This document shows positions 1-64,000 of a stretch of DNA of 64,000 bases, piece after piece; positions within the stretch are counted from its first letter, which is position 1, and each line of letters begins with the position of its first letter. The notes below the pieces were generated by a model. The model made no database searches, was not told where the DNA came from, and was given only the letters and a program-made list of their open reading frames with translations. The translations under genes and the position numbers were made by a program. The stretch is taken from NCBI GenBank assembly GCA_963990035.1, contig CAXDMJ010000002.1:3441-67440 (forward strand), given 5' to 3'. The DNA is from an uncultured Candidatus Poseidoniales archaeon. Lineage in GTDB: Archaea > Thermoplasmatota > Poseidoniia > Poseidoniales > Thalassarchaeaceae.

Positions 1-356
1 AAGGTCTTGAATCCCAAAGAACTAATCGTCTTTACCCTGAGCAAGAAAAATCTTCTTATGTTTCAAAATGTTTTGGCGATGAGGTCACTACAATCGCTGT
101 CTCAGATTATATAATTGCGGTTCCAGAAATGATTCAACGCTGGGTTGGCGGAAATTATGTAGTTCTGGGAACTGATGGTTTTGGTCGTTCAGATGATCGT
201 TCAGAACTAAGAAGATTTTTTGAGATTGATACAGAAAGTATAGTTCTAGCGACAATTTCCGCATTAGAAAGAGAGGGACTAGTTAAGACAGGACTTACAG
301 AAGAGATAGTTACTAAATTTAAGATATCTAGAAAAAGAATTGATAAGACTAATTAA
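1..356 (+). CDS. aceE: 3' fragment of pyruvate dehydrogenase E1 component (homodimeric AceE type); 5' end lies outside the window
   Basis: The frame-3 translation ends '...VLGTDGFGRSDDRSELRRFFEIDTESIVLATISALEREGLVKTG', which matches the conserved C-terminus of AceE-type E1 ('GTDGFGRSD...R..F'). The open frame runs to position 1. Confidence 0.6.
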   Translation, partial: GLESQRTNRLYPEQEKSSYVSKCFGDEVTTIAVSDYIIAVPEMIQRWVGGNYVVLGTDGFGRSDDRSELRRFFEIDTESIVLATISALEREGLVKTGLTEEIVTKFKISRKRIDKTN

Positions 357-760
357 TTTTTATCACTAAATTTTATATCAATATCCATTGATTTACTGAC
401 TGAATGACATACTGGACAATCACATCCTTCGGCAATTAGCCATTTTCGGTCATCTGAGTTGAGACTTTTCGGTAGTTTTATTCTTATTTCTAATCTACTA
501 ATTCTTCGAGGATTTACTGCCATGATTTTCTCTACATCTCCGTACATACTATCAATCTGAATATTCTTTTCCCTAGCCCTAATTCCAATTATAGTCATTA
601 TACAAGTTAACATAGATGTTGCCAATAAATCAGTTGGTGAAAATGATTCTCCTCTACCTTGATTATCAATAGGGGCATCTGTAATTATTTTTTTACCTGA
701 GGGAGTATGTGTTGCAATACAACGTAACCCTCCTTCATATTTCACTTCAATTCTAACCAT
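353..760 (-). CDS. OsmC/Ohr-family peroxiredoxin-like protein
   Basis: 135 aa. Carries the OsmC-like core 'GESFSPTDLLATSMLTCIMTII' and two conserved Cys. Its start abuts the stop of the next gene (760/761). Confidence 0.65.
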   Translation of the reverse strand: MVRIEVKYEGGLRCIATHTPSGKKIITDAPIDNQGRGESFSPTDLLATSMLTCIMTIIGIRAREKNIQIDSMYGDVEKIMAVNPRRISRLEIRIKLPKSLNSDDRKWLIAEGCDCPVCHSVSKSMDIDIKFSDKN

Positions 761-1480
761 TCAATTACCACCTAAGCTTTGTAAAACTGAAGAATTTAGA
801 GAGAAATTATGTTCCAACGCCTCTTCTATACTCACCCAATCGGGAGTACTCCCATCAATCCAGTCATATCTATGACCAGGTATGAGCCTCCATTCTTGAG
901 GGAGTTCTCTAAGTAAATTGCGAGCATATAGGATGCTATTCCATTGCGCTGAAGGGTCGCTACCTGGTAAGTCAACCCTGCCGCTATGAGCTGTAAAAAG
1001 AAGGTCACCAGCATGATATACGCCATGCCCATGAATAGTGACATGCCCAGGAGCATGCCCAGGAGAGTGTGTTATATCCAAACTAATCCCTCCTGCCGAC
1101 CATTTCACTGTAGTATCTGCATTATTATCCCATATGTTTGTAAAATCAACTTTCTTGAAGACAACATGTGCCAGAAGTCCCGATACGCCAGCATCTTTGT
1201 GACCCCATACTTCAATTTCTGGAACAAGTTTTATCATATCTGAATATCCTTCGACATGGTCTCTGTGAGTATGGGTATAGAGTAAATGAGTAGGTCGCAA
1301 ACCCTCATTTTCTAATGCTTTCACCCATCTTTTCGAATCAAAAGGGTCAACAATAGCGACTGTACCAGTAGAACGATTTATCCATGCAGTATTCATATTC
1401 ATATAATTACCCATTTGTGTAACCCAAACCTCAACGCCATTTCCCTCATCACGGATATCAAACTCTCCCTCTGCAAGCAT
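761..1480 (-). CDS. Metallo-beta-lactamase-fold hydrolase
   Basis: MBL motif 'HTHTHRDHVEGY' (HxHxDH) plus downstream His residues ('HSPGHAPGHV', 'YHAGD'). Confidence 0.75.
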   Translation of the reverse strand: MLAEGEFDIRDEGNGVEVWVTQMGNYMNMNTAWINRSTGTVAIVDPFDSKRWVKALENEGLRPTHLLYTHTHRDHVEGYSDMIKLVPEIEVWGHKDAGVSGLLAHVVFKKVDFTNIWDNNADTTVKWSAGGISLDITHSPGHAPGHVTIHGHGVYHAGDLLFTAHSGRVDLPGSDPSAQWNSILYARNLLRELPQEWRLIPGHRYDWIDGSTPDWVSIEEALEHNFSLNSSVLQSLGGN

Positions 1481-1675
1481 ATGACATATCCAAGTGTACC
1501 TACTGCATAGCCATACCGGCTTACATTCAAAGGAGAGGTTTCATAGCGAACTCTGTAAGTCGAAGCGTGTGAATCAAGTGCTGACTCCATTCACTGAAGA
1601 AAAGGCTCTTACAGCAGTAATCCTACTTCACAGTGTATTATCATCAGTCCGAGAGTAAATAATGGAGATACTTCA

Positions 1676-4528
1676 ATGGAATATGATATACAGCAAATAG
1701 AAGCCCATTGGCAAAAACAATGGAAAAATAATAAGATATTTTCTGTCAATATAGATCATTCAAAACCTAAATTTTACTGTCTTGAAATGTTTCCTTATCC
1801 CTCAGGTAATATGCATATGGGGCATGTTAGAAACTATTCCATTGGAGATGCAATGGCTAGATTTCAAAGATTAATGGGTAAAAATGTTCTATACCCAATG
1901 GGCTATGACTCATTTGGAATGCCTGCAGAAAATGCAGCTAAGAAAGAAGGCGGGCATCCGCATAATGTTACTGAAAGAAATATAGCAATGATTCGAACCG
2001 ATCAGGAAAGAATGGGCTATTCTTATGATTGGAGTCGCACTTTTGCTACATCCACTCCCGAATATTATCGTTGGAATCAAGAAATTTTCATTCGATTCTA
2101 TGAAGCTGGACTAGTTGAAAGACGTTTTGCTCCAGTAAATTGGTGTAATGATTGTGATACTGTACTTGCTAACGAACAAGTCAAGAATAATCGATGCTGG
2201 CGTTGCGGTTTAGAAGTAGTTCAGAAAGATATGGCACAATGGTTTTTACGTATGACTGAATATGCTGATGAACTACTTGATGATTTAGATAATATTGATT
2301 TTCCAGAGAATGTTAAAGCAATGCAACGTAACTGGATTGGGCGTTCCCATGGTGCTCATATTGATTTCCCTATAGTTGGAGAAGATACTGTAATTGGGGC
2401 ATTTACTACTCGACCAGATACTATATTTGGAGTGACATTCCTTACTTTATCGCCAGAACATCCTCTTTGTGAGTTACTTGTTACAGGAACAGAATATGAA
2501 AAAGGTTGGAAAGATCTTCGCGATGAGTGCTCAAAAATGTCAGAGTTTGAAAGAATTAATATGCTTAAAGAAAAGAAAGGAGTCCCCTTAGGAAGAGACG
2601 CAGTTAACCCCTTGAGTGGCGAAAAGGTTCCTATATTTGCAGGTAATTTTGTAGTTGCTAGTTATGGTACTGGTGCAGTAATGGCAGTACCAGGGCATGA
2701 TCAGAGAGATTATGACTTCGCTAAAAAATATGGGCTTCCAATCAAGCCTGTACTTTCTAGAACTAATGGCGCGGAAGCAATTGAAGAAAATCCAGTATTA
2801 GATTCTCTTGGATATATGACAAATTCTTCTCGGGAAGGATTTGATGGATTATTTGGAGATGATGCGAAAGATGCAGTTATCAAAATTCTTGAGTCCGAAG
2901 GAGCGGGTCATGGTACGGTTCAATATAGGTTGAAAGATTGGTTATTGAGTCGCCAGAGATTTTGGGGTACTCCAATACCAATGCTTCATTGTGAGTCCTG
3001 TGGCGTGGTTCCAGTTAAATCTCAAGATCTTCCTGTTGAGTTACCTCTAGATGTCAAATTTAGTTGGGGTGAGAGTGGCAATCCTCTTGCCTCTAGTGAT
3101 AACTTCCTATCTACAAACTGTTCACAATGTGGAGGTCCTGCAAAGCGTGAAACAGATACTATGGATACATTTTATGATTCTTCCTGGTATTTCTTAAGGT
3201 ATGGTGATTCTAATAATAAGAGTGAACCTTTTGATCGAGAAGCCATAGATTATTGGATGGATGGAGGTATTGATTTGTATATTGGTGGGATTGAGCATGC
3301 CGTCATGCATCTTCTTTATGCGAGATTTTTCACTAAAGCCATGAGGGATCTTGGCATGAATACAACAGGCGAACCGTTCGGACAACTAGTATGTCAAGGA
3401 ATGTTAAATGCCCCGGCTCCTTTCTGTATCGAATGTAATACTGAATATCATATTGATAATTTTGATGGAGACTGTCCATCTTGTAGCAAAGTTCTAGGAA
3501 CTAGGCAGGCCAAGATGAGTAAATCGCTAGGGAATACTGTAAGTCCGGGCCTTATGGTAGATAAATATGGAGCAGATACAGTTCGCCTATTCATCCTATT
3601 CGGGGCTAATCCGGAAGCAGGTATGGATTGGTCAGACAATGCGATCGTATCTAATTCTCGTCAAATGCAATCATTAATTGAGGCATTTGAATCATCTATA
3701 AGTTTTGATAATTCTCCAAAACCAATTGATAATTGGATTTTAGCTAGAATGCGTCTTAATCATTCTAAATGGAAAATAGCAATGGAAAATGTTAGTTTAC
3801 GCGAAGGTGTAATGATTAGTCACTTTGATATGCTCTCTGATTGGCATTGGTATAGACGAAGAGGTGGTTCAGATGCGAATACTGCCAAGAACTTCTTCAC
3901 TAACTGGATACCAATGCTAGCTCCAGCAACTCCTCATATTGCAGAAGAATTTTGGTCAAAGATAGGTGGACAAGAAATGGTAAGTGAACTATCTATCAAA
4001 GATCTGAAGATACATGAAGATGACCTTACTTATCTTGCAAAAGAAAGCTATCTTCGAAATTTGATAGATAGTTCAAGAAATATTAAAGGGCTCGCTCAGA
4101 GACATTCAGAGACTACAATATCTAGTTGCATAATACAAACAGCTCCTGATTGGAAAAATTCTTTAGCATCCGCTGCAATTTCTCTCAAATCATCCGATTT
4201 TGATTTTAAGAAGAACGGGCAAGATTATGTTAAATCTTTAGATATATTTAGTATTGATAAATTACGAGGTGAGATATTTCAATCATGGCAAGCATTGACA
4301 TTAGGAAATAAGAAAAATCGCGGAAAAATATATACTTGGTCGGAAGGTGAAATTTCACTCATATGTTCTAAATTCAATGAAACAGAATTAATTAATGACA
4401 ATGCTAATTTCATTGCTCAAGCACTTTCCGTTGACTCTGTAAAGTCGTATAAGGTAGGGGATGGCGATGATGTTGCAGGAAAGGCTCGAGTCTCATCTCC
4501 ATTAGATCCAGGCATTGCATTTCTCTAA
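1676..4528 (+). CDS. leuS: Leucyl-tRNA synthetase, archaeal/eukaryal type
   Basis: 950 aa. Class I motifs 'HMGHVRNYSIGD' (HIGH) and 'KMSKS', and a Zn-binding 'CNDCDT...CWRCG'. Confidence 0.95.
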   Translation: MEYDIQQIEAHWQKQWKNNKIFSVNIDHSKPKFYCLEMFPYPSGNMHMGHVRNYSIGDAMARFQRLMGKNVLYPMGYDSFGMPAENAAKKEGGHPHNVTERNIAMIRTDQERMGYSYDWSRTFATSTPEYYRWNQEIFIRFYEAGLVERRFAPVNWCNDCDTVLANEQVKNNRCWRCGLEVVQKDMAQWFLRMTEYADELLDDLDNIDFPENVKAMQRNWIGRSHGAHIDFPIVGEDTVIGAFTTRPDTIFGVTFLTLSPEHPLCELLVTGTEYEKGWKDLRDECSKMSEFERINMLKEKKGVPLGRDAVNPLSGEKVPIFAGNFVVASYGTGAVMAVPGHDQRDYDFAKKYGLPIKPVLSRTNGAEAIEENPVLDSLGYMTNSSREGFDGLFGDDAKDAVIKILESEGAGHGTVQYRLKDWLLSRQRFWGTPIPMLHCESCGVVPVKSQDLPVELPLDVKFSWGESGNPLASSDNFLSTNCSQCGGPAKRETDTMDTFYDSSWYFLRYGDSNNKSEPFDREAIDYWMDGGIDLYIGGIEHAVMHLLYARFFTKAMRDLGMNTTGEPFGQLVCQGMLNAPAPFCIECNTEYHIDNFDGDCPSCSKVLGTRQAKMSKSLGNTVSPGLMVDKYGADTVRLFILFGANPEAGMDWSDNAIVSNSRQMQSLIEAFESSISFDNSPKPIDNWILARMRLNHSKWKIAMENVSLREGVMISHFDMLSDWHWYRRRGGSDANTAKNFFTNWIPMLAPATPHIAEEFWSKIGGQEMVSELSIKDLKIHEDDLTYLAKESYLRNLIDSSRNIKGLAQRHSETTISSCIIQTAPDWKNSLASAAISLKSSDFDFKKNGQDYVKSLDIFSIDKLRGEIFQSWQALTLGNKKNRGKIYTWSEGEISLICSKFNETELINDNANFIAQALSVDSVKSYKVGDGDDVAGKARVSSPLDPGIAFL

Positions 4529-4545
4529 CAAATTCTATTTCTCTC

Positions 4546-5649
4546 ATGACTTCACACGGTGGGTTCATGTTGCAACTTCGCTTCGAAGGTCCGTTGAGCG
4601 AACAAGATGAGGGTAAAAAGCGGCAAAAGCGTCGTTCTCGTCAGCGCCGAAAAAGTGGACAAAAGAATACTTTAGAAACTAATTCCGGTGGAGACGATGA
4701 GGCTATACAGCGTGCTCTATCGAGATTTTCAGTAGATCCCCCACCGATGGGGTTCTCTCAAGATATAGATCCACCTGCTAGGATTGTAAATGTCAAATGG
4801 AAGTTAAATGCAGTTAAAAAATCAGTTCAAACTAAAGCAAGTCCTTTAGTTTGTTCACCTGGTGAATTCGGCTTTCTTCCTGAAGAAAGAGTCCAAGAAA
4901 TTGCTGAAAAAATCAAAAAATTAGACATTACTCTCGAACAATCTCTTTCATTACGTAGCGCCTTAAATCAAGAAAAAAGTGTATATTCACATGGTCGTTT
5001 AATGAGTCGTGCCAATGAATTGAAGAGAAGATATGATAGTGGAGAAAGTGTTCTTTCACTTTCTACTCGATTTGATGCACCACCAGTAAATGTATTCAGA
5101 GCAATATTGACTGGACGAGGATGGTCTAAAAATAAAATTAAGGAGACTCTCAAGGCACCAAGTAAAATGAATGAAAAAGATCGTGAACAATTCCAATTAG
5201 CTGAATCCGCAGATCGTGTTAGTTCGGTGAATCAATCTGAAACTCAAAACGCAGCTGAAGTTTTTGAAGATATATTATGTGACTATTTTTCCTCTCTTAA
5301 TGTTCGATTCCGCCGTCAAGAAGATTTACTCGACGAACAAAAGAAATCCGAAGGCAGAGCAATAATAACTCCTGATTTATTATTATTAGATGACGTAAGA
5401 ATAAATGGGATTCCTTGTGCTTGGATTGATGCAAAACACTTCTTTGGTGCTGATTTAAGATTCCCCAAGAAAAAAACTCAGAAGCAAGTTGATAGATATG
5501 TAAATGAATATGGTCAAGGGGCTATTGTGTATAGGCATGGTTTTTGTGAAAGTTTGAAATTGAAAGGCGCAATTTTACTTGATTCCAGTCCATTAGATTT
5601 AGAACCACTAGCTACATTTCATGAGAATATCAGAGCTAATTCAGAATAA
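4546..5649 (+). CDS. Hypothetical protein with basic N-terminus and C-terminal TPD / PD-(D/E)XK nuclease-like motif
   Basis: N-terminal 'KKRQKRRSRQRRKSGQK'. The C-terminus carries 'TPDLLLLDDVRINGIPCAWIDAKHFFG', which fits the PD...(D/E)xK pattern. It sits 18 nt after leuS on the same strand. Confidence 0.5.
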   Translation: MTSHGGFMLQLRFEGPLSEQDEGKKRQKRRSRQRRKSGQKNTLETNSGGDDEAIQRALSRFSVDPPPMGFSQDIDPPARIVNVKWKLNAVKKSVQTKASPLVCSPGEFGFLPEERVQEIAEKIKKLDITLEQSLSLRSALNQEKSVYSHGRLMSRANELKRRYDSGESVLSLSTRFDAPPVNVFRAILTGRGWSKNKIKETLKAPSKMNEKDREQFQLAESADRVSSVNQSETQNAAEVFEDILCDYFSSLNVRFRRQEDLLDEQKKSEGRAIITPDLLLLDDVRINGIPCAWIDAKHFFGADLRFPKKKTQKQVDRYVNEYGQGAIVYRHGFCESLKLKGAILLDSSPLDLEPLATFHENIRANSE

Positions 5650-6636
5650 TTTTCGAATTTTTGTTTTTTGAGTTATGAAACCTATCTTATTTAGTTCATA
5701 GATTAGTTCAGATAATTCAGAATATTTTTTTTCCTCTATTCTCTTAGGTACAATAACTATACTTTCTCCTAACATGCATAAAAGTGGTTTAACTTCTAAT
5801 GATAATGAATTAATGATATTTTCAGCGTCTTTAAGTAATTCGAATCTACTTGAATCTGAAAGTAAACCACTTTCTTTAGCGAAATTTTCAGTTCTTTCTA
5901 ATAATTCGAGCCAACGTCCTTTATTCCAATCATCTTTCATTAGTTCATTCATTTGTTTCATACCCGCTTTACTGATAGATTCTTTCCATAAAGGAGCATC
6001 AATATATGATGAAGTATGTTTTCCTGAATCTTTTTTCCAAGCTAAGATAACCTCTATATCTTCAAACCAACCATCTGATTTTCCAGGGCCTTTAGTTAGT
6101 AATTCACCGCTAAATGGTGAGCCAGGTGATATTCTCCTCTCAACACCACCTGCTGCTAAAGCTGTAACATCACCCAATCCTGTTGACATGCTTCTTTCAA
6201 CTCGGTGTGAAATCGCTAAAGAACGTCTCAAACTTTCTTCATGAGGCTCCCCAATCGCCCTTTGAAATGCCATAGCCGCCGAGATAGCTCCTGCTGCAGA
6301 CATTCCAAAACCTTGAGATATCGGTAATTTTAATTTTACAGCCAAATCCCAACTATAATTATTGATATCGGTTATATCTTTAGCTAATAATTTTAGAACT
6401 TTTTCATATAATTCTGAATCCCCACTTCCTTGAATAAATTCAACATTAATACCAAAACTCCCTTCAATCCCTCTTGCAATAGCCTCAACTCCATGTTCTA
6501 GACATAGTCCAACACCCAAACTTCCCTGTTGATCTAAATCTGTAGAATCATCATTAACTGTGAAAATAAGTGTGACATGCGAACCTGACTCACCACGTCC
6601 CAATAGAACGGTCATACTAATGCGTCCAATATCCAA
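5641..6636 (-). CDS. GHMP-family kinase; substrate unknown (pantoate kinase-like or shikimate kinase-like is possible)
   Basis: 331 aa with a GHMP ATP-binding loop 'PISQGFGMSAAGAISAAMAF' and an N-terminal GHMP fold signature. Confidence 0.55.
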   Translation of the reverse strand: MDIGRISMTVLLGRGESGSHVTLIFTVNDDSTDLDQQGSLGVGLCLEHGVEAIARGIEGSFGINVEFIQGSGDSELYEKVLKLLAKDITDINNYSWDLAVKLKLPISQGFGMSAAGAISAAMAFQRAIGEPHEESLRRSLAISHRVERSMSTGLGDVTALAAGGVERRISPGSPFSGELLTKGPGKSDGWFEDIEVILAWKKDSGKHTSSYIDAPLWKESISKAGMKQMNELMKDDWNKGRWLELLERTENFAKESGLLSDSSRFELLKDAENIINSLSLEVKPLLCMLGESIVIVPKRIEEKKYSELSELIYELNKIGFITQKTKIRKLF

Positions 6637-6659
6637 GTGAATAAATGCTTGTCAACTAA

Positions 6660-7544
6660 TCAGAATACTGCATCAGAATCTTGTTCAATTGCATTGAATC
6701 TTCCTGCTAATTCTTTTGCAGCCATATTAAATGCAGTTCTTGGAGTCATTGAACCATCCGTCTCAAAACTCAAAATAAATTCTCTAGGTACTTCTTCAAG
6801 AGAAATTGCATTTTTGAAACTTTTAGACTCTTCAGTTCCTTCACCTACATGATGTAGTTGTTTCTTTAATTCTTGTACTTTCTGAAAATCTTCTAACTTT
6901 CCATCAGTAAAATCTTTTGCTGTAATTCCTAATTTTAAATCCCATAACATTTTTGCTTTTGTTTTGTTATTAATTACACCAATTCGATTCGCTTCAAAAG
7001 TAACGCCACAAGCAGGAGACCATTTTGCATGATCTCTCCCTCTACCCATAATTGCTGTTGCATAGAATTCAACCATTTGTCCACGGAAAAGTTTTGTAAT
7101 TGGTATTGTTTTGTATAGTTCTGGGATTTCTAAAGTAGCATCTCCAAGATAATTCAAATCTCTTGCGGTAACCATTGTCCCTTCTTCACTTCCGAATGCT
7201 TTACATGTGTAAATCATAGTACACATAGGGCAACCTCGATCTTCTTCTACAAGTTCTTTACAGTTAGGGCATTCATCTTGGAAATGAAACTCTTCATGAC
7301 GAGTTGGTATTGGAATCATTGCAAGTCTTTGTGCAATCATTTCGTCAGGAAGTGGACCGTTAGTCTCCCAAATAACATCTTCTTGTTCAATAGTTCCCAT
7401 TTCGAAACGAACAGTTTCTATAGCCATTTTTGGAGTATCTGAAACTAAAGACCTTCTAATTGAGTTAACAAACGCTCTGTCAGTATCAGCCAAGAGAATC
7501 TTGATTTTATCATCAGTTTCTTCAATAATTGTAACTTTAACCAT
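6660..7544 (-). CDS. rpoD: DNA-directed RNA polymerase subunit D (Rpo3, Rpb3 homologue) with 4Fe-4S cysteine cluster
   Basis: 'MVKVTIIEETDDKIKILL...FVNSIRRSL' plus a Cys cluster 'CPNCKELVEEDRGCPMCTMIYTCKA'. It lies downstream of rps11, matching the S13-S4-S11-RpoD order. Confidence 0.9.
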   Translation of the reverse strand: MVKVTIIEETDDKIKILLADTDRAFVNSIRRSLVSDTPKMAIETVRFEMGTIEQEDVIWETNGPLPDEMIAQRLAMIPIPTRHEEFHFQDECPNCKELVEEDRGCPMCTMIYTCKAFGSEEGTMVTARDLNYLGDATLEIPELYKTIPITKLFRGQMVEFYATAIMGRGRDHAKWSPACGVTFEANRIGVINNKTKAKMLWDLKLGITAKDFTDGKLEDFQKVQELKKQLHHVGEGTEESKSFKNAISLEEVPREFILSFETDGSMTPRTAFNMAAKELAGRFNAIEQDSDAVF

Positions 7545-7554
7545 ATTTTACACC

Positions 7555-7938
7555 TCACACTCTTCGGCCACGGCGGCCACCCTTTGCTTTCGTCCCATCA
7601 GTAGGGATTGGAGTAACATCTTCAATACGTGTTATTTGAACACCTGCTCTAGTAAGAGCACGTATAGCAGAAGTTGCCCCTGGTGCATTGTGATTTCTAT
7701 TTCCACCTGCTCCACGATACTTTACAATCACTTGATCAAATTCTTTCTCAGAGAGCATTTCTGCTATTCTCTCAGCAGCACGAGTAGATGCAAATTGTCC
7801 ACCTGAATCGCTTCCACCCTTGGTTACCATACCTCCAGATACTTTGCAGATAGTTTCTGCTCCTGTTAAATCTGTAGCCGTGATAAGCACGTTGTTACTA
7901 GTACTGTAGATATGTAAAATCGCTTTATGTCCCATCAT
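7555..7938 (-). CDS. rps11: 30S ribosomal protein S11 (uS11)
   Basis: 127 aa with the uS11 signature 'KYRGAGGNRNHNAPGATSAIRAL'. Its ATG overlaps the stop of rps4 as ATGA, which implies translational coupling. Confidence 0.9.
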   Translation of the reverse strand: MMGHKAILHIYSTSNNVLITATDLTGAETICKVSGGMVTKGGSDSGGQFASTRAAERIAEMLSEKEFDQVIVKYRGAGGNRNHNAPGATSAIRALTRAGVQITRIEDVTPIPTDGTKAKGGRRGRRV

Positions 7939-8642
7939 TTACCCCCCTTAGGAATAGTTTCTTCTATTTTTGGAGCATTTGAAGCATCTTTCTTTATTTG
8001 CTCAACGAATTCTTCAGTAGCGGCTTTTGGTCCTCCTACTTCTTCAGTAGCAGCATTAGCTCCTCCTACTTCTTCAGGTTCTTCATTCACCATAGTTAGC
8101 CTTAATTTTTCCATTTCTACTCTAAATGGATGATTTGGGTCATTGTATACTGAATTAGACGAATAACGTAACATTTCTTCTTCTTGCTTTCTAATATGAT
8201 ATCCGGGAACTGTCATACGTTGTTCGTCTATAGACACGTGCCCATGAACAATCATATTTCTTGCAGCCCGCATAGTTGGTGCTAGGCCTCTGTAGTAAAC
8301 AACTGATTGAAGTCTTCTAGAGAGCATATGTTCAACGTTTATTTGAAGTACGTCGTCAATATTTGCCCCATCTGGAAGCAAACCTTGTCTACACAATGAA
8401 TTTATCAAATCGGTTTTTTCTCTAGCAAAATGCCCTTCAGTAGTATCAACTCTTCCGATTAGCTTCATTGCTTGATTTCGATGTCTTCGTAGAGATGATT
8501 TCTCTCTCCATATTTCTTTCATTCCACCGACTTTCTTCAATCCATATTTTTCTTTAAGAGCATGCTCTTCATCGATACGAGCTTGTTTCCATGGATGAGT
8601 TGGCGTTTGTGTTTTTGACCTTGCAAATTTAGGATCTCCCAT
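7935..8642 (-). CDS. rps4: 30S ribosomal protein S4 (uS4/S9e type) with an unusual acidic repeat at the C-terminus
   Basis: uS4 core 'MIVHGHVSIDEQRMTVPGYHIRKQEE'. The C-terminal ~60 aa contain the tandem 'EEVGGANAATEEVGGPKAATEEF'. Confidence 0.9.
   Translation of the reverse strand: MGDPKFARSKTQTPTHPWKQARIDEEHALKEKYGLKKVGGMKEIWREKSSLRRHRNQAMKLIGRVDTTEGHFAREKTDLINSLCRQGLLPDGANIDDVLQINVEHMLSRRLQSVVYYRGLAPTMRAARNMIVHGHVSIDEQRMTVPGYHIRKQEEEMLRYSSNSVYNDPNHPFRVEMEKLRLTMVNEEPEEVGGANAATEEVGGPKAATEEFVEQIKKDASNAPKIEETIPKGGK
8014..8075 (-). repeat. Two roughly 30-nt tandem copies encoding 'EEVGG(A/P)(N/K)AAT' in the S4 C-terminal extension
   Basis: Direct repeat 'ttcttcagtagc(g/a)gc(t/a)tt(t/a)g(g/c)tcctcctac' visible on the + strand. 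Confidence 0.6.
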
Positions 8643-8651
8643 AATTACACC

Positions 8652-9116
8652 TCACTTCTTCCTCTGCACACCAAGTGCAGTACCGCTTCTTCCATTACTT
8701 CGTAATCTCTGTCCACGGACTTTATGTCCACTTCTATGTCTTAGGCCACGATATGTTTTCATACCTGCTAAACGTGAAATATCGTCATCTCGAGTCATCC
8801 TAACATCCATTGCTACAAGATGTGCATCTTCGTTTGATTCCAAGTCTCTTTGTCTGTTAACTAACCACCATGGCACGTTAGTTGCATATCCGTCAATTGT
8901 AGTTCTAAGTCTATCTTGCTCAGACTCGTCAAGATGACCTCCAAGTTTTGTTCCATCTACCTCTGCTAATCTACAGAGTTGTTGTGATGTACGCACTCCT
9001 ATGCCTTTAACCGACGCCAAACCAATAGCAATTGGTTTCAATCCGTCTATGTCGCTGTCAGCCATTCTGATAATATAGGAGAAGTCATCTCCAATCTCTT
9101 GTTTTTCTTTACTCAT
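8652..9116 (-). CDS. rps13: 30S ribosomal protein S13 (uS13)
   Basis: 154 aa with the uS13 helix-hairpin-helix 'SVKGIGVRTSQQLCRLAEV' and a basic C-terminal tail. Confidence 0.9.
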   Translation of the reverse strand: MSKEKQEIGDDFSYIIRMADSDIDGLKPIAIGLASVKGIGVRTSQQLCRLAEVDGTKLGGHLDESEQDRLRTTIDGYATNVPWWLVNRQRDLESNEDAHLVAMDVRMTRDDDISRLAGMKTYRGLRHRSGHKVRGQRLRSNGRSGTALGVQRKK

Positions 9117-9231
9117 TGTACGGTTCCCCCGTGTTCACTGTTTCCAGTGGCCTTTACGGCAACCTCGCGACTTACCAGCCCTATTTCAACCCACCCGCTA
9201 ATATTTGGGAGGTAATTTATCCTTAATCTTG
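9117..9231 (-). promoter_or_regulatory. GC-rich structured 5' leader of the rps13-rps4-rps11-rpoD operon (possible autoregulatory element)
   Basis: 115 nt at ~58% GC in a ~40% GC genome. The mRNA-sense strand carries a perfect hairpin 'CACTG-GAAA-CAGTG' (GNRA loop) and a purine-rich 'GGGGGAA' 8 nt before the rps13 ATG. No cloverleaf is present. Confidence 0.3.
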
Positions 9232-10533
9232 TCATTCCTTACAAATAACATATAATTTATGGCTACCAGTGCCGCGTTCCAAATCTAAATCAATCATGAA
9301 AGATTTTGAACCCTCTACGTCACGAAGTGCTTTATCCAATCTACGTTGTAGAGTTGGATGAATTTCAGGATCTAAAGTACACCTGAGGGTTATTTTTCCA
9401 ATCTCGATTCTTGCTGCAGCACTAGCAACCTGTTCAATTGAATGTAATTCTGGAGGAGTTAGTCTATGTTGTACAACTTCTCCAGTACTGACTACAAATC
9501 CATTCACTTCTTCATGATTGTTTAGAGGCTCTGTATGAATTAACAGTGGTCTTCTCCCCTCTATTCTTAACCATGAATGCCCGCTATCTTGTTTCAACGC
9601 TTTAGTTAACCATTCTTCTTGCAAACCACTCTGGATTAAAGCAGGATCAATTATAGAGATAAAAGCTCCAAAAGGTGGAGGTTTATTCAGGCTCTGAACC
9701 TGTGAAGTCATTTTTTCTCCTTCAATTTTTCCTAGAACATTCTTTTTTCCCATTCTGATGCAACGCCTAGATTCCTTTGAAGAAATAGACCCTATCCAAA
9801 GAGATAATCGATCTACTCTTCCACCCCCCTGGCTTAGCCATTCCCAAGTTTTTGGAACACCTGGGAATATAGTTTCAACAGTTGCTTCAACCATTTCTTG
9901 TTGTTCATCCCCGAGACGTGGAGACAAATCAAGTAACACAGCAGGCCCCCTAGGTCCATTTTGCAAATATTCATTCCACGAGTTAAGGACTGATGTTAAT
10001 GATGGTTGCATTTCATCGATATGATGATTTTGTGCATCTTTGGGCCTTGCAGGATCTAAATGTAACATTGCAATGGGTGGATGCGCTCTCGTTCCAGAAT
10101 CTCTAAGGCTATTCCAATAACTAGTAATTGCTCCTTCGGCATCACTTCCATCTCCAATTATTACTCGATCTAACGTTCTTTGAATCTCTTCACCATCCGA
10201 TGTGATATGCATATTTGCTGCACATAGAACTGCTATATTTCCATCTAATTCAACTCCCAAAGCAGGTCTTTTTAATTCAGTTGCTAAAGCTATCAATTGC
10301 GCACCTGAACCAGCCGCAGCATCAAGGATAACTCCGGCGGGCAAATCAAAATTTTCGATTTCTTTCGCTCTCATTACCGAAATTGACCATGGTGTAGACA
10401 ACCTCCTCATCTCTTCAGTCATATGTAAAGCAGGCTCTCCTTTACGAGCTGATTTTGCTTCATTCCGATTACTCGCTTCTTCAACGATTTTTTCCGAAGG
10501 TATCAATGCAATATGTTTTTTATCATTAGACAA
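9232..10533 (-). CDS. Class I SAM-dependent methyltransferase; an RNA N2-guanine or Trm1-like enzyme is possible
   Basis: Motif I 'VILDAAAGSGAQLIALA' and a motif IV-like 'LHLDPARP'. The 433 aa include a C-terminal extra domain. Confidence 0.55.
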   Translation of the reverse strand: MSNDKKHIALIPSEKIVEEASNRNEAKSARKGEPALHMTEEMRRLSTPWSISVMRAKEIENFDLPAGVILDAAAGSGAQLIALATELKRPALGVELDGNIAVLCAANMHITSDGEEIQRTLDRVIIGDGSDAEGAITSYWNSLRDSGTRAHPPIAMLHLDPARPKDAQNHHIDEMQPSLTSVLNSWNEYLQNGPRGPAVLLDLSPRLGDEQQEMVEATVETIFPGVPKTWEWLSQGGGRVDRLSLWIGSISSKESRRCIRMGKKNVLGKIEGEKMTSQVQSLNKPPPFGAFISIIDPALIQSGLQEEWLTKALKQDSGHSWLRIEGRRPLLIHTEPLNNHEEVNGFVVSTGEVVQHRLTPPELHSIEQVASAAARIEIGKITLRCTLDPEIHPTLQRRLDKALRDVEGSKSFMIDLDLERGTGSHKLYVICKE

Positions 10534-10552
10534 ATGTTCATCCCCTATTTTA

Positions 10553-11530
10553 TTATATCAAAGCTCTATCAATCTTAACTTCAAATCGCAACCATGTATC
10601 TTTCAATTGATGATCTTCACTATTCCCATATGCAATTGGTGGAGGTAATAATACTGTATGTGTGGTCCCTGTATCTTCTAACCATCCTCTATCTTCAGAA
10701 ATATCTAAACCAATAACTGCCCAACCAAATCCTTTGATATATCTTGAATCATCCCCTCCAGTTACTGGTAAATCCCCCTCATCTAATTGTTCTCCAGTAT
10801 CTGCATCCCATAGGATGTAATGAACTTCAATATTATTACCATCTGTAATGTGAACAGTCCTCTCATCCGGGCCTTTGAATACATGAACATCGAGATTAAC
10901 CATTGAAATTGGATTAAATTCAACATGTGTTGCTGTGATTGTAAAATCCTTTTCAGTAATATCTTCAGTCAAAGATATTTCAATAATCTCTGTACTATTT
11001 CCTTCCAAGCCATTTAACAGTAGATTTGAACTTCCTTCATTAGTGAATTCAACACCCCCTCCAACGATTTCTAGGATTAAGTCAATGGTTATATTTCCTC
11101 TATTATAAACAACAAAACTTGCTCTATCTCCATTACCTTGATGTTCCCAATCACACCTTAATTCACCAGGATACAGAAAGTTATCATCTTGATCTGCTAA
11201 GGATTCTGGCCAATCCCAGTCGCCTAATCTTGAATCACAGGTGTCGAATAACAGATCTGTTTCCCATGTCCATCTCCCATCTTCCTTTAATTCTGCTTCA
11301 GTAGCCCCGTTATCCGGAAATAAGTCTTTCAATTCATCTTGGAAAGATAAAGCAGCAATTGCTAGCCATATTGATGAAAATATAATTAATAGAACAGTAG
11401 CAAATGATAGTATCACCATAGTTCGGGGAACCGTCATTTCATTCAATCCGATAGGTATGGGGGGATGTTCAATTTCCTCCGATGTATCGGCTATCCAAGA
11501 CCTCGTCACAGCACTTTGTCGGGCCCGCAC
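10553..11530 (-). CDS. Membrane-anchored FKBP-type peptidyl-prolyl cis-trans isomerase
   Basis: An N-terminal TM helix 'MVILSFATVLLIIFSSIWLAIAAL' and a C-terminal FKBP domain ('VHYILWDADTGEQLDEGD...GFGWAVIGL...LPPPIAYG...LRFEVKI'). The start may be the internal Met (MTVPRT...). Confidence 0.7.
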   Translation of the reverse strand: MRARQSAVTRSWIADTSEEIEHPPIPIGLNEMTVPRTMVILSFATVLLIIFSSIWLAIAALSFQDELKDLFPDNGATEAELKEDGRWTWETDLLFDTCDSRLGDWDWPESLADQDDNFLYPGELRCDWEHQGNGDRASFVVYNRGNITIDLILEIVGGGVEFTNEGSSNLLLNGLEGNSTEIIEISLTEDITEKDFTITATHVEFNPISMVNLDVHVFKGPDERTVHITDGNNIEVHYILWDADTGEQLDEGDLPVTGGDDSRYIKGFGWAVIGLDISEDRGWLEDTGTTHTVLLPPPIAYGNSEDHQLKDTWLRFEVKIDRALI

Positions 11531-11620
11531 ATCATCAAGGTTAGCATATCACGTTAGTAAAGGAAGGTTCGATAAAAATTGATAAAATAAGCCTCAGTGC
11601 CCCGTTTTTAAGAAGATATT

Positions 11621-14600
11621 TCAATCTTTTACAATTTCATCTTCATTTGAAAGACCCAGCCAAGCAACTAGTCCTAATTCCGTTGCTAAAACAATTAATG
11701 AAATTAGTAATATCGTTGGTTCAAGTATTTGTGAACCTAGTAATAATAGCGATGCAACTATAGCAATTATAAGATCGAATAACCCCCAGATTCTCAACAC
11801 TCTTCTAAGCTGTAGAATTCCAATAACCCAGATAGTTGTTGATAAACTTATTAGAATAATTGGAAGATAAATAGTACTAAACACACCTGTCCATAATAGA
11901 CCAGAGTAGATTAGTAGGTGTGAATTTGTTGCTAACGTCATAGTCCATATTTCTTTTTTGAAATATACAGTTAATGCACATAATAATAGCGTCGTAATCC
12001 CAATTATTAGAGTAATTTCATCAATAGTTCCCTTTAATTGTTGAATCCAGTTAGATAAAGAAATTATTACAAATATTACTGCAGGTATCAATAATCCAAA
12101 TTCTACAGTTTGTTGATTTTTGATTGTATGGTAAATCACCAGTAGCAATGCCAACATTCCTGCCGGACCTGTGGAAATGAATACTATTGCCCACGCTCTC
12201 AATGAATTATTTGTTGTAGGCTCTCTTCCTGTCGAAATTCTTTTCATTTCGACCCATGCCATAGTAATTATCAATAATATAAGTAATACCTCTAAAATAT
12301 TCCAAGGCATAATCCACTCTAGAAGATCACCTTTGATTGGATTTACAGTAAATGGTGCAGGTAATGATTCATACAGAATAGTCCCTATCAATCGGCCGAG
12401 AAATATTGGCATTATGAACCAATCAATTGCAATTTGTACCCTGTCTATGAGATTTTTCTGATTCATTAATGAAATAATACATAAAAATAGTACAAGTAAA
12501 GTCATTATTGCCATATCAAATAGTTCAATATTACTACTTGCAGCTGCTAAATGGCCTGAGACTTGTATCAATACAACTCCGCTAATTGATATAGCAATTG
12601 GCATCTCAATTCCTAGAAAATGAGGTAATTCCAACTCAAGACCTTTTGTACGTTCTCGAGCTACAATCGCTAATATAGCGACGAAAATTCCAGTAGTTAG
12701 AAGAACTAAGTGATTTGTCCCAAAGATAAAACTAATTATTGTTGATGCACCAATGACTAATCCTAGTACTAGTAATATTATGACTGGTCTATGAGTTGCA
12801 TCAGTAAGATATAATTCTTCAATATCTTCAGTATATTCAGTCTCTCTTTTATTTTTTCTTTTATTTTTCAATTCAACAATCTTTGGATTGAATTTTTTCA
12901 CACCCCCAATCGATGTATAACTATCTTCAATATTTTGATTTTTTGCTAATTCCTTCAAAGAATTTCTTTTGGCAATACTCTTTATTTCTCTTCTTACTTC
13001 TCCATTAGCTACAAGCCAAATAGTACTAATTGCGAAAATAGTTATTGCAATTAAAATTTCATAAAATTCCCCTTTATTGTATACTAATGCAATATTTATC
13101 ACCAATAACCATAAAGATGCAAGTGCTGGATTCAAGAGTTTCTCCATTTCTTTTGCCTTTGAAAGATATACTAATATTAATGCACCAGTACAAAATAATG
13201 ATACTTTGGTAATTCCAAAACTTGGAATAATATTTGTATCAATTAACTCATTTGGATTTCTTGAAACTAAACTAATTAACATAGGTATTGCCATTAGAGA
13301 CATTCCGACCGAATACATTGATTCATCAGATCCATCATTTCTAAGGAGTAGGGTAATAGCAACAATACAATATATTAACATTAGAACTTCTTCGAGTCCA
13401 TATTGCCATTGTATTATTGTGTATCCTAAAGCAAGAGTTGCTAACATAATAGAAGATTTTCCAATTCTTTTCCTTACTAGTTCCGAAATCAAATGCAGGG
13501 CTGTGATTATGGCAAATATTCCTAAGAGTGTTAAAGCAGTAAATCCTCCAAATTTAGCCATGAAAATAATTGTAATGATTGGTAACCATAATCCAATACT
13601 CCAAAGTTGCAAGGCTCCTGAATCTCTAATAGATGCAGAAATTTCAGTTAATCCTAAGAATTTCGAGGCAAGATTCACTCCATTTTTGCCTAATTTGATA
13701 TTTACTATTGCCATTAGTAACGAAGCAATTGCTAAGTATCCAAAAAGAGGGGTTGGCTCAATTTGTATTATTGCACCAGGATCAACTCCTCCATTTGAAA
13801 CAACAAGAGTTCTAATTGTTTCTTCAACTAATTCTTCAATTATCAGCCATAACCATGGTAAGATGACTGTAATACCAGCCAAGGAAGGTGAGTTTCTTTT
13901 TACTGCTAAGAAAGCAGTTCCTATATGGACTAAAGATAATAATGAGAGAAGTAATAATCCTCCATCGCCATTAGCGCCAGAATTTACTATTTTTTCCGAA
14001 GCATCAGCTGGTATCATAATAACAAGTAATATTAAAATGACAACCGATCCAGTCCAAAGCACTCTATCTGTAACAGAATTTTGATCTCTCAGCATTACAA
14101 AACTAGTAATTAATACTCCACTTGTAGCAAAAAACTCATAAGAATCAAATGGGAGAATACTTGTAGATTCAAAAACTATTAGGGAAATTGAAAGAATCAC
14201 TCCAGAAATCAGTAAAGGTATGGCTACTCTTCTTGTTTCGACTCCTCTCACTACCAAGTAAGAGCCACCAAATGAAGATGCTAATATTGAAATTAAACCA
14301 ATAGCGTATCCTAAATCTTGTCGATTTGCACCTACAGCCATTAACGCACCAATCATTCCTAAAGATATCGAAACCCCCCATAATCCTGGTTCCCCTAAAC
14401 CTAATATTTTGAATGCTTTTGAAAACCAGTTTTCATCTTTAGCAAACTTTGCCGCCATACTCGCATTTATTCCAGTCACAATCATAATTAATATGAATAA
14501 AAGTAAGGGTGTTTCTAATTGAAGAATAGTCAATGAACCAATACTAAATCCATTGGTCAATGCATGCATTCCTACCCAAAGATTTGTTGAAGCGATACCA

Positions 14601-15349
14601 AGTGCTGCAAGGTTTCCAGATTTTCGATGTATTGCTAATCCATGAACTAAAATTGTTGCCATCAGAATCATTACAGCGATACCAATTTCACCATATCCAT
14701 AACCAGCAGCCGAACCGATTAGTAATAGAATAAGAGTTGATTGCGCTGCAATTGCATCATGTTTATGCCTATAGGAGAGGTAAACATTCAATCCAACAAG
14801 TGCTAGTAAAAGTATGCCTAGAATTTCAAAGGAAATCACTTCCCATCTTTGTAATTCTATAGCCAATCCATAAAGAATTTTCATTGAAATTATAATCCAA
14901 GTAATTCCGAGTAAATTCAAATTATTTTTAGAGACCCATAGTTCCCCTAAAGTTAATCCAAATAATGCTAAACATACTAGTAAAATAGTTGCATATAGTG
15001 GACTAAGTGCAATTCCAGATATGATGCTTATACCTGAAAATACCAGAATCATTGAAGCCATTAATATCCAATTAACTTTCTTCTCACCTTCTTTAGCAAG
15101 ATCAGTTATGATATCAATTTCTGGAGGATTACTCACTGTCCCATCTTCTTGAATAAAACCTGGTGAATTTTTATCAATTTTAGCGAATGGATCAAATATA
15201 TCTCCTAATGCTTCATCAACTTCTTTTTCCTCAAGAATAATTTTTTCTTCTACTTCATCTTGAATTAAAATATCTTCTAATTCGATAGAATCACTTATTT
15301 TAAATGCCCTTTTTCGAATGAGTTCATCATCCGAGTTGTCGGTATCCAC
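11621..15349 (-). CDS. Very large polytopic integral membrane protein of unknown function (1242 aa, >25 predicted TM helices)
   Basis: Hydrophobic segments of ~20 aa recur through the whole length. There is one charged cytoplasmic loop ('KNKRKNKRETEYTEDIEELY') and I recognise no catalytic motif. Confidence 0.7.
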   Translation of the reverse strand: MDTDNSDDELIRKRAFKISDSIELEDILIQDEVEEKIILEEKEVDEALGDIFDPFAKIDKNSPGFIQEDGTVSNPPEIDIITDLAKEGEKKVNWILMASMILVFSGISIISGIALSPLYATILLVCLALFGLTLGELWVSKNNLNLLGITWIIISMKILYGLAIELQRWEVISFEILGILLLALVGLNVYLSYRHKHDAIAAQSTLILLLIGSAAGYGYGEIGIAVMILMATILVHGLAIHRKSGNLAALGIASTNLWVGMHALTNGFSIGSLTILQLETPLLLFILIMIVTGINASMAAKFAKDENWFSKAFKILGLGEPGLWGVSISLGMIGALMAVGANRQDLGYAIGLISILASSFGGSYLVVRGVETRRVAIPLLISGVILSISLIVFESTSILPFDSYEFFATSGVLITSFVMLRDQNSVTDRVLWTGSVVILILLVIMIPADASEKIVNSGANGDGGLLLLSLLSLVHIGTAFLAVKRNSPSLAGITVILPWLWLIIEELVEETIRTLVVSNGGVDPGAIIQIEPTPLFGYLAIASLLMAIVNIKLGKNGVNLASKFLGLTEISASIRDSGALQLWSIGLWLPIITIIFMAKFGGFTALTLLGIFAIITALHLISELVRKRIGKSSIMLATLALGYTIIQWQYGLEEVLMLIYCIVAITLLLRNDGSDESMYSVGMSLMAIPMLISLVSRNPNELIDTNIIPSFGITKVSLFCTGALILVYLSKAKEMEKLLNPALASLWLLVINIALVYNKGEFYEILIAITIFAISTIWLVANGEVRREIKSIAKRNSLKELAKNQNIEDSYTSIGGVKKFNPKIVELKNKRKNKRETEYTEDIEELYLTDATHRPVIILLVLGLVIGASTIISFIFGTNHLVLLTTGIFVAILAIVARERTKGLELELPHFLGIEMPIAISISGVVLIQVSGHLAAASSNIELFDMAIMTLLVLFLCIISLMNQKNLIDRVQIAIDWFIMPIFLGRLIGTILYESLPAPFTVNPIKGDLLEWIMPWNILEVLLILLIITMAWVEMKRISTGREPTTNNSLRAWAIVFISTGPAGMLALLLVIYHTIKNQQTVEFGLLIPAVIFVIISLSNWIQQLKGTIDEITLIIGITTLLLCALTVYFKKEIWTMTLATNSHLLIYSGLLWTGVFSTIYLPIILISLSTTIWVIGILQLRRVLRIWGLFDLIIAIVASLLLLGSQILEPTILLISLIVLATELGLVAWLGLSNEDEIVKD

Positions 15350-15467
15350 GATACCTCTGGCGGGTGTTTATGACATAATTACATCGCTACTTCAAAAAAA
15401 ATATTATGTTCTCTATTTGCAATATCTATCCGTAATCATTGAAAGGTGGTTGACTTTGTCGAAGTAC

Positions 15468-17084
15468 ATGGAGACGACGTCGAGGGGCACCACCTCTTCC
15501 GAATTTGCAACATCTTTAGCGACTCATGGACTTAACCCAAGTGGCGCAGTGCACTGGAATTTAGGTTGGCAAGAGTTACATCGTATGTCAGTCGAACGTG
15601 GCGAAGCATCTCTCACAACTCACGGAGTATTGTTAGCAACGACTGGAGAAAGAACAGGTCGTTCCCCTAATGACAGATTCATAGTAAAAGAATCTGGTTT
15701 AGCAGATGATGTATGGTGGGGCGAAGTGAATAAATCAACCTCTCCTGAAGTATTTGATAAATTACTTGCTAAGGTTCAGAATCATCTCGATAGTAGAGAT
15801 GTACTATTCGTTAAAGATGCTCATTGTGGTGCTGATCAAAAATATTCTATGCCAGTTCGTTTAATCACAGAAAAAGCGTGGCATGCTTCTTTTTTCCATA
15901 ATATGTTTGTACGAAGTAAACCTAATGAATTAGTAGATCATATTCCAGAATATACTATTCTTCATGCCCCAGAACTTTTAGCAGATCCACGAGAAGATGG
16001 GATAAATTCGGGTGTGTTTGTAATTTTAGCTCTTGATAGAGGTCTTGTCATTATCGGAGGCACTCAATATGCTGGTGAAATTAAGAAGGCTATATTTACT
16101 ATAATGAATCATATTTTACCTGCTCAAGGGTTACTTCCAATGCATTGTTCAGCAAATACTGATTATAGTAATTCTGCTTTATTCTTTGGTCTTTCAGGTA
16201 CTGGAAAAACAACTCTTTCTGCAGACCCTGGTCGTGCATTAATTGGAGATGATGAACATGGTTGGTCTAATGATGGTATATTCAATTTTGAAGGAGGTTG
16301 TTATGCTAAATTAATAGGACTCTCTGAAGATGATGAGCCAGCTATATTCGCCACAACTAGAATGCCAGGTTCAGTTTTAGAAAATGTAATCTTAGATGCT
16401 AATGGAGTACCTAATTTTGAGGATGGAACTCTGACTCAAAATACTCGTGGCTCCTATCCTATTGAATCAATTGAGAATCGAACACCAGATTCTATGGCTG
16501 GACATCCGAAAGACATTGTTTTCCTCACTTGTGATGCCTTTGGTGTACTACCTCCCCTTTCTCGACTAACTCCTGAACAAGCAGCATATCATTTCATATC
16601 TGGATATACCGCTAAAGTCGCAGGCACTGAAATAGGTATAACAGAGCCTCAAGCAACATTTTCCACTTGCTTTGGAGCACCATTCATGCCAAGACACCCT
16701 AGTGTTTATGCTGATTTACTTTCAAATAAAATTCGAGATCATAGTGCTAATTGTTGGTTAATTAATACTGGATGGGTAGCAGGAGGATATGGGGAATCTA
16801 GTCGAATCAGAATTAAATGGACTCGAGCGCTTCTTAATGCAGCATTAGATGGTTCTCTTGATGATGTGATATTTGTAGAAGATGAGAGATTTGGATTCCA
16901 TATCCCAACATCTTGCGAAGGTGTACCGGATGAGATTCTTCAACCAAGAGATACTTGGTCGGATAAGACAAGATTTGATAATGTAGCAAATTTATTAGCC
17001 CAAATGTTCATTGAGAATTTCGAACAATACTCTGAAGGTTGTAGTCCAGATGTTCTATCTGCATCGCCTAAAGTTTTAGATTAG
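15468..17084 (+). CDS. pckA: Phosphoenolpyruvate carboxykinase (ATP)
   Basis: Carries 'TGRSPNDRFIV' and kinase-1a 'GLSGTGKTTLS'. The ORF-track start at 15318 overlaps the upstream gene, so I place the start at the in-frame Met at 15468 (METTSRG...), which gives the expected N-terminal length. Confidence 0.9.
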   Translation: METTSRGTTSSEFATSLATHGLNPSGAVHWNLGWQELHRMSVERGEASLTTHGVLLATTGERTGRSPNDRFIVKESGLADDVWWGEVNKSTSPEVFDKLLAKVQNHLDSRDVLFVKDAHCGADQKYSMPVRLITEKAWHASFFHNMFVRSKPNELVDHIPEYTILHAPELLADPREDGINSGVFVILALDRGLVIIGGTQYAGEIKKAIFTIMNHILPAQGLLPMHCSANTDYSNSALFFGLSGTGKTTLSADPGRALIGDDEHGWSNDGIFNFEGGCYAKLIGLSEDDEPAIFATTRMPGSVLENVILDANGVPNFEDGTLTQNTRGSYPIESIENRTPDSMAGHPKDIVFLTCDAFGVLPPLSRLTPEQAAYHFISGYTAKVAGTEIGITEPQATFSTCFGAPFMPRHPSVYADLLSNKIRDHSANCWLINTGWVAGGYGESSRIRIKWTRALLNAALDGSLDDVIFVEDERFGFHIPTSCEGVPDEILQPRDTWSDKTRFDNVANLLAQMFIENFEQYSEGCSPDVLSASPKVLD

Positions 17085-17086
17085 AA

Positions 17087-17103
17087 ATAATAAATTATTT
17101 ACA
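17087..17103. terminator. AT-only palindrome between convergent pckA and maeB (candidate bidirectional terminator)
   Basis: 'AAATAAT-AA-ATTATTT' sits in the 14-nt gap between the two stops and is followed by T-runs. Confidence 0.25.
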
Positions 17104-19414
17104 ATTTTTGTGTAGAGTGCCTTTGTGCATCAACAGCGCATATTGCAGCCATATGAACAACTTCTCTGACACTATCATCTCTCTGAAGTACGTGGGCAGG
17201 TTTTGCTAATCCTTCTAATATTGGGCCAGTCATTTCAGCTCCAGCGATTCTTTGAAGTAATTTGTAGGCAATATTTGCAGATGCTAGATTCGGACAAATT
17301 AGAACATTAGCAGCTCCCTCAAATTCCATGAATGGATAATTCCCCTGTATTTCTTCTATTAAAGCCGTATCTGCTTGCATTGGACCATCAATTATAATCC
17401 CTGGATCTAACTCTCTAGCTATTCGAACAGCTTCTTCGATACGATCGGTTCTCATTTCACCACTTGTCCCGAAATTTGAAAATGAAAGCATTGCAACCTT
17501 TGGCTTCACTCCAAATCTTCTAGCCACTTTAGCGGTTTGAACTGCAATTTCAGCGAGTGTTCTTGAATCTGGATAGATATTTATTGTAGCATCTCCAATA
17601 AACATTAACTGGCCATTAACTGTCATCATATACATCCCAACAATTCGATGAGTATCTATTGCTGGCCCTATTGTTTGTAAGCATGGTTTAACAATATCTG
17701 GATAATTATGTGAAATTCCTCCTAGATATCCATCTGCATCCTCCATATGAACCATCATAGGACCGAAATATGTGGTTGTTTTCAGTAATCTTACGGCATC
17801 TTCCATTGTCAGCCCCTTTCTTCCTCTTAGTTTATGAAATTCTTTCGCATAAGTTCCTCTTCTACGAGGATCATATCTTACATCTATTGTTTCACATTCA
17901 AATTCAAGACCTAATTCCTCTTTTACAGCATTAATTCTTCTTGTATGTCCAAGTAAAATAGGTTCACAAATATTCTCTGAAATGCATTGTGCAGCGGCTT
18001 TTATTATAGTGGGATGCTCTCCTTCTGCAAAAACAATTCTTTTTTTGTCTCTGCGTGCTCTGTTAATCACTCTCCGCATTATAGATCTTGTAAGTCCTAG
18101 TCTTGCCTCTAGTTCTTCTCGATATTTTTCTATATCAAACTGATCTGGTGTAAATTTTGCAATTCCTTCATCGACAGCTGCCTGAGCGACAGCACTTGCC
18201 TCCCAGATCAGCACTCTAGCATCGAATGGTTTGGGTATGATATATTCTGAACCAAATTGAATTTGTTCTCCATCATAAGCTGCAGCAACATCATCAGGCA
18301 CCGGCTCTTTCGCTAATGCTGCTATTGCTTTTGTCGCTGCCATTTTCATATTTTCAGTAATTTCAGTTGCTCTAACATCTAAAGCACCACGAAATATATA
18401 TGGGAATCCTAATACATTATTGATTTGATTAGGATAATCCGATCTTCCAGTAGCAACAATAGCATCTTCTCTTACTTTGTAAACATCATCTGGTAATATC
18501 TCTGGATCAGGATTTGCTAGAGCAAAAATCAATGGTCTTACTGCCATTGAAGCAACCATTTCTTTACTGACAATTCCTCCTTTAGAAAGGCCTAGGAATA
18601 CATCAGCATCAATCATTGCATCTTTTATTCCGCCCTCTTCAACATTTCTTGCAAACTCATCTTTATACTTATTCAGCTCACCATTCTTAGAACGTTTATC
18701 TGTCAAAATTCCTTTTGAATCAATCATCAATAAATTTTCTATTTTTACTCCTAAACGAATATAATGTCGAGCACAAGAAATTGCGGATGCACCTGCGCCA
18801 GAAACTACAACTTTCACCTCTGATATTTCCTTTTTGACTACTTCTAAACCATTCAATAATGCAGCCCCGGAAATTATCGCAGTTCCATGTTGATCATCAT
18901 GCATAACTGGAATATCCAATTCTTCGATTAATCTTCTCTCAATTTCAAAACATTCTGGAGCCTTTATATCTTCTAAATTTATACCTCCAAATGTTGGTGA
19001 AATTGCCTTTACTGCTTCAACAAATTCGTCGACATCAGTGCGGTCAATCTCAATATCAAAAACATCTATATCGGCAAATGCTTTGAATAATAAACCCTTA
19101 CCTTCCATAACAGGTTTACCTGCCAGTGCTCCAATATTTCCAAGCCCTAGTACTGCGGTTCCATTACTTATTACAGCGACTAAATTTCCTTTAGATGTAT
19201 ATTCAAATGCTGCATCAGGATTTTTCTCAATTTCTTTACAGGGATAGGCAACACCTGGAGAATAAGCCAGAGATAAATCTCTCTGTGTACCATGAGGCTT
19301 AGTTGGCACTACTGTAATCTTTCCAGCAGGTTTGGACGAGTGATAATCCAATGCGTCTTTTCGAAGTTGCTTATCTGTCAGGATTACATCCCCTTTATTT
19401 ATCCGGCAGACCAC
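17099..19414 (-). CDS. maeB: NADP-dependent malic enzyme, MaeB type, with a C-terminal phosphotransacetylase-like domain
   Basis: 771 aa with 'ALDYHS...[10 protein letters not shown]...[13 protein letters not shown]...[33 protein letters not shown]', close to E. coli MaeB. A PTA-like C-terminal half is present. Confidence 0.9.
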
Positions 19415-19573
19415 TCACCTATGATGCTATCCGATATCTAAGATTTGTATTATCAGCCTTCTGTACGTTCCTTTTTCAAAAAGATAGGGATTGAGTATCA
19501 CCTATGGTGTCTGGAGCATTAAAGGCACATTTAACACACGCTTTGATAATGTATAAAACGACCCGACTTAATA

Positions 19574-22500
19574 ATGCGCTCTACATATCATAGGATATCT
19601 GGCTCGCAAAAGCAAACAGCACTTCTGCTAGTAGCATTGATGATATTGCTACCTTGGTCCGCATATTCATCTTCAGATCTGGATAATGAGGTTGATTCAA
19701 GATATGCCGTACCCGGTGCTTGGGGTGCTAGTGGAAGTAATGATACAGGTTGGATTGACTTTTCGGCAACAGGGGCAAATCCTTCGAATGGGACCTATGC
19801 TTATGGAGACTTATTCTTTGATTTCGCACCAGGTGCAGTGATTGACAATATGACTTTTGAGGTCAAGGTAAATGGTTCAATTGGAGAATGGGTTTATGAG
19901 CCCCAAATCACTTTACTAGATTCTCAAACTCCAATACTTGATTGGACTGATTTAGGAGGTTTTGGTATACAAAATTCATTTGTTGAAAATCAACCAGATG
20001 TCAATTCAGTTGGTGTACTAGATACATCGTTGCAGCCTAATTCAGTTAGTGATACTAGTTGGCAATTACCCACTGATATTTCAATAACTGATATAGTGAT
20101 GGAAGCTCTTCGACCAGCAGATCCTAAAGTTTCTTTTTCCTTATTAGATGTCGAAATATATGACAGTGCCGTCAACCCTATCGATGGAAGATTATACATT
20201 TTATTAGGCGATGACTTATTACATCTAGATGATCAAACATCTACTCGAATAATCGATGTTGAAGAAGGCATCCAAGGACGTAGTCTTGCAATAGATGAAA
20301 CGGGTAACCGATTGATGATAGGGACTTCTAATGGCACCATATTACAACGTAGCCTTTCTGATTCTTCGTCAATGGAATCTATTAATTTAGCCTTTAACGA
20401 CACAATTTCTCCAATAACTGCTGTAACAGTTGATGATTATGGGACAATTTGGGCCGTTGCTGGCTGTAATATTTTCTACACTGATGATGGTAGCTGGTCA
20501 TCTTACTATTATTGTCCGGGTGGAGCAATAAAAACCGCTACAGATGTATTAGCGTATGGAGATAATTTGTATGTATCTACGTATCAAGGATTACATTTCT
20601 TAGGCTACTCAACCTCTATGCAAGGACTAGTTTCAGTTGATAGTAATACAATTTGGAATACTGAAAATTTCCTTTCCTCAAATCAGATAAACGACCTACA
20701 AATTTTAGGAAATACTCTTTTGATAGCAACAGAAAATGGCGGTATTAATCGTCGTAATCTGGTAGCGAATTCATGGATGGCAACTTGGTCTACAAGTAAC
20801 TGGCTATCATCAAATCAAGTGGTAGGTTTAGGTGTTACAGAAGGCTGGCTATATATTTTAGCAGGAAATACTGTCCATTCTTATAATACTAATTCGTTAA
20901 TATTTAGTTCTCAAAGACAATTAAGTGTTTTTGGTCTCCAACAGAACGGTAATCAAATAATTTCCTGGCCTGACCTTGGTAAAGCTAGAAGTCCTGAATC
21001 AGGTCTAGTGCTCTTAGGAGATGGTTCAGGGGTCCTAGGGCGTTTAATTGGGGAGATAGTTGACGGTTCAGAAACATTGGTTAGTAGTCCATCTGTAACT
21101 AATATGAATCAAGTATTTTTTGTAGATGATGGAGAGTCTGGTGAAGTTTGGGTATCTGGTGGTACTGTAATAGATAGGTTTGATGAAGCGACTCAATCAT
21201 GGCTTATTCCAATAGATATTTCAGATTATGTTAGTAATCCAGTAGAAATTACTTCCTTTGTCCAAGATTCAGATGGATGGATATGGGTAGGAACTATTAA
21301 TTCTGGAATCTTAAAATTAGATAATACTGATGCTTCATACATAGGTACAGTACAAGGCCTTGCTTCTTCAGAGATTCAATCCTTAGCTCATGATCAATAT
21401 ACTGAAATTCTAGTAGTTGCCCATTATGAAGATGGCTTATCTTTCGTGAATACCTCTACTATGATATTATCTGATGTAATTACTGAACAAGATGGCTTAG
21501 ATTCTGATTTCATAAATGATGTAGTAACAAGATTTAGTATTGCTTATGTAGCCACACCAGATAACGGAGTAATGAGAATTGATTTGCAAGAATTATCCAT
21601 TTTATCCTCTTGGAAATCTCTTGGTGCGGATAATTTAGAGGCTGCCCCAATAGCAGTTGATGGAGATATAATCTACTTTGGTCTGACCGGATTTGGAATT
21701 TTATTAATTGATAGATACTCTGGTGATATAATAGATATATGGGATGCAGAGGGAAATAGTGGTTTACCGGATAATGATGTACTCGCACTTCATCTAGACT
21801 ACTTTGGCGGCCTAATAGTCGGTATGGAAGTTCCTAATTCAGGAGGTACTTCAAATCAAGCAATGGCTAGATGGGATGGTTCCAGTTGGGAATATTTTGA
21901 AACTGATGTCCCTGGTGGCAATAATGATCCGTTCAAAATTAATGATATCAAGAGCGATAATTCTGGAGTAGTTGCGGCTACCAATCGTGGAGTTTGTACT
22001 TGGACTGGTTGGACATTAATTCAAGGAAATATTTACGAGTGGGATGAATGTATTTCTCCAATGAATAACTCAGCACGATTCAGCGAGACTTTTGCTGTAG
22101 AACTAGTGTCAGGAAGTAGCCCTCTTGCTAGCGGTTCTTCTACGACAAAGATTCTGGCAGGTCATGATGATGGAGCATCGTTGATAGAGCGAGGTCAGGG
22201 AATGAATGTAATTCAAAGATGGACTGCAGGAGATGATACACAAAGAGCCAGAATAGTCAAAGTTCAGGATATATTGTATATTGGTTTTGAGAATACAGGT
22301 ATAGGAAGATACAATCTTACTAGTCAACAGTGGCTTCAAACATGGGATGGAGATCAAGGATTTATTGATGATGATGATGTAACTGTTCTTATTCCTGGTC
22401 ACATTGAAGGTACAATTTGGGCAGGTGGTGACTTTGGATTAACGCTTATTGATGTAGTTAATAATACTGTGTTAATCGATTGGAATCGAGGTTCTAATTC

Positions 22501-25500
22501 AGGAGGCCCAACCCTATCAAATTCAGCTCCAGCGGATGTTGTTATTATTGGTGATATACTGCATTATTCTACTCAAAGATCAAATTCTTGGTTCCAATCT
22601 AATGATCAAATTTATAGGATAAATTTATCCTCTAATTCTAGCGAATCTACAATTGATGCAGGCCAAGAATTAGGTTGGAATGGTAAAATACATAGCATTG
22701 GGCAAGTCTCTGAAGAGCTTTGGGTAGGAATAAGGCCTGGTCAATATTGGAATGATGGCGATGGTACAATTGCTCGTTGGAATACGACTAATGAAACATG
22801 GGAAGATCCCCTAACTACACTCGGCAGTGTCGAGAGAGTAAATGCTCAGTACCTAGGAGATTGTTTTCCAATAAATGTCTCATCTTGTGAGTTATGGGTT
22901 GCATATGGCGACAATGTAATGCGACGTTTTTCTGCACAAACAATGACTTTACTTGATGAATGGACAGATATTGGTGGGCCAATTAGAGGTATGGTCGAAT
23001 ATCAAGGAGAATATCTCTTTGCAAGTATGGAGGGGATTCTTCGATGGAATCCTAATAATGAGACATGGCTTGATTCATGGGTTGTTAATGACGGACTTCC
23101 TTCCGATGCAAATGATGAATTATACACAATGACTACTGTTGGTGATGATCTTTGGGCAGGAAGTTACAGCGGTGGAGGCGGATTTAATACAAATTCAGAA
23201 ATTATACGTAAAAATGGTACATCTGGTAATTGGACCACTTGGGAATCTGGAAGTGCCGGTATCCCTGATGGCTATATTGCAGACATTGAGGTTTGTGATG
23301 ACATAGTACACATAGCCGTTGGTGCAGTTAATTTTTGGGGGAATCAAGGTGGCATAGCTCGCTATGACTTAGCAGATCATGATTCAGATGGAACAACTGA
23401 CGAATGGATAACTTCTGTATTAACTTCTAATGGCTTAGCAGATAATGATGTTAGAGCTCTAGCTTGTGATGATGCGAATCGAATAATATATGCAGGATTC
23501 GATGAAGAAGGAGTAGGTATTGCTAGATATGACTACAACGCAGGTCTATTCTTAGACACACTTACGAATGCTGCTGATGGTATTTCTGAGGATCGAATAT
23601 TCCCTGGAGGTATGTTGCATGATGGTGACGTACTTCTTACTGCTCATCAATATGATAATGATGGTGGAATTTCTCGGATAGTAACTTCCGGAACTTCTAC
23701 TATTAATGGCCAAATTTTAAGTCCAGGGATGGATGCATGTTCGATTGTTCGAGCTCCTTCAAGTACTAGTCCAGTATATGCAATAGGTCGTTCTGGACAA
23801 ACATCTGGAGTAAATAGAGTAGATAGATTAGACTCTACTGGATTAATCGAGAGTGGATATGACGAATTAGTAGGAATTACTAGTGGGCAAATTCAAAATA
23901 TTATTTCTAATGAAACTAATGTTTGGGTGACTTCTAGTCAAAATCGCAACTCATATTATGCATCTTCTGTTCTACAAGGAGAACTAACTAACGGAACTGT
24001 TAGATGGGAATTTGGATATGATTTTGCAGGTGATATAATTAATGATATTTCTCTTGACGGAGATAAGTTATGGGTAACTACAGCAGGAAGCGGACTTTGG
24101 AAGATTGATACTATACAGCGTACAAAATCTCCAATGTCATCCGCTCTTCATTCACAAATGGATGGGATGTATTTTGATGATGACGGCACAATGTATGTTG
24201 GATTAATGGGGGAGTCAGGAACTGCTGCAGGGTACCAATCCTTTGATACTAATACCGAGAATTGGGGACCAGGCAGTTTGATAGCGGGATTACCAAATAA
24301 TATTGTAAGAGATTTCTTAGAACTTGATTCTCATCTTTTAATTGCTACTCATGGTGGAATTGGATCGTATAATCTTTCAACTTTGAGTTTCGATAACCCA
24401 ATAACATCTTACAATGGACTTCCATCTCCAATCATTGACCACTTAATGATTCTAGATAACCCTATACAAGGTAATGGCACTATATTAGCAGGTGGTTTGG
24501 CAGGATTAACAATTCTTGAAGATGAAACTTTCACAGTGCTGAATACATTAGATTTTTCTGATGGTTTGATTGGCGATAGAGTTTCAGGACTTTTCTTCGC
24601 TGATTCAGTAACTAGGCAGGTACTAGTCGGTAACTCTACAATAGTTCAATATCATAATGCCTCAGTATTCATTTCTCATAATGGTCAAGGTGTAACACGT
24701 CCAGGAGTTGCAGCATGGGATATTGATTCTGATATGCAGAATGGAACTTACTTTATCGATTCGATTCCAAGTAATAATGTTCTGGCTATAGCTGCTGATA
24801 GTTGGGGTGTCCATATTGCCACTGATATTTCGCCACTTGTCCACTGGAATGGTACTATGATGCAGATGGAAACGGGGACAAGTCCCTTCAACCTGTTGTC
24901 ATGGCCACCATCTCAAATGGTTTCAGATGGTAATTATTTGGCTCTAATTAGTCCAGCGGGTATAGATTTACTAGAAGCTTCTAAAACTCATTCAGTCGTT
25001 AAATCCGAAATAATATCCGGATCTTCTAATGCATTTATTGATTCTAATTCTCTATATGTTGTGGGTAACGATGGTTTACACCATTACAGTCCGATCGTAA
25101 GTTTGAATGAGCAACCTCGTGAATATCAGAGGCGAGCCGAGCCTTTGTTTGCTATATTTGGAGGGGAGCAGTGGGATTTAACCGAAACAACTCATCCGGG
25201 GATGTCATCAATATTGATAGACTCTACTGATCCATTATTAATTCCTAATAGTCCATTGTCTTTACCTGGAGTTTTACCCATGTATAATGGAGCCATGACA
25301 ATTTCTAGTCCAGTTAATGGCGCATCAGTATGGGCTCAGTCTGTTTCATTAAATTATACTGGTTCATGGGATTTAGCAGGGCGAAACCCTGCGATTGAAG
25401 CAGGATTCCAAACAGCAATTTCTAATGTCGGACCAGGTTCTAATTCAGTTGTATTGAATGTTCAAATGCAGTCACCTCAGAATGGTACGATTAGTGTAAG

Positions 25501-28165
25501 AATGACTTATGATTGGGAGAGAATAGAAGTTCCAACAATATTGCAGTCTCTCTCAAATAGAGATAATGATGGCGGAGGTGTTCTTGAATCATCTTGGTTA
25601 CCTTCTGAAGATGCTGCATGGTATGCTTACAGACTATATGTCTGGGATTCAACAAATATGCTAGATTGGGAACCCAGTGAAAATGATTTAGATAATTTCG
25701 CAGGTTACATAAATGTTCCATTCTGGTCGCAGACAAGTGCTACAATCACCGAAGCCGATCATGATGGTACGATGTCCTCATTAATTGATGGGAATCAATA
25801 TCGAGCAGCAATAGTCACAGAATATCCCGATGGGTCCCTTGGTCAACCTATGACTTGGCCATTTAACGTAACGCCTATTGATGAAGTCCCATCTTCTCCA
25901 GATTGGTTACTTGCTAACCCTATTTCAGGCGGAACTGCAGGGACAATTTATGCTGAATGGTCTGCTTGCACTGAAATGGATGCTGATAAAACTAGAATTT
26001 GGGCAGTAGAACAAGAAATTACAAATACTCTTGCATTAACAGATCATTTTGATATTTCTTCAATATCAGGCAACAATACAGTCCTCCAATTAAGTCCTGG
26101 TGGTACTTATTGGTTTGCAGCAGTTTGTGTTGACGAAGGCGGACAATTCGATCCAATGAATGCAACAATAATCGGTCCTATCGTTGCTGCTGGAGGGCTT
26201 GATGATGGCATCCCTCCTACTAAGATAGAAGGTACTACTGCAACTGATGTTTTAGGTGATGATGGTAGTCAAATACAAGTGAATTGGATTCCTAATTCAG
26301 AAACAGATTGTGCATACTATACCATTTATGCATTACCTGCTACTAGCTGGCAACCTCCAAACAATGTTGATGGTTGGCCTGTTGCCTCTTATGTTTCAGA
26401 TTGTGATACAAATTCAACAATTATCTCTTCAATAGGGGAGTCGTTATTCATTGATGATACTGCTTATTGGGTTGGTGTAGTGGCTGTGGATGATTGGGGC
26501 AATCATAATTTGAATGACGTATTAGTCGTTGAAGTCACACCTCAATCAAATAATGGTGGCGTAGGAATACCTCCTGCCAGAGTATCCGGCTTGAATGCAT
26601 TTGACCATCCCGATGATGATGGCACTGCTATTGACGTTTCATGGAACCGTTCTTTAGTCAATGATTTCTCATTCTATACGATATGGGTTTCTGACTTTTA
26701 TCAAGACAATCTAACAGAATCTTGGTTAAATTGTTCTGAATCTCCAGAGTCTTGTGGTCTTATCATAATAGATCAGCAACAAATTGGAGGTGTCTTCGAG
26801 TTACAAGTTACTGTTGATAAAGCCCATTATGGCAACTCTATTTCTCAATTATCCTCCTCCTCAATAATTCCAGAAATCCCATTATATGTTACTATTACAA
26901 CTCATGATATTCGGGGCAATGTCTTCCTTACAGAGATGCAAAATCAAATGGTTTTAGTTATTCCTTCTGATAATAATGGTGATATATTCCCTCCTGTAAG
27001 GCTTGAACCACCTCAACTTACCGACCGCCTCTCTGATGATGGTGATGGTGTATTTGTTAATTTCCAAGAAAGTGAGGAGTCAGATATCTCAGAGTATTGG
27101 ATTTATGCTGATACCGTGCCATTTAGTTCTCTAGAAGGTCGTGAACCGGCGATTATAGTTAGTCGTGATTTAGAGATGCCATTATTGCTTGAAACATTTT
27201 CAGACGGAAGTCCATTGGCCCCTAATATCATGTTCTGGGTAAGTGTAATTCCAGTTGATTCTTCAGGTAACTATTGGGATCAAGGTGTAAAAACATCATC
27301 TATTGCTTTGATTAATGAAAATATTCTCGACCCTGGTCTCCATATTCCAGAAATTAGTGGAATAATTGCTTATTGGGATAGTTCTGGTTCGAGAATCCAA
27401 ATAGAATGGGATGATAGGAAAGATAGTCCAATTATTGAATCATATTACATATTTTTGTCATCCACTCCATTTGAAGATACTAGAGATGCCGATGCTTCAC
27501 AATTGATCCAAATTGATTATTCTAGTTATTCTTGGAGGGCAGATATTTCAGATAATCTTGATGGCAATTCATATGCTCTAAATAATGAAAACACATATTG
27601 GGTTGTAATTGTAGGATTTGATGGTTCTGTCCATCGTTTAGCGGTAAATCCACTCGAAATTCAACCTTGGTCCGAATCAGCATTTGGTAGAGATAATACT
27701 GGTGCAGATTCAGGAGTATCTTGGATTAATCAATTACTTGAAGGCGATATGAATATGATGATTGCTATTCTATCTGCTATAATGATTCTACTTGGTGGCG
27801 CCTTAGTACTGAAACCTAAGCAACGATCTGTACCTCAACCATGGGAAATGGGTGCACTAGAAGTTGAACTTGAAGAAGAAATGTTCAATCGAGATTTAGA
27901 TTTGGAAGATGAAGATTATACTATTGAAAATGAAAGCGACTCACAAATAGATAATTTTGATCCCGTAGATTATGATGAGATTCAACAAATATCTCCATCA
28001 AATGAAATAGTTGATGAATTATTAGGGGTGGAAGAAGAAGTAGATTTAGATGATCTGAATGACTTAGCAGATGATTTTGATTTAGATGATTTAGATGATC
28101 TAGCCGGCGAATTAACTCAAGATGCTGATGACATTGATACTTCATTTATTGATGATATTCTCTGA
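19574..28165 (+). CDS. Giant surface protein (2863 aa): signal peptide, multiple Reg_prop-type beta-propeller repeats, FN3/Ig-like domains, C-terminal TM anchor and acidic cytoplasmic tail
   Basis: Signal peptide 'TALLLVALMILLPWSAYSSS'. Repeated propeller motifs ('SGLPDNDVLALHLDYFGGLIVG', 'NDGLPSDANDELYTMTTVGDDLWAGS', 'SNGLADNDVRALACDDANRIIYAGF'). FN3-like 'YYTIYAL'/'FYTIWVS' blocks, a TM helix 'MMIAILSAIMILLGGALVL', then a ~110-aa D/E/L-rich tail. Confidence 0.85.
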   Translation: MRSTYHRISGSQKQTALLLVALMILLPWSAYSSSDLDNEVDSRYAVPGAWGASGSNDTGWIDFSATGANPSNGTYAYGDLFFDFAPGAVIDNMTFEVKVNGSIGEWVYEPQITLLDSQTPILDWTDLGGFGIQNSFVENQPDVNSVGVLDTSLQPNSVSDTSWQLPTDISITDIVMEALRPADPKVSFSLLDVEIYDSAVNPIDGRLYILLGDDLLHLDDQTSTRIIDVEEGIQGRSLAIDETGNRLMIGTSNGTILQRSLSDSSSMESINLAFNDTISPITAVTVDDYGTIWAVAGCNIFYTDDGSWSSYYYCPGGAIKTATDVLAYGDNLYVSTYQGLHFLGYSTSMQGLVSVDSNTIWNTENFLSSNQINDLQILGNTLLIATENGGINRRNLVANSWMATWSTSNWLSSNQVVGLGVTEGWLYILAGNTVHSYNTNSLIFSSQRQLSVFGLQQNGNQIISWPDLGKARSPESGLVLLGDGSGVLGRLIGEIVDGSETLVSSPSVTNMNQVFFVDDGESGEVWVSGGTVIDRFDEATQSWLIPIDISDYVSNPVEITSFVQDSDGWIWVGTINSGILKLDNTDASYIGTVQGLASSEIQSLAHDQYTEILVVAHYEDGLSFVNTSTMILSDVITEQDGLDSDFINDVVTRFSIAYVATPDNGVMRIDLQELSILSSWKSLGADNLEAAPIAVDGDIIYFGLTGFGILLIDRYSGDIIDIWDAEGNSGLPDNDVLALHLDYFGGLIVGMEVPNSGGTSNQAMARWDGSSWEYFETDVPGGNNDPFKINDIKSDNSGVVAATNRGVCTWTGWTLIQGNIYEWDECISPMNNSARFSETFAVELVSGSSPLASGSSTTKILAGHDDGASLIERGQGMNVIQRWTAGDDTQRARIVKVQDILYIGFENTGIGRYNLTSQQWLQTWDGDQGFIDDDDVTVLIPGHIEGTIWAGGDFGLTLIDVVNNTVLIDWNRGSNSGGPTLSNSAPADVVIIGDILHYSTQRSNSWFQSNDQIYRINLSSNSSESTIDAGQELGWNGKIHSIGQVSEELWVGIRPGQYWNDGDGTIARWNTTNETWEDPLTTLGSVERVNAQYLGDCFPINVSSCELWVAYGDNVMRRFSAQTMTLLDEWTDIGGPIRGMVEYQGEYLFASMEGILRWNPNNETWLDSWVVNDGLPSDANDELYTMTTVGDDLWAGSYSGGGGFNTNSEIIRKNGTSGNWTTWESGSAGIPDGYIADIEVCDDIVHIAVGAVNFWGNQGGIARYDLADHDSDGTTDEWITSVLTSNGLADNDVRALACDDANRIIYAGFDEEGVGIARYDYNAGLFLDTLTNAADGISEDRIFPGGMLHDGDVLLTAHQYDNDGGISRIVTSGTSTINGQILSPGMDACSIVRAPSSTSPVYAIGRSGQTSGVNRVDRLDSTGLIESGYDELVGITSGQIQNIISNETNVWVTSSQNRNSYYASSVLQGELTNGTVRWEFGYDFAGDIINDISLDGDKLWVTTAGSGLWKIDTIQRTKSPMSSALHSQMDGMYFDDDGTMYVGLMGESGTAAGYQSFDTNTENWGPGSLIAGLPNNIVRDFLELDSHLLIATHGGIGSYNLSTLSFDNPITSYNGLPSPIIDHLMILDNPIQGNGTILAGGLAGLTILEDETFTVLNTLDFSDGLIGDRVSGLFFADSVTRQVLVGNSTIVQYHNASVFISHNGQGVTRPGVAAWDIDSDMQNGTYFIDSIPSNNVLAIAADSWGVHIATDISPLVHWNGTMMQMETGTSPFNLLSWPPSQMVSDGNYLALISPAGIDLLEASKTHSVVKSEIISGSSNAFIDSNSLYVVGNDGLHHYSPIVSLNEQPREYQRRAEPLFAIFGGEQWDLTETTHPGMSSILIDSTDPLLIPNSPLSLPGVLPMYNGAMTISSPVNGASVWAQSVSLNYTGSWDLAGRNPAIEAGFQTAISNVGPGSNSVVLNVQMQSPQNGTISVRMTYDWERIEVPTILQSLSNRDNDGGGVLESSWLPSEDAAWYAYRLYVWDSTNMLDWEPSENDLDNFAGYINVPFWSQTSATITEADHDGTMSSLIDGNQYRAAIVTEYPDGSLGQPMTWPFNVTPIDEVPSSPDWLLANPISGGTAGTIYAEWSACTEMDADKTRIWAVEQEITNTLALTDHFDISSISGNNTVLQLSPGGTYWFAAVCVDEGGQFDPMNATIIGPIVAAGGLDDGIPPTKIEGTTATDVLGDDGSQIQVNWIPNSETDCAYYTIYALPATSWQPPNNVDGWPVASYVSDCDTNSTIISSIGESLFIDDTAYWVGVVAVDDWGNHNLNDVLVVEVTPQSNNGGVGIPPARVSGLNAFDHPDDDGTAIDVSWNRSLVNDFSFYTIWVSDFYQDNLTESWLNCSESPESCGLIIIDQQQIGGVFELQVTVDKAHYGNSISQLSSSSIIPEIPLYVTITTHDIRGNVFLTEMQNQMVLVIPSDNNGDIFPPVRLEPPQLTDRLSDDGDGVFVNFQESEESDISEYWIYADTVPFSSLEGREPAIIVSRDLEMPLLLETFSDGSPLAPNIMFWVSVIPVDSSGNYWDQGVKTSSIALINENILDPGLHIPEISGIIAYWDSSGSRIQIEWDDRKDSPIIESYYIFLSSTPFEDTRDADASQLIQIDYSSYSWRADISDNLDGNSYALNNENTYWVVIVGFDGSVHRLAVNPLEIQPWSESAFGRDNTGADSGVSWINQLLEGDMNMMIAILSAIMILLGGALVLKPKQRSVPQPWEMGALEVELEEEMFNRDLDLEDEDYTIENESDSQIDNFDPVDYDEIQQISPSNEIVDELLGVEEEVDLDDLNDLADDFDLDDLDDLAGELTQDADDIDTSFIDDIL

Positions 28166-28171
28166 ATTCTT

Positions 28172-28195
28172 TTACAAGAATTTGAAACCTTGTAA
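28172..28195 (+). terminator. Hairpin right after the giant-protein stop
   Basis: 'TTACAAG-aatttgaaacc-CTTGTAA' has 7-bp perfect arms and is followed by 'gttt'. Confidence 0.3.
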
Positions 28196-28209
28196 GTTTA
28201 CGGCCACAC

Positions 28210-28992
28210 ATGTCCGCGGTCTCCGACCCATATTCTGAGGCGTGGTCAACAATAGCTTGGGACGGACGAGATAAGCTTCTAGCAGCAAGTTTACATTTCG
28301 ATAGATTCGTAAGACACTCTAAGCGTTTAGGGTTTGATTTACCTAAAGATTTCAGAGAAAGAATATTCATTAATTTGAATCAATTAAAATTCTCTGAAAC
28401 TTCGATTGTTACTAAAAATCAACCACCATATTTAGTGAAAGTTGGAATTACAAGTCAAGGTGAAATAACTCTAATACCTCGACTTAACCAACCTTGGCCA
28501 AATATTCTTTCAGCCATAACTGTCGCAGCACCTCAGTGGGATCATACAATTCGAGGGACGAAGCATGGAGATTGGAAGCCTTACTTAGATGCCCGAGATA
28601 TGGCTGTAACAAATAATGCAGATATTTCTTTATTAGTCGAAAATGATGCTGTTATTGATGGCGATAGATGTATGCCGATTTTACTTGATTTAGATGGTTT
28701 CGCTTATCACCCTAGGGCTGATGAGGGGGCTCTCGATTCGATTACTTTAGAACAAATAAAGGGCGATTTAGAGAATGCCGGTATTCCTGTACGTCCTGCA
28801 AGAATAACAATTCCTTTGATTTTACGAGCCAAAGAAATGATTGTTATAGGAAGTGGGATGGGAATTCAATCACTAGGTTTTATTGACGGTAGGAAAATCG
28901 GTATCCCTCGTGGAAAATTGTATAATATTGCCATGTCATGTTGGTCTGAAAAACTCTCTTCTGCATGGCAATCTTTTGAAGACTTGAGTTGA
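28210..28992 (+). CDS. pabC: Class IV (fold-type IV) PLP enzyme, probably aminodeoxychorismate lyase
   Basis: A PLP-lysine context 'IRGTKHGDW' (compare PabC 'GIKHLN') and 'LLVENDAVIDG'. It sits 4 nt upstream of a PabB-PabA fusion gene. Confidence 0.5.
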   Translation: MSAVSDPYSEAWSTIAWDGRDKLLAASLHFDRFVRHSKRLGFDLPKDFRERIFINLNQLKFSETSIVTKNQPPYLVKVGITSQGEITLIPRLNQPWPNILSAITVAAPQWDHTIRGTKHGDWKPYLDARDMAVTNNADISLLVENDAVIDGDRCMPILLDLDGFAYHPRADEGALDSITLEQIKGDLENAGIPVRPARITIPLILRAKEMIVIGSGMGIQSLGFIDGRKIGIPRGKLYNIAMSCWSEKLSSAWQSFEDLS

Positions 28993-28996
28993 TAGA

Positions 28997-31306
28997 ATGG
29001 TAATTGATAGTTTCATTTCTTTAACTACCAGCAAAGACCCTTTAATTTCATTATTAGAATATTATAGGGGCTCTGATATTCCAAATCAGGATGAAATATT
29101 ACTTCATTCAGGCGGACCAATAACTGATTTAGCCAAAAGATCATTTCTACCTTGTCTACAAAGTATTCGCTTATTATTCTTCGAGCCTCAGAAAGTTACT
29201 GAAGTTGAAATCTCATCTGCTATGAAAGGTCAAATAAAATTAGGATATAGTGATCCGTTGACAGTAATAATTCAGAAATATAATGATGGACGTTGGGATA
29301 CTATTGAAGAGCTAGAAGTAAAAACATTAGAGTTAGCCATTAATTTAACCAAAAAATGGGAAATCCCTGTTGAAGATTCACAAGATTTGCCTATTGTACC
29401 CGGCGGATTTACAGGGTTATTAGGTTACGATCTTAACCGTTGGTCAGTTGGTATTAAACTGGAAAACACTCCTCCTTGTGGGACCTTATTAGGCGTTTTA
29501 TGGAGAGCAGATGCCTGGTGGATTCATGAAAGAGAATCGCAACAATTGAAGTTGATTTCTACCCCTAATCATCCGTGGATTAATGAAGCAAGAACTGGAG
29601 TAATTCCATTTTGTTCAGCTTCTAGTTTTCCAGATTTAGAAAATTTTGTAGTCCCTGATTCGGAAAGCGACGCATCTCATGCAAGTAAAGTAGATTTGAT
29701 TAAAGATAGTATTCGGCAAGGGCACATATATCAATTAAATTATGGTCGAAAATGGGAAGCTAAAATGCCAGATCATCCATGGAATGCATTCCAAAGAATA
29801 ATGGCTACAAATCCTTCTCCATTCGCATCTTGGTTATATGTTCATGACCATGGTTGGAGTATAGCATCCGCAAGTCCCGAAAGACTTGTTCAAACAAAAA
29901 ATGGAATTGTATCAACTCGTCCGATTAAGGGCACATTTCCTCGAGGGAAGTCTCTTGAAGATGATAAAAGACTTCAAAATGAAATGGCATCTTCAGAAAA
30001 AGAAATTGCTGAGCACCTAATGTTAGTTGATCTTAAGAAACATGATCTGTCAAAAATATGTAAATCAGGTTCCGTACATTGGTCAGATTTTCGCATAGAA
30101 GCATTACCCACAGTCCAGCATTTAGTTAGTGGTGTATCTGGAGAATTAAAAGAGGATATTAACTATGGAAATATAATTTCGGCATTGTTTCCAGGTGGTT
30201 CCATTACCGGTTGTCCCAAAATTGCTTCAATAGCCGCAATTAATGAGATAGAAGAAAGTCCGCGAGGTGCATGGACAGGATCGATTGGTCATTTCCATTC
30301 ATCCTCTGGTATTTCAGAATTTAATATTTTGATTCGGACTTTAGAAGCCCACTCCGGGCCAATTAATTGGCATGGGAGAGTTCAGGCAGGAGGGGGCATT
30401 GTAATTGGATCAAAAGCATCTTCAGAGGTTGAAGAAGCACGATGGAAAGCCACGGCTATAACTGATGCAACATGGGGTTTTCGAACAGGTTTTTCAATTG
30501 ATGATTTACCAAAACGCAGTGTGCAAATGCTTTCTGTTCCTAATGTTGAAGGCTCTATTGGTGAACCGAAACCAAAATCAATTAATCAAGAGGGAATTAT
30601 TGGTGAAATAATCAGAGGAGAGGGTGATTCTATGTTCTCAACAGATGTCCTATTAATTGATAATCTCGATTCTTTTACAGAAAATATTGCTAACTCTTTG
30701 ACTAAGCTAGGCAAAAATGTTAGGATTGTTGAAGGACGCCCTGAGATTTCAGTAGATCCTAATGAAACAATAAAATCTTGGCTTCAAATTTTTAGACCGA
30801 AAAGTATCATTATTGGCCCCGGACCATCTCGACCCGAAAAATCGGATATAACTATGCAAATAGCTCGATTAGCAGTACAAGGTAAATTAATCGTAGATAA
30901 TTCTTATATCCCAATACTTGGTTTATGTTTAGGTCACCAAGCTCTAGGTTTGGCAATTGGCTGGAAATTAATTGAGTCTCCTTTAGGAGCTATTCACGGA
31001 CTTCCTTCAGTAATTAAACATGATAAAAATGGCCTGTATATTAATCAGAATTCTCCTTTAGTTTTAATGAGATACAATAGTCTAATTCTTCAACCAACAA
31101 ATAAGTTGATGATTTGTACTGCTTGGGATGAAACAGGAACTCTTGTTATGGGTATTAGGCATCCTATATACCCAATTTCTGGGATACAGTGCCATCCAGA
31201 GTCAGTAGGGAGCCCTCTAGGCCTGAATCTATTTTCTTCATTTTTTGATCAAAAACCTGTTCTAATTGATTCAATTCGTTCTAAAAGTCAAGTTAGTAGA
31301 CCGTAG
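28997..31306 (+). CDS. pabBA: Bifunctional aminodeoxychorismate (or anthranilate) synthase: chorismate-binding component I fused to glutamine amidotransferase component II
   Basis: 'FPGGSITGCPKIASIAAINEIE' is the chorismate-utilising signature. The C-terminal GATase has 'ILGLCLGHQALG' and 'QCHPES'. Adjacency to the pabC-like gene favours the PABA branch. Confidence 0.8.
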   Translation: MVIDSFISLTTSKDPLISLLEYYRGSDIPNQDEILLHSGGPITDLAKRSFLPCLQSIRLLFFEPQKVTEVEISSAMKGQIKLGYSDPLTVIIQKYNDGRWDTIEELEVKTLELAINLTKKWEIPVEDSQDLPIVPGGFTGLLGYDLNRWSVGIKLENTPPCGTLLGVLWRADAWWIHERESQQLKLISTPNHPWINEARTGVIPFCSASSFPDLENFVVPDSESDASHASKVDLIKDSIRQGHIYQLNYGRKWEAKMPDHPWNAFQRIMATNPSPFASWLYVHDHGWSIASASPERLVQTKNGIVSTRPIKGTFPRGKSLEDDKRLQNEMASSEKEIAEHLMLVDLKKHDLSKICKSGSVHWSDFRIEALPTVQHLVSGVSGELKEDINYGNIISALFPGGSITGCPKIASIAAINEIEESPRGAWTGSIGHFHSSSGISEFNILIRTLEAHSGPINWHGRVQAGGGIVIGSKASSEVEEARWKATAITDATWGFRTGFSIDDLPKRSVQMLSVPNVEGSIGEPKPKSINQEGIIGEIIRGEGDSMFSTDVLLIDNLDSFTENIANSLTKLGKNVRIVEGRPEISVDPNETIKSWLQIFRPKSIIIGPGPSRPEKSDITMQIARLAVQGKLIVDNSYIPILGLCLGHQALGLAIGWKLIESPLGAIHGLPSVIKHDKNGLYINQNSPLVLMRYNSLILQPTNKLMICTAWDETGTLVMGIRHPIYPISGIQCHPESVGSPLGLNLFSSFFDQKPVLIDSIRSKSQVSRP

Positions 31307-31345
31307 CCTTGAATTAGCATCTCATAGTGGGCGGGTTGAACTAAC

Positions 31346-31708
31346 ATGGCATATTGTAGGTTTTGTAAACAAAACTACCCCGAGAGTCAGTTTGTAAAGG
31401 GTAATGGTCCTAGATACTTAGTTTGTGCAAGATGTGCGATTGAGCAAGAACTTGCTGAAGTTGATGAAGTGCCAGAACTTTATTCTGATGATTTAGTTAA
31501 AGCAAGATTTTCTCTTTTCAGTCGACGATATAGATCATGGTTCGCAATAGGTACAGGTTGGACGCTTTACTTCACTCTTGGTAATGAAATAGAACTTTGG
31601 TCAAACTTATTTTTCATAACTCTAGTTCTTGGTACTCTTGCCACACCTGTATTACATTTCTTAGGAAGTTCTCGGTTTAAAGCAGAATTGTCCAAACTTA
31701 CTCCTTGA
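31346..31708 (+). CDS. Small zinc-ribbon membrane protein (hypothetical)
   Basis: 'CRFCKQ...CARCAIEQ' gives two CxxC pairs, followed by two hydrophobic helices. It lies 39 nt after pabBA. Confidence 0.4.
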   Translation: MAYCRFCKQNYPESQFVKGNGPRYLVCARCAIEQELAEVDEVPELYSDDLVKARFSLFSRRYRSWFAIGTGWTLYFTLGNEIELWSNLFFITLVLGTLATPVLHFLGSSRFKAELSKLTP

Positions 31709-31759
31709 CTCTATTTCACGAATCTTTGAAATAGGGTATACTTAGTTGAGTATGATAGA

Positions 31760-31776
31760 GGGAACAGAGGGTTCCC
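31760..31776 (+). terminator. Hairpin GGGAAC-AGAGG-GTTCCC after the small zinc-ribbon gene
   Basis: A perfect 6-bp stem 52 nt after the stop. It is not oligo-T, so a terminator role is uncertain. Confidence 0.2.
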
Positions 31777-32023
31777 TAAGAAAGCCCGCGAGATTGGATG
31801 ATGAATAAGGAGGAGTTGAATAAATTAAAAAATATTTTTTAAATTTCTTAGATAAGCGCAGTATAGCGTTTTTCATGTAATTTAGACGATTATTCAACTT
31901 ACTTTTCTTAAACATCCTTACCTCCCGAATAGATAGTTTATACATATTACAGGTGTGAGCATTTTTCGGAAAGAGAGAACAGCGGGTACTCTACAACTAA
32001 ATTTTTAAGGAAGTGAAAAGAAA

Positions 32024-33556
<1,533 letters not shown>

Positions 33557-33661
33557 TTGAAAGATTGGATAACAGATTATTTTGCTAGCCTGCAACATTG
33601 TAATGAATGCAGCGACAGACTCCCCTAGGGCGATTTAGTCCTAGGGTGAGTCGCAACATTT

Positions 33662-34666
33662 TCAAAAATCAAACAAAGTTGGTTGACTTTCAGATTTCAG
33701 TCGATTAGCATTAGCTAGCCTAGTTACTGCTCTAGATATTCTTTTTTCACTAAAACCTCTTGATTTAGCGAATACCTGAATATTTTCTTCTATTGATTTT
33801 GAGGATTCAGGCAGTGGTATAGGATGTACTGGATGTTTTGTGAATAGTGCTCTTATCTCTTCTAGATTTTCTGGTAAATCAAACTCCTTGGCAATTGAAA
33901 CTTCTTCCATTGTCCCATGCTTCTTAATTAACTTCAATCCTGTTTTTGGACCTATACCCTTTATTCCAGGATGGAAATCTGTTCCAATCATAATACCCAG
34001 GTCAACTAATTGCTCATACGTTATTTCATGCATTTCCAGCATTTCACTTAGAATAATTTTTTCTGCTTGTAAGACTCTTCCGAATTTACGTGTACCATGA
34101 GATGTAAGATTTCGAATCATTATAGGTGCACCATAAAGCAGAGTATCCCAATCTTGACTAGCCACTGCAAAGACTTCGTTATTTCTACAACGTACTGCTG
34201 CAGCGCCCTCTGCTTCCATTGGTGCTTCTAACCAAGTAACTCCCAAGCAATCAAATAATTCTTTAGTTTCTGCAACCATTTCCCTAGTATATTCTGCAGT
34301 TTGTGGTCCTAATTTTTTGGCGGCAACCATATCTCCAGCCTCAATAGCTGCTTCCCATTTTACAACTGCGTTAATTTTTCTTTCTTTCCTCCCTCCTAAT
34401 GTTTCCATCTTTAGTTGATGTGGTTTTCCATCAAAAATGAAAACAGGATCAATCCCTTCTTCAATCATTATTGTTGCTCTATCTAAGAATCCCATAAGAT
34501 GTGCTACTGGCTTATTATTGTAGGATAATGGTTTCCCATCTTGGCCCGTTAGACTAGTGATAAACTGATAGGCATTAAGGAATACATCTATGGCAACCTT
34601 TTGACCCTTTAGTTCGCTAAAATTGATAGATTGTGCTGGTGCTAAGTCTCTCAAATTACAGCCCAT
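33662..34666 (-). CDS. fen: Flap endonuclease 1 (FEN-1)
   Basis: 334 aa. N-terminal 'FSELKGQKVAIDVFLNAYQFI' and the FEN-1 'GIGPKTGLKLIKKHG' H3TH region. Confidence 0.9.
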   Translation of the reverse strand: MGCNLRDLAPAQSINFSELKGQKVAIDVFLNAYQFITSLTGQDGKPLSYNNKPVAHLMGFLDRATIMIEEGIDPVFIFDGKPHQLKMETLGGRKERKINAVVKWEAAIEAGDMVAAKKLGPQTAEYTREMVAETKELFDCLGVTWLEAPMEAEGAAAVRCRNNEVFAVASQDWDTLLYGAPIMIRNLTSHGTRKFGRVLQAEKIILSEMLEMHEITYEQLVDLGIMIGTDFHPGIKGIGPKTGLKLIKKHGTMEEVSIAKEFDLPENLEEIRALFTKHPVHPIPLPESSKSIEENIQVFAKSRGFSEKRISRAVTRLANANRLKSESQPTLFDF

Positions 34667-34750
34667 AGTAGTCTCGCCCCCTCTTCTTCACGCTATGGAC
34701 GACGTCGAGGCATTTAGGGTTGAAGTCTTACACGAGTAGACATAGGTGAT

Positions 34751-35890
34751 GTGATGACTGGAACTATTCTTCTTGGTAGTGGATGGCACCCATTTCTTTT
34801 TAGATCAGAAATTACTGCATTATTTGGAGATTTTAAGACCCTACATCCTCGTCTAGTTTTACTTAACCAATCAATAGATGAAAAGCTTCTTTCACGTTTA
34901 TCCAGAGCTGCTTTAGTAGATGATTTACTCCATTTTGGAGGTTATTCGAATGGTACTGATTTTAATATAATTTCTCAAGAAATATCCAATTGGTCCAAAG
35001 AGAATTTACCCTCTGGTAGTTTTGCAGTAAGAAGTAAGAAGCTTGGCTCAGGGATCGAAAGTATTTCTAGAAGAGAATTAGAAAAAGAAGTAGGTGCTCA
35101 ATTATTTTCCAAAAAGAATCCAGTTAATCTTCAAAATCCTCAATATGAGATTGTCATAATAGTTGCAGGTAAAGTAGACGGTGAAGTACATTGGGATTCT
35201 GTTGAAGTTACTCCATGTGTTATTTGGGGTATACGGGAAAATAAATGGGAGAAAACAAATTATATTGGCAGACAACCTATGGAAAGACCTTTTTTCAAAC
35301 CAATATCACTTGAACCTAGACTCGCTAAATTATTGATATCACTTGCCCATAGAGAAGTTATTACTCCACAAATTATGATTGATCCATTTTGTGGTACTGG
35401 TGGTATAGCAATTGAAGCGCTTATTCAGGGTATGGACATATTCGCTAGCGATTTAGATCCAACAATGGTTTATGGTACTAAAAAGAATTTATCTTGGGCT
35501 AATAAAGATGATAAAAGTATAATTAAAGTTGAGAAATATAGCGTGAAGAATATTGCAGATTTATGGGGTGAAAATGAAAATTGTATCTTTGTATTCGATC
35601 CACCATATGGACGAAATGCTTGGAAATCAGATGATGGTTTGGAATTATTTCTTTCTGCACTCGAACAGGCGCTAAAGATTGATTCTAAATCAGTAATTTC
35701 TACTATGTTACCTGCCGGCTCTGAGTCACTTGCGAATAATCCTGATATAGATTATATTGTGATGGGTCGTCCTTGGAGTGAAATTGAAAGAGAAATAAAT
35801 GAAAGAGGCTGGAGAGTTGATCTAAAATCACCTGTCAAAGTTCACAAGAGTTTAGCACGAATGGTTGTTGTCTGCCATCCGTTGCATTGA
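34751..35890 (+). CDS. trm11: tRNA (guanine10-N2)-methyltransferase, Trm11/Trm-G10 type (THUMP + MTase)
   Basis: Motif I 'IDPFCGTGGIAIEA' and motif IV 'VFDPPYG'. The size and N-terminal domain fit the archaeal Trm-G10 family. Confidence 0.75.
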   Translation: MMTGTILLGSGWHPFLFRSEITALFGDFKTLHPRLVLLNQSIDEKLLSRLSRAALVDDLLHFGGYSNGTDFNIISQEISNWSKENLPSGSFAVRSKKLGSGIESISRRELEKEVGAQLFSKKNPVNLQNPQYEIVIIVAGKVDGEVHWDSVEVTPCVIWGIRENKWEKTNYIGRQPMERPFFKPISLEPRLAKLLISLAHREVITPQIMIDPFCGTGGIAIEALIQGMDIFASDLDPTMVYGTKKNLSWANKDDKSIIKVEKYSVKNIADLWGENENCIFVFDPPYGRNAWKSDDGLELFLSALEQALKIDSKSVISTMLPAGSESLANNPDIDYIVMGRPWSEIEREINERGWRVDLKSPVKVHKSLARMVVVCHPLH

Positions 35891-35919
35891 AATCAGATTC
35901 CCTTGCACGTCTATTTACT

Positions 35920-35994
35920 GGGCTGTTAGTTTAGCGGATAAAATGGGGGGTTTCGGACCCCTTGCCCCGGGTTCGAATCCTGGACGGCCCGCCA
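35920..35994 (+). tRNA. tRNA-Arg (anticodon UCG), 75 nt with encoded CCA
   Basis: Hand-folded cloverleaf. Acceptor GGGCTGT/ACGGCCC (one G-U pair), anticodon stem GGGGG/CCCCT, loop 'TTTCGGA', T-arm CCGGG-TTCGAAT-CCTGG, discriminator G. Confidence 0.85.
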
Positions 35995-36000
35995 TATATT

Positions 36001-36040
36001 CACTTCATTGAAATTATTTTGTTTTGTTTTTCTTCATTGT
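36001..36040 (+). terminator. Oligo-T tract downstream of tRNA-Arg (archaeal-type terminator)
   Basis: 'ttattttgttttgtttttcttc'. Confidence 0.3.
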
Positions 36041-36102
36041 TTCATCATACTATTCTTGATAAAGTAGTGAGTATATACATAACCAATTGGTAAAATTATT
36101 GT

Positions 36103-37212
36103 TTAATTTCTTTCCCATTTAGTAATGGTATCGTTACCTGAAATTATTTCATTTTTCATAACTAGTCCCGCAGCTTCAAGGTGACCTTTATTGAAGTAAT
36201 ATTTATTTTTAGCATCCAGTTCTATTTTTGATATACAAAGATGGGCTGAATCTACTAGTTTTTCTTCTAAGAAACGCTTCCAAGTTTCTAATCCTCCTTC
36301 TACTAATAGTGTTTGAACTTCTAAATCTCCTAAGCAATCCAGTATCTTCTTAACATCTATTTCTCCATTTTCAGATGGTAAAACAATTCTATTGACATGT
36401 TCTTTATCATTAGTCGAATCATATTTTTCCGCATTAATTAGATATGTTTCAGCATTAGGGGTTGTCATTAAGTAACAATCATTTGGAATTCTATTTTTTG
36501 GATCAATTACAACTCTTTTTGGTGTAATGTCATTAGCAGAACTCTTCCCCTCTCTCACTGTCAACTTAGGATCATCTCTGATTACTGTATTTACTCCAAC
36601 AACTATAGCCATCGAGTCTCTTCTTATTTCATGCACTATCTCTAATGACTCCTTTGATGAAAACCTCACAGCAGGCTTTTCTGGATCTCCATCTATTCTT
36701 CCATTATTATCTGTGGCTGCTTTTAGAAGTACATACGGTCTTCTATATTTACACCAATGCATGAATGCAGACATTTGCTGATTGCATTCTTTTTCTAAAA
36801 CACCAATTTCAACATCTATCCCTTCTCTTTTCAGAGCCTCTAAACCTCCTCCTCTAACAGTAGGATTAGGATCAGCAGCTCCGATTACTACCTTCTTCAC
36901 TCCAGCCCACATTAATGCTTCACTACAAGGAGGAGTTCTTCCGAAATGATTGCATGGTTCGAGAGTTACGTAGGCAATAGCTCCTTGAGTTTCTACACCT
37001 CTAGATTCAGCGTCAGCGATTGCCATTTGCTCGGCATGAAGTCCACCAATATGGTCATGCCATCCTTCGGCAATGATACCTCCATTCCTCACTAAGACAC
37101 AACCAACAAGTGGATTTGGTCTGACTGAATACCTTCCTTTTTCTGCTAATTCAATAGCTCGACGCATGAAATCTTCATCGTCCATAGGATGTCCTCTAAA
37201 CGTTCGAAACAT
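36103..37212 (-). CDS. ribD: Bifunctional riboflavin biosynthesis protein RibD (pyrimidine deaminase + reductase)
   Basis: Deaminase zinc motifs 'HAEQMA' and 'PCNHFGRTPPC'. The C-terminal ~200 aa form a reductase domain. Confidence 0.85.
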   Translation of the reverse strand: MFRTFRGHPMDDEDFMRRAIELAEKGRYSVRPNPLVGCVLVRNGGIIAEGWHDHIGGLHAEQMAIADAESRGVETQGAIAYVTLEPCNHFGRTPPCSEALMWAGVKKVVIGAADPNPTVRGGGLEALKREGIDVEIGVLEKECNQQMSAFMHWCKYRRPYVLLKAATDNNGRIDGDPEKPAVRFSSKESLEIVHEIRRDSMAIVVGVNTVIRDDPKLTVREGKSSANDITPKRVVIDPKNRIPNDCYLMTTPNAETYLINAEKYDSTNDKEHVNRIVLPSENGEIDVKKILDCLGDLEVQTLLVEGGLETWKRFLEEKLVDSAHLCISKIELDAKNKYYFNKGHLEAAGLVMKNEIISGNDTITKWERN

Positions 37213-37234
37213 ACTTTACTCATGATTCCTCGCT

Positions 37235-38320
37235 TTGGGAGCATTCAAGTCCCAACTCCTTACTGATGTAATCATGACACGTATTGCCTGCATCCTCAAT
37301 CCCAAGGCCAGAGATGGATTATCGATGAAACAATGGGATTTATTCGAACCTGCTTTGAAAGATTCAGGATTTGAAATTGATCTGCATCATACTGAATATT
37401 CAGGCCATGCTACAGAGATAGCTCATAGCCTAATTGATGGCGATTATCAACTTGTAGTTGCAGTTGGAGGCGATGGAACTGTACATGAAGTAGCATCAGG
37501 TCTTAGAGGGTCAAAGATGACATTAGGCATTCTACCAATAGGTAGTGGCAATGATTATGCAAGAGCACATGGAATCCCAATTCCTCGAGGCAAAAAGTTT
37601 CCTGATATGCAAGGAGCAGTAGATATTCTAGTCAACGGAACCGATAGAAAGGTCGGTGCAGTTAGAGTTGAAGGACTTCCTGCTAATGGCCATCATAGTA
37701 TTCCTGATCCTAAACACCATCCTGTAGACGGTCCACCAGAAGTGGATGGAAATATGGTTCGTTGGAGTTTCTTAGAGGTAGATAGTGGAGTTACATCTGC
37801 AGTTAATCGTATGAAAAATGAGGGTAAATTCAAATGGATTAGGGGGCAAATGAAGTATACTTTTTTAGGGATAAGGGCAATACTTGGTTGGAAAAAACAA
37901 CAAGGTTGGATAAAAGTAGATGATGAACCCGGTCGGATAATAGAATTTTCAGGATTATTCTGTCTTTCTCAATGTCAGACATTTGGTGGAGGATTCAAAG
38001 TTACACCAGGGGCATCTCCAATTCAAAATCATGGTTCTCTAATTTTGGCTTTTGGTTTATCTAAAATCCAGATGCTTCTAATAATGGGACCATTAGAAAA
38101 GGGGACTCATATAGGGAAATGGGGTAAAATTAGTATGCAACCGTCAAAATCTCTCGAAGTTAGAGCAGTGGATAAAGATGGTAATCCCTCCAATAAAAGT
38201 CATAATCCTAGAATGTTCGTTAATGTTGATGGAGAAGCGGTTCTAACAACTCCTGTTTCAATGAAATATCATGAGGATCAGATTACTGTCCGTGGAGCCT
38301 CTTCGATTCCTAATGAGTGA
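37235..38320 (+). CDS. Lipid kinase of the diacylglycerol-kinase catalytic family (YegS/BmrU-like)
   Basis: 'VVAVGGDGTVHEVASGL' and 'LGILPIGSGNDYAR' are DAGK_cat signatures. The start may be the internal Met at about 37274. Confidence 0.75.
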   Translation: MGAFKSQLLTDVIMTRIACILNPKARDGLSMKQWDLFEPALKDSGFEIDLHHTEYSGHATEIAHSLIDGDYQLVVAVGGDGTVHEVASGLRGSKMTLGILPIGSGNDYARAHGIPIPRGKKFPDMQGAVDILVNGTDRKVGAVRVEGLPANGHHSIPDPKHHPVDGPPEVDGNMVRWSFLEVDSGVTSAVNRMKNEGKFKWIRGQMKYTFLGIRAILGWKKQQGWIKVDDEPGRIIEFSGLFCLSQCQTFGGGFKVTPGASPIQNHGSLILAFGLSKIQMLLIMGPLEKGTHIGKWGKISMQPSKSLEVRAVDKDGNPSNKSHNPRMFVNVDGEAVLTTPVSMKYHEDQITVRGASSIPNE

Positions 38321-38330
38321 TTAGATAGAG

Positions 38331-38416
38331 TGGCGCCGAGAGAGGGATTTGAACCCCCGAGTCCTATGGACAGTGGATTTCAAATCCACCGCAATACCGG
38401 GCTATGCGATCTCGGC
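38331..38416 (-). tRNA. tRNA-Ser (anticodon UGA), 86 nt with long variable arm and encoded CCA
   Basis: The reverse complement folds as acceptor GCCGAGA/TCTCGGC, anticodon stem GTGGA/TCCAC with loop 'TTTGAAA', a variable arm with GTCC/GGAC stem, and T-arm GGGGG-TTCAAAT-CCCTC. Discriminator G. Confidence 0.85.
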
Positions 38417-38459
38417 CGCGCTCTATCGAATCACTCATTAGACATGAACTTTACAACCT

Positions 38460-38819
38460 TTAATTGTAGTATCCAGGTCTGCACCACTCTGGTAATCCAG
38501 TAGTAGCTTCAGGGTGTGTTAATCCGATGAATAGTATCATGACTATAATAAAAAATGAAGGGAATAGTGCAGTTAGAGTAAGTATTTTTGAATCTTCATC
38601 ACCCCATAAATGCATAAAAATAGCTGCAATCATTATGAATTTAGGTATACCAATACCAACTAATATCAGTAAAGTTAATTTTTTCTCGGTATAACCCAGT
38701 CCAGTAGCTTCAGGAGATAAATCCAAACCTACTGCTGCAACCTCAATTAAAGTTAAAATCATTAATCCAAAGAAATTCATCCAGTAGGGATCTCGTCCCA
38801 TTATTGTGTAATGTGCCAT
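38460..38819 (-). CDS. Small 3-4 TM membrane protein, putative cytochrome oxidase subunit IV-like component
   Basis: 119 aa, hydrophobic, and directly downstream of coxC in the same operon. Confidence 0.4.
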   Translation of the reverse strand: MAHYTIMGRDPYWMNFFGLMILTLIEVAAVGLDLSPEATGLGYTEKKLTLLILVGIGIPKFIMIAAIFMHLWGDEDSKILTLTALFPSFFIIVMILFIGLTHPEATTGLPEWCRPGYYN

Positions 38820-38830
38820 TTTTTTTCACC

Positions 38831-39895
38831 TCAATATAGATAGAAGAATGGGAATACTAGTACCCAAACTAAGTCGACAAAGTGCCAGTATAGACCAAAG
38901 TATTCAATCGACACTGCATTCTTTGGAGTATATCCTCCAGTCCAAGCTTTGAAAGTCATATAGGTCAATCCTATTATTCCTCCAAAGACGTGAACTCCAT
39001 GTGTCCCAGTCGTTACATAGAAAGTAGATGCACTAACGCTGATATCTGCAAGCATAGTTGCTCCTGTTGCTTCATCTACCCAATCATGATGATGGTAATG
39101 ATCTGCATTAATCAGATAACCCTCAGAATATAATGAATGAATATGATGTTCGTGTATTCCTAGTAATTCAATTTCAGGAACATAGAAACCAATGAACCAT
39201 TCAGTCATCTTTAGGATAAGGAATATTATTGCTAGAACCCATGTACTTCCAAGATATCGGAAAACTCTCTTTCTACGGACTTCTTCATCGACAGTTCCTA
39301 ATGGTTTCTTTGCCCAACGAAGTGCCTGAACAATTGTAAATGATGAAATAATTAGAGCGAATGTATTAATCGCCCCTGGTGCTATATGCCACATGCTTGA
39401 TGCAATTAGATGACTTGCTGGTTCAAAGCATATTAGAGCTTCACCAGCTTCTAAAGTATATCCTTGTTCAACCCAAAGACCCTCATCAAAGACTGTTTGA
39501 CAATTTCTTATTCCGGTACGGTATCTGATGTATGTGCTAAATAGTGATGTGAAAACCATCATTTCTGACATTAAGAATACCCAAATAGAGACTTTACGAA
39601 TTTCAATATTTTTGAATGGTGCACCTGTTGCCATTGGTTCATATGTACCATCAAAAGACATATCCTGTCTCCACCAAATAATTAATCCAATCAGTGAAAC
39701 TAGAAGTCCAACGAAAACTAGAGGTAAGTAACTTGCATCAAAAACACCTTTTGTAAAAGCACTAGCCAGCATAAACAAGAAAATTCCAAAACCTATACTC
39801 ATAATCAAAGGAGCCCATGAATTGTGTGGTGCTCCATGATTCCAATCATGTGGCCCCCACGCACTTGGATGGTGATGTTCATCGTGATCGCTCAA
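38831..39895 (-). CDS. coxC: Cytochrome c oxidase subunit III
   Basis: The C-terminal 'GLYWHFVDLVWVLVFPFFY' is the COX3 signature. Its start overlaps the coxA stop by 4 nt. Confidence 0.85.
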   Translation of the reverse strand: MSDHDEHHHPSAWGPHDWNHGAPHNSWAPLIMSIGFGIFLFMLASAFTKGVFDASYLPLVFVGLLVSLIGLIIWWRQDMSFDGTYEPMATGAPFKNIEIRKVSIWVFLMSEMMVFTSLFSTYIRYRTGIRNCQTVFDEGLWVEQGYTLEAGEALICFEPASHLIASSMWHIAPGAINTFALIISSFTIVQALRWAKKPLGTVDEEVRRKRVFRYLGSTWVLAIIFLILKMTEWFIGFYVPEIELLGIHEHHIHSLYSEGYLINADHYHHHDWVDEATGATMLADISVSASTFYVTTGTHGVHVFGGIIGLTYMTFKAWTGGYTPKNAVSIEYFGLYWHFVDLVWVLVFPFFYLY

Positions 39896-42267
39896 TTTTC
39901 CACCTCCTCTTTATCTGCAACCATGAGTTTATTGAACCATATTCCTACCTTACTCGGTTCATTGGCTATATGTTCATTAGAATCTTTTAATGTTGGAAGA
40001 TCGTACCATTCTCCATTTTCAAACCTACCAAATGATGGAGTAGGTGGTGGGGATTCAGTCATCCACTCGAAGGACCATCCACCCCATGGGTCTGCAGGAG
40101 CTTTTTCGCCTCTAACTAATGATATAATCATGTTAGCGACCATAAGGAAATTCGATAGGAAGAACAAAATTGCACATACTGTGATGAACATATTCCATCC
40201 TGCAGCTTCTGGGGGGAGTGCTCCAATGACGGCTTCAGTAATCAACTCGCCTTCAACTCCTCTAACTTCATCCACTGATATGAAATATGTATGATGTCTT
40301 CTAGCCATGCCCCATACTCCAAGTCTATGCATAGGCCAGAATATTCCATTGTAAGTTATGAACGCAGTTAGGAAATGAAGGACCCCTAATCTCTCATCTA
40401 ACATTCTTCCAGACATCTTGGGGAACCAATAGTAAATTGCAGAGAAGAATCCGAAAACAGTTCCACCTACCAATACATAGTGGAAATGAGCAACTACGAA
40501 ATATGATTCATGGAAATGTAGATCCATAGCCATTGATGGGAAGAACATTCCCGAAATTCCACCTAATGTGAAGGTAACTAAGAATCCTAGAGCCCAGAGT
40601 GTATGTGTTCTATAGACCAAAGAACCTCCATTCATCGTCATTAACCAATTGAATATTTTTATTCCCGTGGGTACTGCTACAAGCATTGTAGTTAGCATGG
40701 TTACGAATCTTAGAGTAGGATCCATTCCAGAAGTAAACATATGATGACCATAAACAATGAAGGAAACGACTCCAATACCTGCCATTGCATAAACCATTGA
40801 TCGGTATCCAAAGACAGAGCGTCTCGCACTAGTCGCAATTACTTCAGATATAACTCCAAATGCAGGTACAATGACAACGTAAACTTCAGGATGTCCGAAG
40901 TACCAGAATAAATGACTCCAAAGAAGAGGGTCTCCTCCAGATGCGGCATCATAGAATGCAGTTCCAATCACTCTATCTAGATATACTTGTATCAATCCTA
41001 CTCCGAATGCAGGAATAGAAAGGAATAGCATTAGATTAGCTACAAGTATCGACCAAGTGAACAAAGGCATTTGCATCCAACCCATTCCTGGGGCTCTCAT
41101 TACTGCGATCGTTGTTAGGAAATTTATTCCAGTTAATGTAGAAGATGCAACAAGTAAAATTTGTCCAGCTACCCACATTGTAGTCCCTACATGTGCAGTT
41201 TCACTGACGATATAAGGGGCATAACCAGTCCATCCAGTATCTGCTCCAGTACCTGAAAATACACCTGTAAATATTAGTATTGCAGCAACTGGCTGTAACC
41301 AGAATGACATTGCATTTAGTCTTGGTAAAGCTAAATCTGGAGCACCAATTTGTAGAGGAACCATCCAATTTGCAAATCCATTAATCAGCGGCATAGCTGC
41401 TAAGAAAATCATTGTAGTTCCATGTAGGGTAAAGAATTGATTGTATTGATCTTGAGTTAAGAAATCATTACCCGGAACTGCCAATTGTATTCTTATTAGA
41501 ATAGCCATAATCCCCCCTATCCCTAGGAAGAATAAACCTGCAACGAAATATAAAGTTCCAACTTTCTTATGATCGGTTGTTGTCAACCATCCTGCAACCC
41601 ATGGTGCAAAATTTTCCCAATCAAAAGAATCAGGGTTGTTCTGATAGAATATGAAAGTTAATACAATTAATAATAATACAAAGCTAACTATAATTAGAGT
41701 TGTTAATACCGTATATGGATTTGCTTGTTCTAATACGACGATTGGCGAAGATATCTGAATGCTTAGTCGATTCCATTCATCTCCGCTTGTACCTCCCTCT
41801 GGACTTCCTGCATTTCCATTAACTGAATTAGTATGGAGGATAAATTCGACATTTCTATCGTTAGCTGGGGCGGTCCATTGTAATGTCCAATTAGTTTGGT
41901 CATTACCTGCATCTGTATGGGATGCCTCGTTTGGATTCCATGTTTGAACCGATGCATCATTAACAGTAATAGTTCCATCACTAACCCATAGATTAAATCC
42001 ACCTTGATTAATATTAGAAGGATCTGCAGGTCCTCCTGTGAAACCGATATCTAGAGTATAGACTTCAGAATAATTGTATGTGCCAGGTAATCCTACCAAA
42101 GTTGGAACTACCGAATCACTTGTTACAGCACCGTGACAGTTACATCCTGAATCTTTTACTCCTGCCACACCAGTTGGTAGAGATGTAACTGACGGAATTG
42201 CAACCATCCCAATTAGGAGCACAACAAAAATCACTAAAGTTCTAGATGCTATTTTTTCTCTATTCAT
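39892..42267 (-). CDS. coxA: Cytochrome c oxidase subunit I (heme-copper oxidase, A-type) with a ~190-aa N-terminal extracellular extension
   Basis: 'LFWYFGHPEVYVVIVPAFGVISEVI', 'HHMFT' and 'FFGHP' cover the CuB and heme ligands. The N-terminal 190 aa have a signal anchor and a Ser/Thr/Asn-rich domain containing 'GCNCHG'. Confidence 0.9.
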   Translation of the reverse strand: MNREKIASRTLVIFVVLLIGMVAIPSVTSLPTGVAGVKDSGCNCHGAVTSDSVVPTLVGLPGTYNYSEVYTLDIGFTGGPADPSNINQGGFNLWVSDGTITVNDASVQTWNPNEASHTDAGNDQTNWTLQWTAPANDRNVEFILHTNSVNGNAGSPEGGTSGDEWNRLSIQISSPIVVLEQANPYTVLTTLIIVSFVLLLIVLTFIFYQNNPDSFDWENFAPWVAGWLTTTDHKKVGTLYFVAGLFFLGIGGIMAILIRIQLAVPGNDFLTQDQYNQFFTLHGTTMIFLAAMPLINGFANWMVPLQIGAPDLALPRLNAMSFWLQPVAAILIFTGVFSGTGADTGWTGYAPYIVSETAHVGTTMWVAGQILLVASSTLTGINFLTTIAVMRAPGMGWMQMPLFTWSILVANLMLFLSIPAFGVGLIQVYLDRVIGTAFYDAASGGDPLLWSHLFWYFGHPEVYVVIVPAFGVISEVIATSARRSVFGYRSMVYAMAGIGVVSFIVYGHHMFTSGMDPTLRFVTMLTTMLVAVPTGIKIFNWLMTMNGGSLVYRTHTLWALGFLVTFTLGGISGMFFPSMAMDLHFHESYFVVAHFHYVLVGGTVFGFFSAIYYWFPKMSGRMLDERLGVLHFLTAFITYNGIFWPMHRLGVWGMARRHHTYFISVDEVRGVEGELITEAVIGALPPEAAGWNMFITVCAILFFLSNFLMVANMIISLVRGEKAPADPWGGWSFEWMTESPPPTPSFGRFENGEWYDLPTLKDSNEHIANEPSKVGIWFNKLMVADKEEVEN

Positions 42268-42279
42268 TTTATCCCCCCT

Positions 42280-43071
42280 CTAACTATGTACTGAAACAAC
42301 TGCAGCCATCAGTGAATGCGCATCTCCACAGTATTCTGTACAAAGAATCAATGATTCACTGACTTCTGTCATAGGAAGCCACATTGTTGTTTTCTGTCCT
42401 TGCAACACATCTTCTTTTGTGCTTAATTGTAAGAACCAAGGTGAATGTGTAACATCTTCAGATTCCATAACTAACAAATATGTTTCTCCAGCCTTTAGGT
42501 TGATTACTGGTTGCATACCGTAACCTTCTACCATTTGACTCGAGACGGCGCATAAATCAGCACTTAGATTGAAATCTCTTTGAGTCCATTCCTCTCCTAA
42601 ATTCGGATCGCAATCAAATGACCAGAACCATTGTTGTCCAACTATTTCAATAACATGATAACATTCAGAGTTTACAAATCCTGTATCCGCATAAAATATA
42701 TTTGCCGAAGATTCTCCTTCTAAGCACTCATCCCCACGAGCATCAGAACCTGGTTCTGCCCATACGTGATCCAACGGAGCCCATGAGATATATGTCAAAT
42801 AAATAATTAAGAGAAACGGTAAAACAGTCCAAGCAACTTCTAATCTTAAATCATCATTATGTTTTGGGAAAACGCCGACTTCAATCTCATCAATATTTGG
42901 TGCATTTTCGCCATCCTTAGAGCGGTATGAAAAAGAGTGATGATACAGCCATCCGAAGGTAAATCCACCCACTAACAATGACCAAAGAATATACTCGTCC
43001 CAAAGTACGTTGAAGAGAGGGGATGTCACAGCCATGGTAATCTCGTTTCGCTGCGAGTGAAACACACTCAT
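42280..43071 (-). CDS. coxB: Cytochrome c oxidase subunit II (CuA)
   Basis: 'QQWFWSF' plus the CuA ligands 'H...CTEYCGDAHSLM'. Confidence 0.9.
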   Translation of the reverse strand: MSVFHSQRNEITMAVTSPLFNVLWDEYILWSLLVGGFTFGWLYHHSFSYRSKDGENAPNIDEIEVGVFPKHNDDLRLEVAWTVLPFLLIIYLTYISWAPLDHVWAEPGSDARGDECLEGESSANIFYADTGFVNSECYHVIEIVGQQWFWSFDCDPNLGEEWTQRDFNLSADLCAVSSQMVEGYGMQPVINLKAGETYLLVMESEDVTHSPWFLQLSTKEDVLQGQKTTMWLPMTEVSESLILCTEYCGDAHSLMAAVVSVHS

Positions 43072-43158
43072 AAGTTTCGCGGATAGTCGTACTTGGTTAC
43101 TGCTGAGAGGCAGCCATTAGAATAACTTCTAAACTACCCTTAACTACATTATAATTAG

Positions 43159-43458
43159 ATGTCACAGCTATGGTTGGAAGATTCTGGCGATGATTGTATA
43201 ATCTTAGTTCAGATTCAGCCAAATTCAAGTCAAAATCAAATATTAGGTGTAGGGGAATGGCGAGGCCGCCTTAGATTATCGATAATTGGTCCTCCAATTT
43301 CTGGTAAAGCTAATTCAGAATTATTAGAATTACTGTCTTCTTGGCTATCTATCAACAAGGCAGATATTTCAATTGTAAAAGGTCATAAGAGCCGTAAGAA
43401 ATCTATTCGAGTAAAGAATGTTAAATCTGATCAAATAATGTTTTTATTAGGTGAATAA
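43159..43458 (+). CDS. DUF167/YggU-family protein
   Basis: 99 aa with 'GEWRGRLRLSIIGPPISGKANSELLELLSSWL...VKGHKSRKKSI', matching the UPF0235 pattern. Confidence 0.65.
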   Translation: MSQLWLEDSGDDCIILVQIQPNSSQNQILGVGEWRGRLRLSIIGPPISGKANSELLELLSSWLSINKADISIVKGHKSRKKSIRVKNVKSDQIMFLLGE

Positions 43459-43460
43459 AT

Positions 43461-43931
43461 ATGTCCTCTAAAGAATTCTCTAATACAAATGAGCAACGAT
43501 TTATAATTATTGCAAAAGCCATTAAAGAATCAATTATCCGTAATCGTAGAATTGATCAAGACGGTGCTGATTGCACAGTCCTCGTCGAAGGAATAAAAGA
43601 TGTAAAATGTCTCCGAGAATTTGGTTTTTCTGGAAGAATTGAAACAATTAATAAAGGGTGGGATAAATCTCGAATGGTTGCATATTTATATGAAGAATTT
43701 GGTTCCGATTTAGCAATTGATGGTTTGCCTAAAATAATATTATTAATGGATTGGGATAGGACAGGAGAAATACTTCAAAAATCTCTTACTGAACGCTTAG
43801 AATCATTAGATATGAGAGTGGATAATCGGCTTCGATTAATATTATCTAAACAACTTAAATCAGAATGTCGTACAGTAGAATCAATTAGTACATATGTGGG
43901 CCTTATTCAACAAATAATCTCCGAATTATAA
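43461..43931 (+). CDS. Small Toprim-domain protein
   Basis: 'VLVEGIKDVKCL' (conserved Glu) and 'LLMDWDRTGE' (DxD). It starts 2 nt after the DUF167 gene. Confidence 0.6.
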   Translation: MSSKEFSNTNEQRFIIIAKAIKESIIRNRRIDQDGADCTVLVEGIKDVKCLREFGFSGRIETINKGWDKSRMVAYLYEEFGSDLAIDGLPKIILLMDWDRTGEILQKSLTERLESLDMRVDNRLRLILSKQLKSECRTVESISTYVGLIQQIISEL

Positions 43932-43935
43932 CTTT

Positions 43936-44382
43936 TTATTCTGGTAATGTTGCTGTTTTTTCTTTGACTGTATTCAATACTAGGTGTGTAATTGATCTTT
44001 CAACACCATCCACTGATAATACATTTTTAGATAAATCATCTAAATCTTTTCTGTTTTTCGCCCTAGCTATAATCATCGAGTCAAAGTCTCCAGTTACATC
44101 ATATACACCATAGACTCGAGAATCTTTTGCAATTTTTTCTTGTATTTCAATGAGTCTTCCTTTTTCAATTCTCAGACCAATTACAACATTTAACTCCCAA
44201 CCGATTTGATCCGGATTAAGAATAACTGAGTATCCTCTTATTACCCCCCTTTTCTCCATTTTTTTCACTCTATTCGAAACAGTTCCGAGTGAAACATTAA
44301 CAAGTTCAGAAATCTTTCTTAGTGAGGTTCTAGCATCTTTTTCGAGTACTCGAATTATTTTTTGATCTATTTCATCTAACAA
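43936..44382 (-). CDS. lrp: Lrp/AsnC-family transcriptional regulator
   Basis: An HTH 'TSLRKISELVNVSLGTVSNRVKKMEKRGVIRGY' plus a RAM domain. Confidence 0.85.
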   Translation of the reverse strand: MLDEIDQKIIRVLEKDARTSLRKISELVNVSLGTVSNRVKKMEKRGVIRGYSVILNPDQIGWELNVVIGLRIEKGRLIEIQEKIAKDSRVYGVYDVTGDFDSMIIARAKNRKDLDDLSKNVLSVDGVERSITHLVLNTVKEKTATLPE

Positions 44383-44467
44383 ATATTCACCTAAATAATC
44401 CTCTAAGTGTAAGGTTATTGAACATATGCTATATTATTTGTAGATATTTTATTCATTTGTTTAATTC

Positions 44468-46120
44468 TCATTCTTCTTCATCTAAGATAATAGGAAGTTT
44501 TCTTTGTGCTCTTAAAACTCTTCTTTCTTGTTCAGAAATCATTAGTGATACTCGCCCCCCAATCCAAACAGGCAAACAAGTCTCTTGATTCTCTTCAAAT
44601 AATATATGCCCCCCTCTTATTTCATCTAGTTCAAGACTTATTTCGTATGCCGGGGGTTCTTTACCAGAAAGTAATTCATCAATCACTTGACTATTCACTT
44701 TAGATTTACCCAAATTAATATCTTCAATGATTTTTGGAGCAGCTCTACCTACAATCCTTTCGATTTTATTCTTCTCTAATTTTATAGCTAATAACCCTAA
44801 GTGTATGACTCTAAGAGGTCTCCAACGATTCCCTGGGATGAAAGTTCTCCCACTTCTTTTACTTCGATCTGATTGCCAAATTTCCTTAGCTTCGGGAGTT
44901 GACCAAAGTAAGTTTTTCCCTCTTTTCCATAAATCATCTTGTTTCCATCCTAATTTTTCTTCTAGCATTTCAGAAATATCAGAACCTATTGGTTGGGGGA
45001 AATTAATCTCATCAGGTTTGATATTTTCTGGTTTGAGAATACGATCAATTTCTATGTTCTTTTCTTGATAATTGGGAGATTTATGTAATGTTGCAATAAA
45101 GAAACCTCCTGCATTTACATCATCATTCCAAATTCGTGAACAATTTAGAAGCTGATCTTTGATTTCTTTTTCTGTAGGTGTACACATTGATTTTTCAACA
45201 TTAATTTCTTTACAGATATCACCCTTATCATTAAGATTAGGCCATTCTGTAAATCCTTTTTCACTAGGGACTTTAGGTATTAATTTTGAAGATGAAATTA
45301 CGGATAAGCAGTCAAAATTTCTTAAAATTTCTGCAATAACTGCTTCATTCTCAATTGGATCTAGTGAACACGTAGAGTAGACAATTCTCCCTCCGGGCTT
45401 AGTGAGATTTACCGCTCTAGTCAGTAATTCAAGCTGTAATTTATGAAGAGTACGTCCTCCTGACGGTAGCCATTTATTCCATACATCTGGATTTTTTCTT
45501 GTAGTAGCAGAACCTGTGCAAGGAGCATCTACTAGGATTTTATCAAAACCTGTTTTTGGTACTTTAGGTATGAATCTTCCATCATGATGTACTATGATTG
45601 GAGTAATAGATCCATGGCGCTTTGTATTAGCAACTAATGTGTTAATTCTACTATTCACAACTTCGTTAGCCATTACAACTCCTCTTCCCTTCAAATGCTC
45701 AGCAATTTGTGTTGTTTTAGATCCAGGACTAGCACACATATCAAGGACCAAATCACCAGGCTGTGCATCCAAAGCAATTGCAGGGATCATAGAAACAGCT
45801 TCTTGACGAGTTAATCTACCAGTTTCATGTAGTGCAGATAATATTATTTTTACATTATTTTCTGCCTTACCTCTTTCAAACGGTAGAGTCCATGCACTAC
45901 CTACTCCAGTAAACCATTCTATTTTTTGAGCACCATTTTCTTCAAGCCAATTTTCAACCCAGTCACTATCATCTCTTAGTGGATTTACTCTAACTGTTTC
46001 TGCTAATCTTTCTATGGAATAATTCAACCATTTATTTGAATCAGTTCTCCAATTACCTACTGCATTGAATAGAACGCTCTCAGAAGCAATGGTTTCCCAC
46101 GAACGCTCATCTAAACTCAT
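44468..46120 (-). CDS. NOL1/NOP2/Sun-family RNA cytosine-C5 methyltransferase
   Basis: 'VLDMCASPGSKTTQIAE', 'DAPCTGSATTRKNPD' and 'GRIVYSTCSLDPIENE' match the m5C-MTase motifs with both catalytic Cys. Confidence 0.85.
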   Translation of the reverse strand: MSLDERSWETIASESVLFNAVGNWRTDSNKWLNYSIERLAETVRVNPLRDDSDWVENWLEENGAQKIEWFTGVGSAWTLPFERGKAENNVKIILSALHETGRLTRQEAVSMIPAIALDAQPGDLVLDMCASPGSKTTQIAEHLKGRGVVMANEVVNSRINTLVANTKRHGSITPIIVHHDGRFIPKVPKTGFDKILVDAPCTGSATTRKNPDVWNKWLPSGGRTLHKLQLELLTRAVNLTKPGGRIVYSTCSLDPIENEAVIAEILRNFDCLSVISSSKLIPKVPSEKGFTEWPNLNDKGDICKEINVEKSMCTPTEKEIKDQLLNCSRIWNDDVNAGGFFIATLHKSPNYQEKNIEIDRILKPENIKPDEINFPQPIGSDISEMLEEKLGWKQDDLWKRGKNLLWSTPEAKEIWQSDRSKRSGRTFIPGNRWRPLRVIHLGLLAIKLEKNKIERIVGRAAPKIIEDINLGKSKVNSQVIDELLSGKEPPAYEISLELDEIRGGHILFEENQETCLPVWIGGRVSLMISEQERRVLRAQRKLPIILDEEE

Positions 46121-46291
46121 ATCTCAACGGTCGGCCTACTACCCATGAACCAAACGGAAGAGCATTATTGATTGTTTAAATCTCGGAAATCTCTTTTCAC
46201 TTGTAAAAACTAACTCTTAGATATTTAATTTCCATAAATAGTTATACCTTCCAACAAACCCTCAGGGGTTGCGGTAGTTTCCGCATTTGGG

Positions 46292-46654
46292 ATGCACATG
46301 ACGAGATTGAGGCGACGTATAGCGAAAGAAACAGAAGATCCAACACGAACTGATAAGGGCGGAGCATCAAGAAAACTAGCAGAATTAATGAAAAGAGCTA
46401 GAACTAATGGTGCTAAACAAGGGCCATTAGTACCTGTTGAGGCTTTGATTAATGTTGAAAAAGATGAATGGATATGGCAGGTTGTAGATAAGAGAGTACT
46501 TGATGCACTAAGCCATCGCTTGATTTTTCAGTCAGATAATGGATCTCGTCGAGAAATTCTAATGACCATGGGTCTCGAAACTGCAATGGATGCAGCATCT
46601 TGTATTGTAGAGCTCGATGGTGGCTGTGTATTGATTGAAACATTAGACCCTTGA
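46292..46654 (+). CDS. Hypothetical protein (120 aa)
   Basis: An ORF that fills an intergenic gap with a basic N-terminus. I recognise no family. Confidence 0.3.
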   Translation: MHMTRLRRRIAKETEDPTRTDKGGASRKLAELMKRARTNGAKQGPLVPVEALINVEKDEWIWQVVDKRVLDALSHRLIFQSDNGSRREILMTMGLETAMDAASCIVELDGGCVLIETLDP

Positions 46655-46739
46655 ACTATATTTCGAGGATGTTTTTGTAGTATTTCTTTGAATTCAATGA
46701 TTCGCGGCGTTGAAATACTCAATGTAGGTCGGGCAGACA

Positions 46740-46931
46740 ATGGCTAAGGACAAGAAGGGTAGTGGAATTCAGCAAGCAGCTGGTTTAATTCGTTACTTCG
46801 ACGAAGAGTCTGAAGATGCGATTCAGATTTCAAGAGGTACAATATATTTCGTTTGTATCGGGTTTTCAGTGACAATATATCTAGCTAACCATGGTGTTGT
46901 TCATTGGTTAGCAGACATGTTTGGGTTTTGA
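46740..46931 (+). CDS. secG: Preprotein translocase subunit Sec61beta (SecG, archaeal)
   Basis: 'AAGLIRYFDEESE' is the archaeal Sec61beta signature, followed by a single TM helix. 63 aa. Confidence 0.75.
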   Translation: MAKDKKGSGIQQAAGLIRYFDEESEDAIQISRGTIYFVCIGFSVTIYLANHGVVHWLADMFGF

Positions 46932-46932
46932 T

Positions 46933-47880
46933 TTATTCCAATTCGGTTAAATCAACAAACTCAATATCATTTTCTAATAAATCATCAGCGCTAATTTCAC
47001 TTTCATCATTTTGAAGTTTAATATTTTCAACTCTCATAATCATAGATTCTAATTCTGAAGACCTAACCTCAGTATCTGGTTTTGCCTCTATTAATGCAGT
47101 AACAGCCCTCCCCAAAGCTCTCTCGACTGCTGGTGCATTTCTATCTAGAAGTGCCGCTCTGGCATCCCCTATAGCAAATTTTGCTGCATCTAAGAGTTCT
47201 TCAATTTCTTTATCAGTTCCGATTAGAGATTTGATAGATTCTTCAACTATTTTTATTTCTTCTTCCATTTCATCACGTGCATATTTAACTAAATCTTGCC
47301 AGCATTGTCCATTCTCAATTATTGTAGCATTTGTTTTATTTTCAAATTTCCTTATTCTTGTTGCTTCCCATGGATTTCTACCCAATGACGCCATAATATC
47401 ATGTACGCATCTTGCTCTCAATGATAGTGGGCCTGTTAATTCAATCTGATTGTAGAAGCATTTAGAAAATAGACCAAAACCCCAATATGAGTTACTTGTT
47501 ATCTTCATTCTAAGTTCTCCCGATGCTGAACTCAATGTCCATTTCTGTTCATCATATCCAGATTGTTCAATAAGTTTAGGCGGGTCATGAGGTCCTAATG
47601 ACCTGAGAGATACATTAGCAATATCTCCAAGGAATATTTTTCTTTTCTTATTGTTCAAGCTAATCATTCGAATAAATCCTTCTTCATCGATCGCCATCTG
47701 TGGCTCTCCTGAAATTACTTGAGCGTACAGTAAACTACTATTTGGGTCACAACCAATAGGTTTTCTGGAACCAGACTGCTCTTCCACGATTATCCGTACT
47801 AATACCTGAACATCAAGTCGACTGATAAATGTATTAATTTTTGTGAAGTAATGATGGCAACTGCTAAGTCCCGTCGTCAA
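46933..47880 (-). CDS. Hypothetical protein; true start probably the internal Met at 47697 (~254 aa) with an acidic helical C-terminus
   Basis: The first 61 codons of the ORF look non-native. From 'MAIDEEGFIRMISL' onward the sequence is protein-like. I recognise no family. Confidence 0.4.
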   Translation of the reverse strand: MTTGLSSCHHYFTKINTFISRLDVQVLVRIIVEEQSGSRKPIGCDPNSSLLYAQVISGEPQMAIDEEGFIRMISLNNKKRKIFLGDIANVSLRSLGPHDPPKLIEQSGYDEQKWTLSSASGELRMKITSNSYWGFGLFSKCFYNQIELTGPLSLRARCVHDIMASLGRNPWEATRIRKFENKTNATIIENGQCWQDLVKYARDEMEEEIKIVEESIKSLIGTDKEIEELLDAAKFAIGDARAALLDRNAPAVERALGRAVTALIEAKPDTEVRSSELESMIMRVENIKLQNDESEISADDLLENDIEFVDLTELE

Positions 47881-48087
47881 AATTTATTTTCATGCCTAGG
47901 AGGAAATATGGCCGTCTCACCAAGACTGTTGAAAAACCTCCTAATGATAATTGTTCAAGATGTAGAGCAGGGAAATATTGTCCTATTATTGGCCATCATG
48001 GCAATGAGACATCTGCTAATAGGGAATGGCAAGGTCCTAAAAACATCAGTAAGAGGGATAACAAAAAGAATCCTGCAAGTAAATAAT

Positions 48088-49212
48088 TCAGTCTACTATC
48101 TGTAGATTTTCTTGAATATCTTTAGGTGAAGAATCTTCGTCAGATTCTAGTTCAGATATACTTGGAGAAGATTGTGCTCGATGATATATTTCTCTCAGAG
48201 TTTGGTCACCAATCTCTAAATATACTCTCGTAGTTGAGATATTAGCATGACCTAAAAGTCTCTGTATTGTCACTAAATCTGCCCCTCTTTCTAGTAATCC
48301 TGTAGCAAAAGAATGTCTTAGTACATGGGGGCTAAGTCTTGTTCTAGGAATATCAGAGGCATCAGCAATACGATCTAGTAGTTTCTGAACTGAGCGAGGA
48401 TTCAATCTTCTACTCCTACTTGAAAAGAATAAAGATCTTTCATCTTCTTTTCTAACGCAAGATTTTAGTCTTGCATTTCTTATTGGTCTCCAAGCATCGA
48501 GTGCGTTTAATGTGGCATTGGTGAAAAGAACCGTGCGATCTTTTTCTCCTTTCCCACCTATCACTAGTGCAGATAAATCATCCAAATCGACGTCATCTAG
48601 ATCTAAATTACAGATTTCTGAGCACCTTAATCCAGTATCTAACATCATTGTAATTATTGGAAATGCTATTGGGTCTTCTGATCGAGTAGCAGCGAGTCTT
48701 ACTTTTTTCAAATCACTCTTACCTAAAGTTCGAGGAAGAGATCTTGATCTAGCAGGTCTTTGAATCCATTCAGGTATCGAGTATCCTAACCATTTGAGTA
48801 GATGTGTTACTGCTGCGATTCTTGCATTAATAGTTGCTGGACGTAAATTTCCAATAGTGTTTAACCAAGAATCAATTCTCCCATTATTGGGATTAATTCT
48901 TGTAAATAATTCTGAAACTCGAAATTCTTTTACTACATCCCATAATTCATTTTCTTCATCCGGTAGTGATGTAATTGTATATGTTTTAGCTGCCACAACA
49001 TATGCTCTAATTGTATGTTCACTTTTCTTTTCAGTTCTTAATTGTTGGAGCCAACAATCAAACCAAGGTAATAGTGCCAATCTCTGAAGACGTTGAGGGA
49101 GATGTTTTGTATGAATTAATAATTCAGTACTATTCAAATATGGTTCTTCAGTAAGGCTTTTTAGCGCCTGAGAATTCTCCATTCTTTCATTCTGTTTAGT
49201 CAATTCCCTCAC
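48088..49212 (-). CDS. xerA: Tyrosine recombinase, XerA/XerC-D-like
   Basis: C-terminal catalytic 'HVLRHSFATGLLERGADLVTIQRLLGHANISTTRVYLEI' (R..H..R..Y). Confidence 0.85.
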   Translation of the reverse strand: MRELTKQNERMENSQALKSLTEEPYLNSTELLIHTKHLPQRLQRLALLPWFDCWLQQLRTEKKSEHTIRAYVVAAKTYTITSLPDEENELWDVVKEFRVSELFTRINPNNGRIDSWLNTIGNLRPATINARIAAVTHLLKWLGYSIPEWIQRPARSRSLPRTLGKSDLKKVRLAATRSEDPIAFPIITMMLDTGLRCSEICNLDLDDVDLDDLSALVIGGKGEKDRTVLFTNATLNALDAWRPIRNARLKSCVRKEDERSLFFSSRSRRLNPRSVQKLLDRIADASDIPRTRLSPHVLRHSFATGLLERGADLVTIQRLLGHANISTTRVYLEIGDQTLREIYHRAQSSPSISELESDEDSSPKDIQENLQIVD

Positions 49213-49349
49213 CTAATCGTCGCGAACGACGCGCATCCCATGTCCGTAAAGACAAACCTAAGATTCTCTGATTGGACTTGAATGCTTCTCTTATTCTTCA
49301 CGAAGAAATGGTTTTTCTCTTACAAACAGAGAAATGCCAATGGTAAGAA

Positions 49350-50306
49350 TCATGATTCTGATAAACCAGTGGTCTTGTCAAAGTTGAGCCCTTGTTCTTT
49401 GATAGAAGAATCAATATTTTCTTGTTTTAATTCTTTTAGTAAGTAATCCATTCTTTCTGTTACTGCACCTGCAACATTTATTCCTGATGCTTTCTCAATA
49501 CCTTCTAAACCAGGACTTGAATTAACTTCCAATACAAGCGGCCCTCTTTTTGATTCTAGCATGTCTACTCCTGCGACTTCAAGCCCCAAAATTTTTGCTG
49601 CTTTGATAGCGATTTTCTCAAATTCATCACTAATTTCTATTTTTTCTACGCTTCCACCTAAGTGGAAATTTGAACGAAACTCATTTCCATGAGCTTTTCT
49701 TCTCATACAGGCTACTACTTTTCCACCCACTACCAATGCTCGAATATCTTTCCCATGAGATTCCTCAATATATTCTTGAACTAAAGGCCCCATATCTCTT
49801 TCTAACATCTGATATACTAGTTGTTTTGCATGTTGTTCAGTTTGTGCTAGGAAAACACCTGCTCCATGTGTTCCTTCAGTTGCTTTTACTACACAAGGAG
49901 TCCCTCCTACTCTAGTAATTGCTCTGTTTGTATCTTCCCATGAATTTACTTGAACAGTTATAGGTACAGGGATGTTTCCAGACGACATCATTTGACATGC
50001 AATTAATTTATCTCTACTGCTTCTAATCCCCTCACTAGAATTCATCACAATGATACCGATTTTTTCAAATTCTAAAACTTTGTCACAGCCTTTATTTGTA
50101 ATTGAATAACCTATCCTTGGAATTACTGCATCGCACTCAAGTGGCCACGACCTATACAAAAGTCCCTCTTCTGACGAACCTGCACCTGAGATACGTAACG
50201 GATCTACGACTTTCACCACCCAACCCAACTTCTCAGCCTCTTCTACAAGACGTTTCGTGGAGTATAATTGTGGGCCGCGAGATAGAATCACTACAACAGG
50301 GTCCAT
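49350..50306 (-). CDS. RimK-family ATP-grasp ligase (alpha-L-glutamate ligase-like)
   Basis: 318 aa with the RimK/LysX-type N-terminal region and an ATP-grasp core ('GKVVACMRRKA...FRSNFHLGG...VAGVDMLE'). Confidence 0.75.
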   Translation of the reverse strand: MDPVVVILSRGPQLYSTKRLVEEAEKLGWVVKVVDPLRISGAGSSEEGLLYRSWPLECDAVIPRIGYSITNKGCDKVLEFEKIGIIVMNSSEGIRSSRDKLIACQMMSSGNIPVPITVQVNSWEDTNRAITRVGGTPCVVKATEGTHGAGVFLAQTEQHAKQLVYQMLERDMGPLVQEYIEESHGKDIRALVVGGKVVACMRRKAHGNEFRSNFHLGGSVEKIEISDEFEKIAIKAAKILGLEVAGVDMLESKRGPLVLEVNSSPGLEGIEKASGINVAGAVTERMDYLLKELKQENIDSSIKEQGLNFDKTTGLSES

Positions 50307-50404
50307 AATTTGCCGCGGTGACCAATACTTCTTGAGTTCTTTGGCTCCGTAAATGGTATTTTACTCCAGTACTAGCGGTTCTGCAACACAGAAGAAGGAA
50401 GGTA

Positions 50405-52714
50405 TTGAAAGACTCGCCTATTGGACTAGGCCTGTTAACTATGGTAGACGGCGAGTCTTTTAGCTTCGACTCACTATCGAAAATGAAGGTTTCTGAGTTA
50501 AGAGAGATATGTAAAAAAGGGCAATTATTAATATCTGGTAACAAGGCAGAGTTAATATTTAGAATTCTTGAAAATACTTCTTCTCCACAGGACAATGAAG
50601 AACTATTTCTTGATGAAGAAAATATTGTGTTGGAAAGTCCCCAAACTACGATTCCTGAAATTAAAGATACAGCGCGTTCTTCTAGAGAAATTGATGATGC
50701 AATAGATCGTCTAATCTCACGTGTTGATGATAAAGAAAGTCTAATCATAGATGAAAATCCCGAAAATTCTATTTTGAATGATGAAATTATGGATGCAGAG
50801 ATATTTGATGCAGAAATTATTGAAGAAGTAGGGAATGAATTAGATGAAAATCCCGAACCATCTTTAATTCTTGAAGAAAAAGATCCTTGGTCTAGTAATA
50901 TGGTAGAAGAAAAGAAAGTAGAGTTAGAAAATTTAAGCGTGGATATAGAGGAACCATCATTTACTATTACAATTCCATCATTAGATATTTTCAAGAAGTA
51001 TTGGCAGCAAATATCTTCTATATTCGTAGTTATTTTATTAATTGGTGCTGGTGTAGTTTATCTTCTCTCAGCCGATTCGTCATTTCAAGCTCGACCAGTA
51101 AATTATGGTGATTCGATGACATTCACTTTGAGTGATGGAGAAATAATCTTAGATGGTGATGAAATGGTTTCTTTACTAAGAGATAATTTGCCAGATACTG
51201 CAATTCAGGATGCATGTAATCGATTAACTGTGGATATTGTAGGTACAGGCTCTATTACAATTATAGAAGGGGATGACTCTCAAATAACCCATCCTTTAGA
51301 TAAACAATCTTCTAATCCCGATTATTCTGGTACTATTGATGCTAAAGATGCCTATGGACGTTCTCACCTCACAGTTCAACAACAAATTACACATGATCTT
51401 GATATTGATCTAGAGGGTAAAACTTGGAAAGATACTAATGTTTGCGGAAATATAGGATGGTCATTACCTGGTAATGAGCTTTTAATGACTACAAATCTCT
51501 ATGATGAGTTAGCGGAAAGTAGCCTTCTAAGATCTGAATCTATAATTTCTTTTACTGATTCTGATGGAGATACAACAAATGCAAATATTGTAACTTTTGG
51601 TGCTGATGGTTTTGGTAATCTAGATGGCATAGCCCCGATATTGACATTCCCCCTATCTCCTATTGAATTATATGATTTCTTTGGAAGTATTAAGTTACAA
51701 TCCGGAATGACTTCGGAGTCAATATCTGATTGGAATAATGATTGGCAATGGACAGTTGGTTCTGAGCAGAATAATGCTGAGCACGGTCTTGTGTATCCAG
51801 TAAAAATTATTCATGAAGAGATTGAAAGATGCCTTGGTAGAATACATATAGATATTTTAGTTAAAAATGGGATTCCTTGGGCTGTTGAACAAGAGGTAGA
51901 TATTTTGATTGATAAAGATGAGAGTACATCTGATTGTAGTTTCATTGAAAGTACTGCGACAGATGCAGCACTTCCAGAAGGATCTCTGACAATTAAAATG
52001 AAAATGAGTGAAATATCATCAGATTCAGGTTCTAAGTCAATACCTTGGGGTTCAGTCTATGCTGGTCGACCAGGTATTGGTGAAGATAAACTAAGTCCGA
52101 CTGCAAAGAAAGATTGGTCAACTGCTATATGGGATGAATCAGAAATTAGATTATTCAGTATAGAAGATGCATTAAACTGTCTACGTACGAATTATTCCAG
52201 TCGAGATATTTCTGTTGCAATTGATAGTGATGGATATATCTGGCAGGGAACATATGGCGTGACTGATTTTGAAGAATGGAATTTATCTTGGGTCCGCTCT
52301 GATGAAACTTCAGGTTGGGCAATAGTTAGTTTATCTAATAATGAATGCTCTTTTGATGATGAAGGACGCAATGATGGTGAGATTACTTGGAATCAAGATG
52401 CTATACCCTCTACTCACACCTTAAATAAATTAGAAAATAGAATTCTTAATACTAATCGTTATCAAGATTTAGCCAGTTCTCTAGGCTCATCCTCATCGTG
52501 GTTTGAAGATACTAATTACGGTTACAGAGTTTCCGTTTCAGAAGATAATGATCTCTTCTCATTCCTTCCAGGAGATTTAACTGAAGGACAAGTTACAATT
52601 ATTGGAAGTAGAGAGTGGACTGAATCTAATCGAGAACATAATATAAACTTCGCAATGGATGCTCAAACAGGTCGGATGCTTGCTTGGGCAGAAATCATTG
52701 GCTCATCTCAGTAA
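50405..52714 (+). CDS. Membrane protein with N-terminal cytoplasmic SAP/HeH DNA-binding motif, acidic linker, one TM helix and a ~550-aa extracellular domain
   Basis: 'LSKMKVSELREICKKGQLLISGNKAELIFRIL' fits the SAP consensus L..L.V.ELR.....RGL...G.K..LI.RL. TM helix 'ISSIFVVILLIGAGVVYLLSA'. Its 3' end overlaps the parA ORF. Confidence 0.7.
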   Translation: MKDSPIGLGLLTMVDGESFSFDSLSKMKVSELREICKKGQLLISGNKAELIFRILENTSSPQDNEELFLDEENIVLESPQTTIPEIKDTARSSREIDDAIDRLISRVDDKESLIIDENPENSILNDEIMDAEIFDAEIIEEVGNELDENPEPSLILEEKDPWSSNMVEEKKVELENLSVDIEEPSFTITIPSLDIFKKYWQQISSIFVVILLIGAGVVYLLSADSSFQARPVNYGDSMTFTLSDGEIILDGDEMVSLLRDNLPDTAIQDACNRLTVDIVGTGSITIIEGDDSQITHPLDKQSSNPDYSGTIDAKDAYGRSHLTVQQQITHDLDIDLEGKTWKDTNVCGNIGWSLPGNELLMTTNLYDELAESSLLRSESIISFTDSDGDTTNANIVTFGADGFGNLDGIAPILTFPLSPIELYDFFGSIKLQSGMTSESISDWNNDWQWTVGSEQNNAEHGLVYPVKIIHEEIERCLGRIHIDILVKNGIPWAVEQEVDILIDKDESTSDCSFIESTATDAALPEGSLTIKMKMSEISSDSGSKSIPWGSVYAGRPGIGEDKLSPTAKKDWSTAIWDESEIRLFSIEDALNCLRTNYSSRDISVAIDSDGYIWQGTYGVTDFEEWNLSWVRSDETSGWAIVSLSNNECSFDDEGRNDGEITWNQDAIPSTHTLNKLENRILNTNRYQDLASSLGSSSSWFEDTNYGYRVSVSEDNDLFSFLPGDLTEGQVTIIGSREWTESNREHNINFAMDAQTGRMLAWAEIIGSSQ

Positions 52715-53736
52715 CTATAGAATTCACTATGTTGATTGTCTGTGATAGCGGCACATTCAATTTCCTTCTAAGCGCCCAAGGCGCTTGTATGTCCATTAAT
52801 GATGATGATGTTCGGCTACCAAAAGTCGAAAAAGTTCCATTAATAATTGATGTAGAATTTATAGAAGATGAAGTAGTCAATTCCTCCTCTGACAATGTCA
52901 ATCCAGTTAATACTCAGAAAACAAGTCGCCCATTAGATTTACCATTCCCGATTCCTACTCCTGAAGGTAGAGCTAGAATCGTCACTGTCATTAATCAGAA
53001 GGGAGGTGTTGGAAAAACAACGACAGTCATTAATATTGGATCTCAACTTGCTTTAAGTGGACATAGAGTATTGGTAGTAGATGCAGATTCTCAGGGTAAT
53101 TGTGCTACTGGATTAGGGGTAGATAAAAGTAAGGTTAAACATACAACTAGAGACCTAATATTGTCTCCTGAAACTGCAGTTACAGCTCGCCATGCGACAG
53201 CAGTTGATGGATTGCATATGATTGTTGGAGATCGCAGTTTAGTTGGTTTAGAGCAAGAAATGTTGCGACAGTTAGGCAGAGAAAGGAGATTAGCTGAGGC
53301 TTTAGAGCCATTATTACCACATTATGATATTGTGATAATAGATACTCCTCCATCATTAGGTTTAGTGACAATCAATGCTTTAGTTGCCAGCGATGGTGTC
53401 CTAATACCAGTTCAAACTGAATACTTTGCTTTGGAAGGATTGGCAATGTTAGCAGGAACAATTAGAGAGGTTAGAAATCTACTCAACCCGCGATTAGGTG
53501 TTGATGGTGTTTTGCTAACTATGCATGCGAGTACTCTTCTAAATCAACAGGTAGCTTCAGAAATTCTAGAACATTTACCTGAGTTTGTAATACAACCAGC
53601 AATCCGTCGAAATATCAAATTGGCTGAAGCACCCAGTCACGGAGTCCCAATCCATCTACACGATCCGAATAGTAATGGTGGCCAAGATTATCAAGGAGTT
53701 TCTCATTCCTTGGAAAAAAGATGGGGACTTATTTAG
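52684..53736 (+). CDS. parA: ParA/Soj-type partition ATPase (start may be Met at 52789)
   Basis: Deviant Walker A 'NQKGGVGKTTTVINIG', 'VVDADSQGN' and 'IIDTPPSLG'. Confidence 0.9.
   Translation: MGRNHWLISVTIEFTMLIVCDSGTFNFLLSAQGACMSINDDDVRLPKVEKVPLIIDVEFIEDEVVNSSSDNVNPVNTQKTSRPLDLPFPIPTPEGRARIVTVINQKGGVGKTTTVINIGSQLALSGHRVLVVDADSQGNCATGLGVDKSKVKHTTRDLILSPETAVTARHATAVDGLHMIVGDRSLVGLEQEMLRQLGRERRLAEALEPLLPHYDIVIIDTPPSLGLVTINALVASDGVLIPVQTEYFALEGLAMLAGTIREVRNLLNPRLGVDGVLLTMHASTLLNQQVASEILEHLPEFVIQPAIRRNIKLAEAPSHGVPIHLHDPNSNGGQDYQGVSHSLEKRWGLI
52771..52785 (+). promoter_or_regulatory. Perfect GC-rich palindrome AGCGCC-CAA-GGCGCT immediately 5' of the probable parA start
   Basis: The 6-bp arms are perfect and the sequence is unique in the window. 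It is a candidate operator. Confidence 0.25.
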
Positions 53737-54690
53737 ATGGTATCTAAAGGTCTAGGCCGAGGACTTGAATCTGTAGCGGAGTTAGCTAAGGATGGTCCTG
53801 ATCTTTCATCTTACGTTTCCTCAGACTCTATGCAGCCCGTTGACTCTCCCAGAACCGCAGTTCTTTGGATGATATTTGGAAGTGTTTGTTTTGGAACTAT
53901 GAATGCACTTGTCAAATGGACTTCACTAAATGCAGACGTTTGGATGATTATTTTTATCCGTTCATTAGTAATTGCCGTGGCCGTTGCAATATTCGCAAGA
54001 TATCATAACACTAGCCTTCGGATGAATGACCCTAAAAAGATGTTTTTACGCTGTTTAGTAGGATTAATTGCAATGATACTTTATTTTTCTGCCCTATCTT
54101 TAATTCCTATTGGTCAAGCAGTAACATTACAATATACTGCTCCCTTATTTGTCGCACTCTTATCTGGTAGTTTAATTCGTGAAAAAGTTTCTTCTTCTGT
54201 AATAATTCTGCTAATAACTGCATTTTTTGGAATTATATTAATTGTTTCTCCAGACTTAGATAGTATAGATCCGAATGCTTTGTTAGCTCTAGGATCAGGA
54301 TTCTTTGCAGGTTTAGCTTATATTTTTGTCCGGGACTTGAGGAAGACAGATTCCCCCTCTACAGTTGTTTTTTGGTTTGCGGCTTTTTCCGTATTGGGTT
54401 CAGTAATTCAAGCAGCACCTGCTTTGTCTAGTCTTACTTGGGAAATGATTGCTGCATTAGTAGGGATTGGCGTAGGTGCAGGTGGAGGCCAAGTAGGAAT
54501 CACAATGGCTTATCACAAAGCAAATGCTGCTTGGGTCAGCGCATTCTCTTATCTTACAGTAATAATTGCAACAATATATGGTATTATTCTATTTGATGAA
54601 ATATTAACAGCAAAAATACTAATTGGAGGATTATTGATAGTCGGTTCTGGTGTTGCATTAATTTTCTTCACACCACCAACTAATAAATAG
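53737..54690 (+). CDS. EamA/DMT-family 10-TM permease with an N-terminal ParB-like ParA-interaction peptide
   Basis: N-terminal 'MVSKGLGRGLESVAELAKDG' matches the bacterial ParB/Spo0J N-terminus (compare 'GLGRGLEALL'). The rest has typical EamA repeats. The ATG directly follows the parA stop codon. Confidence 0.8.
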   Translation: MVSKGLGRGLESVAELAKDGPDLSSYVSSDSMQPVDSPRTAVLWMIFGSVCFGTMNALVKWTSLNADVWMIIFIRSLVIAVAVAIFARYHNTSLRMNDPKKMFLRCLVGLIAMILYFSALSLIPIGQAVTLQYTAPLFVALLSGSLIREKVSSSVIILLITAFFGIILIVSPDLDSIDPNALLALGSGFFAGLAYIFVRDLRKTDSPSTVVFWFAAFSVLGSVIQAAPALSSLTWEMIAALVGIGVGAGGGQVGITMAYHKANAAWVSAFSYLTVIIATIYGIILFDEILTAKILIGGLLIVGSGVALIFFTPPTNK

Positions 54691-54696
54691 AAATCT

Positions 54697-55377
54697 TCAA
54701 TCAAACCATTCCGAGATTTCATTCAAATCTTTCCTTGCTATATTGGGAACTTTTGCATTTTTTGCGGGGTAACCAACAGGCATTAGAAGCATAGCATGTT
54801 CATGCTCTGGACGTCCTAATAATTCTCTAAGGAATTTCATAGGCGATGGCGTATGAGTCAATGTAGTAAGCCCCATATTTTGTATTGCTGCTATGAAAAG
54901 CCCTACTGCAATACCACATGATTCTTGAGAATAATATGTTGGTCCTAATTCACCATTTTCACGACTTCTTTTTGTTTGTCTAAAAATAACAACAATCCAG
55001 GGGGCATCGGTAATATGCTCTTTGACATAATCTGTACCCAAAGGCCGCAATAACTCGGCCCAAGCTTCCGGCATCCTTCCAGAATACGTTTTCTTTTCTT
55101 CTTCTTCAGCCGCTTGTCGTATTTTTATTTTGAGATTTTTATTCGATATTGCAACGAAAGTCCAAGGCTGTAAATGAGCTCCTGACGGAGCCGTACCTGC
55201 AGTTTTTATTGCAATTTCTATTAACTTACGAGGGACTTCTTTGGTTGAAAAATGCCTCGTAGTACGTCTTTTATTCATTAAATCAAAGAAGTCAGATGCT
55301 TGTTTCGACATATCTTCTTTGGATAGTTCAATAAATTCTAAATCAATGAATCCTAACTCTTCTCCGCTATCAACCAT
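54697..55377 (-). CDS. Nitroreductase-superfamily flavoprotein, iodotyrosine-deiodinase-like
   Basis: 'NKRRTTRHFS...TAGTAPSGAHLQPWTFVAIS' and 'LLGRPEHEHAMLLMPVGYPAKNAKVP' are the IYD-type motifs. Confidence 0.7.
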   Translation of the reverse strand: MVDSGEELGFIDLEFIELSKEDMSKQASDFFDLMNKRRTTRHFSTKEVPRKLIEIAIKTAGTAPSGAHLQPWTFVAISNKNLKIKIRQAAEEEEKKTYSGRMPEAWAELLRPLGTDYVKEHITDAPWIVVIFRQTKRSRENGELGPTYYSQESCGIAVGLFIAAIQNMGLTTLTHTPSPMKFLRELLGRPEHEHAMLLMPVGYPAKNAKVPNIARKDLNEISEWFD

Positions 55378-55385
55378 GATTTTGC

Positions 55386-55937
55386 TCAGTCGCGTCGAGT
55401 CATCAATCCTGCTATTCCTATTGCTGCCAAAGTTAGCGGCATAATGAATCCAGGCATGCTATCTTCTTCCTCTTGTGGCCAACATGAGTTATCATCTCCA
55501 CCCCAATCATTTCCATCATACCAACAATCAGACCAAATCTTCCAACCAAAACCTGTTTCCGGAACTCTTGTTGTATTCTCACTCGAGTCAATTAGATCAA
55601 TCCTCCAGTTCAAATAACTAGCACCTTCGTCAACTTCTACTATGCTTTTCCAAGTTTTATTATCCTCAGTAGTCATTTCAATAGTTTTCGGAGGATAACA
55701 AACTCCAGTATTTATGCAAACTTGTGTGATCCAATTAATATGGCTAATATTTTCAATAGCATCATCTTTGAGAGTTACAGAAATAGTAAATTCAGATTCT
55801 GCATAGGCCACATCATTCGCATCTATTGCTAAGATATTAGTTTCAGAAAGGTCAGTGCCCTCATTTAATCCACCCTCTGAAGCTGCAACATTGAATGCTA
55901 AAATAGTAACAATAGCAACTGCGACCAGTTTGTGCAT
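55386..55937 (-). CDS. Secreted protein with PGF-CTERM archaeal sorting signal
   Basis: An N-terminal signal peptide. The C-terminus 'MPGFIMPLTLAAIGIAGLMTRRD' gives PGF, a TM helix and a basic tail. Confidence 0.65.
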   Translation of the reverse strand: MHKLVAVAIVTILAFNVAASEGGLNEGTDLSETNILAIDANDVAYAESEFTISVTLKDDAIENISHINWITQVCINTGVCYPPKTIEMTTEDNKTWKSIVEVDEGASYLNWRIDLIDSSENTTRVPETGFGWKIWSDCWYDGNDWGGDDNSCWPQEEEDSMPGFIMPLTLAAIGIAGLMTRRD

Positions 55938-55976
55938 AACTATTCGCAGGGTTTCTTACAAATGAATCCTATTGAT

Positions 55977-56510
55977 TCAAGTTTCTAGTTCCCAAAGTTC
56001 ATCTCCGACCCAATGAATTGTATTAATCGCCTTACCTTTAGTCATTTCAGCCATCTCTATTCCACTTACGGTCGCCATACCTATTGCTAATGGCTTACCA
56101 TGTTGTAAATCTCTAATCCAGATTAAATCTCCTGATTTTATGTCAGGATCTGCTTGATGGACACCTGCTCCCATACAATCTGCACCATTCATCAAGAAAG
56201 GAATAGCCCCATGATCTACTGATGCCCATCTTTTCTCTGTACCCCAAGCTAAAATTCCTCTAATTGTAGGGAACCATATTTTTCCTTTTTCAGTATTTAT
56301 TTGGATTGCAAGAGGGATTTTATCTACAAGGATTAAATCTCTTTCTTGAAAATGTCCTTTCTCTAAAAAAGAAGTCGGAAAGTCTAATTTTACTCCTATA
56401 AGGTCGGAAATCTCTGACATTTCTTTACGTATTTGCTTCCATCTTACGGGGGTTCGTCGACGAAGTCTCTTCTCACTCACAAGTAGTTCTGCACGGACGT
56501 CGTCTATCAA
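55977..56510 (-). CDS. PUA-domain RNA-binding protein
   Basis: 177 aa with a C-terminal PUA-like 'GDLIWIRDLQHGKPLAIGMA'. Confidence 0.55.
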   Translation of the reverse strand: MIDDVRAELLVSEKRLRRRTPVRWKQIRKEMSEISDLIGVKLDFPTSFLEKGHFQERDLILVDKIPLAIQINTEKGKIWFPTIRGILAWGTEKRWASVDHGAIPFLMNGADCMGAGVHQADPDIKSGDLIWIRDLQHGKPLAIGMATVSGIEMAEMTKGKAINTIHWVGDELWELET

Positions 56511-56635
56511 CTGTACTTAGGGTAAATCGTTAGAAATTAAACTGTCATAATGCTCAATTTAGAGGAAATTTATCAAATTTCTTTTTCTTGTTTATTCCAA
56601 TCTATTGAAATAAGGGAGGCAAGTCGGCGAGTTTC

Positions 56636-57028
56636 ATGGCAAAGTGGCATGGTATCTCTCGACGCAAGGCGACCGGTGGACGCTTGAAGAGACCAAACCG
56701 TTATCGAGGCAAGCGCCGAACAGAGATTTCTAGTGAAACTCAATACGCTTTTGTTGGTACTGAGGATGCTTCTAAGAAATACCGAAAGAATGCTGGTTCT
56801 CAAACTGTTAGAGTAACTTCAGCATACACAGTAAACGTCAACTCAAAGGATGGTACCACTACTCGTTCAACTATCTCCAACGTAGTAGAAAATAGTGCAA
56901 ATCTTAACTTTGTTCGTCGTAATATTGTTACTAAAGGAGCAATCATTCAAACAGATCTTGGTAAAGTTAGAGTAACTAGCAGACCGGGTATGGATGGAGT
57001 CGTTTCTGGCGTTCTTATCGAAGAATGA
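56636..57028 (+). CDS. rps8e: 30S ribosomal protein S8e
   Basis: 'MAKWHGISRRKATGGRLKRPNRYRGKRRTE' is the S8e N-terminus. Confidence 0.85.
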   Translation: MAKWHGISRRKATGGRLKRPNRYRGKRRTEISSETQYAFVGTEDASKKYRKNAGSQTVRVTSAYTVNVNSKDGTTTRSTISNVVENSANLNFVRRNIVTKGAIIQTDLGKVRVTSRPGMDGVVSGVLIEE

Positions 57029-57065
57029 TTCAGTCGAAGCCCTCAAGTTAGTCAAATAACACGGA

Positions 57066-57521
57066 GTGAGCGATAGCATGACGGCCGACAAGTCAAAGAT
57101 GACACTTTGGACTAGATATTTCGATTCTAAATTATCTCGCTCCGAGGGGCGAAGAGTTCCAAAAGAGGCATCAATTCCTAATCCTAGTTTAGATGCTATA
57201 GTCTGGGCTGCAAGAGATGCTGGACTTTCCAAAATGAAACGTGATACTGAGGCTAGCCATCCATCTCGCCCTCATTCAAGAGAAGGTCGTTTAATTCTCT
57301 CTGCTCAAGAAGCAATCTCTGTAACTAGAGCTGATTCAAAAGAAGGCGTGATGCAAACAATTGGCCTTCGTCTCCGCCGACAATTTAAAGAATCTAAGAA
57401 TGATGAAAAATCAGGGAAGAAACAGTCGTTGAAAAAAGGCGACAAACAAATTCGAACACAAAGAAAATCATTCAAAGGAAATACTAGTGGTCAAAGAAAA
57501 AAGAAGTTTGGCCGTAAATAA
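57066..57521 (+). CDS. srp19: Signal recognition particle protein SRP19, with a basic C-terminal extension
   Basis: 'LWTRYFDSKLSRSEGRRVPKE' is the SRP19 signature. The C-terminal ~50 aa are K/R-rich. Confidence 0.8.
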   Translation: MSDSMTADKSKMTLWTRYFDSKLSRSEGRRVPKEASIPNPSLDAIVWAARDAGLSKMKRDTEASHPSRPHSREGRLILSAQEAISVTRADSKEGVMQTIGLRLRRQFKESKNDEKSGKKQSLKKGDKQIRTQRKSFKGNTSGQRKKKFGRK

Positions 57522-58592
57522 TCAAAGTTCTGGCGTCCATCCAAATTTATCTTCTACACGGCCGTTCATGATATCAGTCAACGCAATGAATAGTTCTTGA
57601 GTTATTTTCCCAATACCTCCATTAGAATAATTTGCAATTTCTCCGCTATGTTCTATTGATCCAATCGGGGATATAACTGCAGCTGTACCTGCACAAAATG
57701 CTTCATCAGAATTCATTGCAAACTTAATATCAATTTTTTCTTCACGTACTTCGTAACCCATTGATCTAGCTAATTCTATAATCGACATTCTAGTAATACC
57801 TGGCAAGATTGTTCCAGTAAGTTCTGGAGTATATATTACATTATCTTTGATACAAAAGAAATTAGCTGCCCCAACTTCTTCTACATATTTATGATTAACA
57901 GCATCTAGATAGATGATTTCAGCATAACCTTCTGATTTTGCATTTTGTGATGGCATCATTCCAGGAGCATAATTTCCAATTGCCTTAACTCCACCTGATC
58001 CTCCAGGAGCTGCTCTATGGTAATTATCTGAAACCTTTAGAGAAATTGGATTCATTCCTCCTTTGAAGTAAGGGCCAACTGGTACTGCATAAATCAGGAA
58101 AGTGAACTCTGGTGCCGGAGCAACTCCTAAAATCGGGCCACTTCCAAAAATAAGAGGTCTGATGTAAAGTTCTCCTCTACCATTTGGAGGTAACCAGCGA
58201 ATATTTTCTTGTACAACTTTTTTTACAGCACTAAGGAAAATTTCTTCTGAAACAGGAGGCATACCTAGTCTTCTACAACCTTCAGCGGATCTACGCGCAT
58301 TAAATTCTGGGCGGAAAAGAAGTACTCTTCCATCTTCAGTACGCCGAGCTTTCATGCCCTCGAATAATCCTTGACCATAATTTATTACTCCTGCAGCAGG
58401 AGATATTTTCAGGTCTTGATAGTCCTGCATGATTCCAGTTTCCCATTCTTCTCCTTTTTTACAGGTTGACATATACATTCTATCAGTTTCTGTAAAACTA
58501 AAAGTTAGACTATCCCAATCAACACTCGGTTTAGATTCATCTAACATCATAAAGGCCTCAATCAATTGCTTGGGAGAGGGGGCGGCTTTCAA
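57522..58592 (-). CDS. ilvE: Branched-chain amino acid aminotransferase
   Basis: 356 aa, class IV. 'FEGMKARRTEDGRVLLFRPEFNARR' and 'GGVKAIGNYA'. Confidence 0.9.
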   Translation of the reverse strand: MKAAPSPKQLIEAFMMLDESKPSVDWDSLTFSFTETDRMYMSTCKKGEEWETGIMQDYQDLKISPAAGVINYGQGLFEGMKARRTEDGRVLLFRPEFNARRSAEGCRRLGMPPVSEEIFLSAVKKVVQENIRWLPPNGRGELYIRPLIFGSGPILGVAPAPEFTFLIYAVPVGPYFKGGMNPISLKVSDNYHRAAPGGSGGVKAIGNYAPGMMPSQNAKSEGYAEIIYLDAVNHKYVEEVGAANFFCIKDNVIYTPELTGTILPGITRMSIIELARSMGYEVREEKIDIKFAMNSDEAFCAGTAAVISPIGSIEHSGEIANYSNGGIGKITQELFIALTDIMNGRVEDKFGWTPEL

Positions 58593-58673
58593 CGGTTGTG
58601 CTTAATCAAACACAAAATAGCACTGGGAGAACTTCACAAGGGTGGGCACGATACGCCTCAATGATAGGCTAGG

Positions 58674-61331
58674 GTGTATTCATTGGAATGGAGAGATGAA
58701 GCATGCATTATTTCTGGAGATTACCGGGACTGGCCAAATGATTCTAAAAAAACTGCAATTGAATTATGGTGTCGTTCTAAATCGGGTCATTCAATATTAT
58801 TATTGGTTAATGGGTTGAAACCTTACATTGAGATATCTGACCCTATGACAAATAGTGATTCAAAGTATCCTAATCTTTCTTTAGATGAAGTTACTAATGA
58901 TAGTAGAGTTTTAGGAGAGCCAATTGAATTAGGGAATAAATTGTATAATGGTCAGGAAAGACCTCATTGGCGCATCAATGTTATTTCTAGAGATTATAAA
59001 TATTATAATTCGTTACAAAAAAAATTATCTACGGATGGTTGGGATGTGACAAGTTCTGATATTTTTCTTATACATAAACTACTGATGGATTTCGATTTAG
59101 GTCCTCATATCTCTTTTTCCGGGGAAGTTCTCTGGGCCGGTAATCGTGCACCTGAAGAAATACCTCGAACAACTAATTCTAGCGAAGTAGCCGAAAAAAT
59201 AAGACAAATTGGTGGTGCTGGACTTTATCCTGTTGATTTAATAATGCATTGTGATGTTTCATCTCTGGCAAGAGCAGACCCGTTCCCTACTCCTTTCGTG
59301 ACTTTTTCTTATGATTTAGAAACAAGTGTAAAACATAACAATATTTTATGTGCAGCAGCAGTAATTGATAGGAATGGTGAAAGATTGATTAGAGAATATA
59401 GGGGTTCTGAAAGAGAAATCATGGAAGGTCTAACAAGATTAGTTCGAGAAGAAGATCCTGATTTTATTACCGGTTATAATATCGATAATTTTGATCTTCC
59501 GAGAATGCTAGATCGATCTGAAGAAAATAGTCCTAATTCATTATCGGACCAAGCTGCAATGTTTGGATGGGGTCGTTTACCTGCTACAAGAAATGAAATT
59601 GGTGTTAAATCACCAGGTAAAATCTTCCCTAAGAGACAAAATAACAGAGTATGGAGAATACCTGGACGGATACCTCTAGATGCTTGGTGGCAAGCTAGAC
59701 AAACGTTGAGCCCTCAAAGAGAATCTCTGAAATATGTATCTAATTTATTATGGCCAAATCAAGATGATAAACAAAAATTAGATATTGATGCTAGCCAAAT
59801 GGATATGGAATGGGCGAATAGACCTGATGAAGTGATGGATTATTGCGTTAGAGATACAATATTGCCATTAGATATTCTTGATAAACTAAAATCAATACCT
59901 CGAAAAGAAGCATTGGCATCAGTATCTTCGACAACCGTTGAAACAGCATCAACAGGTACAACTAGTCAATGGATTGATTCTCTAGTTGTTCGATTAGCCG
60001 ATAGGAATGGAGTTGCCATTCCAATAACAAATCGAACTACTGGGCGACGAGAGCAAATTGCTGGTGGCTATGTCCATGAAGTCGAACCAGGAACTAAAAA
60101 TTGGGTAGCAGTTCTTGATTTCAAATCTATGTATCCCTCAATAATGATCTCTAATAATATATGTTCGACAACATTAATTAGAGATTCTCATAAAGACTCT
60201 ACTCATTTTATTTCTCCAGTTACTGAGACGCGTTATTTATCTAAAGAAGATCGAATAGGACTAGTCCCTCTATTACTTCAGGGCTTAATGGATAGTCGGG
60301 ACAAATACAAGAAAGCATACTCCCAAGCACAAGAGGCAGGAGACGAAGATGGGGCATTCCTTAATGACCAATTACAGTATGCTGTAAAAATCCTCATGAA
60401 TTCATTCTATGGAGTATTTGCATCAAGTTTTTATCGTTTCACTCATGAAAAATTAGGTGCTAGTATTACTGAATGGGCTAGGTATAACATTACTGAAATT
60501 ATTTCTAATCTAGAGAAAGATGGTTATGATGTGGTTTATTCAGATACTGATTCAATATTTGTTTGTACTCGTACTGAAGAAAACACACCTGCTAAAAAAC
60601 CATCCGGCGGACCTGAATTATTAGCTTGGGAATCTGCTAAAGATGAAACGCTCAAACTAGGTGAACAATTAGCTAATCAATTTACCAAAGAAGGTGCAGA
60701 ATTAGAATTTGAAACAGCACTTTCTGCTTTCTTTTCTCATGGTGCTAAGAAAAGATATGTTGGTAGAGTAATTTGGCCTAGAGAAGAATTATTGATACGT
60801 GGATATGAAGTTAGGAGAACTGACTCTTTCAGTATACTAAGTAAAACTATGACTGAAATGTTTGAATTAATTTTAGAAGGAGATGAAGAAGGTGCAATTA
60901 ACTTGGCTAAATCCGTGATCACAGATGTTCATCAAGGAAAGGTCGAAACATCTGATTTGATAGTTAGTCGTTCGTGTAAAGGGTCTTGGGATAAGAAATC
61001 AGGGAAATGGGTATTTGACAAGATTTATGCAAATCCAGATAGCCTTCCATATGTTCGTGCTGCTAAAGAAAGAATTAGTAGAGGATTACAATTCACTCCA
61101 GGTATGAAAGTTGGTTACATTATTACTAATTCTAAATCAAGCCCTATGGGAATAAAGGCTTGGTTGGTCGATGAGATAGGTGGAGAACCACCTAAACCCG
61201 ACCCGCAGTATTACGTTAATAGGTTGGCTAAATCACTTGGTCGTATTACTTCTGCACTAAAATTTGATGAGGCACAATTAAAAGATTATGCGAAAAATCC
61301 TTCGACTCAAAAGTCCTTATTTGACTTTTAA
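58674..61331 (+). CDS. polB: DNA polymerase, family B
   Basis: Exo I 'FSYDLET', motif A 'LDFKSMYPSI', motif B 'KILMNSFYGVFA', motif C 'VVYSDTDSIFV'. 885 aa and no intein. Confidence 0.9.
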   Translation: MYSLEWRDEACIISGDYRDWPNDSKKTAIELWCRSKSGHSILLLVNGLKPYIEISDPMTNSDSKYPNLSLDEVTNDSRVLGEPIELGNKLYNGQERPHWRINVISRDYKYYNSLQKKLSTDGWDVTSSDIFLIHKLLMDFDLGPHISFSGEVLWAGNRAPEEIPRTTNSSEVAEKIRQIGGAGLYPVDLIMHCDVSSLARADPFPTPFVTFSYDLETSVKHNNILCAAAVIDRNGERLIREYRGSEREIMEGLTRLVREEDPDFITGYNIDNFDLPRMLDRSEENSPNSLSDQAAMFGWGRLPATRNEIGVKSPGKIFPKRQNNRVWRIPGRIPLDAWWQARQTLSPQRESLKYVSNLLWPNQDDKQKLDIDASQMDMEWANRPDEVMDYCVRDTILPLDILDKLKSIPRKEALASVSSTTVETASTGTTSQWIDSLVVRLADRNGVAIPITNRTTGRREQIAGGYVHEVEPGTKNWVAVLDFKSMYPSIMISNNICSTTLIRDSHKDSTHFISPVTETRYLSKEDRIGLVPLLLQGLMDSRDKYKKAYSQAQEAGDEDGAFLNDQLQYAVKILMNSFYGVFASSFYRFTHEKLGASITEWARYNITEIISNLEKDGYDVVYSDTDSIFVCTRTEENTPAKKPSGGPELLAWESAKDETLKLGEQLANQFTKEGAELEFETALSAFFSHGAKKRYVGRVIWPREELLIRGYEVRRTDSFSILSKTMTEMFELILEGDEEGAINLAKSVITDVHQGKVETSDLIVSRSCKGSWDKKSGKWVFDKIYANPDSLPYVRAAKERISRGLQFTPGMKVGYIITNSKSSPMGIKAWLVDEIGGEPPKPDPQYYVNRLAKSLGRITSALKFDEAQLKDYAKNPSTQKSLFDF

Positions 61332-61383
61332 GGCCTATCACGTAGAGCCGTAGGTTTGATGATACAAGGATATCACGCAAGGC

Positions 61384-62592
61384 ATGATGGCACGCGTTCG
61401 TGGACTTGCATTTTTGTTGGTTTTATTGATGATTAGCACACCTCTAGCAGGTTGTTTAGATCAATTTAGTGGTAATAATGCACCTTCTGCTACATTTTCC
61501 TTAAACCCTAACTCAAACATTCGTTCAGGTGACGAAGTAACATTCAATGCAGCTGGTTCATCTGATCCTGATGGAGATGCACTTACATTTTCATGGAACT
61601 TTGGAGATGGTAATACTGGTTCAGGGCTTACAACAACACATACTTTCAATCAGGATGGCGAATATTCAGTTAGATTAACAGTGAGTGATGGTTCATTAGA
61701 GGCTACAACTAAGAAGACTGTGAATATTATCGACCCTTCTGCTAGAGAGCCTAATGCAGAGATCAGTTCTGAGAAAGATGATGATTGTGATGGAGAAACT
61801 GCACCAGCAGGAAGTTTCGTCTTAATTTGGGTTTGTGAAGAAGATAAAGAAATAAGTGATAAAAAAGTAGAATTTACTACAAAAATCACTCTTGATGCTT
61901 CTGATTCATGGGCTGGATGTGACCCTGATGATTCAAATTGTTATGCTGAAGAATATATTGTGGAATGGAATTGGGACTTAGATACTAGTTATGATTCCGA
62001 TAATGATGGCGATTTAGAAAATGATATTGACGCTACTGGTGAAGAAATCGAGTGGGAAACTTTACCCTCTAATGGTGAAGCAATTAGTTCAGGTGCTTGG
62101 GAAGTACGTTTGACAGTAGTTGATAATAATGGTCTAACTTCTTCAGAGAGCACCAAGGTATATGTTAATTATCGTGGTGTTTGGTCTGATTTTGAAATAG
62201 ATCGTCGTTTAGGAAACGATCCAATAATAATGTCTTGGGAATATCCACTGTCATATGATACAGAGACTGATGATAGGATTCGTTATCTTAGAGTCAAACT
62301 AATCTATCCTGCAGAAGATGATGGAGCCGGAGGTCTTACTGTTGATTCTGAAAATATACTTGATATCTATATTTACAATAATACTAATGATGAAGTCGCT
62401 AATACCTCTGCTATTGGTACTGAGAATAGAGACGCAGGAGATTGTGATTCAGATGATCAATGCGTTTGGATGGTGATTAGTGGTTCAACTGTGCGTGGGA
62501 AATTACCTGGTGAATGGACTGCAGATATACAAAATGAGAAAACTCACAACACAGAGATAAAACATTTCATTATAGAACTCCAATATCGATGA
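61384..62592 (+). CDS. Secreted or lipid-anchored PKD-domain protein
   Basis: Lipobox-like 'LAGC'. A classic PKD domain ('VTFNAAGSSDPDGDALTFSWNFGDGNTG') and a second PKD-like segment ('WNWDLDTSYDSDNDG'). Confidence 0.8.
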   Translation: MMARVRGLAFLLVLLMISTPLAGCLDQFSGNNAPSATFSLNPNSNIRSGDEVTFNAAGSSDPDGDALTFSWNFGDGNTGSGLTTTHTFNQDGEYSVRLTVSDGSLEATTKKTVNIIDPSAREPNAEISSEKDDDCDGETAPAGSFVLIWVCEEDKEISDKKVEFTTKITLDASDSWAGCDPDDSNCYAEEYIVEWNWDLDTSYDSDNDGDLENDIDATGEEIEWETLPSNGEAISSGAWEVRLTVVDNNGLTSSESTKVYVNYRGVWSDFEIDRRLGNDPIIMSWEYPLSYDTETDDRIRYLRVKLIYPAEDDGAGGLTVDSENILDIYIYNNTNDEVANTSAIGTENRDAGDCDSDDQCVWMVISGSTVRGKLPGEWTADIQNEKTHNTEIKHFIIELQYR

Positions 62593-62700
62593 ACTGCGCC
62601 GTTGTTACTACCACTAAAGTATCCGATTAATATATTCATTGAGATGAATGGATTCAAATATGGCTCTACGGTCGGCGAGTCTACCTTAGGGGTGTATCAA

Positions 62701-63987
62701 ATGGGTTCACAATGGGAAGATAGAAGCAAACCGCACTTGAATATAGTATTCGTTGGTCACGTTGACCATGGAAAATCGACAACAGTTGGGAGGCTACTTT
62801 TAGATAGTGGTCATATCGAACAACACGTAATCGATAAGAATGAAAAACTTGCACAAGAGCAAGGTAAGGCAGGTTTCGGTCTGGCTTATGTTATGGATGG
62901 ATTGAAAGAAGAGCGTGAGCGTGGAATTACTATCGATGTTGCTCACAAAGAATTCTATACTCCAAATTATTACTTCACTGTTATTGACGCACCTGGTCAC
63001 CGTGATTTCGTAAAGAACATGATCACTGGAACAAGCCAAGCAGATGCTGCTGTTCTTTGTGTTGCAGCTAACGATGGAGTAAACGCACAAACTAAGGAAC
63101 ACGCTTTCTTAGCACGTGTACTAGGAGTAAAACAACTAATTGTTAATATCAACAAGATGGATATTAGCGGTGTAGATTACTCAGAAGATAAATTCAACTC
63201 TGTTAAGACAGAAGTATCTAATCTATTGAAGATGGCTGGATTCAACCCAGCTGATGTTCCAATGATTGCAGGATCTTCTTTCTACGGAGAGAACATCTAC
63301 AACAAGAGTGAAAATATGTCATGGTACAAGGGACCTACTCTGTTCGAAGCAATTGATGGTATTCAGATGCCTCCGAAACCAACATCTCGTCCACTAAGAC
63401 TTCCTATTCAGGATGTTTACAAGATCAGCGGTATTGGAACTGTTCCAGTAGGAAAGATCGAGACTGGTGTTCTAAACTCAGGTAAGACTGTAGTATTCAA
63501 CCCAAGTCAGAAATCTGCTGAGGTTAAATCAATTGAGATGCACCACACAGTTCACGCTAAGGCTGAACCTGGTGATAACGTTGGATTCAACGTACGTGGT
63601 CTTGCTGCAACTGATATTCGCCGTGGAGACGTTGCTGGATACCCAGAAAGTGCACCTAGCTTCGTACGTCATGACGAAACATTCGTTGGACAAATCCAAC
63701 TTATGGAGATACCAAAGGCAATTGGTGTAGGATACACACCTGTATTCCACTGCCATACTAGCCAAGTAGCAGTTCGATTCGTTGAACTATTAGAGAATTC
63801 CAAAACTAAGGAAGCAAACCCTCCGTTCCTAAAGACCGGAGACGCTGCTTTGATTCGTTTCGGTCCAACCAAGCCAATGGCTATTGAACAGATGGATCAA
63901 TTCCCTGAACTTGCAAGATTCGCTATTCGTGACATGGGTAAAACCGTGGCTGCTGGCGTCTGCATGAAGATTGAGAAGAAAGCTTAG
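62701..63987 (+). CDS. tuf: Translation elongation factor 1-alpha (aEF-1A)
   Basis: '[24 protein letters not shown]', 'DAPGHRDF' and 'NKMD'. The start is set at the Met at 62701 (428 aa); the ORF-track start at 62602 would add an atypical 33-aa extension. Confidence 0.95.
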
Positions 63988-64000
63988 AATTTTAGAAAGA

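Follow-up and report, generated by a model that had tools for sequence, protein, structure and literature searches.

The gene directly downstream of leuS in the analyzed window, a 64-kb stretch of DNA from an uncultured Poseidoniales archaeon, encodes a protein that, judged from its sequence, belongs almost certainly to the CDIN1/C15orf41 family of nucleases. Marine Group II archaea (Poseidoniales) carry it as a core gene, apparently with a housekeeping role. It is also an ordinary one, because the family has already been recognized in archaea by databases and by one paper: near-identical proteins carry a TPD-domain annotation, and euryarchaeal CDIN1 orthologues were mentioned in a 2020 paper. 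In the literature on PF14811 and TPD-domain proteins, we came across no work on the archaeal or viral proteins.

A first-pass annotation made from the letters alone had pointed to a TPD / PD-(D/E)XK motif at the C-terminus and to CDIN1/C15orf41-like nucleases, and the present analysis confirms and extends both suggestions. The Pfam TPD family (PF14811) matched residues 214-341 significantly through profile positions 7-131 of 138, scoring 74 bits (gathering cut-off 27; E=1.4e-20), and the catalytic core turned out to be complete, with E241 added upstream of the motif. The likeness to CDIN1 covers the full length and not just the C-terminal motif, as about 270 residues align with the family across both the helical N-domain and the PD-(D/E)XK domain. 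We found 458 homologues, the nearest of which is named 'TPD domain-containing protein [Candidatus Thalassarchaeaceae archaeon]', and an exhaustive search gave 1194 representatives that are homologous across residues ~80-350. Direct BLASTP against human CDIN1 aligned only the C-terminal 84 residues, placing TPD on TPD and WIDAK on WIESK; the homology of the N-domain to that of the human protein is therefore transitive, resting on relatives that match the TPD protein in its two domains and human CDIN1 from its residue ~20 up to the C-terminus. The human sequence used for comparison was validated by the 19 residue identities named in PMC13463051, all of which sit at the stated positions in it. 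With the TPD protein as query, NCBIfam gave no meaningful match, a single-sequence search of the PDB gave nothing at E <= 10, and a Pfam scan at E <= 10 gave TPD alone, with neither Hjc (PF01870) nor any other resolvase domain.

The open reading frame proposed at 4546-5649 on the forward strand, just after leuS, is real: it opens with ATG, comprises 367 codons plus a stop and carries the string 'TPDLLLLDDV...WIDAKHFFGAD'. Its start was probably placed too far upstream. The orthologues have 359-361 aa, and their first residue corresponds to M8 ('MLQLRFEGPLSEQ...'), so that 4567 is the likelier start of the gene (Table 1).

Table 1. Coordinates of the TPD gene, its parts and its neighbors in the window.
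Feature	Position	Strand	Remarks
leuS, leucyl-tRNA synthetase, 950 aa	1676..4528	+	Pfam; conserved upstream neighbor, same strand
TPD-gene ORF as listed	4546..5649	+	Poseidoniales orthologue of CDIN1/C15orf41, TPD-domain protein
Probable start codon, M8 of the listed ORF	4567..4569	+	360-aa product; from orthologue lengths and starts
Disordered N-terminal extension, ~70 aa	4567..4776	+	Marine Group II-specific; pLDDT 40-65
Arg/Lys-rich tract EGKKRQKRRSRQRRKSGQKN	4609..4668	+	11 K/R in 20 residues, net +10
Linker motif E-A-I-Q-R-A-L-S-R-F-S-V-D-P-P-P-M-G	4699..4752	+	Consensus ERALxRFxxxPxPMG; conserved in Marine Group II orthologues
Helical N-domain	4783..5157	+	Basic, pI 10.1; all-helical (pLDDT >94); homologous to CDIN1 N-domain
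PD-(D/E)XK nuclease domain	5158..5646	+	C-terminal, acidic, pI 5.2; Pfam TPD match 5185-5568
E241 codon	5266..5268	+	Human E166 (metal ligand); E in 130/130 sequences
T275-P276-D277 codons, 'TPD' motif	5368..5376	+	D 128/129, P 128/129, T 123/129
D295-A296-K297 codons, (D/E)-x-K motif	5428..5436	+	Human E214, K216
GHMP-family kinase, pantoate-kinase-like	5641..6636	-	Convergent; 3' end overlaps TPD gene by 9 nt

The TPD protein is shown to consist of three predicted parts, delimited from the sequence and the AlphaFold model: a disordered tail, ~70 residues long and rich in Arg and Lys, then a helical N-domain of basic character and finally an acidic nuclease domain of the PD-(D/E)XK type. The model reaches pLDDT >94 from residue ~70 onward, compared with 40-65 over residues 1-70. 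In the N-domain, for which a helix-turn-helix-like architecture has been described in CDIN1 (PMC7261414), column conservation identified S135, R137, Y163, P180 and R185 (human R101) as residues kept across the family.

The residues E241, D277, D295 and K297 align with E166, D196, E214 and K216, the catalytic residues of human CDIN1 (PMC13463051), D277 being the aspartate of the TPD motif. Position 295 is D in 113 sequences and E in 15, and both K297 and the preceding W293 are present in 128 of 128. The catalytic columns are also invariant in our alignments A1, A3 and A4. Absence of TPD similarity, or loss of the D/E/K residues from orthologues, had been named beforehand as evidence against a nuclease of this type; among 130 homologues, these residues proved invariant or exchanged between D and E only. 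Together with W293, Q314, Y318, G323 and G325, the four catalytic residues are essentially invariant among archaeal, protist and giant-virus proteins, which are 25-40% identical overall.

In the AlphaFold model, which is numbered from M8 (E234, D270, D288 and K290 are E241, D277, D295 and K297), E234 lies in helix 223-243, D270 opens strand 271-279, and D288 and K290 close strand 282-290, after which come helix 298-315 and strand 318-322. A separate model of the C-domain (pLDDT 93) has the order helix(E)-strand-helix-strand(D)-strand(DxK)-helix(Q,Y)-strand-strand. The E...PD...(D/E)xK residues are thereby modeled on helix 1, strand 2 and strand 3 of an alpha-beta-beta-beta-alpha-beta core, the canonical order of PD-(D/E)XK enzymes. 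Such enzymes also made up most of the top ranks in a Foldseek search of the PDB, albeit as distant matches, with best E-values of 0.005 for the whole model and 0.016 for the domain and TM <= 0.40. These weak matches include PspGI, BsaWI, BstEII, BbvCI, DdmD, Bax1, Hef, XPF and a bunyavirus cap-snatching endonuclease, and they were still not significant when the C-domain was re-predicted alone. A family-profile search of the PDB reached only phage T7 endonuclease I, through the catalytic E and the TPD segment. Human CDIN1 itself was reported to have 'distant structural homology' to PD-(D/E)XK structures (PMC13463051). Based on the conserved residues and the model, the TPD protein is very probably a catalytically active nuclease.

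Human CDIN1 and the TPD protein share the catalytic tetrad and a two-domain core in which the PD-(D/E)XK domain comes after a helical, HTH-like N-domain. Further shared residues are R185 (R101), D223 (D147), Q314 (Q232), W293 (W212) and Y318 (Y236). The two proteins differ in that they are just ~25-29% identical, that the archaeal one adds the ~70-residue disordered Arg/Lys-rich tail, and that its (D/E)xK motif has D where the human one has E. In addition, A222 occupies the position of the human Codanin-1 contact N146. The CDIN1-like proteins of giant viruses matched the fold over the full length (TM up to 0.84, E=2.5e-28, 30% identity), best of all the mimivirus 'CDAN1-interacting nuclease 1' and the Powai lake megavirus 'TPD domain-containing protein'. 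By sequence, the proteins of Acanthamoeba polyphaga mimivirus, Powai lake megavirus and environmental Megaviridae are 28-41% identical to the TPD protein and have the same invariant residues, but they are 260-310 aa long, lack the basic N-terminal tail and form clades apart from the archaeal-plus-protist group.

The tail cannot be aligned with these 260-310-aa family members. The basic N-terminus noticed earlier is indeed present and is conserved among orthologues: a tract with at least 7 K/R in 12 residues was found at 73 of 80 orthologous loci, typically as RRRGRRRRRRR, and in the window no 20-mer in the 75 open frames of at least 100 aa is more basic than EGKKRQKRRSRQRRKSGQKN, which shares the top rank. 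The linker motif was defined from alignment A2 and the N-termini of the 80 loci. We infer that the Arg/Lys-rich tract would serve as a non-specific nucleic-acid-binding tail.

The locus is equally constant. Among the 80 loci, LeuS is encoded upstream wherever the contig is long enough (all but L043), as it is at L081 and L091. The pantoate-kinase-like GHMP kinase, for which Pfam gave a GHMP_kinases_N match and NCBIfam pantoate kinase matches below the cut-off, is the most constant neighbor (79 of 80 loci, plus the loci of the 50-52% identical orthologues). In the loci examined, i.e., the 80 and three more distant ones, the Poseidoniales order is fixed as LeuS → TPD →← pantoate-kinase-like – RpoD – S11 – S4 – S13. 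The GC content of the TPD gene equals that of the flanking genes. A profile scan with alignment A2 found the gene in at least 420 GTDB species genomes; the best 80 of the 420 loci are all MGIIb, and the taxonomic limits among archaea are thus not readable from them. Orthologue identity drops with lineage distance, from 68-93% within MGIIb to 50-52% for divergent MGII orthologues.

What the TPD protein may do is best approached from its human relative, mutations in which cause the rare congenital dyserythropoietic anaemia type I. The activity of human CDIN1 was disputed until 2026. A 2020 study offered it many DNA and RNA substrates and saw no nuclease activity (PMC7261414), and the 2026 study reported that the protein works from the 3' end on the RNA of dsRNA and RNA:DNA hybrids, cutting it while sparing DNA, that the D196A/E214A double mutant is inactive, and that >250 nM CDIN1 alone was required for a single cut (PMC13463051). 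The human partner Codanin-1 provides most of the substrate affinity through R872 and K879, and N146 is the CDIN1 residue most important for its binding.

By analogy, we consider it fairly probable that the TPD protein uses Mg2+ to attack the 3' ends of duplexed RNA and does so without Codanin-1. The catalytic Mg2+ would be bound by E241, D277 and D295, and the attacking water would be activated or stabilized by K297. That the substrate is RNA rather than DNA, again an analogy to the human enzyme, we rate slightly short of an even chance, as at ~25-29% identity the substrate preference may not carry over. Codanin-1 has not been reported outside animals and a few protists (PMC7092493), so the archaeal protein presumably acts on its own; A222 in place of N146 fits, but does not prove, such Codanin-1 independence. 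Codanin-1 is not expected in Poseidoniales, and for that reason the basic tail might supply the extra, non-specific grip on nucleic acids that Codanin-1 lends to the human enzyme. We rate such a substitution of the tail for Codanin-1 as rather doubtful.

The rival that deserves the most attention is a structure-specific DNA endonuclease, such as a Holliday-junction resolvase or a flap/fork nuclease in archaeal recombination or repair, as originally predicted for C15orf41. The 2013 prediction, as far as it is quoted in PMC7261414, invoked similarity to archaeal Hjc. The human CDIN1 complex binds duplex DNA, Bax1, Hef and XPF appear among the weak fold matches, and T7 endonuclease I, which the family profile reached at a marginal E=0.018, is a junction-resolving enzyme. 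T7 endonuclease I shares with the TPD protein the string 'TPDFLL' and, like type II restriction enzymes, the E...(T)PD...(D/E)xK arrangement on an alpha-beta-beta-beta-alpha-beta core. The likeness is nonetheless marginal (E >= 0.005, TM <= 0.40), and its resolvase-type component is no better than that to restriction enzymes; the TPD protein has neither a dimeric resolvase architecture nor a methyltransferase partner. Resolvases are compact, dimeric proteins of ~130-140 aa, as opposed to a two-domain protein of 360 aa with a basic helical N-domain. The first-pass annotation had, in line with the 2013 prediction, proposed Hjc and Hef as comparators and assays on branched DNA; of these, Hef stands as a weak fold match next to Bax1, whereas the Hjc domain is absent, Pfam recognizing only TPD. 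In two independent studies human CDIN1 cut no DNA, Holliday junctions included, and the one positive biochemical result for the family indicates RNA as the substrate, not branched DNA. Altogether, a DNA endonuclease appears improbable. A defence, restriction-type or mobile-element nuclease, comparable to a solitary restriction endonuclease, is by now largely refuted and extremely unlikely. Type II restriction enzymes and DdmD, a protein of plasmid defence, head the PDB fold matches, and the CDIN1 family is abundant in giant viruses, but PADLOC gave no defence-system match at the locus, and the gene adjoins leuS and the GHMP kinase, with no methyltransferase, toxin or integrase next to it, in keeping with the earlier remark that it is not obviously part of a restriction-modification or toxin-antitoxin system. 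Moreover, every Poseidoniales genome examined has it at this same locus, with the GC content of its flanks, and its divergence follows the lineages.

The neighborhood itself could suggest a nuclease dedicated to the processing or turnover of stable RNA such as tRNA or rRNA, tied to leuS, rpoD and the genes for S11, S4 and S13. The TPD gene lies on the strand of leuS, 17 nt downstream of its stop codon from the listed start or 38 nt from the M8 start, in surroundings kept in all Poseidoniales loci examined, and RNA is the reported substrate of the CDIN1 family. The arginine-rich tract, which presumably resembles RNA-binding peptides, would also agree with such a role. Elsewhere, though, leuS is followed by a 180-aa ORF (L081), a 916-aa ORF (L091) or an apparent gap of ~320-370 nt, so that co-transcription with leuS is not conserved; because of the inserted ORFs, we rejected a functional coupling of the two genes. 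RpoD and the ribosomal proteins are encoded on the other strand, and the giant-virus and eukaryotic homologues have unrelated gene contexts. We therefore regard a stable-RNA role as quite unlikely. Even less likely is a catalytically dead protein that has retained the fold alone for nucleic-acid binding or scaffolding. The inactivity of the human protein in the 2020 study and the basic tail and N-domain would suit it, yet the near-invariance of the catalytic and accompanying residues at 25-40% identity is a pattern expected only if catalysis is under selection, and the catalytic double mutation abolished the human activity.

With the Codanin-1-independent nuclease as the preferred reading, the archaeal protein would be a convenient model for CDIN1. 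The human protein is poorly soluble and has no experimental structure, and the 2026 study had to introduce three stabilizing mutations (PMC13463051). A compact orthologue with the same catalytic residues, presumably free of Codanin-1, could yield a crystal structure and reveal an ancestral, partner-free activity. It is the product of a conserved, unstudied core gene in an archaeal group that ranks among the most abundant in the surface ocean. Its practical value is modest, and archaeal CDIN1 does not overturn current understanding.

The kinship with protist genes adds one more candidate to the gene exchanges between archaea and eukaryotes. In a neighbor-joining (NJ) tree, the archaeal TPD proteins group with marine-protist homologues at 93% bootstrap, a grouping that hints at a possible ancient gene transfer. 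In the same NJ analysis, monophyly of Marine Group II was recovered in 27 of 100 replicates, and the sister protist sequence was not resolved. A tentative joint reading, to which we give somewhat less than even weight as a whole, is that CDIN1 occurs among archaea only in Poseidoniales, has been there since their common ancestor and derives from one ancient exchange with marine protists. It would include a basic, nuclear-localization-like tail that was kept or reinvented as a grip on nucleic acids, an archaeal protein that is a natural, stand-alone, Codanin-1-independent CDIN1, and a later transfer out of MGIIb that gave rise to the RING-finger fusion P0121 in a virus or eukaryote. Transfer from a eukaryote to an archaeon would be the more parsimonious direction, as CDIN1 is widespread in eukaryotes and narrowly distributed in archaea.

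The marine-protist homologues (such as P0123 and P0132/P0295) are the closest non-archaeal relatives. P0123 (contig BDIP01004891.1, assembly GCA_003568945.1) is 50% identical over 264 aligned positions and thus no more remote than the divergent Marine Group II orthologue P0309 (52%). We rejected archaeal contamination of the eukaryotic assembly as its source, because the gene has at least four exons in three frames at 52% GC. The protist homologues differ from the archaeal gene in being eukaryotic genes with at least four exons in different frames or in having a gene-sparse context with a BRO1-domain gene. Several of them also have basic N-terminal extensions, which are longer than the archaeal tail, Lys-rich instead of Arg-rich and, in some, equipped with a zinc finger.

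A gap of 17 nt separates the stop codon of leuS, which encodes a 950-aa leucyl-tRNA synthetase (LeuS), from the open reading frame behind it. Because close homologues, of 359-361 aa, begin at the frame's second methionine, M8 is most likely the real start; residues are numbered from M1 of the listed frame unless marked M8. Upstream lie genes for an OsmC-like protein, a metallo-beta-lactamase-fold hydrolase (MBL) and LeuS, and downstream, on the opposite strand, those for a pantoate-kinase-like GHMP kinase, RNA polymerase subunit D (RpoD) and ribosomal proteins S11, S4 and S13. The overlapping 3' ends of the TPD and kinase genes leave no room for separate terminators, and this convergent pair was kept in all Poseidoniales loci examined.

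The first-pass annotation had read motif strings, which are indeed present in this frame, as a TPD-type PD-(D/E)XK nuclease resembling human CDIN1 (C15orf41), and this interpretation proved correct. Residues 214-341 matched Pfam TPD (PF14811), the sole family found in a Pfam scan of the protein, far over the cut-off (74 versus 27 bits, E=1.4e-20). The nearest homologues, 89-93% identical and named 'TPD domain-containing protein' in the database, come from Candidatus Thalassarchaeaceae and Marine Group II (MGII) Euryarchaeota. Among 1.84 billion representatives, an exhaustive HMMER search picked up 1194 relatives at E <= 1e-3 (98 at E <= 1e-30), many of them 260-310 aa long. They aligned from about residue 80 to 350, and homology therefore spans both domains, beyond the TPD domain alone. 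Representatives aligning over both domains also aligned to human CDIN1 over all but about its first 20 residues, and direct BLASTP against the human protein gave 29% identity over 84 residues, pairing TPD with TPD and WIDAK with WIESK. The human sequence used was not a database copy and lacks 5 residues of the full length, at some point beyond position 237. It carries all 19 residues named in PMC13463051 at their stated positions (V18, R22, R26, Y94, R101, R126, N146, D155, A160, E166, D171, L178, D196, E214, K216, C223, D231, Q232 and W237). C15orf41 orthologues have been reported from Euryarchaeota and no other archaeal phylum, with a human-archaeal E-value (1e-34) better than the human-choanoflagellate one (1e-12) (PMC7092493, 2020). 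The window protein is an orthologue within this family, which is database-annotated and whose presence in Euryarchaeota is published.

When the window protein and human CDIN1 were aligned with 128 diverse representatives, E241 (human E166) was conserved in 130/130 sequences, D277 of T-P-D (D196) in 128/129 and K297 (K216) in 128/128, while D295 (E214) was acidic in all (113 D, 15 E). W293, Q314 (human Q232), Y318, G323 and G325 were also near-invariant, and in the N-domain Y163, P180, R185 (human R101) and D223 (human D147) were conserved. Three independent tool alignments repeated the same invariant columns. The four human counterparts form the proposed Mg2+ site, and a D196A/E214A double mutant is inactive (PMC13463051). 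The first-pass annotation had named loss of the catalytic residues in orthologues as counter-evidence; they are clearly retained, and the predicted catalytic constellation is intact and under strong purifying selection.

Coordinates of the features discussed (window, or homologue locus where an L-number is given)
Feature	Sequence	Position	Strand	Size and remarks
TPD ORF, ATG to stop	window	4546-5649	+	367 codons
Most likely start, M8	window	4567	+	
Overlap of the 3' ends of the TPD (+) and pantoate-kinase-like (-) genes	window	5641-5649		9 nt
ORF next to S13	window	9232-10533	-	433 aa; no Pfam family
ORF	window	10553-11530	-	325 aa; no Pfam family
ORF	window	11621-15349	-	1242 aa; no Pfam family
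Large ORF	window	19574-28165	+	2863 aa
ORF between leuS and TPD gene	L081	1338-1880		180 aa
ORF between leuS and TPD gene	L091	3144-5894		916 aa; weak thrombospondin-type-3 repeat match
Intein in PolC/DP2	L091	12804-13071 onward		PF14890 between two PolC_DP2_cat matches
P0121, homologous protein	L084 (Logan SRR24302422, 42-kb contig)	2140-3828		562 aa
P0123, homologous protein	L089 (NCBI GCA_003568945.1, BDIP01004891.1)	90-1347		at least 4 exons

An AlphaFold2 model built from 64 sequences (mean pLDDT 87; from about residue 70, M8 numbering, almost all 10-residue blocks reach at least 94) predicts a two-domain fold behind a disordered stretch of about 70 residues. A basic N-domain (pI 10.1), modelled as all-helical, precedes an acidic nuclease domain (pI 5.2); C15orf41 has been described as two HTH domains plus PD-(D/E)XK (PMC7261414). 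The modelled C-domain follows the canonical PD-(D/E)XK order: a helix with the glutamate, a strand, a helix, a strand opening with the TPD aspartate, a strand ending in D-x-K, a helix with Q and Y, and two further strands. Foldseek against the PDB matched the whole model distantly to PspGI, BsaWI, BbvCI, Bax1, Hef and XPF, and the C-domain alone (pLDDT 93) to DdmD, BstEII, PspGI, Bax1, BbvCI, a bunyavirus cap-snatching endonuclease, Hef and AgeI. The best-ranked matches were mostly PD-(D/E)XK enzymes, none beating E = 0.005 or TM 0.40. Hef, a comparator proposed at first pass, was among these distant matches. A single-sequence search of the PDB gave no match and no CDIN1 chain, and a family-profile search gave phage T7 endonuclease I alone, marginally (E=0.018), aligned at the catalytic E and 'TPDFLL'. 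These weak results agree with the statement that CDIN1 is without an experimental structure and distantly resembles type II restriction enzymes (PMC13463051). Predicted viral structures matched strongly over the full length; the top match was an unnamed 303-aa entry (E=2.5e-28, TM 0.84), and named ones included 'TPD domain-containing protein [Powai lake megavirus]' and 'CDAN1-interacting nuclease 1 [Acanthamoeba polyphaga mimivirus]'.

The basic N-terminus noted at first pass is real: the stretch EGKKRQKRRSRQRRKSGQKN holds 11 K/R in 20 residues (net +10), which puts it in joint first place for basicity among 20-mers of the window's 75 open frames of 100 aa or more. In MGIIb, the MGII subgroup containing the best-matching loci, the N-terminal extension opens with a short hydrophobic segment, 'LSE(D/E)' and an Arg-rich tract (typically RRRGRRRRRRR), followed by a variable linker and the motif ERALxRFxxxPxPMG. 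At least 7 K/R within 12 residues were found at 73/80 loci, with a start codon upstream of the tract in 71 of the 73; the basic tail is conserved among orthologues. Giant-virus-type proteins, unlike MGIIb orthologues, lack the extension, whereas several probable protist homologues carry Lys-rich ones. The Arg-rich disordered tail is lineage-specific, a new descriptive point.

Scanning one genome per GTDB species, we found 420 loci encoding a relative. The best 80 of these all belong to Poseidoniales, counting one contig labelled Chloroflexota as mis-binned. That contig (L032, PBEM01000001.1, 'Chloroflexota bacterium'), with MGII gene order and a 75% identical TPD protein, has a layout identical to that of L030, labelled Methanobacteriota, and is almost certainly an archaeal contig put into the wrong bin. 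Among the best 80 of 420, the order MBL(-) LeuS(+) TPD(+) GHMP(-) RpoD(-) S11(-) S4(-) S13(-) was kept except at contig ends and downstream in L075. Two divergent MGII orthologues keep the arrangement with an inserted ORF after LeuS: P0122 (50% identity; 180-aa insert, then TPD and convergent GHMP) and P0309 (52%; 916-aa insert, then TPD, convergent GHMP, RpoD, S11, S4 and S13). The sampled Poseidoniales thus inherited the gene at this locus from their common ancestor. Coupling of its function to leuS is disfavoured, since other lineages have ORFs between the two genes. The leuS-TPD spacing varies by lineage: it is 17-38 nt in the window's clade and apparently ~320-370 nt in many MGIIb genomes outside that clade. 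The GC content of the TPD gene (33-37%) equals that of its neighbours, and PADLOC gave it no defence-system match. The gene is a vertically inherited core gene, neither an island nor a restriction system, and its synteny across Poseidoniales is a new descriptive point.

The closest non-archaeal relatives look eukaryotic. The P0123 gene, with exons in three reading frames and 52% GC, is intron-containing and eukaryotic, and its product (50% identical over 264 aligned positions) is as close to the window protein as the divergent MGII orthologue P0309. The contig of another homologue, P0295, is gene-sparse, with an adjoining BRO1-domain gene. The named proteins of the 260-310-aa branch carry the title 'CDAN1-interacting nuclease 1' and stem from seawater metagenomes and Megaviridae environmental samples; their contigs, as long as 675 kb, are dense in ORFs, with U-box/ankyrin, SNF2, RING and similar domains. 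Bootstrapped distance-based neighbour-joining trees, whose root on human is arbitrary and from which no transfer direction is readable, grouped all MGII and protist-like sequences without giant-virus-type and human ones (93/100) and recovered a long-N-terminus clade (92/100) and MGIIb with P0121 (100/100), with 27/100 for MGII monophyly and 47/100 for MGII with P0123. The nearest relatives of the archaeal protein are marine-protist genes, not giant-virus ones, which is also new and descriptive.

In P0121, a Cys-rich N-terminus of ~265 residues showing the RING-like pattern CPLC...CGHSFCNDC is fused to a CDIN1 core that has 62-64% identity with the window protein; P0121 also has a partial internal duplication, of the segment 'GEFG..PERIQEI'. 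Its contig (45-50% GC) encodes a RING-H2 protein and mostly ORFs without Pfam match, and is not syntenic with MGII genomes. This suggests capture of the MGIIb gene by some virus or eukaryote.

Family membership and core-genome status are demonstrated; what the protein does can be approached through its human counterpart. CDIN1 is reported to be an RNA nuclease that requires a free 3' end, acts preferentially on dsRNA or on the RNA strand of RNA:DNA hybrids and leaves DNA uncut, while Codanin-1 stimulates it and supplies most of the substrate affinity (PMC13463051, 2026); Codanin-1 itself has been reported from animals and a few protists only (PMC7092493). We infer that the TPD protein would be an active Mg2+-dependent nuclease, whose likeliest substrate, by homology, is an RNA 3' end in duplexes. 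The substrate would lie in a cleft that the basic N-domain forms with the catalytic domain, and the tail might make up for Codanin-1, which is presumably absent.

The main rival is a structure-specific DNA endonuclease, as first predicted, to which marginal resemblances to T7 endonuclease I, Hef and Bax1 point; two studies in which the human protein failed to cleave DNA count against it, one of which tried many DNA and RNA substrates and detected no nuclease activity on them (PMC7261414). A defence nuclease is contradicted by the fixed locus, the native GC content and the PADLOC result, and a catalytically dead scaffold by the intact, strongly selected catalytic residues. The protein's main value, a modest one, would lie in giving biochemical and structural work on CDIN1 a tractable, partner-free model. 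Our literature search found archaeal and viral members discussed no further than in these papers, and the new material is descriptive only: synteny, Arg-rich tail and protist kinship.

Other observations concern the surrounding genes. In the MGII lineage of L091, the intein-bearing PolC/DP2 (DNA polymerase II large subunit) adjoins the conserved block. Beyond S13, the window holds three consecutive ORFs; the product of the first is conserved beside S13 at all MGII loci fetched and gave weak, sub-threshold PADLOC methyltransferase-like matches around a SAM-binding-like 'DAAAGSGAQ' motif. The 2863-aa ORF, whose single match was to the beta-propeller PorZ_N below threshold (21.8 bits, cut-off 27), may encode a giant secreted or surface protein.

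Follow-up and report, generated by a model that had tools for sequence, protein, structure and literature searches.

Genes and features around parA

The window, a stretch of 64 kb that we analysed as a whole, belongs to an archaeon of Marine Group II (Poseidoniales, Thalassarchaeaceae-type). On its plus strand, three co-directional genes encode, in this order, a SAP-domain single-pass membrane protein, a Soj-type ParA and a 10-helix DMT/EamA permease. All features given below lie on this strand, save two DNA boxes to which no strand is assigned. An earlier sequence-only reading had proposed these genes and their domains; all three are found where it placed them, and Pfam recovers SAP, AAA_31 and EamA.

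The first gene (50441..52714) encodes a type-II membrane protein of 757 aa. Its maximal open reading frame (50405-52714) opens at TTG 50405, and the likely start is ATG 50441, which gene callers chose on identical contigs. Orthologues with 35-82% identity occupy the same position in every locus with sufficient contig, and some carry the NCBI name 'SAP domain-containing protein'. Residues 12-44 (50474..50572) form a SAP (HeH-type) domain, predicted to be cytoplasmic. The Pfam profile PF02037 supports the proposed domain at 33.2 bits (E 3.8e-8) against a gathering cut-off (GA) of 23.9 and exceeds its cut-off in 20/20 orthologues (best E 2.2e-12); a profile search of the PDB returned only the SAP domains of Tho1, MKL1 and Hcc-1. 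Alignments of diverse orthologues revealed a second conserved cytoplasmic motif, DDAIDRLISR (aa 85-94; 50693..50722), with an acidic linker rich in EAE(V/I) after it. It stands in the consensus of these orthologues and is seen in most lineages, being invariant only inside a clade of 71-83% identity. A helix is predicted over it (residues 81-95) at low confidence, in an AlphaFold model that failed overall (pLDDT 29). The sole segment above the hydropathy threshold, aa 191-209 (51011..51067), has KK at its N-terminal side and is the one predicted transmembrane helix, in keeping with the claim that a cytoplasmic SAP domain sits on a single-pass protein. Beyond it lies an ectodomain of ~550 aa (51068..52711), with six invariant cysteines (259, 335, 464, 499, 580 and 636) and no sequence match in Pfam, NCBIfam or the PDB.

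The maximal parA frame opens at TTG 52684. Orthologous ParAs align from residue 1 of the ATG 52789 start instead, which leaves a spacer of ~74 nt after the SAP gene; the reported 31-nt overlap of the two genes belongs to the maximal frame only and falls away. This spacer holds a strongly conserved palindromic DNA element. Box A, non-coding, reads GCGGCACATTCAAT (52748..52761) and is marked by invariant columns across 34 diverse lineages. Its family consensus is CG[GT]CA[CT][AG]TT[CG]AAC, with a palindromic core TT-S-AA that is lengthened to TGTT-C-AACA in many lineages. The box lies ~27 nt upstream of the parA ATG; in 74 loci it occurs no more than 100 nt before the gene, and elsewhere it is only sporadic. 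Box B, the palindrome AAGCGCC-CAA-GGCGCTT (52770..52786), ends 2 nt before the ATG and occurs once in the window; the palindrome is perfect in about half of the lineages, and AGCGCCG alone is kept in the rest. Neither a consensus RNA structure nor an Rfam match was found for box B. The conserved spacer could be an internal or separate promoter or an operator. The description of the locus as a tight three-gene operon holds for parA and the permease and fails for the SAP gene and parA, which this conserved non-coding element separates.

The second gene (52789..53736) encodes a ParA of 315 aa (Pfam AAA_31, 4e-53). Its best PDB relatives are bacterial ParA/Soj proteins (8RAY, 3.5e-58; 1WCV, Thermus Soj, 1.2e-51; 6IUB, 3e-43), with MinD matching at only 1e-14, so the assignment as Soj-type and not MinD-like stands. 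It is 44-50% identical to bacterial Soj (Priestia, Parabacteroides and others) and 70-92% identical to its orthologues. The deviant Walker A motif KGGVGKT (aa 71-77; 52999..53019), Motif 2 (D98, D100, N104) and Walker B (D185) are invariant in 80/80 ParAs. At the nonspecific-DNA-binding position, aa 277, equivalent to M. xanthus R238, the residue is K or R, and a C-terminal motif RRW(G/S)L is conserved. Judged by its sequence, this ATPase is of the bacterial (Soj) type and has all its catalytic motifs intact. Pfam and PDB matches start only at about aa 61, and the preceding extension of ~60 aa is missing from all four bacterial Soj proteins compared. Within this extension lies the lineage-specific motif LPKVEKVPLIIDVEF (aa 10-24; 52816..52860), conserved alike in lineages whose permease bears the N-terminal tail described below and in those whose permease lacks it.

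A permease in the position of parB

The third gene (53737..54690) encodes a permease of 317 aa (Pfam EamA, 5.5e-25). As claimed, its ATG at 53737 directly follows the parA TAG (53734-53736). The AlphaFold model (pLDDT 87.8) has ten transmembrane helices, and Foldseek matches it to SLC35B1, nucleotide-sugar transporters, YddG and LicB (DMT-fold TM-score 0.75-0.80). The place of parB is taken by a gene for a 10-helix DMT transporter that is intact and strongly conserved; given this conservation of the core, transport is probably the main job of the protein.

Outside that core, immediately before TM1, is an N-terminal tail of ~35 residues that begins MVSKGLGRGLESVAEL. It is predicted to be cytoplasmic (positive-inside rule) and disordered (pLDDT <50), with a short helix at 10-19. 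Residues 4-14 (53746..53778), KGLGRGLESVA, match the canonical ParA-binding motif at the N-termini of real ParBs whose genes follow the closest Soj genes (MAKGLGKGINALF, RSALGRGLDALI, AKGLGKGLAALL and GKGLGRGLDAVF). The stretch KGLGRGLESV falls within the operational definition of that motif, (L|F|I)G[K|R]G(L|F|I) (PMC12704722), and the proposal of a ParB-type peptide on the permease is thereby upheld. It also keeps the equivalents of L11, R13, L15 and L18 of M. xanthus ParB, which were shown to be necessary and contact ParA (PMC12462528). A six-frame translation of the window contains GLG[RK]GL only once, and among the best 150 representatives of 50%-identity clusters the motif is confined to this permease family. 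All 51 distinct DNA versions of the tail encode L, G, R, L and a hydrophobic residue at +3, with all synonymous codons used and varying flanks. Since residues are held while codons are not, selection acts at the level of the peptide; by this codon evidence L-G-R-x-L-x-x-hydrophobic is under protein-level purifying selection.

A second tail motif, GPDLSSYV (aa 20-27; 53794..53817; family consensus GPDLSSF), is present in 59 of 82 permeases, and every loss coincides with loss of LGRGL. Both motifs are absent from the other 23, through at least three independent losses. The tail-less lineages retain ParA, the SAP gene and the gene order, and no relocated motif was found within ±6 kb. Thus, ParA works without the tail there, and strict dependence on it does not hold.

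The order SAP gene-parA-permease is kept wherever the contig is long enough (~80 species-level genomes) and recurs in a distant lineage in which the permease is 51% identical and the downstream genes differ, so the trio is syntenic in related genomes as the sequence-only reading would have it. The junction between parA and the permease gene is tight in most relatives, with zero to a few nucleotides between the two. Within the family, synteny extends well beyond the trio, which makes gene order alone weak evidence. Next to the closest tail-less DMT gene outside the family, parA is not adjacent; so far, the system is known only from the Marine Group IIb clade of Poseidoniales. Searches by tblastn with four real ParBs found no ParB in the window or within ±6 kb of the trio in 80 related genomes, and no parS was found in the window, which agrees with the claim that a canonical ParB is lacking.

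The ParA pocket for the ParB peptide has changed in part. All 80 archaeal ParAs have Arg in place of the tyrosine that meets the ParB arginine (Y81, which is described as invariant across bacterial ParAs), and the arginine-receiving site carries two further changes in all 80 (V116 to Q and L187 to E). In the hydrophobic pocket, L150, L152 and L192 are kept and L155 is Ile. Given the altered arginine-receiving site, binding of the tail may differ from the bacterial mode or not occur. Positions L152 and L155 do not vary among the 57 ParAs of tail-bearing lineages, but do so in tail-less ones. As an association of pocket change with tail loss this is weak: 2-3 of the 7 columns that differ between the two groups lie in the pocket, and the substitutions are conservative and reflect few independent events.

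These observations could mean that the LGRGL tail is a remnant of a decayed, horizontally transferred ParB and is kept for a reason unrelated to ParA, amid conserved gene order. ParA would then be an orphan ATPase, working with the SAP protein or with some unlinked partner, or else a Soj-like regulator of replication initiation, and the trio would not be one machine. Arguing for this are the altered pocket, the synteny well past the trio and the three tail losses without visible effect, after which ParA is still 70-78% identical to that of the window with its catalytic motifs intact; the conserved N-extension and RRW(G/S)L could serve other partners. Counter to this, a relic would not hold five positions in 51/51 sequences with saturated synonymous sites and drifting neighbours, and would not have lasted as far as a lineage at 51% identity. 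Moreover, exactly the residues that contact ParA in M. xanthus are kept, and the tight parA-permease junction is retained. We consider a relic rather unlikely.

Possible coupling of chromosome and envelope

A literature search found no published account of a ParA with a ParB-motif permease and a SAP membrane protein, in line with the statement that no system of this composition had been described; tethering of DNA to the membrane, and its partition, are for us too a putative reading of the sequence. The trio is real and, as a variant of ParA/partner systems, apparently undescribed; a membrane-anchored role for it is plausible.

We tentatively favour, at somewhat below an even chance, a ParA system whose locus lacks a ParB gene and in which membrane-protein partners couple the chromosome to the envelope. 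ParA-ATP dimers would coat the nucleoid, and the permease tail would bind the dimer and stimulate ATP hydrolysis as the ParB tail does. The transporter would then act as a membrane-fixed ParB surrogate, forming a transient membrane tether for ParA-coated DNA and releasing ParA locally. The SAP protein may add a direct, ATP-independent contact between DNA and membrane, and possibly associates with the transporter or with the lineage-specific N-extension of ParA. The net outcome would be chromosome-envelope coupling for nucleoid positioning or segregation. Most economically, an ancestor of MGIIb may have acquired a bacterial soj-spo0J operon, after which the body of ParB would have been lost and its first ~15 codons would have come to head the downstream permease gene. 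In this family of abundant marine archaea, a ParB peptide on a transporter, together with a SAP membrane protein, may thus link chromosome and cell membrane.

Alternatively, the chromosome may not be the cargo. The nucleoid could serve as a ParA track, as for McdA and PpfA, that spaces a membrane complex so that both daughters inherit it, the cargo being the permease and perhaps the SAP protein with its large ectodomain. The molecular evidence linking tail and ParA (motif likeness, disorder and conservation) serves this case equally, and ParA/MinD ATPases position many protein cargos via N-terminal peptides of adaptors (PMC11407121). The strong constraint on the permease core and the gene 1 ectodomain also suggests functional machines and not mere anchors. 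However, such positioning does not need a SAP DNA-binding domain on the upstream protein, and the known cargos of nucleoid tracks, such as carboxysomes and cytoplasmic chemoreceptor clusters, are cytoplasmic bodies, unlike a single polytopic transporter. The loss of the tail in three clades counts equally against it, and we regard cargo positioning as unlikely, if a serious candidate.

A purely regulatory link seems very improbable. Here, binding of ParA to the tail would regulate the permease, or the state of the permease would control ParA, so that export or import of a metabolite is linked to nucleoid or cell-cycle state with no mechanical role for DNA. The permease is an intact DMT-fold transporter and the tail directly precedes TM1, as this would suggest. 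Against it, we know of no precedent for a ParA-type ATPase gating a transporter, the SAP-domain membrane protein is left unexplained, and ~35 residues of disordered linker are more like a tether than a gate.

Relation to known systems

Among described systems, bacterial chromosomal ParABS (Soj-Spo0J-parS) is close in design; a 2025 survey describes it as generally absent from archaea (PMC12704722). Shared are a Soj-type ParA (44-50% identity, all motifs), a partner gene immediately downstream and, at the partner's N-terminus, an LG(R/K)GL ParA-binding motif followed by hydrophobic residues. In contrast to ParB, the archaeal partner is a DMT transporter of ten helices, with no ParB/Srx CTPase fold, helix-turn-helix or dimerisation domain; parS was not found at the locus, and ParA has the extra 60-aa N-extension and Arg for the pocket Tyr described as invariant.

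McdA-McdB, PpfA-TlpT, ParC-ParP and PomZ-PomX likewise pair a nucleoid-binding ATPase with a partner encoded next to it that makes contact through its N-terminal region (PMC11407121). Their partners use family-specific peptides of their own, whereas the archaeal permease, an integral membrane transporter, bears the very motif of chromosomal ParB and is accompanied by a SAP-domain membrane protein.

Noc of Bacillus and RocS of Streptococcus pneumoniae are alike in concept, in that they bind both DNA and membrane and work with Par components. RocS is reported to be a link between chromosomal DNA and membrane that interacts with ParB (PMC13042908), and noc adjoins soj-spo0J in the Bacillales loci examined. 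Both proteins are peripheral, bound through amphipathic helices, and Noc is a ParB paralogue without the ParA-binding motif; in the archaeal trio, an integral membrane protein carries the DNA-binding module, a SAP domain, and a separate transporter bears the ParA-binding motif.

Archaeal SegAB and pNOB8 ParA-AspA-ParB also combine a ParA-type ATPase with a dedicated partner encoded downstream. Both systems are reported to have a role in DNA segregation (PMC8682754). The ParA of the window matches bacterial Soj much better (E 1e-51 to 1e-58) than it does 7DUT (a 220-aa 'SOJ protein', 1.9e-13), which we take to be Sulfolobus SegA. The partners in SegAB and pNOB8 are soluble, site-specific DNA-binding proteins, whereas those of the trio are membrane proteins.

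MinD-MinE involves the same ATPase superfamily and the membrane. MinD, however, binds the membrane by its own C-terminal amphipathic helix and MinE is soluble, whereas the archaeal ATPase resembles Soj and retains the DNA-binding residue, and its proposed activator is embedded in the membrane.

The HeH/LEM and SAP proteins of the eukaryotic inner nuclear membrane (Heh1/Src1, Heh2 and MAN1) are integral membrane proteins with an N-terminal helix-extension-helix DNA-binding motif that faces the DNA compartment. The first protein of the trio has the same arrangement of an N-terminal SAP/HeH motif on an integral membrane protein, and the best solved matches to its SAP profile are eukaryotic (Tho1, MKL1). 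Apart from the small SAP fold, nothing points to shared ancestry; the archaeal protein differs in its single pass, its large Cys-rich ectodomain and its linkage to ParA.

A conserved trio of SAP protein, ParA and permease

The three open reading frames called from the sequence alone are all present where they were placed, on the forward strand. They encode a SAP-domain membrane protein (gene 1, 50441-52714), a Soj-type ParA (gene 2, 52789-53736) and a DMT/EamA permease (gene 3, 53737-54690). The parA stop codon lies directly against the permease ATG, as had been read, and most relatives share this close junction, with the genes touching or a few nucleotides apart. The overlap proposed between the SAP gene and parA belongs only to the maximal open reading frame: orthologous ParAs align from the methionine at 52789, and thus a 74-nt spacer separates the two genes.

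Several ocean metagenome contigs carry identical copies of the trio region. Beyond these, a single scan of GTDB species representatives yielded 80 loci, all of Poseidoniales/MGIIb (Marine Group IIb) type, with search patterns that may miss more distant permeases. The sources of the permease homologues name them Candidatus Thalassarchaeaceae, Poseidoniales or 'Marine Group II', which assigns the window to a Marine Group IIb-type archaeon of the phylum Thermoplasmatota. Wherever the contig extends far enough, the locus has the same gene order, and identities across the loci range over 35-82% for the SAP gene, 70-92% for parA and 64-92% for the permease. Because the wider neighbourhood of the trio is also syntenic among relatives, we examined more distant ones. 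The lineage of the most distant family member, P0123 (named by its permease homologue, about 51-52% identical), keeps the trio and both motifs of the permease N-terminal tail discussed below; its downstream neighbours differ. Outside the family, a 46%-identical DMT permease that has no such tail follows an MBL hydrolase, not parA. One locus, L058 (NZKZ01000064.1), is labelled 'Acidiferrobacter sp. isolate IN47' and holds a complete archaeal trio with a permease 68% identical; it is almost certainly a Marine Group II contig mis-binned in a bacterial MAG.

The SAP domain assigned to gene 1 is borne out by Pfam (PF02037, the 35-residue SAP helix-extension-helix profile; 33.2 bits against a gathering threshold of 23.9). 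The same domain scores above the gathering threshold in 20 of 20 diverse orthologues (best E-value 2.2e-12), and a profile of the gene 1 family matches only eukaryotic SAP domains in the PDB (Tho1, MKL1, Hcc-1). The protein has one hydrophobic helix, at residues 191-209, with KK just before it, and from this sequence we read it as single-pass, with the N-terminus inside and the C-terminus outside. Its predicted cytoplasmic linker is acidic, and DDAIDRLxxR is a second conserved motif within it. Six invariant cysteines lie in the C-terminal ~550 residues, a region in which Pfam, NCBIfam and PDB profile searches detected no family. The AlphaFold model of the protein, built from homologues at least 69% identical, has a pLDDT of only 29. 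In three loci (L052, L067 and L079) the acidic linker also carries a Trp-rich insert, (I/L)P(E/D)GWT(L/I)(E/Q)QW(A/N)HYGxxWL. Their permeases are without the tail, but other tail-less loci (L032, L059) do not have the insert, so that we see no clear tie between the insert and tail loss.

Gene 2 proved to be the Soj-type ParA that had been claimed (AAA_31, 4e-53). Its closest PDB match is Myxococcus xanthus ParA (8RAY, 3.5e-58), and further matches are Thermus Soj (1WCV, 1.2e-51) and Helicobacter Soj (6IUB, 3e-43). We rejected a MinD-like ParA: MinD structures reach no better than 1e-11 to 1e-14, and ParA reaches 1e-58. In 80 of 80 archaeal ParAs there is no change in the deviant Walker A (KGGVGKT), Motif 2 or Walker B, and the protein is under strong purifying selection in this archaeal family. 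Two features are missing from the four bacterial Soj proteins compared. One is an N-extension (residues 1-60; 52789-52968, forward strand) with the conserved stretches LPxVxxAPLIIDVEFxE and ELPxSxPTPxGRARV, retained in tail-less lineages as well. The other is the C-terminal ending RRW(G/S)L (residues 309-315; 53713-53733, forward strand), whose codons may also be constrained by the translation start of the permease.

The ParB-type motif of the permease and its loss

Gene 3 matches EamA over two stretches (Pfam PF00892, 5.5e-25). Its AlphaFold model, from an alignment of 101 sequences, has a pLDDT of 87.8 and ten transmembrane helices, with TM-scores of 0.75-0.80 to the DMT-fold SLC35B1 and 0.6-0.67 to YddG (5I20). 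Residues 1-32 form an N-terminal tail that is disordered in the model, with a short helix at 10-19, and Lys and Arg counts in the loops predict that this end lies in the cytoplasm.

It is on this tail that a ParB peptide had been noticed. The protein starts MVSKGLGRGLESVAEL, and residues 4-13 read K-G-L-G-R-G-L-E-S-V. This agrees with the ParA-binding motif LG-R/K-GL, defined in a 2025 survey by the regular expression (L|F|I)G[K|R]G(L|F|I) (PMC12704722), and with the N-termini of real ParBs; the carrier is a non-ParB protein. No ParB N-terminal profile in Pfam or NCBIfam matched the permease, as expected for a motif of 6-10 residues. Direct peptide searches, with a 39-aa tail against PDB sequences and a 27-aa tail against plasmids (tblastn), returned only noise, short low-complexity queries being unsuited to such searches. 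For these reasons we turned to real ParBs, taken as the annotated genes just downstream of the closest Soj genes in a plasmid collection; they begin MAKGLGKGINALF, MAALKRSALGRGLDALI, MANNAKGLGKGLAALL and MATRNGKGLGRGLDAVF. In M. xanthus ParB, binding to ParA or stimulation of its ATPase depends on residues L11, R13, L15, L18 and I19 of the motif, and with DNA present a 20-mer peptide is enough (PMC12462528). In the M. xanthus motif register, the permease retains L6, R8, L10 and V13. Translated in all six frames, the whole window contains the LGRGL motif just once.

Among relatives we collected 51 distinct DNA versions of the motif, chosen by a permissive motif pattern that left out three lineages with degenerate motifs. 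The L, G, R and L residues are fixed in 51 of 51, and the residue at +3 is always I, V, M or L. All six Leu, four Gly and five Arg codons are used, and the flanking residues are variable. Even with that choice of sequences, fixed residues amid varying synonymous codons and flanks show selection on the peptide, not on the DNA. The tail is limited to the permease family of the trio among the best 150 matches listed from a search of 1.84 billion cluster representatives. A second tail motif, GPDLSS(F/Y)V (residues 20-27; 53794-53817), is conserved like LGRGL and always lost with it. Its L-x-x-F/Y spacing bears at most a loose resemblance to clamp-binding (PIP-like) peptides.

We lean tentatively towards a reading in which ParA, the permease tail and the SAP protein couple the nucleoid to the envelope. 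ParA-ATP dimers would sit on the nucleoid, where the membrane-fixed tail would engage them and turn them over; the SAP protein would contribute a direct contact between DNA and membrane. The net outcome would be a nucleoid coupled to the envelope. Alternatively, the trio could serve in transporter regulation, which we regard as very improbable. The finding itself, a conserved trio, is real, and nucleoid-envelope coupling as its mechanism is plausible, with clear counter-indications: the make-up of the ParA pocket and the repeated loss of the tail, described next, both weaken it.

The pocket that receives the peptide in M. xanthus ParA can be mapped on the 80 archaeal ParAs, with a mixed result. 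L150, L152, L192 and E117 are kept, L155 is replaced by Ile and E82 by Asp. The positions changed in all 80 are Y81 (Arg), V116 (Gln), L187 (Glu) and D110 (Ser/Asn/Thr); in the alignment, Thermus Soj likewise has Glu at the L187 position. Tyr81 of M. xanthus ParA has been described as invariant in bacterial ParA, with a proposed stacking (cation-pi) on the ParB arginine (PMC12462528). The Arg at this position is residue 121 of the archaeal protein (53149-53151), its acidic surroundings remain (D122, D148, E157), and Arg121 could itself fill the arginine site of the pocket.

The whole tail, with both LGRGL and GPDLSSF, is missing from 23 of 82 permeases. A tree of ParA and permease places these in three or more distinct groups that nest within tail-bearing lineages, and thus the tail is ancestral and was lost repeatedly. 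The tail-less lineages keep an intact ParA (catalytic motifs invariant), the SAP gene and the gene order, and a search within ±6 kb found no relocated ParA-binding motif. Seven of the 157 ParA columns fixed in tail-bearing lineages are changed in the tail-less ones, two or three of them in the pocket (152, 155, 191). These pocket changes are suggestive, but they are conservative, few and statistically not convincing. The persistence of ParA after tail loss bears on another reading, in which the motif is a retained relic and ParA acts through other partners. We judge this unlikely, and it has to be weighed together with the selection on the peptide wherever the tail is present. If the peptide does not work, the striking retention of the motif would still need another explanation.

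ParA partners and a proposed nucleoid-envelope coupling

The canonical ParB that the sequence-only reading had reported missing was indeed not detected: tblastn with four real ParBs gave nothing significant in the window. The same search at E<=0.01 found none in 87 loci, comprising the window-identical contigs, the P0093 lineage (also named by its permease homologue) and the 80 loci of the genome scan. The gene downstream of parA, in the parB position, is the EamA permease, not a ParB with a ParB/Srx CTPase fold, HTH and dimerisation domain. The window matches parS (TGTTNCACGTGAAACA) three times at 3 mismatches, where chance alone predicts 1.7, and none of these sites is near the trio; no iterated or meaningful repeats were found around it. 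As the ParB fold and parS were looked for and not found, we do not consider the trio a member of ParABS. Chromosomal ParABS is generally absent from archaea, according to the 2025 ParB-fold survey (PMC12704722).

In its proposed working, the trio is nonetheless most like ParABS, with which it shares a Soj-type ParA and an LG-R/K-GL motif on the protein encoded downstream. It also resembles the ParA/MinD cargo systems, in which the partner offers an N-terminal peptide (PMC11407121). The latter likeness recalls a reading in which ParA positions the membrane complex itself and the nucleoid is the track. We hold this to be unlikely. MinD has a C-terminal amphipathic membrane-targeting helix, whereas the ParA of the trio has in its place only the short RRW(G/S)L ending. 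Nucleoid-envelope coupling, our favoured reading, has conceptual parallels in Noc and RocS, both DNA-membrane tethers tied to Par systems (for RocS, PMC13042908).

In the literature on Poseidoniales ParA, ParB or Soj, on archaeal SAP proteins with ParA and on orphan ParAs with membrane partners, we found no description of such a trio, which is apparently an undescribed variant on the ParA-partner theme. In concept it also recalls the eukaryotic HeH/LEM membrane proteins. To our knowledge, chromosome segregation in Euryarchaeota-type archaea is largely unknown. A more ambitious proposal is that the MGIIb chromosome is segregated or positioned by a ParB-free membrane-anchored machine. Such a machine would combine a horizontally acquired, nucleoid-bound Soj-type ParA, a ParB peptide grafted on a transporter and a SAP membrane protein holding DNA at the envelope. 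We consider this quite unlikely. If true, the membrane-attachment idea of the replicon model would have a living example, and the eukaryotic HeH/LEM chromatin-membrane tethers a prokaryotic counterpart.

The trio also matters because strong selection maintains a bacterial-type ParA throughout a family of very abundant ocean archaea, in which the activating peptide of ParB has shifted to a membrane transporter. Should the peptide prove functional, its motif would amount to a portable module that makes an unrelated membrane protein a ParA partner, and would offer a simple route for rewiring partition systems after horizontal transfer. It would also provide testable candidates for archaeal nucleoid-membrane coupling in the form of a 20-mer peptide, a soluble ATPase and a 45-residue SAP domain.

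The element upstream of parA and the flanking genes

At the DNA level, the spacer between the SAP gene stop (52714) and the parA ATG (52789) is more conserved than the flanking coding sequence. It holds a non-coding element (52748-52786) with two boxes. Box A (52748-52761; GCGGCACATTCAAT; consensus CG[GT]CA[CT][AG]TT[CG]AAC) has a palindromic core, TT-S-AA / TGTT-C-AACA, and lies ~27 nt before the ATG. Box B (52770-52786) is the palindrome AAGCGCC-CAA-GGCGCTT (AAGCGCC-N3-GGCGCTT), perfect in about half of the lineages. Box A is kept even between lineages with no more than 35-40% identity in their SAP proteins; 74 loci have it in the 100 nt before parA, and its occurrence elsewhere is only sporadic. 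We read the two boxes as a putative element that binds a protein or serves as promoter for parA and the permease gene, and they might also be a single centromere-like site. For the region seen we rejected a multi-copy centromere: the 64 kb contain one copy of the box B palindrome, box A is clustered upstream of parA alone, and meaningful repeats are absent. An RNA-structure reading was likewise rejected, as RNAalifold found no shared pairs and Rfam gave no match.

Upstream of the trio and divergent from it are a RimK-family glutamate ligase (49350-50306, reverse strand) and a XerA/XerC-like tyrosine recombinase (48088-49212, reverse strand; best NCBIfam match recomb_XerA_Arch at 178 bits, below the cut-off of 220). 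Both stand beside the trio in the window-identical contigs and in two further lineages, one of 70% identity and the distant P0123, and it may be no coincidence to find a chromosome-dimer resolvase beside a partition ATPase. Two further conserved neighbours, of 315 aa (46933-47880) and 183 aa (55386-55937), are both on the reverse strand, and neither matches a family in Pfam or NCBIfam. Hydrophobic stretches at both ends of the 183-aa protein suggest that it is secreted or anchored. Elsewhere in the window, positions 32001-34000 have no rRNA match in Rfam and stand out by a G+C content of 0.457, compared to about 0.38, and a positive AT skew. The window also encodes tRNA-Arg(TCG) at 35920-35994 and tRNA-Ser(TGA) at 38331-38416.

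What the first reader, a model, noticed from the sequence alone, without database searches (positions are those of the whole stretch)
50477..50580. SAP/HeH DNA-binding motif at the cytoplasmic N-terminus of an archaeal single-pass membrane protein
'LSKMKVSELREICKKGQLLISGNKAELIFRILE' fits the SAP helix-extension-helix consensus at nearly every position. SAP motifs are mainly eukaryotic, with some phage and bacterial Rho-N-like relatives. The architecture here is SAP, ~150-aa acidic linker, TM, then a large extracellular domain. That combination is unusual and would tether DNA to the membrane.
Basis: partly seen in the sequence, partly recalled or inferred. Interest (0 to 1): 0.7.

Follow-up and report, generated by a model that had tools for sequence, protein, structure and literature searches.

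The report
Membrane-anchored SAP protein beside ParA module
A marine archaeon (Marine Group II) encodes a single-pass membrane protein with a genuine SAP DNA-binding domain on its cytoplasmic end, and its gene always sits next to a ParA-type positioning module, so it may link the chromosome to the cell membrane; this function has not been tested.

Summary
Window 50477-50580 encodes residues 13-46 of a 757-aa protein (50441-52714, +). Its N-terminus passes Pfam's own cutoff for SAP (33.2 vs 23.9 bits), folds confidently as helix-extension-helix, and superposes on the DEK SAP domain. One TM helix (190-212) follows a 143-aa acidic linker. A 545-aa C-terminal domain has six invariant cysteines and a LolA-like open barrel. 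All indirect evidence places the N-terminus inside the cell.

The family is confined to Poseidoniales (Marine Group II archaea). It keeps this architecture down to 23% identity. NCBI already labels it 'SAP domain-containing protein', but I found no study of it.

- The 'linker' carries a second conserved element, an acidic tandem motif (residues 112-129).
- The gene is the constant upstream neighbour of a ParA module. The ParA is Soj-type, and the partner (here called 'o162') has a ParB-like N-terminal peptide (RGLGRGLDDL...). In the window's clade that peptide sits on the EamA transporter that follows ParA.

Best reading (about 0.4): a membrane-anchored DNA-binding protein that acts as the cargo or anchor of a ParA positioning system. 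The main rival is a ToxR-like transmembrane regulator. DNA binding and all protein contacts are inferred. I rate it a new variant of known kinds, interest about 0.6.

The parts
50441..52714 (+). Gene for the 757-aa SAP / TM / ectodomain protein (stop codon included)
   Evidence: ORF. ATG start supported by homologue N-termini. 386 homologues at E <= 1e-3; the 120 listed cover the full length.
50474..50572 (+). SAP (helix-extension-helix) domain, residues 12-44; structured part 9-46
50573..51001 (+). Acidic, mostly disordered cytoplasmic linker, residues 45-187
   Evidence: Residues 61-190 have net charge -25. pLDDT below 50 for 49-81 and 98-181. 15-22% identity and many indels outside the two motifs.
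50684..50728 (+). Conserved helix within the linker (residues 82-96, 'REIDDAIDRLISRV')
   Evidence: Helix in the AF2 model. 36% mean identity where it aligns, and it aligns in about half of the relatives.
50774..50827 (+). Family-wide acidic tandem motif, residues 112-129 (LNDEIMDAEIFDAEIIEE; consensus phi-phi-E-A-E repeated)
   Evidence: Aligned in all 28 relatives at 41% mean identity, the same level as SAP. A119 and A124 are present in 26 of 29.
51008..51076 (+). Single transmembrane helix, residues 190-212
   Evidence: The only Kyte-Doolittle peak above 1.6 (maximum 2.68), with KK on the N-terminal flank. Helix 188-210 in the model. Nearly all 29 relatives have a single such segment.
51077..52711 (+). 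Extracellular domain, residues 213-757: LolA-like open beta-barrel (about 214-395) plus two further alpha/beta regions
52748..52786 (+). Conserved control element upstream of ParA: box GCGGCACATTCAA (52748-52760) and hairpin AAGCGCC-caa-GGCGCTT (52770-52786)
   Evidence: The hairpin is in 44 of 76 MGIIb loci, with a compensatory stem change and a variable loop. The box is in almost all. Sequence read.
52789..53736 (+). Soj-type ParA ATPase (315 aa, deviant Walker A KGGVGKTT)
   Evidence: Pfam AAA_31, CbiA, ParA, MipZ. PDB hits: ParA 8ray at 3.6e-58, T. thermophilus Soj at 1e-51. Directly downstream of the SAP gene in all MGIIb loci that reach that far and in L165, L166, L169, L170; one gene further down in L167.
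53737..53811 (+). ParB-like N-terminal peptide (MVSKGLGRGLESVAELAKDGPDLSS) on the EamA transporter (gene 53737-54690). The gene starts 1 nt after the ParA stop.
   Evidence: Sequence. The strict motif is in 37 of 73 orthologues, and the extension is absent in about 25. It aligns with the N-terminus of the small partner o162 of other lineages.

Best explanation
The gene encodes a type II (N-in, C-out) single-pass membrane protein found only in Poseidoniales.

Proposed mechanism: the cytoplasmic N-terminal SAP domain binds double-stranded DNA with little sequence preference. A flexible acidic linker of about 140 residues joins it to the membrane, so the protein holds nucleoid DNA at the inner face of the membrane. 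The Cys-rich ectodomain, which includes a LolA-like open barrel, engages a hydrophobic ligand or an envelope component outside the cell.

The protein does not act alone. Its gene is the constant upstream neighbour of a ParA module, made of a Soj-type ParA and a small partner, o162. The flexible N-terminus of o162 carries a ParB-like ParA-binding peptide. In the window's clade that peptide is grafted onto the EamA transporter that follows ParA. By the usual logic of ParA/MinD systems, the SAP protein is the cargo or anchor that this module positions relative to the nucleoid, or through which the chromosome is attached to the membrane during segregation.

Shown: the SAP domain, the single TM, the architecture and its conservation, the gene neighbourhood, and the peptide motif.

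Inferred: DNA binding, topology, ParA-peptide contact, any contact between o162 and the SAP protein (the acidic motif 112-129 is a candidate site), and the biological role.
For: 1. The SAP domain is real by sequence, profile and fold, and its basic and glycine positions are invariant.
2. SAP and the acidic motif are the two best-conserved cytoplasmic parts, at 43% and 41% identity against 15-22% for the rest of the linker.
3. N-in topology is supported by the positive-inside rule (73 vs 30 K+R), by invariant Cys and an N-x-S sequon found only C-terminal to the TM, and by the extracytoplasmic fold types.
4. The gene is present in 140 species-level genomes (the 80 kept are all Poseidoniales) and in 256 metagenome loci. 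It always sits in the same core region: Xer, RimK, SAP..., PUA, S8e, PolB.
5. Every lineage sampled has one of these downstream of the SAP gene:
- ParA then o162: L166, L167, L169, L170. The o162 start overlaps the ParA stop or lies within 14 nt.
- o162 alone, with its start overlapping the SAP stop in about 25 MGIIa loci.
- ParA then peptide-EamA: the window and the 80 MGIIb loci.
- ParA alone: L165, whose ParA is 56% identical to the window's while the SAP proteins share about 27%.
6. The o162 and EamA N-termini read KRGLGRGLDDLM, KKGLGRGLDDLL and KGLGRGLESV. [quoted passage not shown] The ParB example sequences I compared them with are from my own knowledge.
7. The AF2 model of o162 has a flexible N-terminal 32 residues and a compact alpha/beta domain. 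That is the partner-protein layout described for ParA/MinD systems, whose ATPase genes usually lie beside their cargo genes (PMC10241942).
8. There is a precedent: Lem2 and Man1 use an N-terminal HEH domain on an integral membrane protein to anchor chromatin to a membrane (PMC3337167).
Against: - No experiment or direct computation shows DNA binding. SAP/HeH folds can also bind RNA or proteins.
- Much of the region is collinear across Poseidoniales, so synteny alone is weak evidence.
- The ParA gene has its own conserved upstream box and hairpin, so it need not be co-transcribed with the SAP gene.
- MGIIa loci have no ParA within 6 kb.
- About 25 of 73 MGIIb EamA orthologues lack the peptide although ParA is kept.
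- A crude test found no co-variation between peptide presence and features of the SAP protein.
- A large, fast-evolving ectodomain (35-40% identity where ParA keeps 70-75%) is not needed for a simple tether. It suggests an additional or different extracellular role.
- AF2 gives no confident contact for the acidic motif.
Confidence: 0.4

Rival explanations
1. It is a ToxR/CadC-like transmembrane one-component transcription regulator. The LolA-like ectodomain senses an external hydrophobic ligand or envelope state. The SAP domain binds specific promoter DNA from the membrane and changes transcription. The ParA neighbourhood is incidental.
Against: SAP is not mentioned among the DNA-binding domains in the main text of that survey (0 occurrences). 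From general knowledge, SAP is a low-specificity DNA or chromatin binder rather than a promoter-specific one. The gene is single-copy and universal in the order, in a housekeeping region, rather than variable like most sensors. This reading explains neither the conserved acidic motif nor the coupling with o162.
Confidence: 0.2
2. The main job is outside the cell: lipid or hydrophobic-ligand binding, or a cell-surface structural or receptor protein. The cytoplasmic SAP domain is a protein- or RNA-binding handle, or a localisation tag, and not a chromosome tether.
For: 72% of the protein is ectodomain, with a LolA/LolB/LppX-like barrel that typically holds acyl chains. The protein evolves fastest in its neighbourhood, as surface proteins often do. 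The SAP-like Rho-N domain is part of an RNA-binding module (general knowledge).
Against: SAP is the best-conserved part of the protein and keeps the G-x-K and Arg positions typical of SAP domains. The tight, often overlapping coupling to cytoplasmic partners (o162, ParA) points to a cytoplasmic function.
Confidence: 0.2
3. The SAP match is a chance or compositional hit, or the ORF is not a real gene.
For: Single-sequence PDB hits are individually weak, E 0.06-1.3. A 253-aa antisense ORF overlaps the 5' part of the gene.
Confidence: 0.01

Closest known systems
Eukaryotic HeH/LEM inner-nuclear-membrane proteins (Lem2, Man1, Heh1/Src1, Heh2)
   Same: An N-terminal helix-extension-helix DNA-binding fold sits on an integral membrane protein and faces the DNA compartment. 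In fission yeast it anchors chromatin to the membrane (PMC3337167).
   Different: Those proteins have two TM segments and a C-terminal MSC domain, and they face the nucleoplasm. This one has one TM and a 545-aa extracellular LolA-like domain. It matches Pfam SAP rather than HeH (HeH 12.5 bits vs cutoff 28.9), and it is archaeal. It is an analogue, not a member.
Transmembrane transcription regulators (ToxR, CadC, archaeal ArnR-type; 'TTRs')
   Same: Cytoplasmic DNA-binding domain, single TM and extracytoplasmic domain. The class occurs in archaea (PMC10269533).
   Different: TTRs use HTH or winged-helix-type domains. SAP is not mentioned in the survey's main text. No evidence of transcriptional control exists here. 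Linkage to a ParA module is not a TTR feature.
ParABS and other ParA/MinD positioning systems (ParB, McdB, SegAB)
   Same: A Soj-type ParA lies next to a gene whose product has a flexible, basic N-terminal peptide of ParB type (GLGRGL...). The gene order is ParA then partner, and the cargo gene is adjacent.
   Different: No ParB/Srx CTPase domain or parS was found. The partner o162 has no Pfam family and a different fold. In the window the peptide sits on a 10-TM EamA transporter. The putative DNA-binding component is a separate membrane protein.
LolA/LolB/LppX/RseB-MucB open beta-barrel proteins
   Different: There is no sequence similarity and no Pfam hit. Archaea have no outer membrane or Lol pathway. 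Here the fold is one module of a larger membrane-anchored ectodomain.

Membership tests
Pfam SAP domain (PF02037) | Profile score at or above the curated gathering cutoff | tested here: met
   33.2 bits vs 23.9 for the full protein and 37.7 bits for the N-terminal 98 aa. 26 of 29 relatives match.
Pfam SAP domain (PF02037) | Two helices joined by an extended loop with a conserved Gly and flanking basic residues | tested here: met
Pfam SAP domain (PF02037) | Binds DNA | not testable with these tools
   Needs EMSA or anisotropy with residues 1-60.
HeH/LEM-MSC inner nuclear membrane proteins | HeH/LEM profile match | tested here: not met
   PF12949 HeH scores 12.5 bits vs cutoff 28.9 and covers only 12 residues.
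HeH/LEM-MSC inner nuclear membrane proteins | Two TM segments and a C-terminal MSC domain | tested here: not met
   One hydrophobic segment. No other Pfam domain. The C-terminal domain is a beta-rich ectodomain.
Transmembrane transcription regulators (TTR) | A recognised DNA-binding domain plus at least one TM region | tested here: inconclusive
   TM met. SAP is a DNA-binding fold but has 0 occurrences in the survey's main text. I did not check its supplementary domain list.
Transmembrane transcription regulators (TTR) | Regulates transcription of target genes | not testable with these tools
   No expression or binding-site data.
ParABS-type partition module (neighbouring genes) | ParA with deviant Walker A, closest to chromosomal Soj | tested here: met
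   KGGVGKTT motif. 8ray ParA 3.6e-58, Soj 1wcv 1.2e-51.
ParABS-type partition module (neighbouring genes) | Partner with an N-terminal ParA-binding peptide, encoded just after ParA | tested here: met
   Met by motif and gene order only. Peptides: KGLGRGLESV on EamA in the window; KRGLGRGLDDLM and KKGLGRGLDDLL on o162. The N-terminus is flexible in the model. Binding was not tested.
ParABS-type partition module (neighbouring genes) | ParB/Srx CTPase-HTH protein and parS sites | tested here: not met
   No Pfam hit for o162. No solved relative. The topology is not ParB-like. parS was not searched.
LolA/LolB-like fold (ectodomain subdomain) | Open antiparallel beta-barrel superposable on LolA/LolB | tested here: met
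LolA/LolB-like fold (ectodomain subdomain) | Binds acyl chains or lipoproteins | not testable with these tools
   Needs ligand-binding assays.

The most novel reading that the evidence does not exclude
Poseidoniales have a membrane-based chromosome organisation or segregation machine in which the functions of ParB are split across separate proteins. A small adaptor, o162, carries the ParA-activating peptide; in MGIIb a membrane transporter's N-terminus carries it instead. The SAP protein supplies DNA binding and the membrane anchor. A Soj-type ParA bridges them on the nucleoid. This would be a prokaryotic counterpart of HeH/LEM chromatin tethering, coupled to a ParA gradient.
Probability: 0.15. 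Interest if true: 0.85.

Novelty: new variant of a known kind. Interest (0 to 1): 0.6.

Why it matters
Chromosome organisation and segregation in archaea are poorly understood; the SegAB paper, PMC8682754, calls chromosome partitioning in Archaea 'obscure'. Marine Group II archaea are uncultured. From general knowledge, they are among the most abundant planktonic archaea.

A protein that is universal in the order and joins a eukaryote-type SAP DNA-binding domain to the membrane, encoded beside a ParA and a ParB-like activating peptide, gives a concrete hypothesis for how these cells couple nucleoid and envelope. It can be tested in vitro.

It would also be a prokaryotic functional analogue of the HeH/LEM chromatin tethers of the nuclear envelope. 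And it would add SAP to the DNA-binding domains used by membrane-bound proteins in prokaryotes.

If the SAP domain does not bind DNA, the finding reduces to a lineage-specific surface protein with an odd cytoplasmic tail.

Tried and rejected
- NCBIfam, PADLOC and whole-protein PDB sequence searches found nothing for the SAP protein.
- Foldseek against PDB and BFVD gave no significant ectodomain match. Only SAP proteins of iridoviruses and giant viruses matched, through the SAP domain. The afdb50 library was unavailable.
- A winged-helix (linker histone GH1) lead for o162, E 0.58, was not supported by its predicted alpha-beta4-alpha-beta2-alpha topology.
- The sigma-70 promoter and terminator scan was no better than shuffles and does not apply to archaea.
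- GC skew only follows gene strand.
- A regex-based test for co-variation between the EamA peptide and SAP-protein motifs was too crude and showed no association.
- The 5.5-kb insertion between SAP and o162 in one MGIIa subclade holds an unrelated subtilase and a TPR protein on the other strand.
- There are no other SAP domains in the window and no o162 or o343 homologue in the window.
- Literature searches for SAP in Marine Group II or in prokaryotic membrane proteins found no prior description.
- I first thought the full 'GLGRGL' form of the peptide tracked ParA adjacency. The core RGLxxL is in all lineages and the prefix is in only some, so I dropped that claim.
Full report
**1. What is there**

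Window 50477-50580 (+) translates to SKMKVSELREICKKGQLLISGNKAELIFRILENT. It lies inside an ORF that the ORF listing starts at TTG 50405. Homologues begin MADGESF..., which fits the ATG at 50441, so the gene is 50441-52714 and the protein is 757 aa.

Pfam SAP (PF02037) matches residues 12-44 at 33.2 bits against a gathering cutoff of 23.9, E 3.7e-8. Rho_N, SAP_new25 and HeH hit the same stretch below their cutoffs. NCBIfam has nothing. All single-sequence PDB hits of the first 60 residues are SAP domains: MKL1, SIZ1, E1B-AP5, Tho1, Hcc-1. Each is weak on its own.

An AlphaFold2 model built on 29 diverse relatives has mean pLDDT 77.5 and gives:
- the N-terminal domain at pLDDT above 90;
- a disordered linker, apart from one helix at 82-96;
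- a TM helix at 188-210;
- a confident beta-rich C-terminal domain.

**2. Architecture and topology**

There is one hydrophobic segment, residues 190-212, with a Kyte-Doolittle maximum of 2.68 and KK just before it. Residues 61-190 carry 36 D+E against 11 K+R.

Evidence for N-in, C-out:
- In 29 relatives the 15 residues before the TM hold 73 K+R and the 15 after hold 30 (my sums).
- Six cysteines (259, 335, 464, 499, 580, 636) and the sequon-containing WNLSW motif are invariant, and all lie C-terminal to the TM.

No dedicated topology predictor was available, so the topology is an inference.

**3. The 'linker' is not just a linker**

Region-by-region identity to 28 relatives is as follows.

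| Region | Mean identity |
|---|---|
| SAP | 43% |
| Acidic tandem motif (112-129) | 41% |
| Ectodomain | 33-36% |
| Rest of linker | 15-22%, with many indels |

The acidic tandem motif at 112-129 reads LNDEIMDAEIFDAEIIEE (consensus phi-phi-E-A-E repeated). It aligns in every relative. It is a second conserved cytoplasmic element of unknown partner. AF2 gives it no confident contact.

**4. Distribution**

A profile-free scan of 1.84 billion representatives finds only 122 at E <= 1e-3. About 30 are full length, at 23-45% identity. The remaining hits that reach only the SAP region are eukaryote-type or giant-virus-type multi-SAP proteins with HMG-box, RING or F-box domains.

26 of 29 full-length representatives hit Pfam SAP. 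Nearly all have a single TM-like segment and six Cys after it. In GTDB species genomes, 140 encode a relative, and the 80 kept are all Poseidoniales MAGs or single-cell genomes. NCBI already names several 'SAP domain-containing protein'. I found no paper describing it.

**5. Gene context**

In the window the order is:
- Xer-type recombinase (-)
- RimK ATP-grasp (-)
- SAP gene (+)
- ParA (+, ATG at 52789)
- EamA transporter (+, starting 1 nt after the ParA stop)
- nitroreductase (-)
- further genes, then PolB

The ParA is a chromosomal Soj type: 8ray 3.6e-58, T. thermophilus Soj 1e-51. This order holds in all 80 MGIIb loci. But the whole region is collinear there, so that alone says little. The informative part comes from deeper lineages.

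The EamA protein starts MVSKGLGRGLESVAELAKDGPDLSS. [quoted passage not shown] The ParB example sequences I compared it with are from my own knowledge. The strict motif is in 37 of 73 MGIIb EamA orthologues, in degenerate form in about 8 more, and the extension is missing in about 25.

In the MGIIa-type clade (80 metagenome loci) there is no ParA or EamA. Instead a 133-aa ORF, which I call o162, follows the SAP gene. Its start overlaps the SAP stop in about 25 loci. Its N-terminus reads GRGLDHLMEQNxTELxFLSAYGG, which aligns with the EamA extension at the same spacing.

Six further deep lineages were sampled:
- SAP, ParA, o162 in L166, L167, L169 and L170. The o162 start overlaps the ParA stop or lies within 14 nt. 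Two of these N-termini are textbook ParB-like: KRGLGRGLDDLM and KKGLGRGLDDLL.
- SAP, o162 in L082, L164, L168 and L171.
- SAP, ParA only in L165. Its ParA is 56% identical to the window's, while the SAP proteins share about 27%.

The o162 family has 532 members, has no Pfam domain, and is named only from 'Candidatus Poseidonia' and other Poseidoniales or Euryarchaeota MAGs. Its AF2 model has a flexible N-terminal 32 residues and a compact alpha/beta domain at pLDDT above 90. That is the layout described for ParA/MinD partner proteins, and ParA/MinD ATPase genes usually lie next to their cargo genes (PMC10241942).

So the SAP gene is the constant upstream neighbour of a ParA/partner module across the order. 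The likeliest ancestral order is SAP, ParA, o162. On that view MGIIa lost ParA from the locus, and MGIIb transferred the peptide onto EamA.

**6. Interpretation**

Best reading (about 0.4): a membrane-anchored, SAP-mediated DNA-binding protein that serves as the cargo or anchor of this ParA module. It would link nucleoid and membrane, with the ectodomain engaging a hydrophobic ligand or the envelope. The closest functional precedent is the HEH-domain inner-nuclear-membrane proteins Lem2 and Man1, which anchor chromatin through their N-terminal HEH domain (PMC3337167). This protein fails the membership tests for that family: HeH profile below cutoff, one TM, no MSC domain.

The main rival (about 0.2) is a ToxR-like transmembrane transcription regulator. 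The architecture fits that class, but the survey's main text does not mention SAP (PMC10269533).

A second rival (about 0.2) is a mainly extracellular function, with SAP as a non-DNA handle.

**7. Caveats**

- DNA binding, topology and all protein-protein contacts are inferred.
- ParA has its own conserved upstream box and hairpin, so co-transcription with the SAP gene is uncertain.
- MGIIa loci lack a nearby ParA.
- Many MGIIb EamA orthologues lack the peptide.
- A crude co-variation test was uninformative.

**8. Verdict**

The SAP domain itself is already annotated. The family's architecture, its restriction to Poseidoniales, the conserved acidic motif, and the link to a ParA/ParB-peptide module were not in any paper I could find. 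I rate it a new variant of known kinds, interest about 0.6.

Noticed in passing
window 53737-53811 (N-terminus of the EamA gene 53737-54690): A 10-TM EamA/DMT transporter carries a ParB-like ParA-binding peptide (KGLGRGLESV...PDLSS) at its N-terminus and starts 1 nt after the ParA stop. The extension is clade-variable: strict motif in 37 of 73 orthologues, absent in about 25.
   Followed up: yes
window 52748-52786: A conserved box (GCGGCACATTCAA) and a GC-rich hairpin (AAGCGCC-caa-GGCGCTT) lie just upstream of the ParA ATG. The hairpin is in 44 of 76 related loci, with a compensatory stem change and a variable loop. It may be a promoter, 5'-UTR or operator element. There is no Rfam match.
   Followed up: partly
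L170:8096-8542, L169:3598-4065, L086:4206-4607 and about 70 other loci: A new small protein family ('o162', about 133 aa, 532 members, no Pfam). It has a flexible ParB-like N-terminal peptide and a compact alpha/beta domain. It is encoded after ParA or directly after the SAP gene with overlapping stop and start codons. No homologue is detectable in the 64-kb window.
   Followed up: yes
L083:5740-6771 and equivalents (L166:4777-5916, L170:3730-4911): A roughly 340-390-aa ORF ('o343') with no Pfam domain precedes the SAP gene in all non-MGIIb lineages. It has an acidic N-terminus, two apparent hydrophobic segments and a Pro-rich tail. It is absent from the window's clade.
   Followed up: partly
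proteins P0195, P0209, P0221, P0226, P0236, P0237: Outside the family, the nearest sequence relatives of this SAP domain are eukaryote-type or giant-virus-type multi-SAP proteins (with HMG-box, RING, F-box or NADAR domains). This raises the possibility that the archaeal SAP domain was acquired horizontally.
   Followed up: no
window 52277-52291 (residues W613-W617): The motif WNLSW has W613, N614 and W617 invariant and S616 nearly invariant across the family. It is possibly a conserved N-glycosylation sequon in the ectodomain.
   Followed up: no
window 55386-55937 (-): A conserved 183-aa ORF of unknown function, with a weak sub-threshold DsbD_N hit, lies downstream of the SAP/ParA module in most Poseidoniales lineages sampled, just before the PUA-domain gene; in MGIIb a nitroreductase gene, and in some loci further genes, lie between.
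   Followed up: no
L138:8119-13549: In one MGIIa subclade a 5.5-kb insertion separates the SAP gene from o162. It carries a 1136-aa subtilase (with MopE and TSP3 repeats) and a TPR protein on the opposite strand.
   Followed up: partly
window 50233-50994 (-): A 253-aa antisense ORF overlaps the 5' third of the SAP gene. It has low-complexity, Ser-rich composition and I saw no evidence that it is a gene.
   Followed up: no

Follow-up and report, generated by a model that had tools for sequence, protein, structure and literature searches.

ParA ATPases and Their Partners

The closest described counterparts of the locus considered here are the bacterial ParABS systems, consisting of Soj/ParA and Spo0J/ParB. 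In M. xanthus, the ParB motif that binds ParA comprises residues 11-19 (LGRGLxxLI), of which L11, L15, L18 and I19 are each needed for the binding of ParA; the introduction of Ser at I19 impaired this binding, and a ParB peptide of 20 residues was enough for the stimulation of ParA with DNA present (PMC12462528). An N-terminal activating peptide of the ParA partner is already known for ParB, ParG, MinE, McdB, TlpT, PomX/Y, SegB and HpaB (PMC11407121; PMC12139799; bioRxiv 10.1101/2025.11.19.689047). In such systems as PpfA-TlpT / ParC-ParP and McdA-McdB, a ParA-like ATPase on the nucleoid is contacted or activated by the N-terminal region of a non-ParB partner (PMC11407121), PpfA-TlpT distributing the chemoreceptor clusters and McdAB the carboxysomes. 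Such partners are either soluble proteins or components of large assemblies, with peptides that do not repeat the LGRGL of ParB, whereas the locus found here has a near-canonical ParB motif on an integral membrane transporter. The archaeal ParA homologues of SegAB, HpaAB and AspA-ParB-ParA likewise have lineage-specific partners contacting them via an N-terminal segment, and HpaA has been described as horizontally acquired from bacteria (PMC12139799; bioRxiv 10.1101/2025.11.19.689047). SegB and HpaB, both small and soluble, are RHH/HTH proteins that bind DNA site-specifically and have no sequence similarity to ParB, in contrast to the permease described below, which is a membrane protein, is not DNA-binding and retains the motif of ParB itself.

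The bacterial proteins TipN, PopZ, HubP and DivIVA are membrane or polar anchors that capture ParA or ParB at the envelope and organise the chromosome; their interfaces are different ones and they function together with ParB, and to our knowledge none of them is a transporter with the ParB activation peptide. The uncultured Poseidoniales rank among the commonest archaea of the surface ocean, and we know of nothing described on the organisation or segregation of their DNA.

The locus lies in a 64-kb stretch of Poseidoniales DNA, analysed as a whole and called the window below. It shares with bacterial ParABS the ParA subtype, the tight gene junction and the motif [KR]GLG[RK]GL[ED] in the N-terminal ~15 residues of the protein encoded directly after parA. 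However, the carrier of the motif is a 10-TM permease of the DMT superfamily, without the ParB/Srx CTPase, HTH and dimerisation domains, the last hydrophobic residue of the motif is not conserved, the window contains no parS, and the host is an archaeon. It is unusual that the motif of ParB itself, not an analogue, is carried by an integral membrane transporter without a DNA-binding or CTPase module, and also that such an arrangement goes back to the ancestor of an uncultured archaeal order, abundant across the globe, and is accompanied by a SAP-domain membrane protein. No description of a ParB-motif permease/ParA arrangement was found in the searchable literature, including full-text searches and searches on partitioning in Poseidoniales/MGII. 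We assign a probability of about 0.6 to the reading that the N-terminal tail of the permease is a ParB-derived ParA-interaction peptide (KGLGRGL[ED]x-hydrophobic) that engages DNA-bound ParA at the membrane, so that the cells of marine group II probably couple ParA to the membrane without ParB.

The Permease

The permease gene (53737..54690, + strand) encodes a protein of 317 aa whose first residues are MVSKGLGRGLESV, the start of the ORF being read as MVSKGLGRGLESVAELAKDGPDLSSYV, and whose N-terminus MVSKGLGRGLESVAELAKDGPDLSSYVSSDSMQPVDSPRT is followed by hydrophobic helices. Two EamA stretches (PF00892, E 5.5e-25) scored above the Pfam gathering score, and the NCBIfam matches, 2A78 (41.5 bits, cutoff 230) and YddG (27, cutoff 300), were sub-threshold. 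The hydropathy profile and the positive-inside rule gave 10 TM helices with both the N and C ends inside, the K/R-rich loops 87-106, 148-151 and 199-208 being placed inside and the acidic loop 171-179 outside. The AF2 model, for which 19 orthologues were used (pLDDT 76.6), also contained 10 TM helices, and its Foldseek comparison with the PDB returned the DMT folds SLC35B1 (TM-score 0.73), YddG 5i20, TPT and LicB. Pfam, hydropathy, AF2 and Foldseek are, therefore, in agreement with the original prediction that the peptide sits at the cytoplasmic N-terminus of a 10-TM DMT-fold protein. Apart from EamA, Pfam and NCBIfam revealed nothing in the permease, including no ParB/Srx CTPase domain (PF02195), and the protein beyond its tail consists of TM helices, with neither an HTH parS-binding domain nor a C-terminal dimerisation domain. 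Since the Srx, HTH and dimerisation domains were sought and are absent, the permease counts as a DMT superfamily protein and not as a ParB. All of the named proteins among its 950 homologues belong to Poseidoniales, being labelled as Candidatus Poseidoniales / Thalassarchaeaceae (marine group II archaea).

The ParA Neighbour

The gene upstream (52789..53736, + strand) encodes a ParA ATPase of 315 aa, with the match to AAA_31 at 3e-53. Its most plausible start is the ATG at 52789, and its TAG stop (53734-53736) adjoins the ATG of the permease with a 0-bp junction, which bears out the placement of the permease directly downstream of parA. The parA gene stands just upstream of the permease gene wherever the contig reaches, that is, in 80 genome loci and also in L081 and L085. 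The locus L071, considered as a possible ParA-permease fusion, was rejected, as a stop codon separates the two genes.

The best relatives of solved structure are ParA of M. xanthus (8RAY, 3.5e-58; PMC12462528), Soj of T. thermophilus (1.2e-51) and Soj of H. pylori (3.3e-43). The deviant Walker A motif is NQKGGVGKTT, and K71, K76, D98, D100 and N104 are invariant in 75 ParA orthologues. The DNA-binding residues R235 and R238 of M. xanthus correspond to R274 and K277, conserved in the 75 orthologues as R274 and K/R277. By these sequence features the protein is a genuine ParA of the Soj type, closest to the chromosomal ParA of bacteria, to which the lineage adds an N-terminal extension of ~60 aa with the conserved segment LPxVxxAPLI[IV]D[VA]EFxE and a conserved C-terminus [KRH]RW[GS]L.

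The pocket for the ParB peptide was located by the ungapped alignment with 8RAY, where the M. xanthus number equals the chain position plus 19 and the number in the ParA of the window equals the M. xanthus number plus 40. The M. xanthus residues V116, L150, L152, L155, L187 and L192 correspond to Q156, L190, L192, I195, E227 and L232, so that four of the six positions keep their hydrophobic character (L190, L192, I195 and L232), while Q156 and E227 are polar; Soj of T. thermophilus likewise has Glu at the position of L187. Three of these positions fall in the segment LGLVTI (residues 190-195; 53356..53373, + strand), which corresponds to the M. xanthus pocket residues L150/L152/L155.

The ParB-like Motif in the Tail

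The cytoplasmic N-terminal tail of the permease comprises residues 1-40 (53737..53856, + strand) and is predicted to be disordered, as judged from AF2, with pLDDT <50 over residues 1-35 and a short helix at 10-19. It carries the ParB-type motif KGLGRGLESV at residues 4-13 (53746..53775, + strand), recognised by alignment, codon use and comparison with ParBs, in which L6, G7, R8 and L10 are invariant in the alignment A1. The ParB proteins for comparison (n=120, all with Pfam ParB-family domains, mostly PF02195) were collected with a sequence of T. thermophilus Spo0J as the query, which is 99% identical to a database protein, and 111 of them have [KR]xSGLG[RK]GL[ED]AL[LI]P near the N-terminus. 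The permease segment S-K-G-L-G-R-G-L-E-S-V-A is the same as ParB over [KR]GLGRGL[ED], the M. xanthus residues L11, R13, L15, L18 and I19 corresponding to L6, R8, L10, V13 and A14. The L18 position of ParB is taken in the permeases by the hydrophobic V/I/M/L and the next one (I19/L19) by A/S/Y/T; that is, with respect to the ParB motif LG[RK]GLxx[LIV][LIF], LGRGLESV is conserved and the final hydrophobic position is not. The match that the original prediction had drawn over residues 1-20 is, accordingly, confined to K4-V13 (~9-10 residues). Its further statement that such a peptide stimulates the ATPase through a conserved Arg is outdated, because R13, the central basic residue of the M. xanthus motif, is Lys in ~50% of ParBs, and the central R/K has been argued not to be an arginine finger (PMC12462528). 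A second tail motif, GPDLSSY (53794..53814, + strand), was recognised in the alignment as G-P-[DN]-L-[ST]-S-[FY], with P21 invariant and G20, L23 and S25 conserved at >=90%.

A chance origin of the motif appears very unlikely from the sequence statistics. The expectation for GLG[RK]GL is 3.7e-7 per position and 5.6e-6 for residues 1-15 of any one protein. The ORFs of the window and the related loci, 504,232 aa in total, contain it 50 times, each time in the N-terminus of a permease. A profile of 15-mers from the ParB N-termini of Deinococcota, searched against 3,211 ORFs of >=60 aa (the window and 86 loci), placed permeases in all of the top 43 places at 9-12.6 bits, the best other ORF reaching 6.2 bits. 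The bare peptide returned no ParB, as is expected with so short a query: phmmer with the 40-aa tail matched only designed repeat proteins and an antibody among the PDB sequences, and tblastn with the 30-aa tail had no match among the PLSDB plasmids.

Conservation, Gain and Loss of the Tail

The scan with one genome per species yielded 129 loci, of which 80 were retained, all from MAGs/SAGs of Poseidoniales except one record deposited as Acidiferrobacter sp.; together with the window they make 81 sequences of the species level. Nearly all of the closest 120 protein clusters (68-92% identity) start with x[KR]GLGRGL, and L-G-R-G-L is present in 57 of the 81 sequences. Across these 57, both leucines at the ends of the motif (L1 and L5) are kept in every sequence and R in 56, while the Leu codons include all 6, the Gly codons all 4 and the Arg codons 5. 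The residues being fixed at saturated synonymous sites, the tail is evidently translated and under purifying selection, and the constraint acts on the peptide and not on the DNA. The possibility that the true start codon lies downstream of the motif, which would have removed the peptide from the protein, is disfavoured, since the part of the protein then left out is clearly under selection; a start further upstream is impossible in many loci, where the parA stop immediately precedes the start codon of the permease and the frame is closed before it. The start of the original prediction was, therefore, upheld.

The relatives of the permease were sought among 1.84 billion representative proteins. 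The nearest DMT proteins outside the family (<=44% identity) start a few residues before TM1 and have no tail, among them P0125, which has no parA neighbour. Homologues without the peptide do exist, and the word "grafted" in the original prediction appears apt, as the closest DMT proteins unlinked to parA begin right at TM1. The deepest parA-linked lineage, P0123 (52% identity), has the N-terminus MVKKGLGRGLNSL and the same order RimK-SAP-ParA-DMT. In an outgroup-rooted NJ tree built from the TM core of the permease, the presence of the motif in P0123 makes it, by its phylogenetic distribution, ancestral to the parA-linked clade, and the tail was gained at the same node as the linkage to parA.

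The expected conservation of the motif in the orthologues was found in part: it is kept down to the deep lineage of 52% identity, and at least five lineages have lost it with parA still in place, namely the P0124 lineage and the clades beginning with MGELASRG.., MSEPVDTP.., MSDLGERG.. and MQEQLDAPDSPR, with MGELASRGTGHVAPNDSPR being an example of a motif-less tail. All of these lineages have an intact parA directly upstream, and no relocated LG[RK]GL was found in the flanks of the motif-less loci, up to 6 kb on each side. The peptide is, therefore, dispensable in some lineages, and ParA must either do something that does not need the peptide or be activated by another factor. For the study of the tail, the motif-less lineages are natural, built-in evolutionary controls.

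These losses, together with the variable last hydrophobic position and the second motif (GPDLSSF), which has no ParB counterpart and may be the real functional element, would suit the explanation that the tail is a leftover of the 5' end of parB, or a motif with some other job (membrane insertion, regulation of transport, another partner), making no functional contact with ParA and resembling ParB for historical reasons or by coincidence. We regard this as unlikely: a relic would hardly retain L-G-R-G-L in 57 species-level lineages with saturated synonymous sites beside a freely varying linker, the retained residues are those that M. xanthus needs for the ParA binding (PMC12462528), and the gain of the tail coincides with the linkage to parA.

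The ParA pocket shows a weak trend in the same comparison. LGLVTI is invariant in 51 motif-bearing loci, and the replacements L192I and I195V are confined to the clades without the motif. Of the 148 ParA positions invariant in the 51 loci, 11 change in the motif-less ones, including the pocket residues L192I (two clades) and I195V and also L231F/I beside L232. For the six pocket residues chosen a priori, the association with the peptide loss gave a Fisher p = 0.064, with few independent events, and this co-variation is weakly consistent with a relaxed constraint on the pocket.

The Conserved Gene Block

A point missing from the original prediction is that the permease is part of a conserved three-gene module, together with ParA and a SAP-domain membrane protein. 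The first gene of the module (50441..52714, + strand) encodes the SAP protein of 757 aa (Pfam SAP, 3.8e-8), composed of an N-terminal cytoplasmic SAP domain, an acidic linker, one TM helix (51011..51067) and ~550 aa outside; its family is restricted to Poseidoniales, and its AF2 model has pLDDT 29. The order SAP protein, ParA, permease is found in every locus with enough flank, and genes of the opposite strand flank the module. Upstream and on the opposite strand, RimK (49350..50306) and a Xer-type tyrosine recombinase (48088..49212, - strand; Pfam Phage_integrase; NCBIfam XerA_Arch at 2.4e-52, below the cutoff) were present in 69/69 loci with enough upstream flank. The block thus comprises the Xer recombinase, RimK, the SAP protein, ParA and, as the last gene, the permease, wherever the sequence suffices.

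This gene content bears on what the peptide may do in the cell. The outcomes to be considered are nucleoid-membrane tethering or segregation with the SAP protein, the equipartition of the permease and the clearing of ParA from the nucleoid periphery, among which the presence of the SAP protein, and of a Xer recombinase that is always adjacent, makes a chromosome-related role more likely. The same two genes argue against the possibility that the peptide binds ParA and the permease or its membrane complex is merely the cargo, spread evenly for inheritance by both daughters and without a role in DNA segregation or tethering. The ParA/MinD ATPases do position many protein cargos via the N-terminal peptides of their partners (PMC11407121), and the very strong conservation of the transporter core indicates that the protein works as a transporter and is more than an anchor. 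However, a single small permease would be an unusual cargo, and there is no sign of a low-copy permease cluster in need of partition; on balance, we find this explanation improbable.

The cytoplasmic linker of the SAP protein contains a short conserved helix motif, DDAIDRLISRV (50693..50725, + strand), which recurs as DDAIDRL[IL][SA]R in the lineages with and without the tail motif, with D85, D86, A87, I88, R90 and L91 invariant. It is a candidate for the other input to ParA in the motif-less lineages.

As for ParB itself, a search with the full ParB HMM found no ORF with a ParB domain, either across the 64 kb of the window or, in any related locus, up to 6 kb from the permease gene, and no canonical parS was present in the window within 3 mismatches. 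In the published annotations, parA/soj occurs in ~95% of MGII genomes and there is no parB entry; one MGIIb-O1 MAG was annotated with SAP-parA-EamA and an unlinked 133-aa protein with a "ParB-like nuclease domain", which is too short for a canonical ParB. This small protein and the SAP helix DDAIDRL could be proposed as the true activators of ParA, with which the permease peptide would compete as a membrane sink or negative regulator, titrating ParA or clearing it from the nucleoid periphery. The motif-less lineages, which keep ParA, the SAP protein and the conserved linker helix, and the annotation of the unlinked ParB-like protein in one MGIIb MAG would be in line with such a role. However, a contact of ParA with either the helix or the small protein is hypothetical, the latter also being too short for a canonical ParB. 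The proposal is, in our opinion, improbable and in any case refines the main model more than it replaces it.

Possible Mode of Action and Origin

To return to the tail as a ParA-interaction peptide, we infer the following sequence of events. The ParA-ATP dimers would sit on the nucleoid, in accordance with the conserved DNA-binding residues, and the peptide, anchored in the membrane by the permease on a flexible linker of ~25 residues, would dock in the hydrophobic cleft of the ParA dimer interface (L190, L192, I195, L232), probably folding into a short helix on contact with ParA, like the ParB1-20 peptide. As in ParABS, a transient tether, faster ATP hydrolysis and the release of ParA may follow, and the outcome would be a ParB-less coupling of the nucleoid-bound ParA to the membrane. 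The tail of the permease probably works with the co-encoded SAP membrane protein, a putative direct DNA binder. With regard to the origin, the most likely scenario is that the ancestor of Poseidoniales acquired a bacterial parAB operon, of which only the 5' end of parB would have survived beside parA, fused to a resident DMT gene. If the reading is true, nature would have demonstrated that the activation peptide of ParB is a portable short linear module, which could direct a Soj-type ParA towards a different partner, and a membrane-anchored member would be added to the non-ParB partners of archaeal ParA (SegB, HpaB, AspA).

A broader and rather doubtful extension is a ParB-less, membrane-anchored machine for chromosome tethering or segregation, in which two membrane proteins from a single operon would divide the two jobs of ParB between them. 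The SAP protein would bind DNA, possibly at the element CGAAGGnGTTGAAAG upstream of its own gene, serving as a centromere or operator, and the permease would supply the ParA-activating peptide, with the Soj-type ParA bridging the nucleoid and the membrane and the adjacent Xer recombinase tying the block to the resolution of chromosomes.

An 11-nt inverted repeat across the start codon of the SAP gene was also considered in this region and rejected, being present only in close relatives. The conserved non-coding element of the window, GAAGGTATTGAAAG (50398..50411, + strand), lies ~30 nt upstream of the ATG of the SAP gene and has no match to a Rfam family. An exact match occurs nowhere else in the 64-kb window, and the family consensus, CGAAGGnGTTGAAAGcC, is kept across loci whose SAP proteins are only ~36% identical.

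Conserved motifs of the permease, ParA and the SAP-domain protein

The cytoplasmic tail of the EamA/DMT permease carries, besides the ParB-like LGRGL motif, a second conserved motif, G-P-[DN]-L-[ST]-S-[FY] (window 53794..53814), which has no counterpart in ParB. In the motif-less clades, the lineages that keep ParA but lack LGRGL in the permease tail, both motifs are gone together. A narrower change is found in the permease orthologue of one related Poseidoniales locus (L054, ~6001..6030), which reads GLGMGL, with Met replacing Arg at the central basic position and the remaining motif kept; this natural variant would be useful for probing the role of the basic residue.

The Soj-type ATPase ParA has conserved lineage-specific additions at both ends, namely the N-terminal extension motif LPxVxxAPLI[IV]D[VA]EFxE (residues 10-26; window 52816..52866) and the C-terminal tail [KRH]RW[GS]L (window 53719..53733), and neither of them was present in the bacterial ParA structures aligned to the window protein. 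The SAP-domain membrane protein encoded by the first gene of the module contains a conserved short helix, DDAIDRLISRV (window 50693..50725), in its acidic cytoplasmic linker, which is variable outside this helix. The helix is found in both the lineages bearing the permease peptide and those without it, and could be a second contact motif, for ParA or for the permease.

Non-coding element and inverted repeats at the SAP-protein start

The non-coding element GAAGGTATTGAAAG (window 50398..50411, in the context 50391..50416) is located ~30 nt upstream of the ATG of the SAP protein, and its family consensus CGAAGGnGTTGAAAGcC is kept among Poseidoniales loci with SAP proteins that share only ~36% identity. 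The exact sequence occurs once in the 64-kb window, and an Rfam search with the element gave no match. The element may serve as an operator, a centromere-like site or a specialised promoter. The SAP-protein start codon is itself bracketed by a perfect 11-nt inverted repeat, AAAGACTCGCC / GGCGAGTCTTT (window 50408..50418 and 50450..50460), with arms 31 nt apart, of which the closest relatives (L002 and L003) have only an 8-nt version. In the O1-type clades the region upstream of the conserved element holds a different hairpin, GCGTTCCGC-3-GCGGAACGC.

Gene neighbourhood

A Xer-type tyrosine recombinase (window 48088..49212, minus strand; sub-threshold match to XerA_Arch at 2.4e-52) and a RimK ATP-grasp ligase (window 49350..50306, minus strand) are encoded upstream of the SAP-ParA-permease genes and on the opposite strand, as was found in all the related loci with enough flank (69/69); the pair is likewise upstream of these genes in the deep parA-linked lineage L081. 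Elsewhere in the window, a very large ORF of 2,863 aa (19574..28165, plus strand), another of 1,242 aa (11621..15349, minus strand) for which no Pfam match was obtained, and a 510-aa protein with bacterial TSP3 repeats (32024..33556, plus strand) are likely surface proteins with no connection to the permease-ParA finding.
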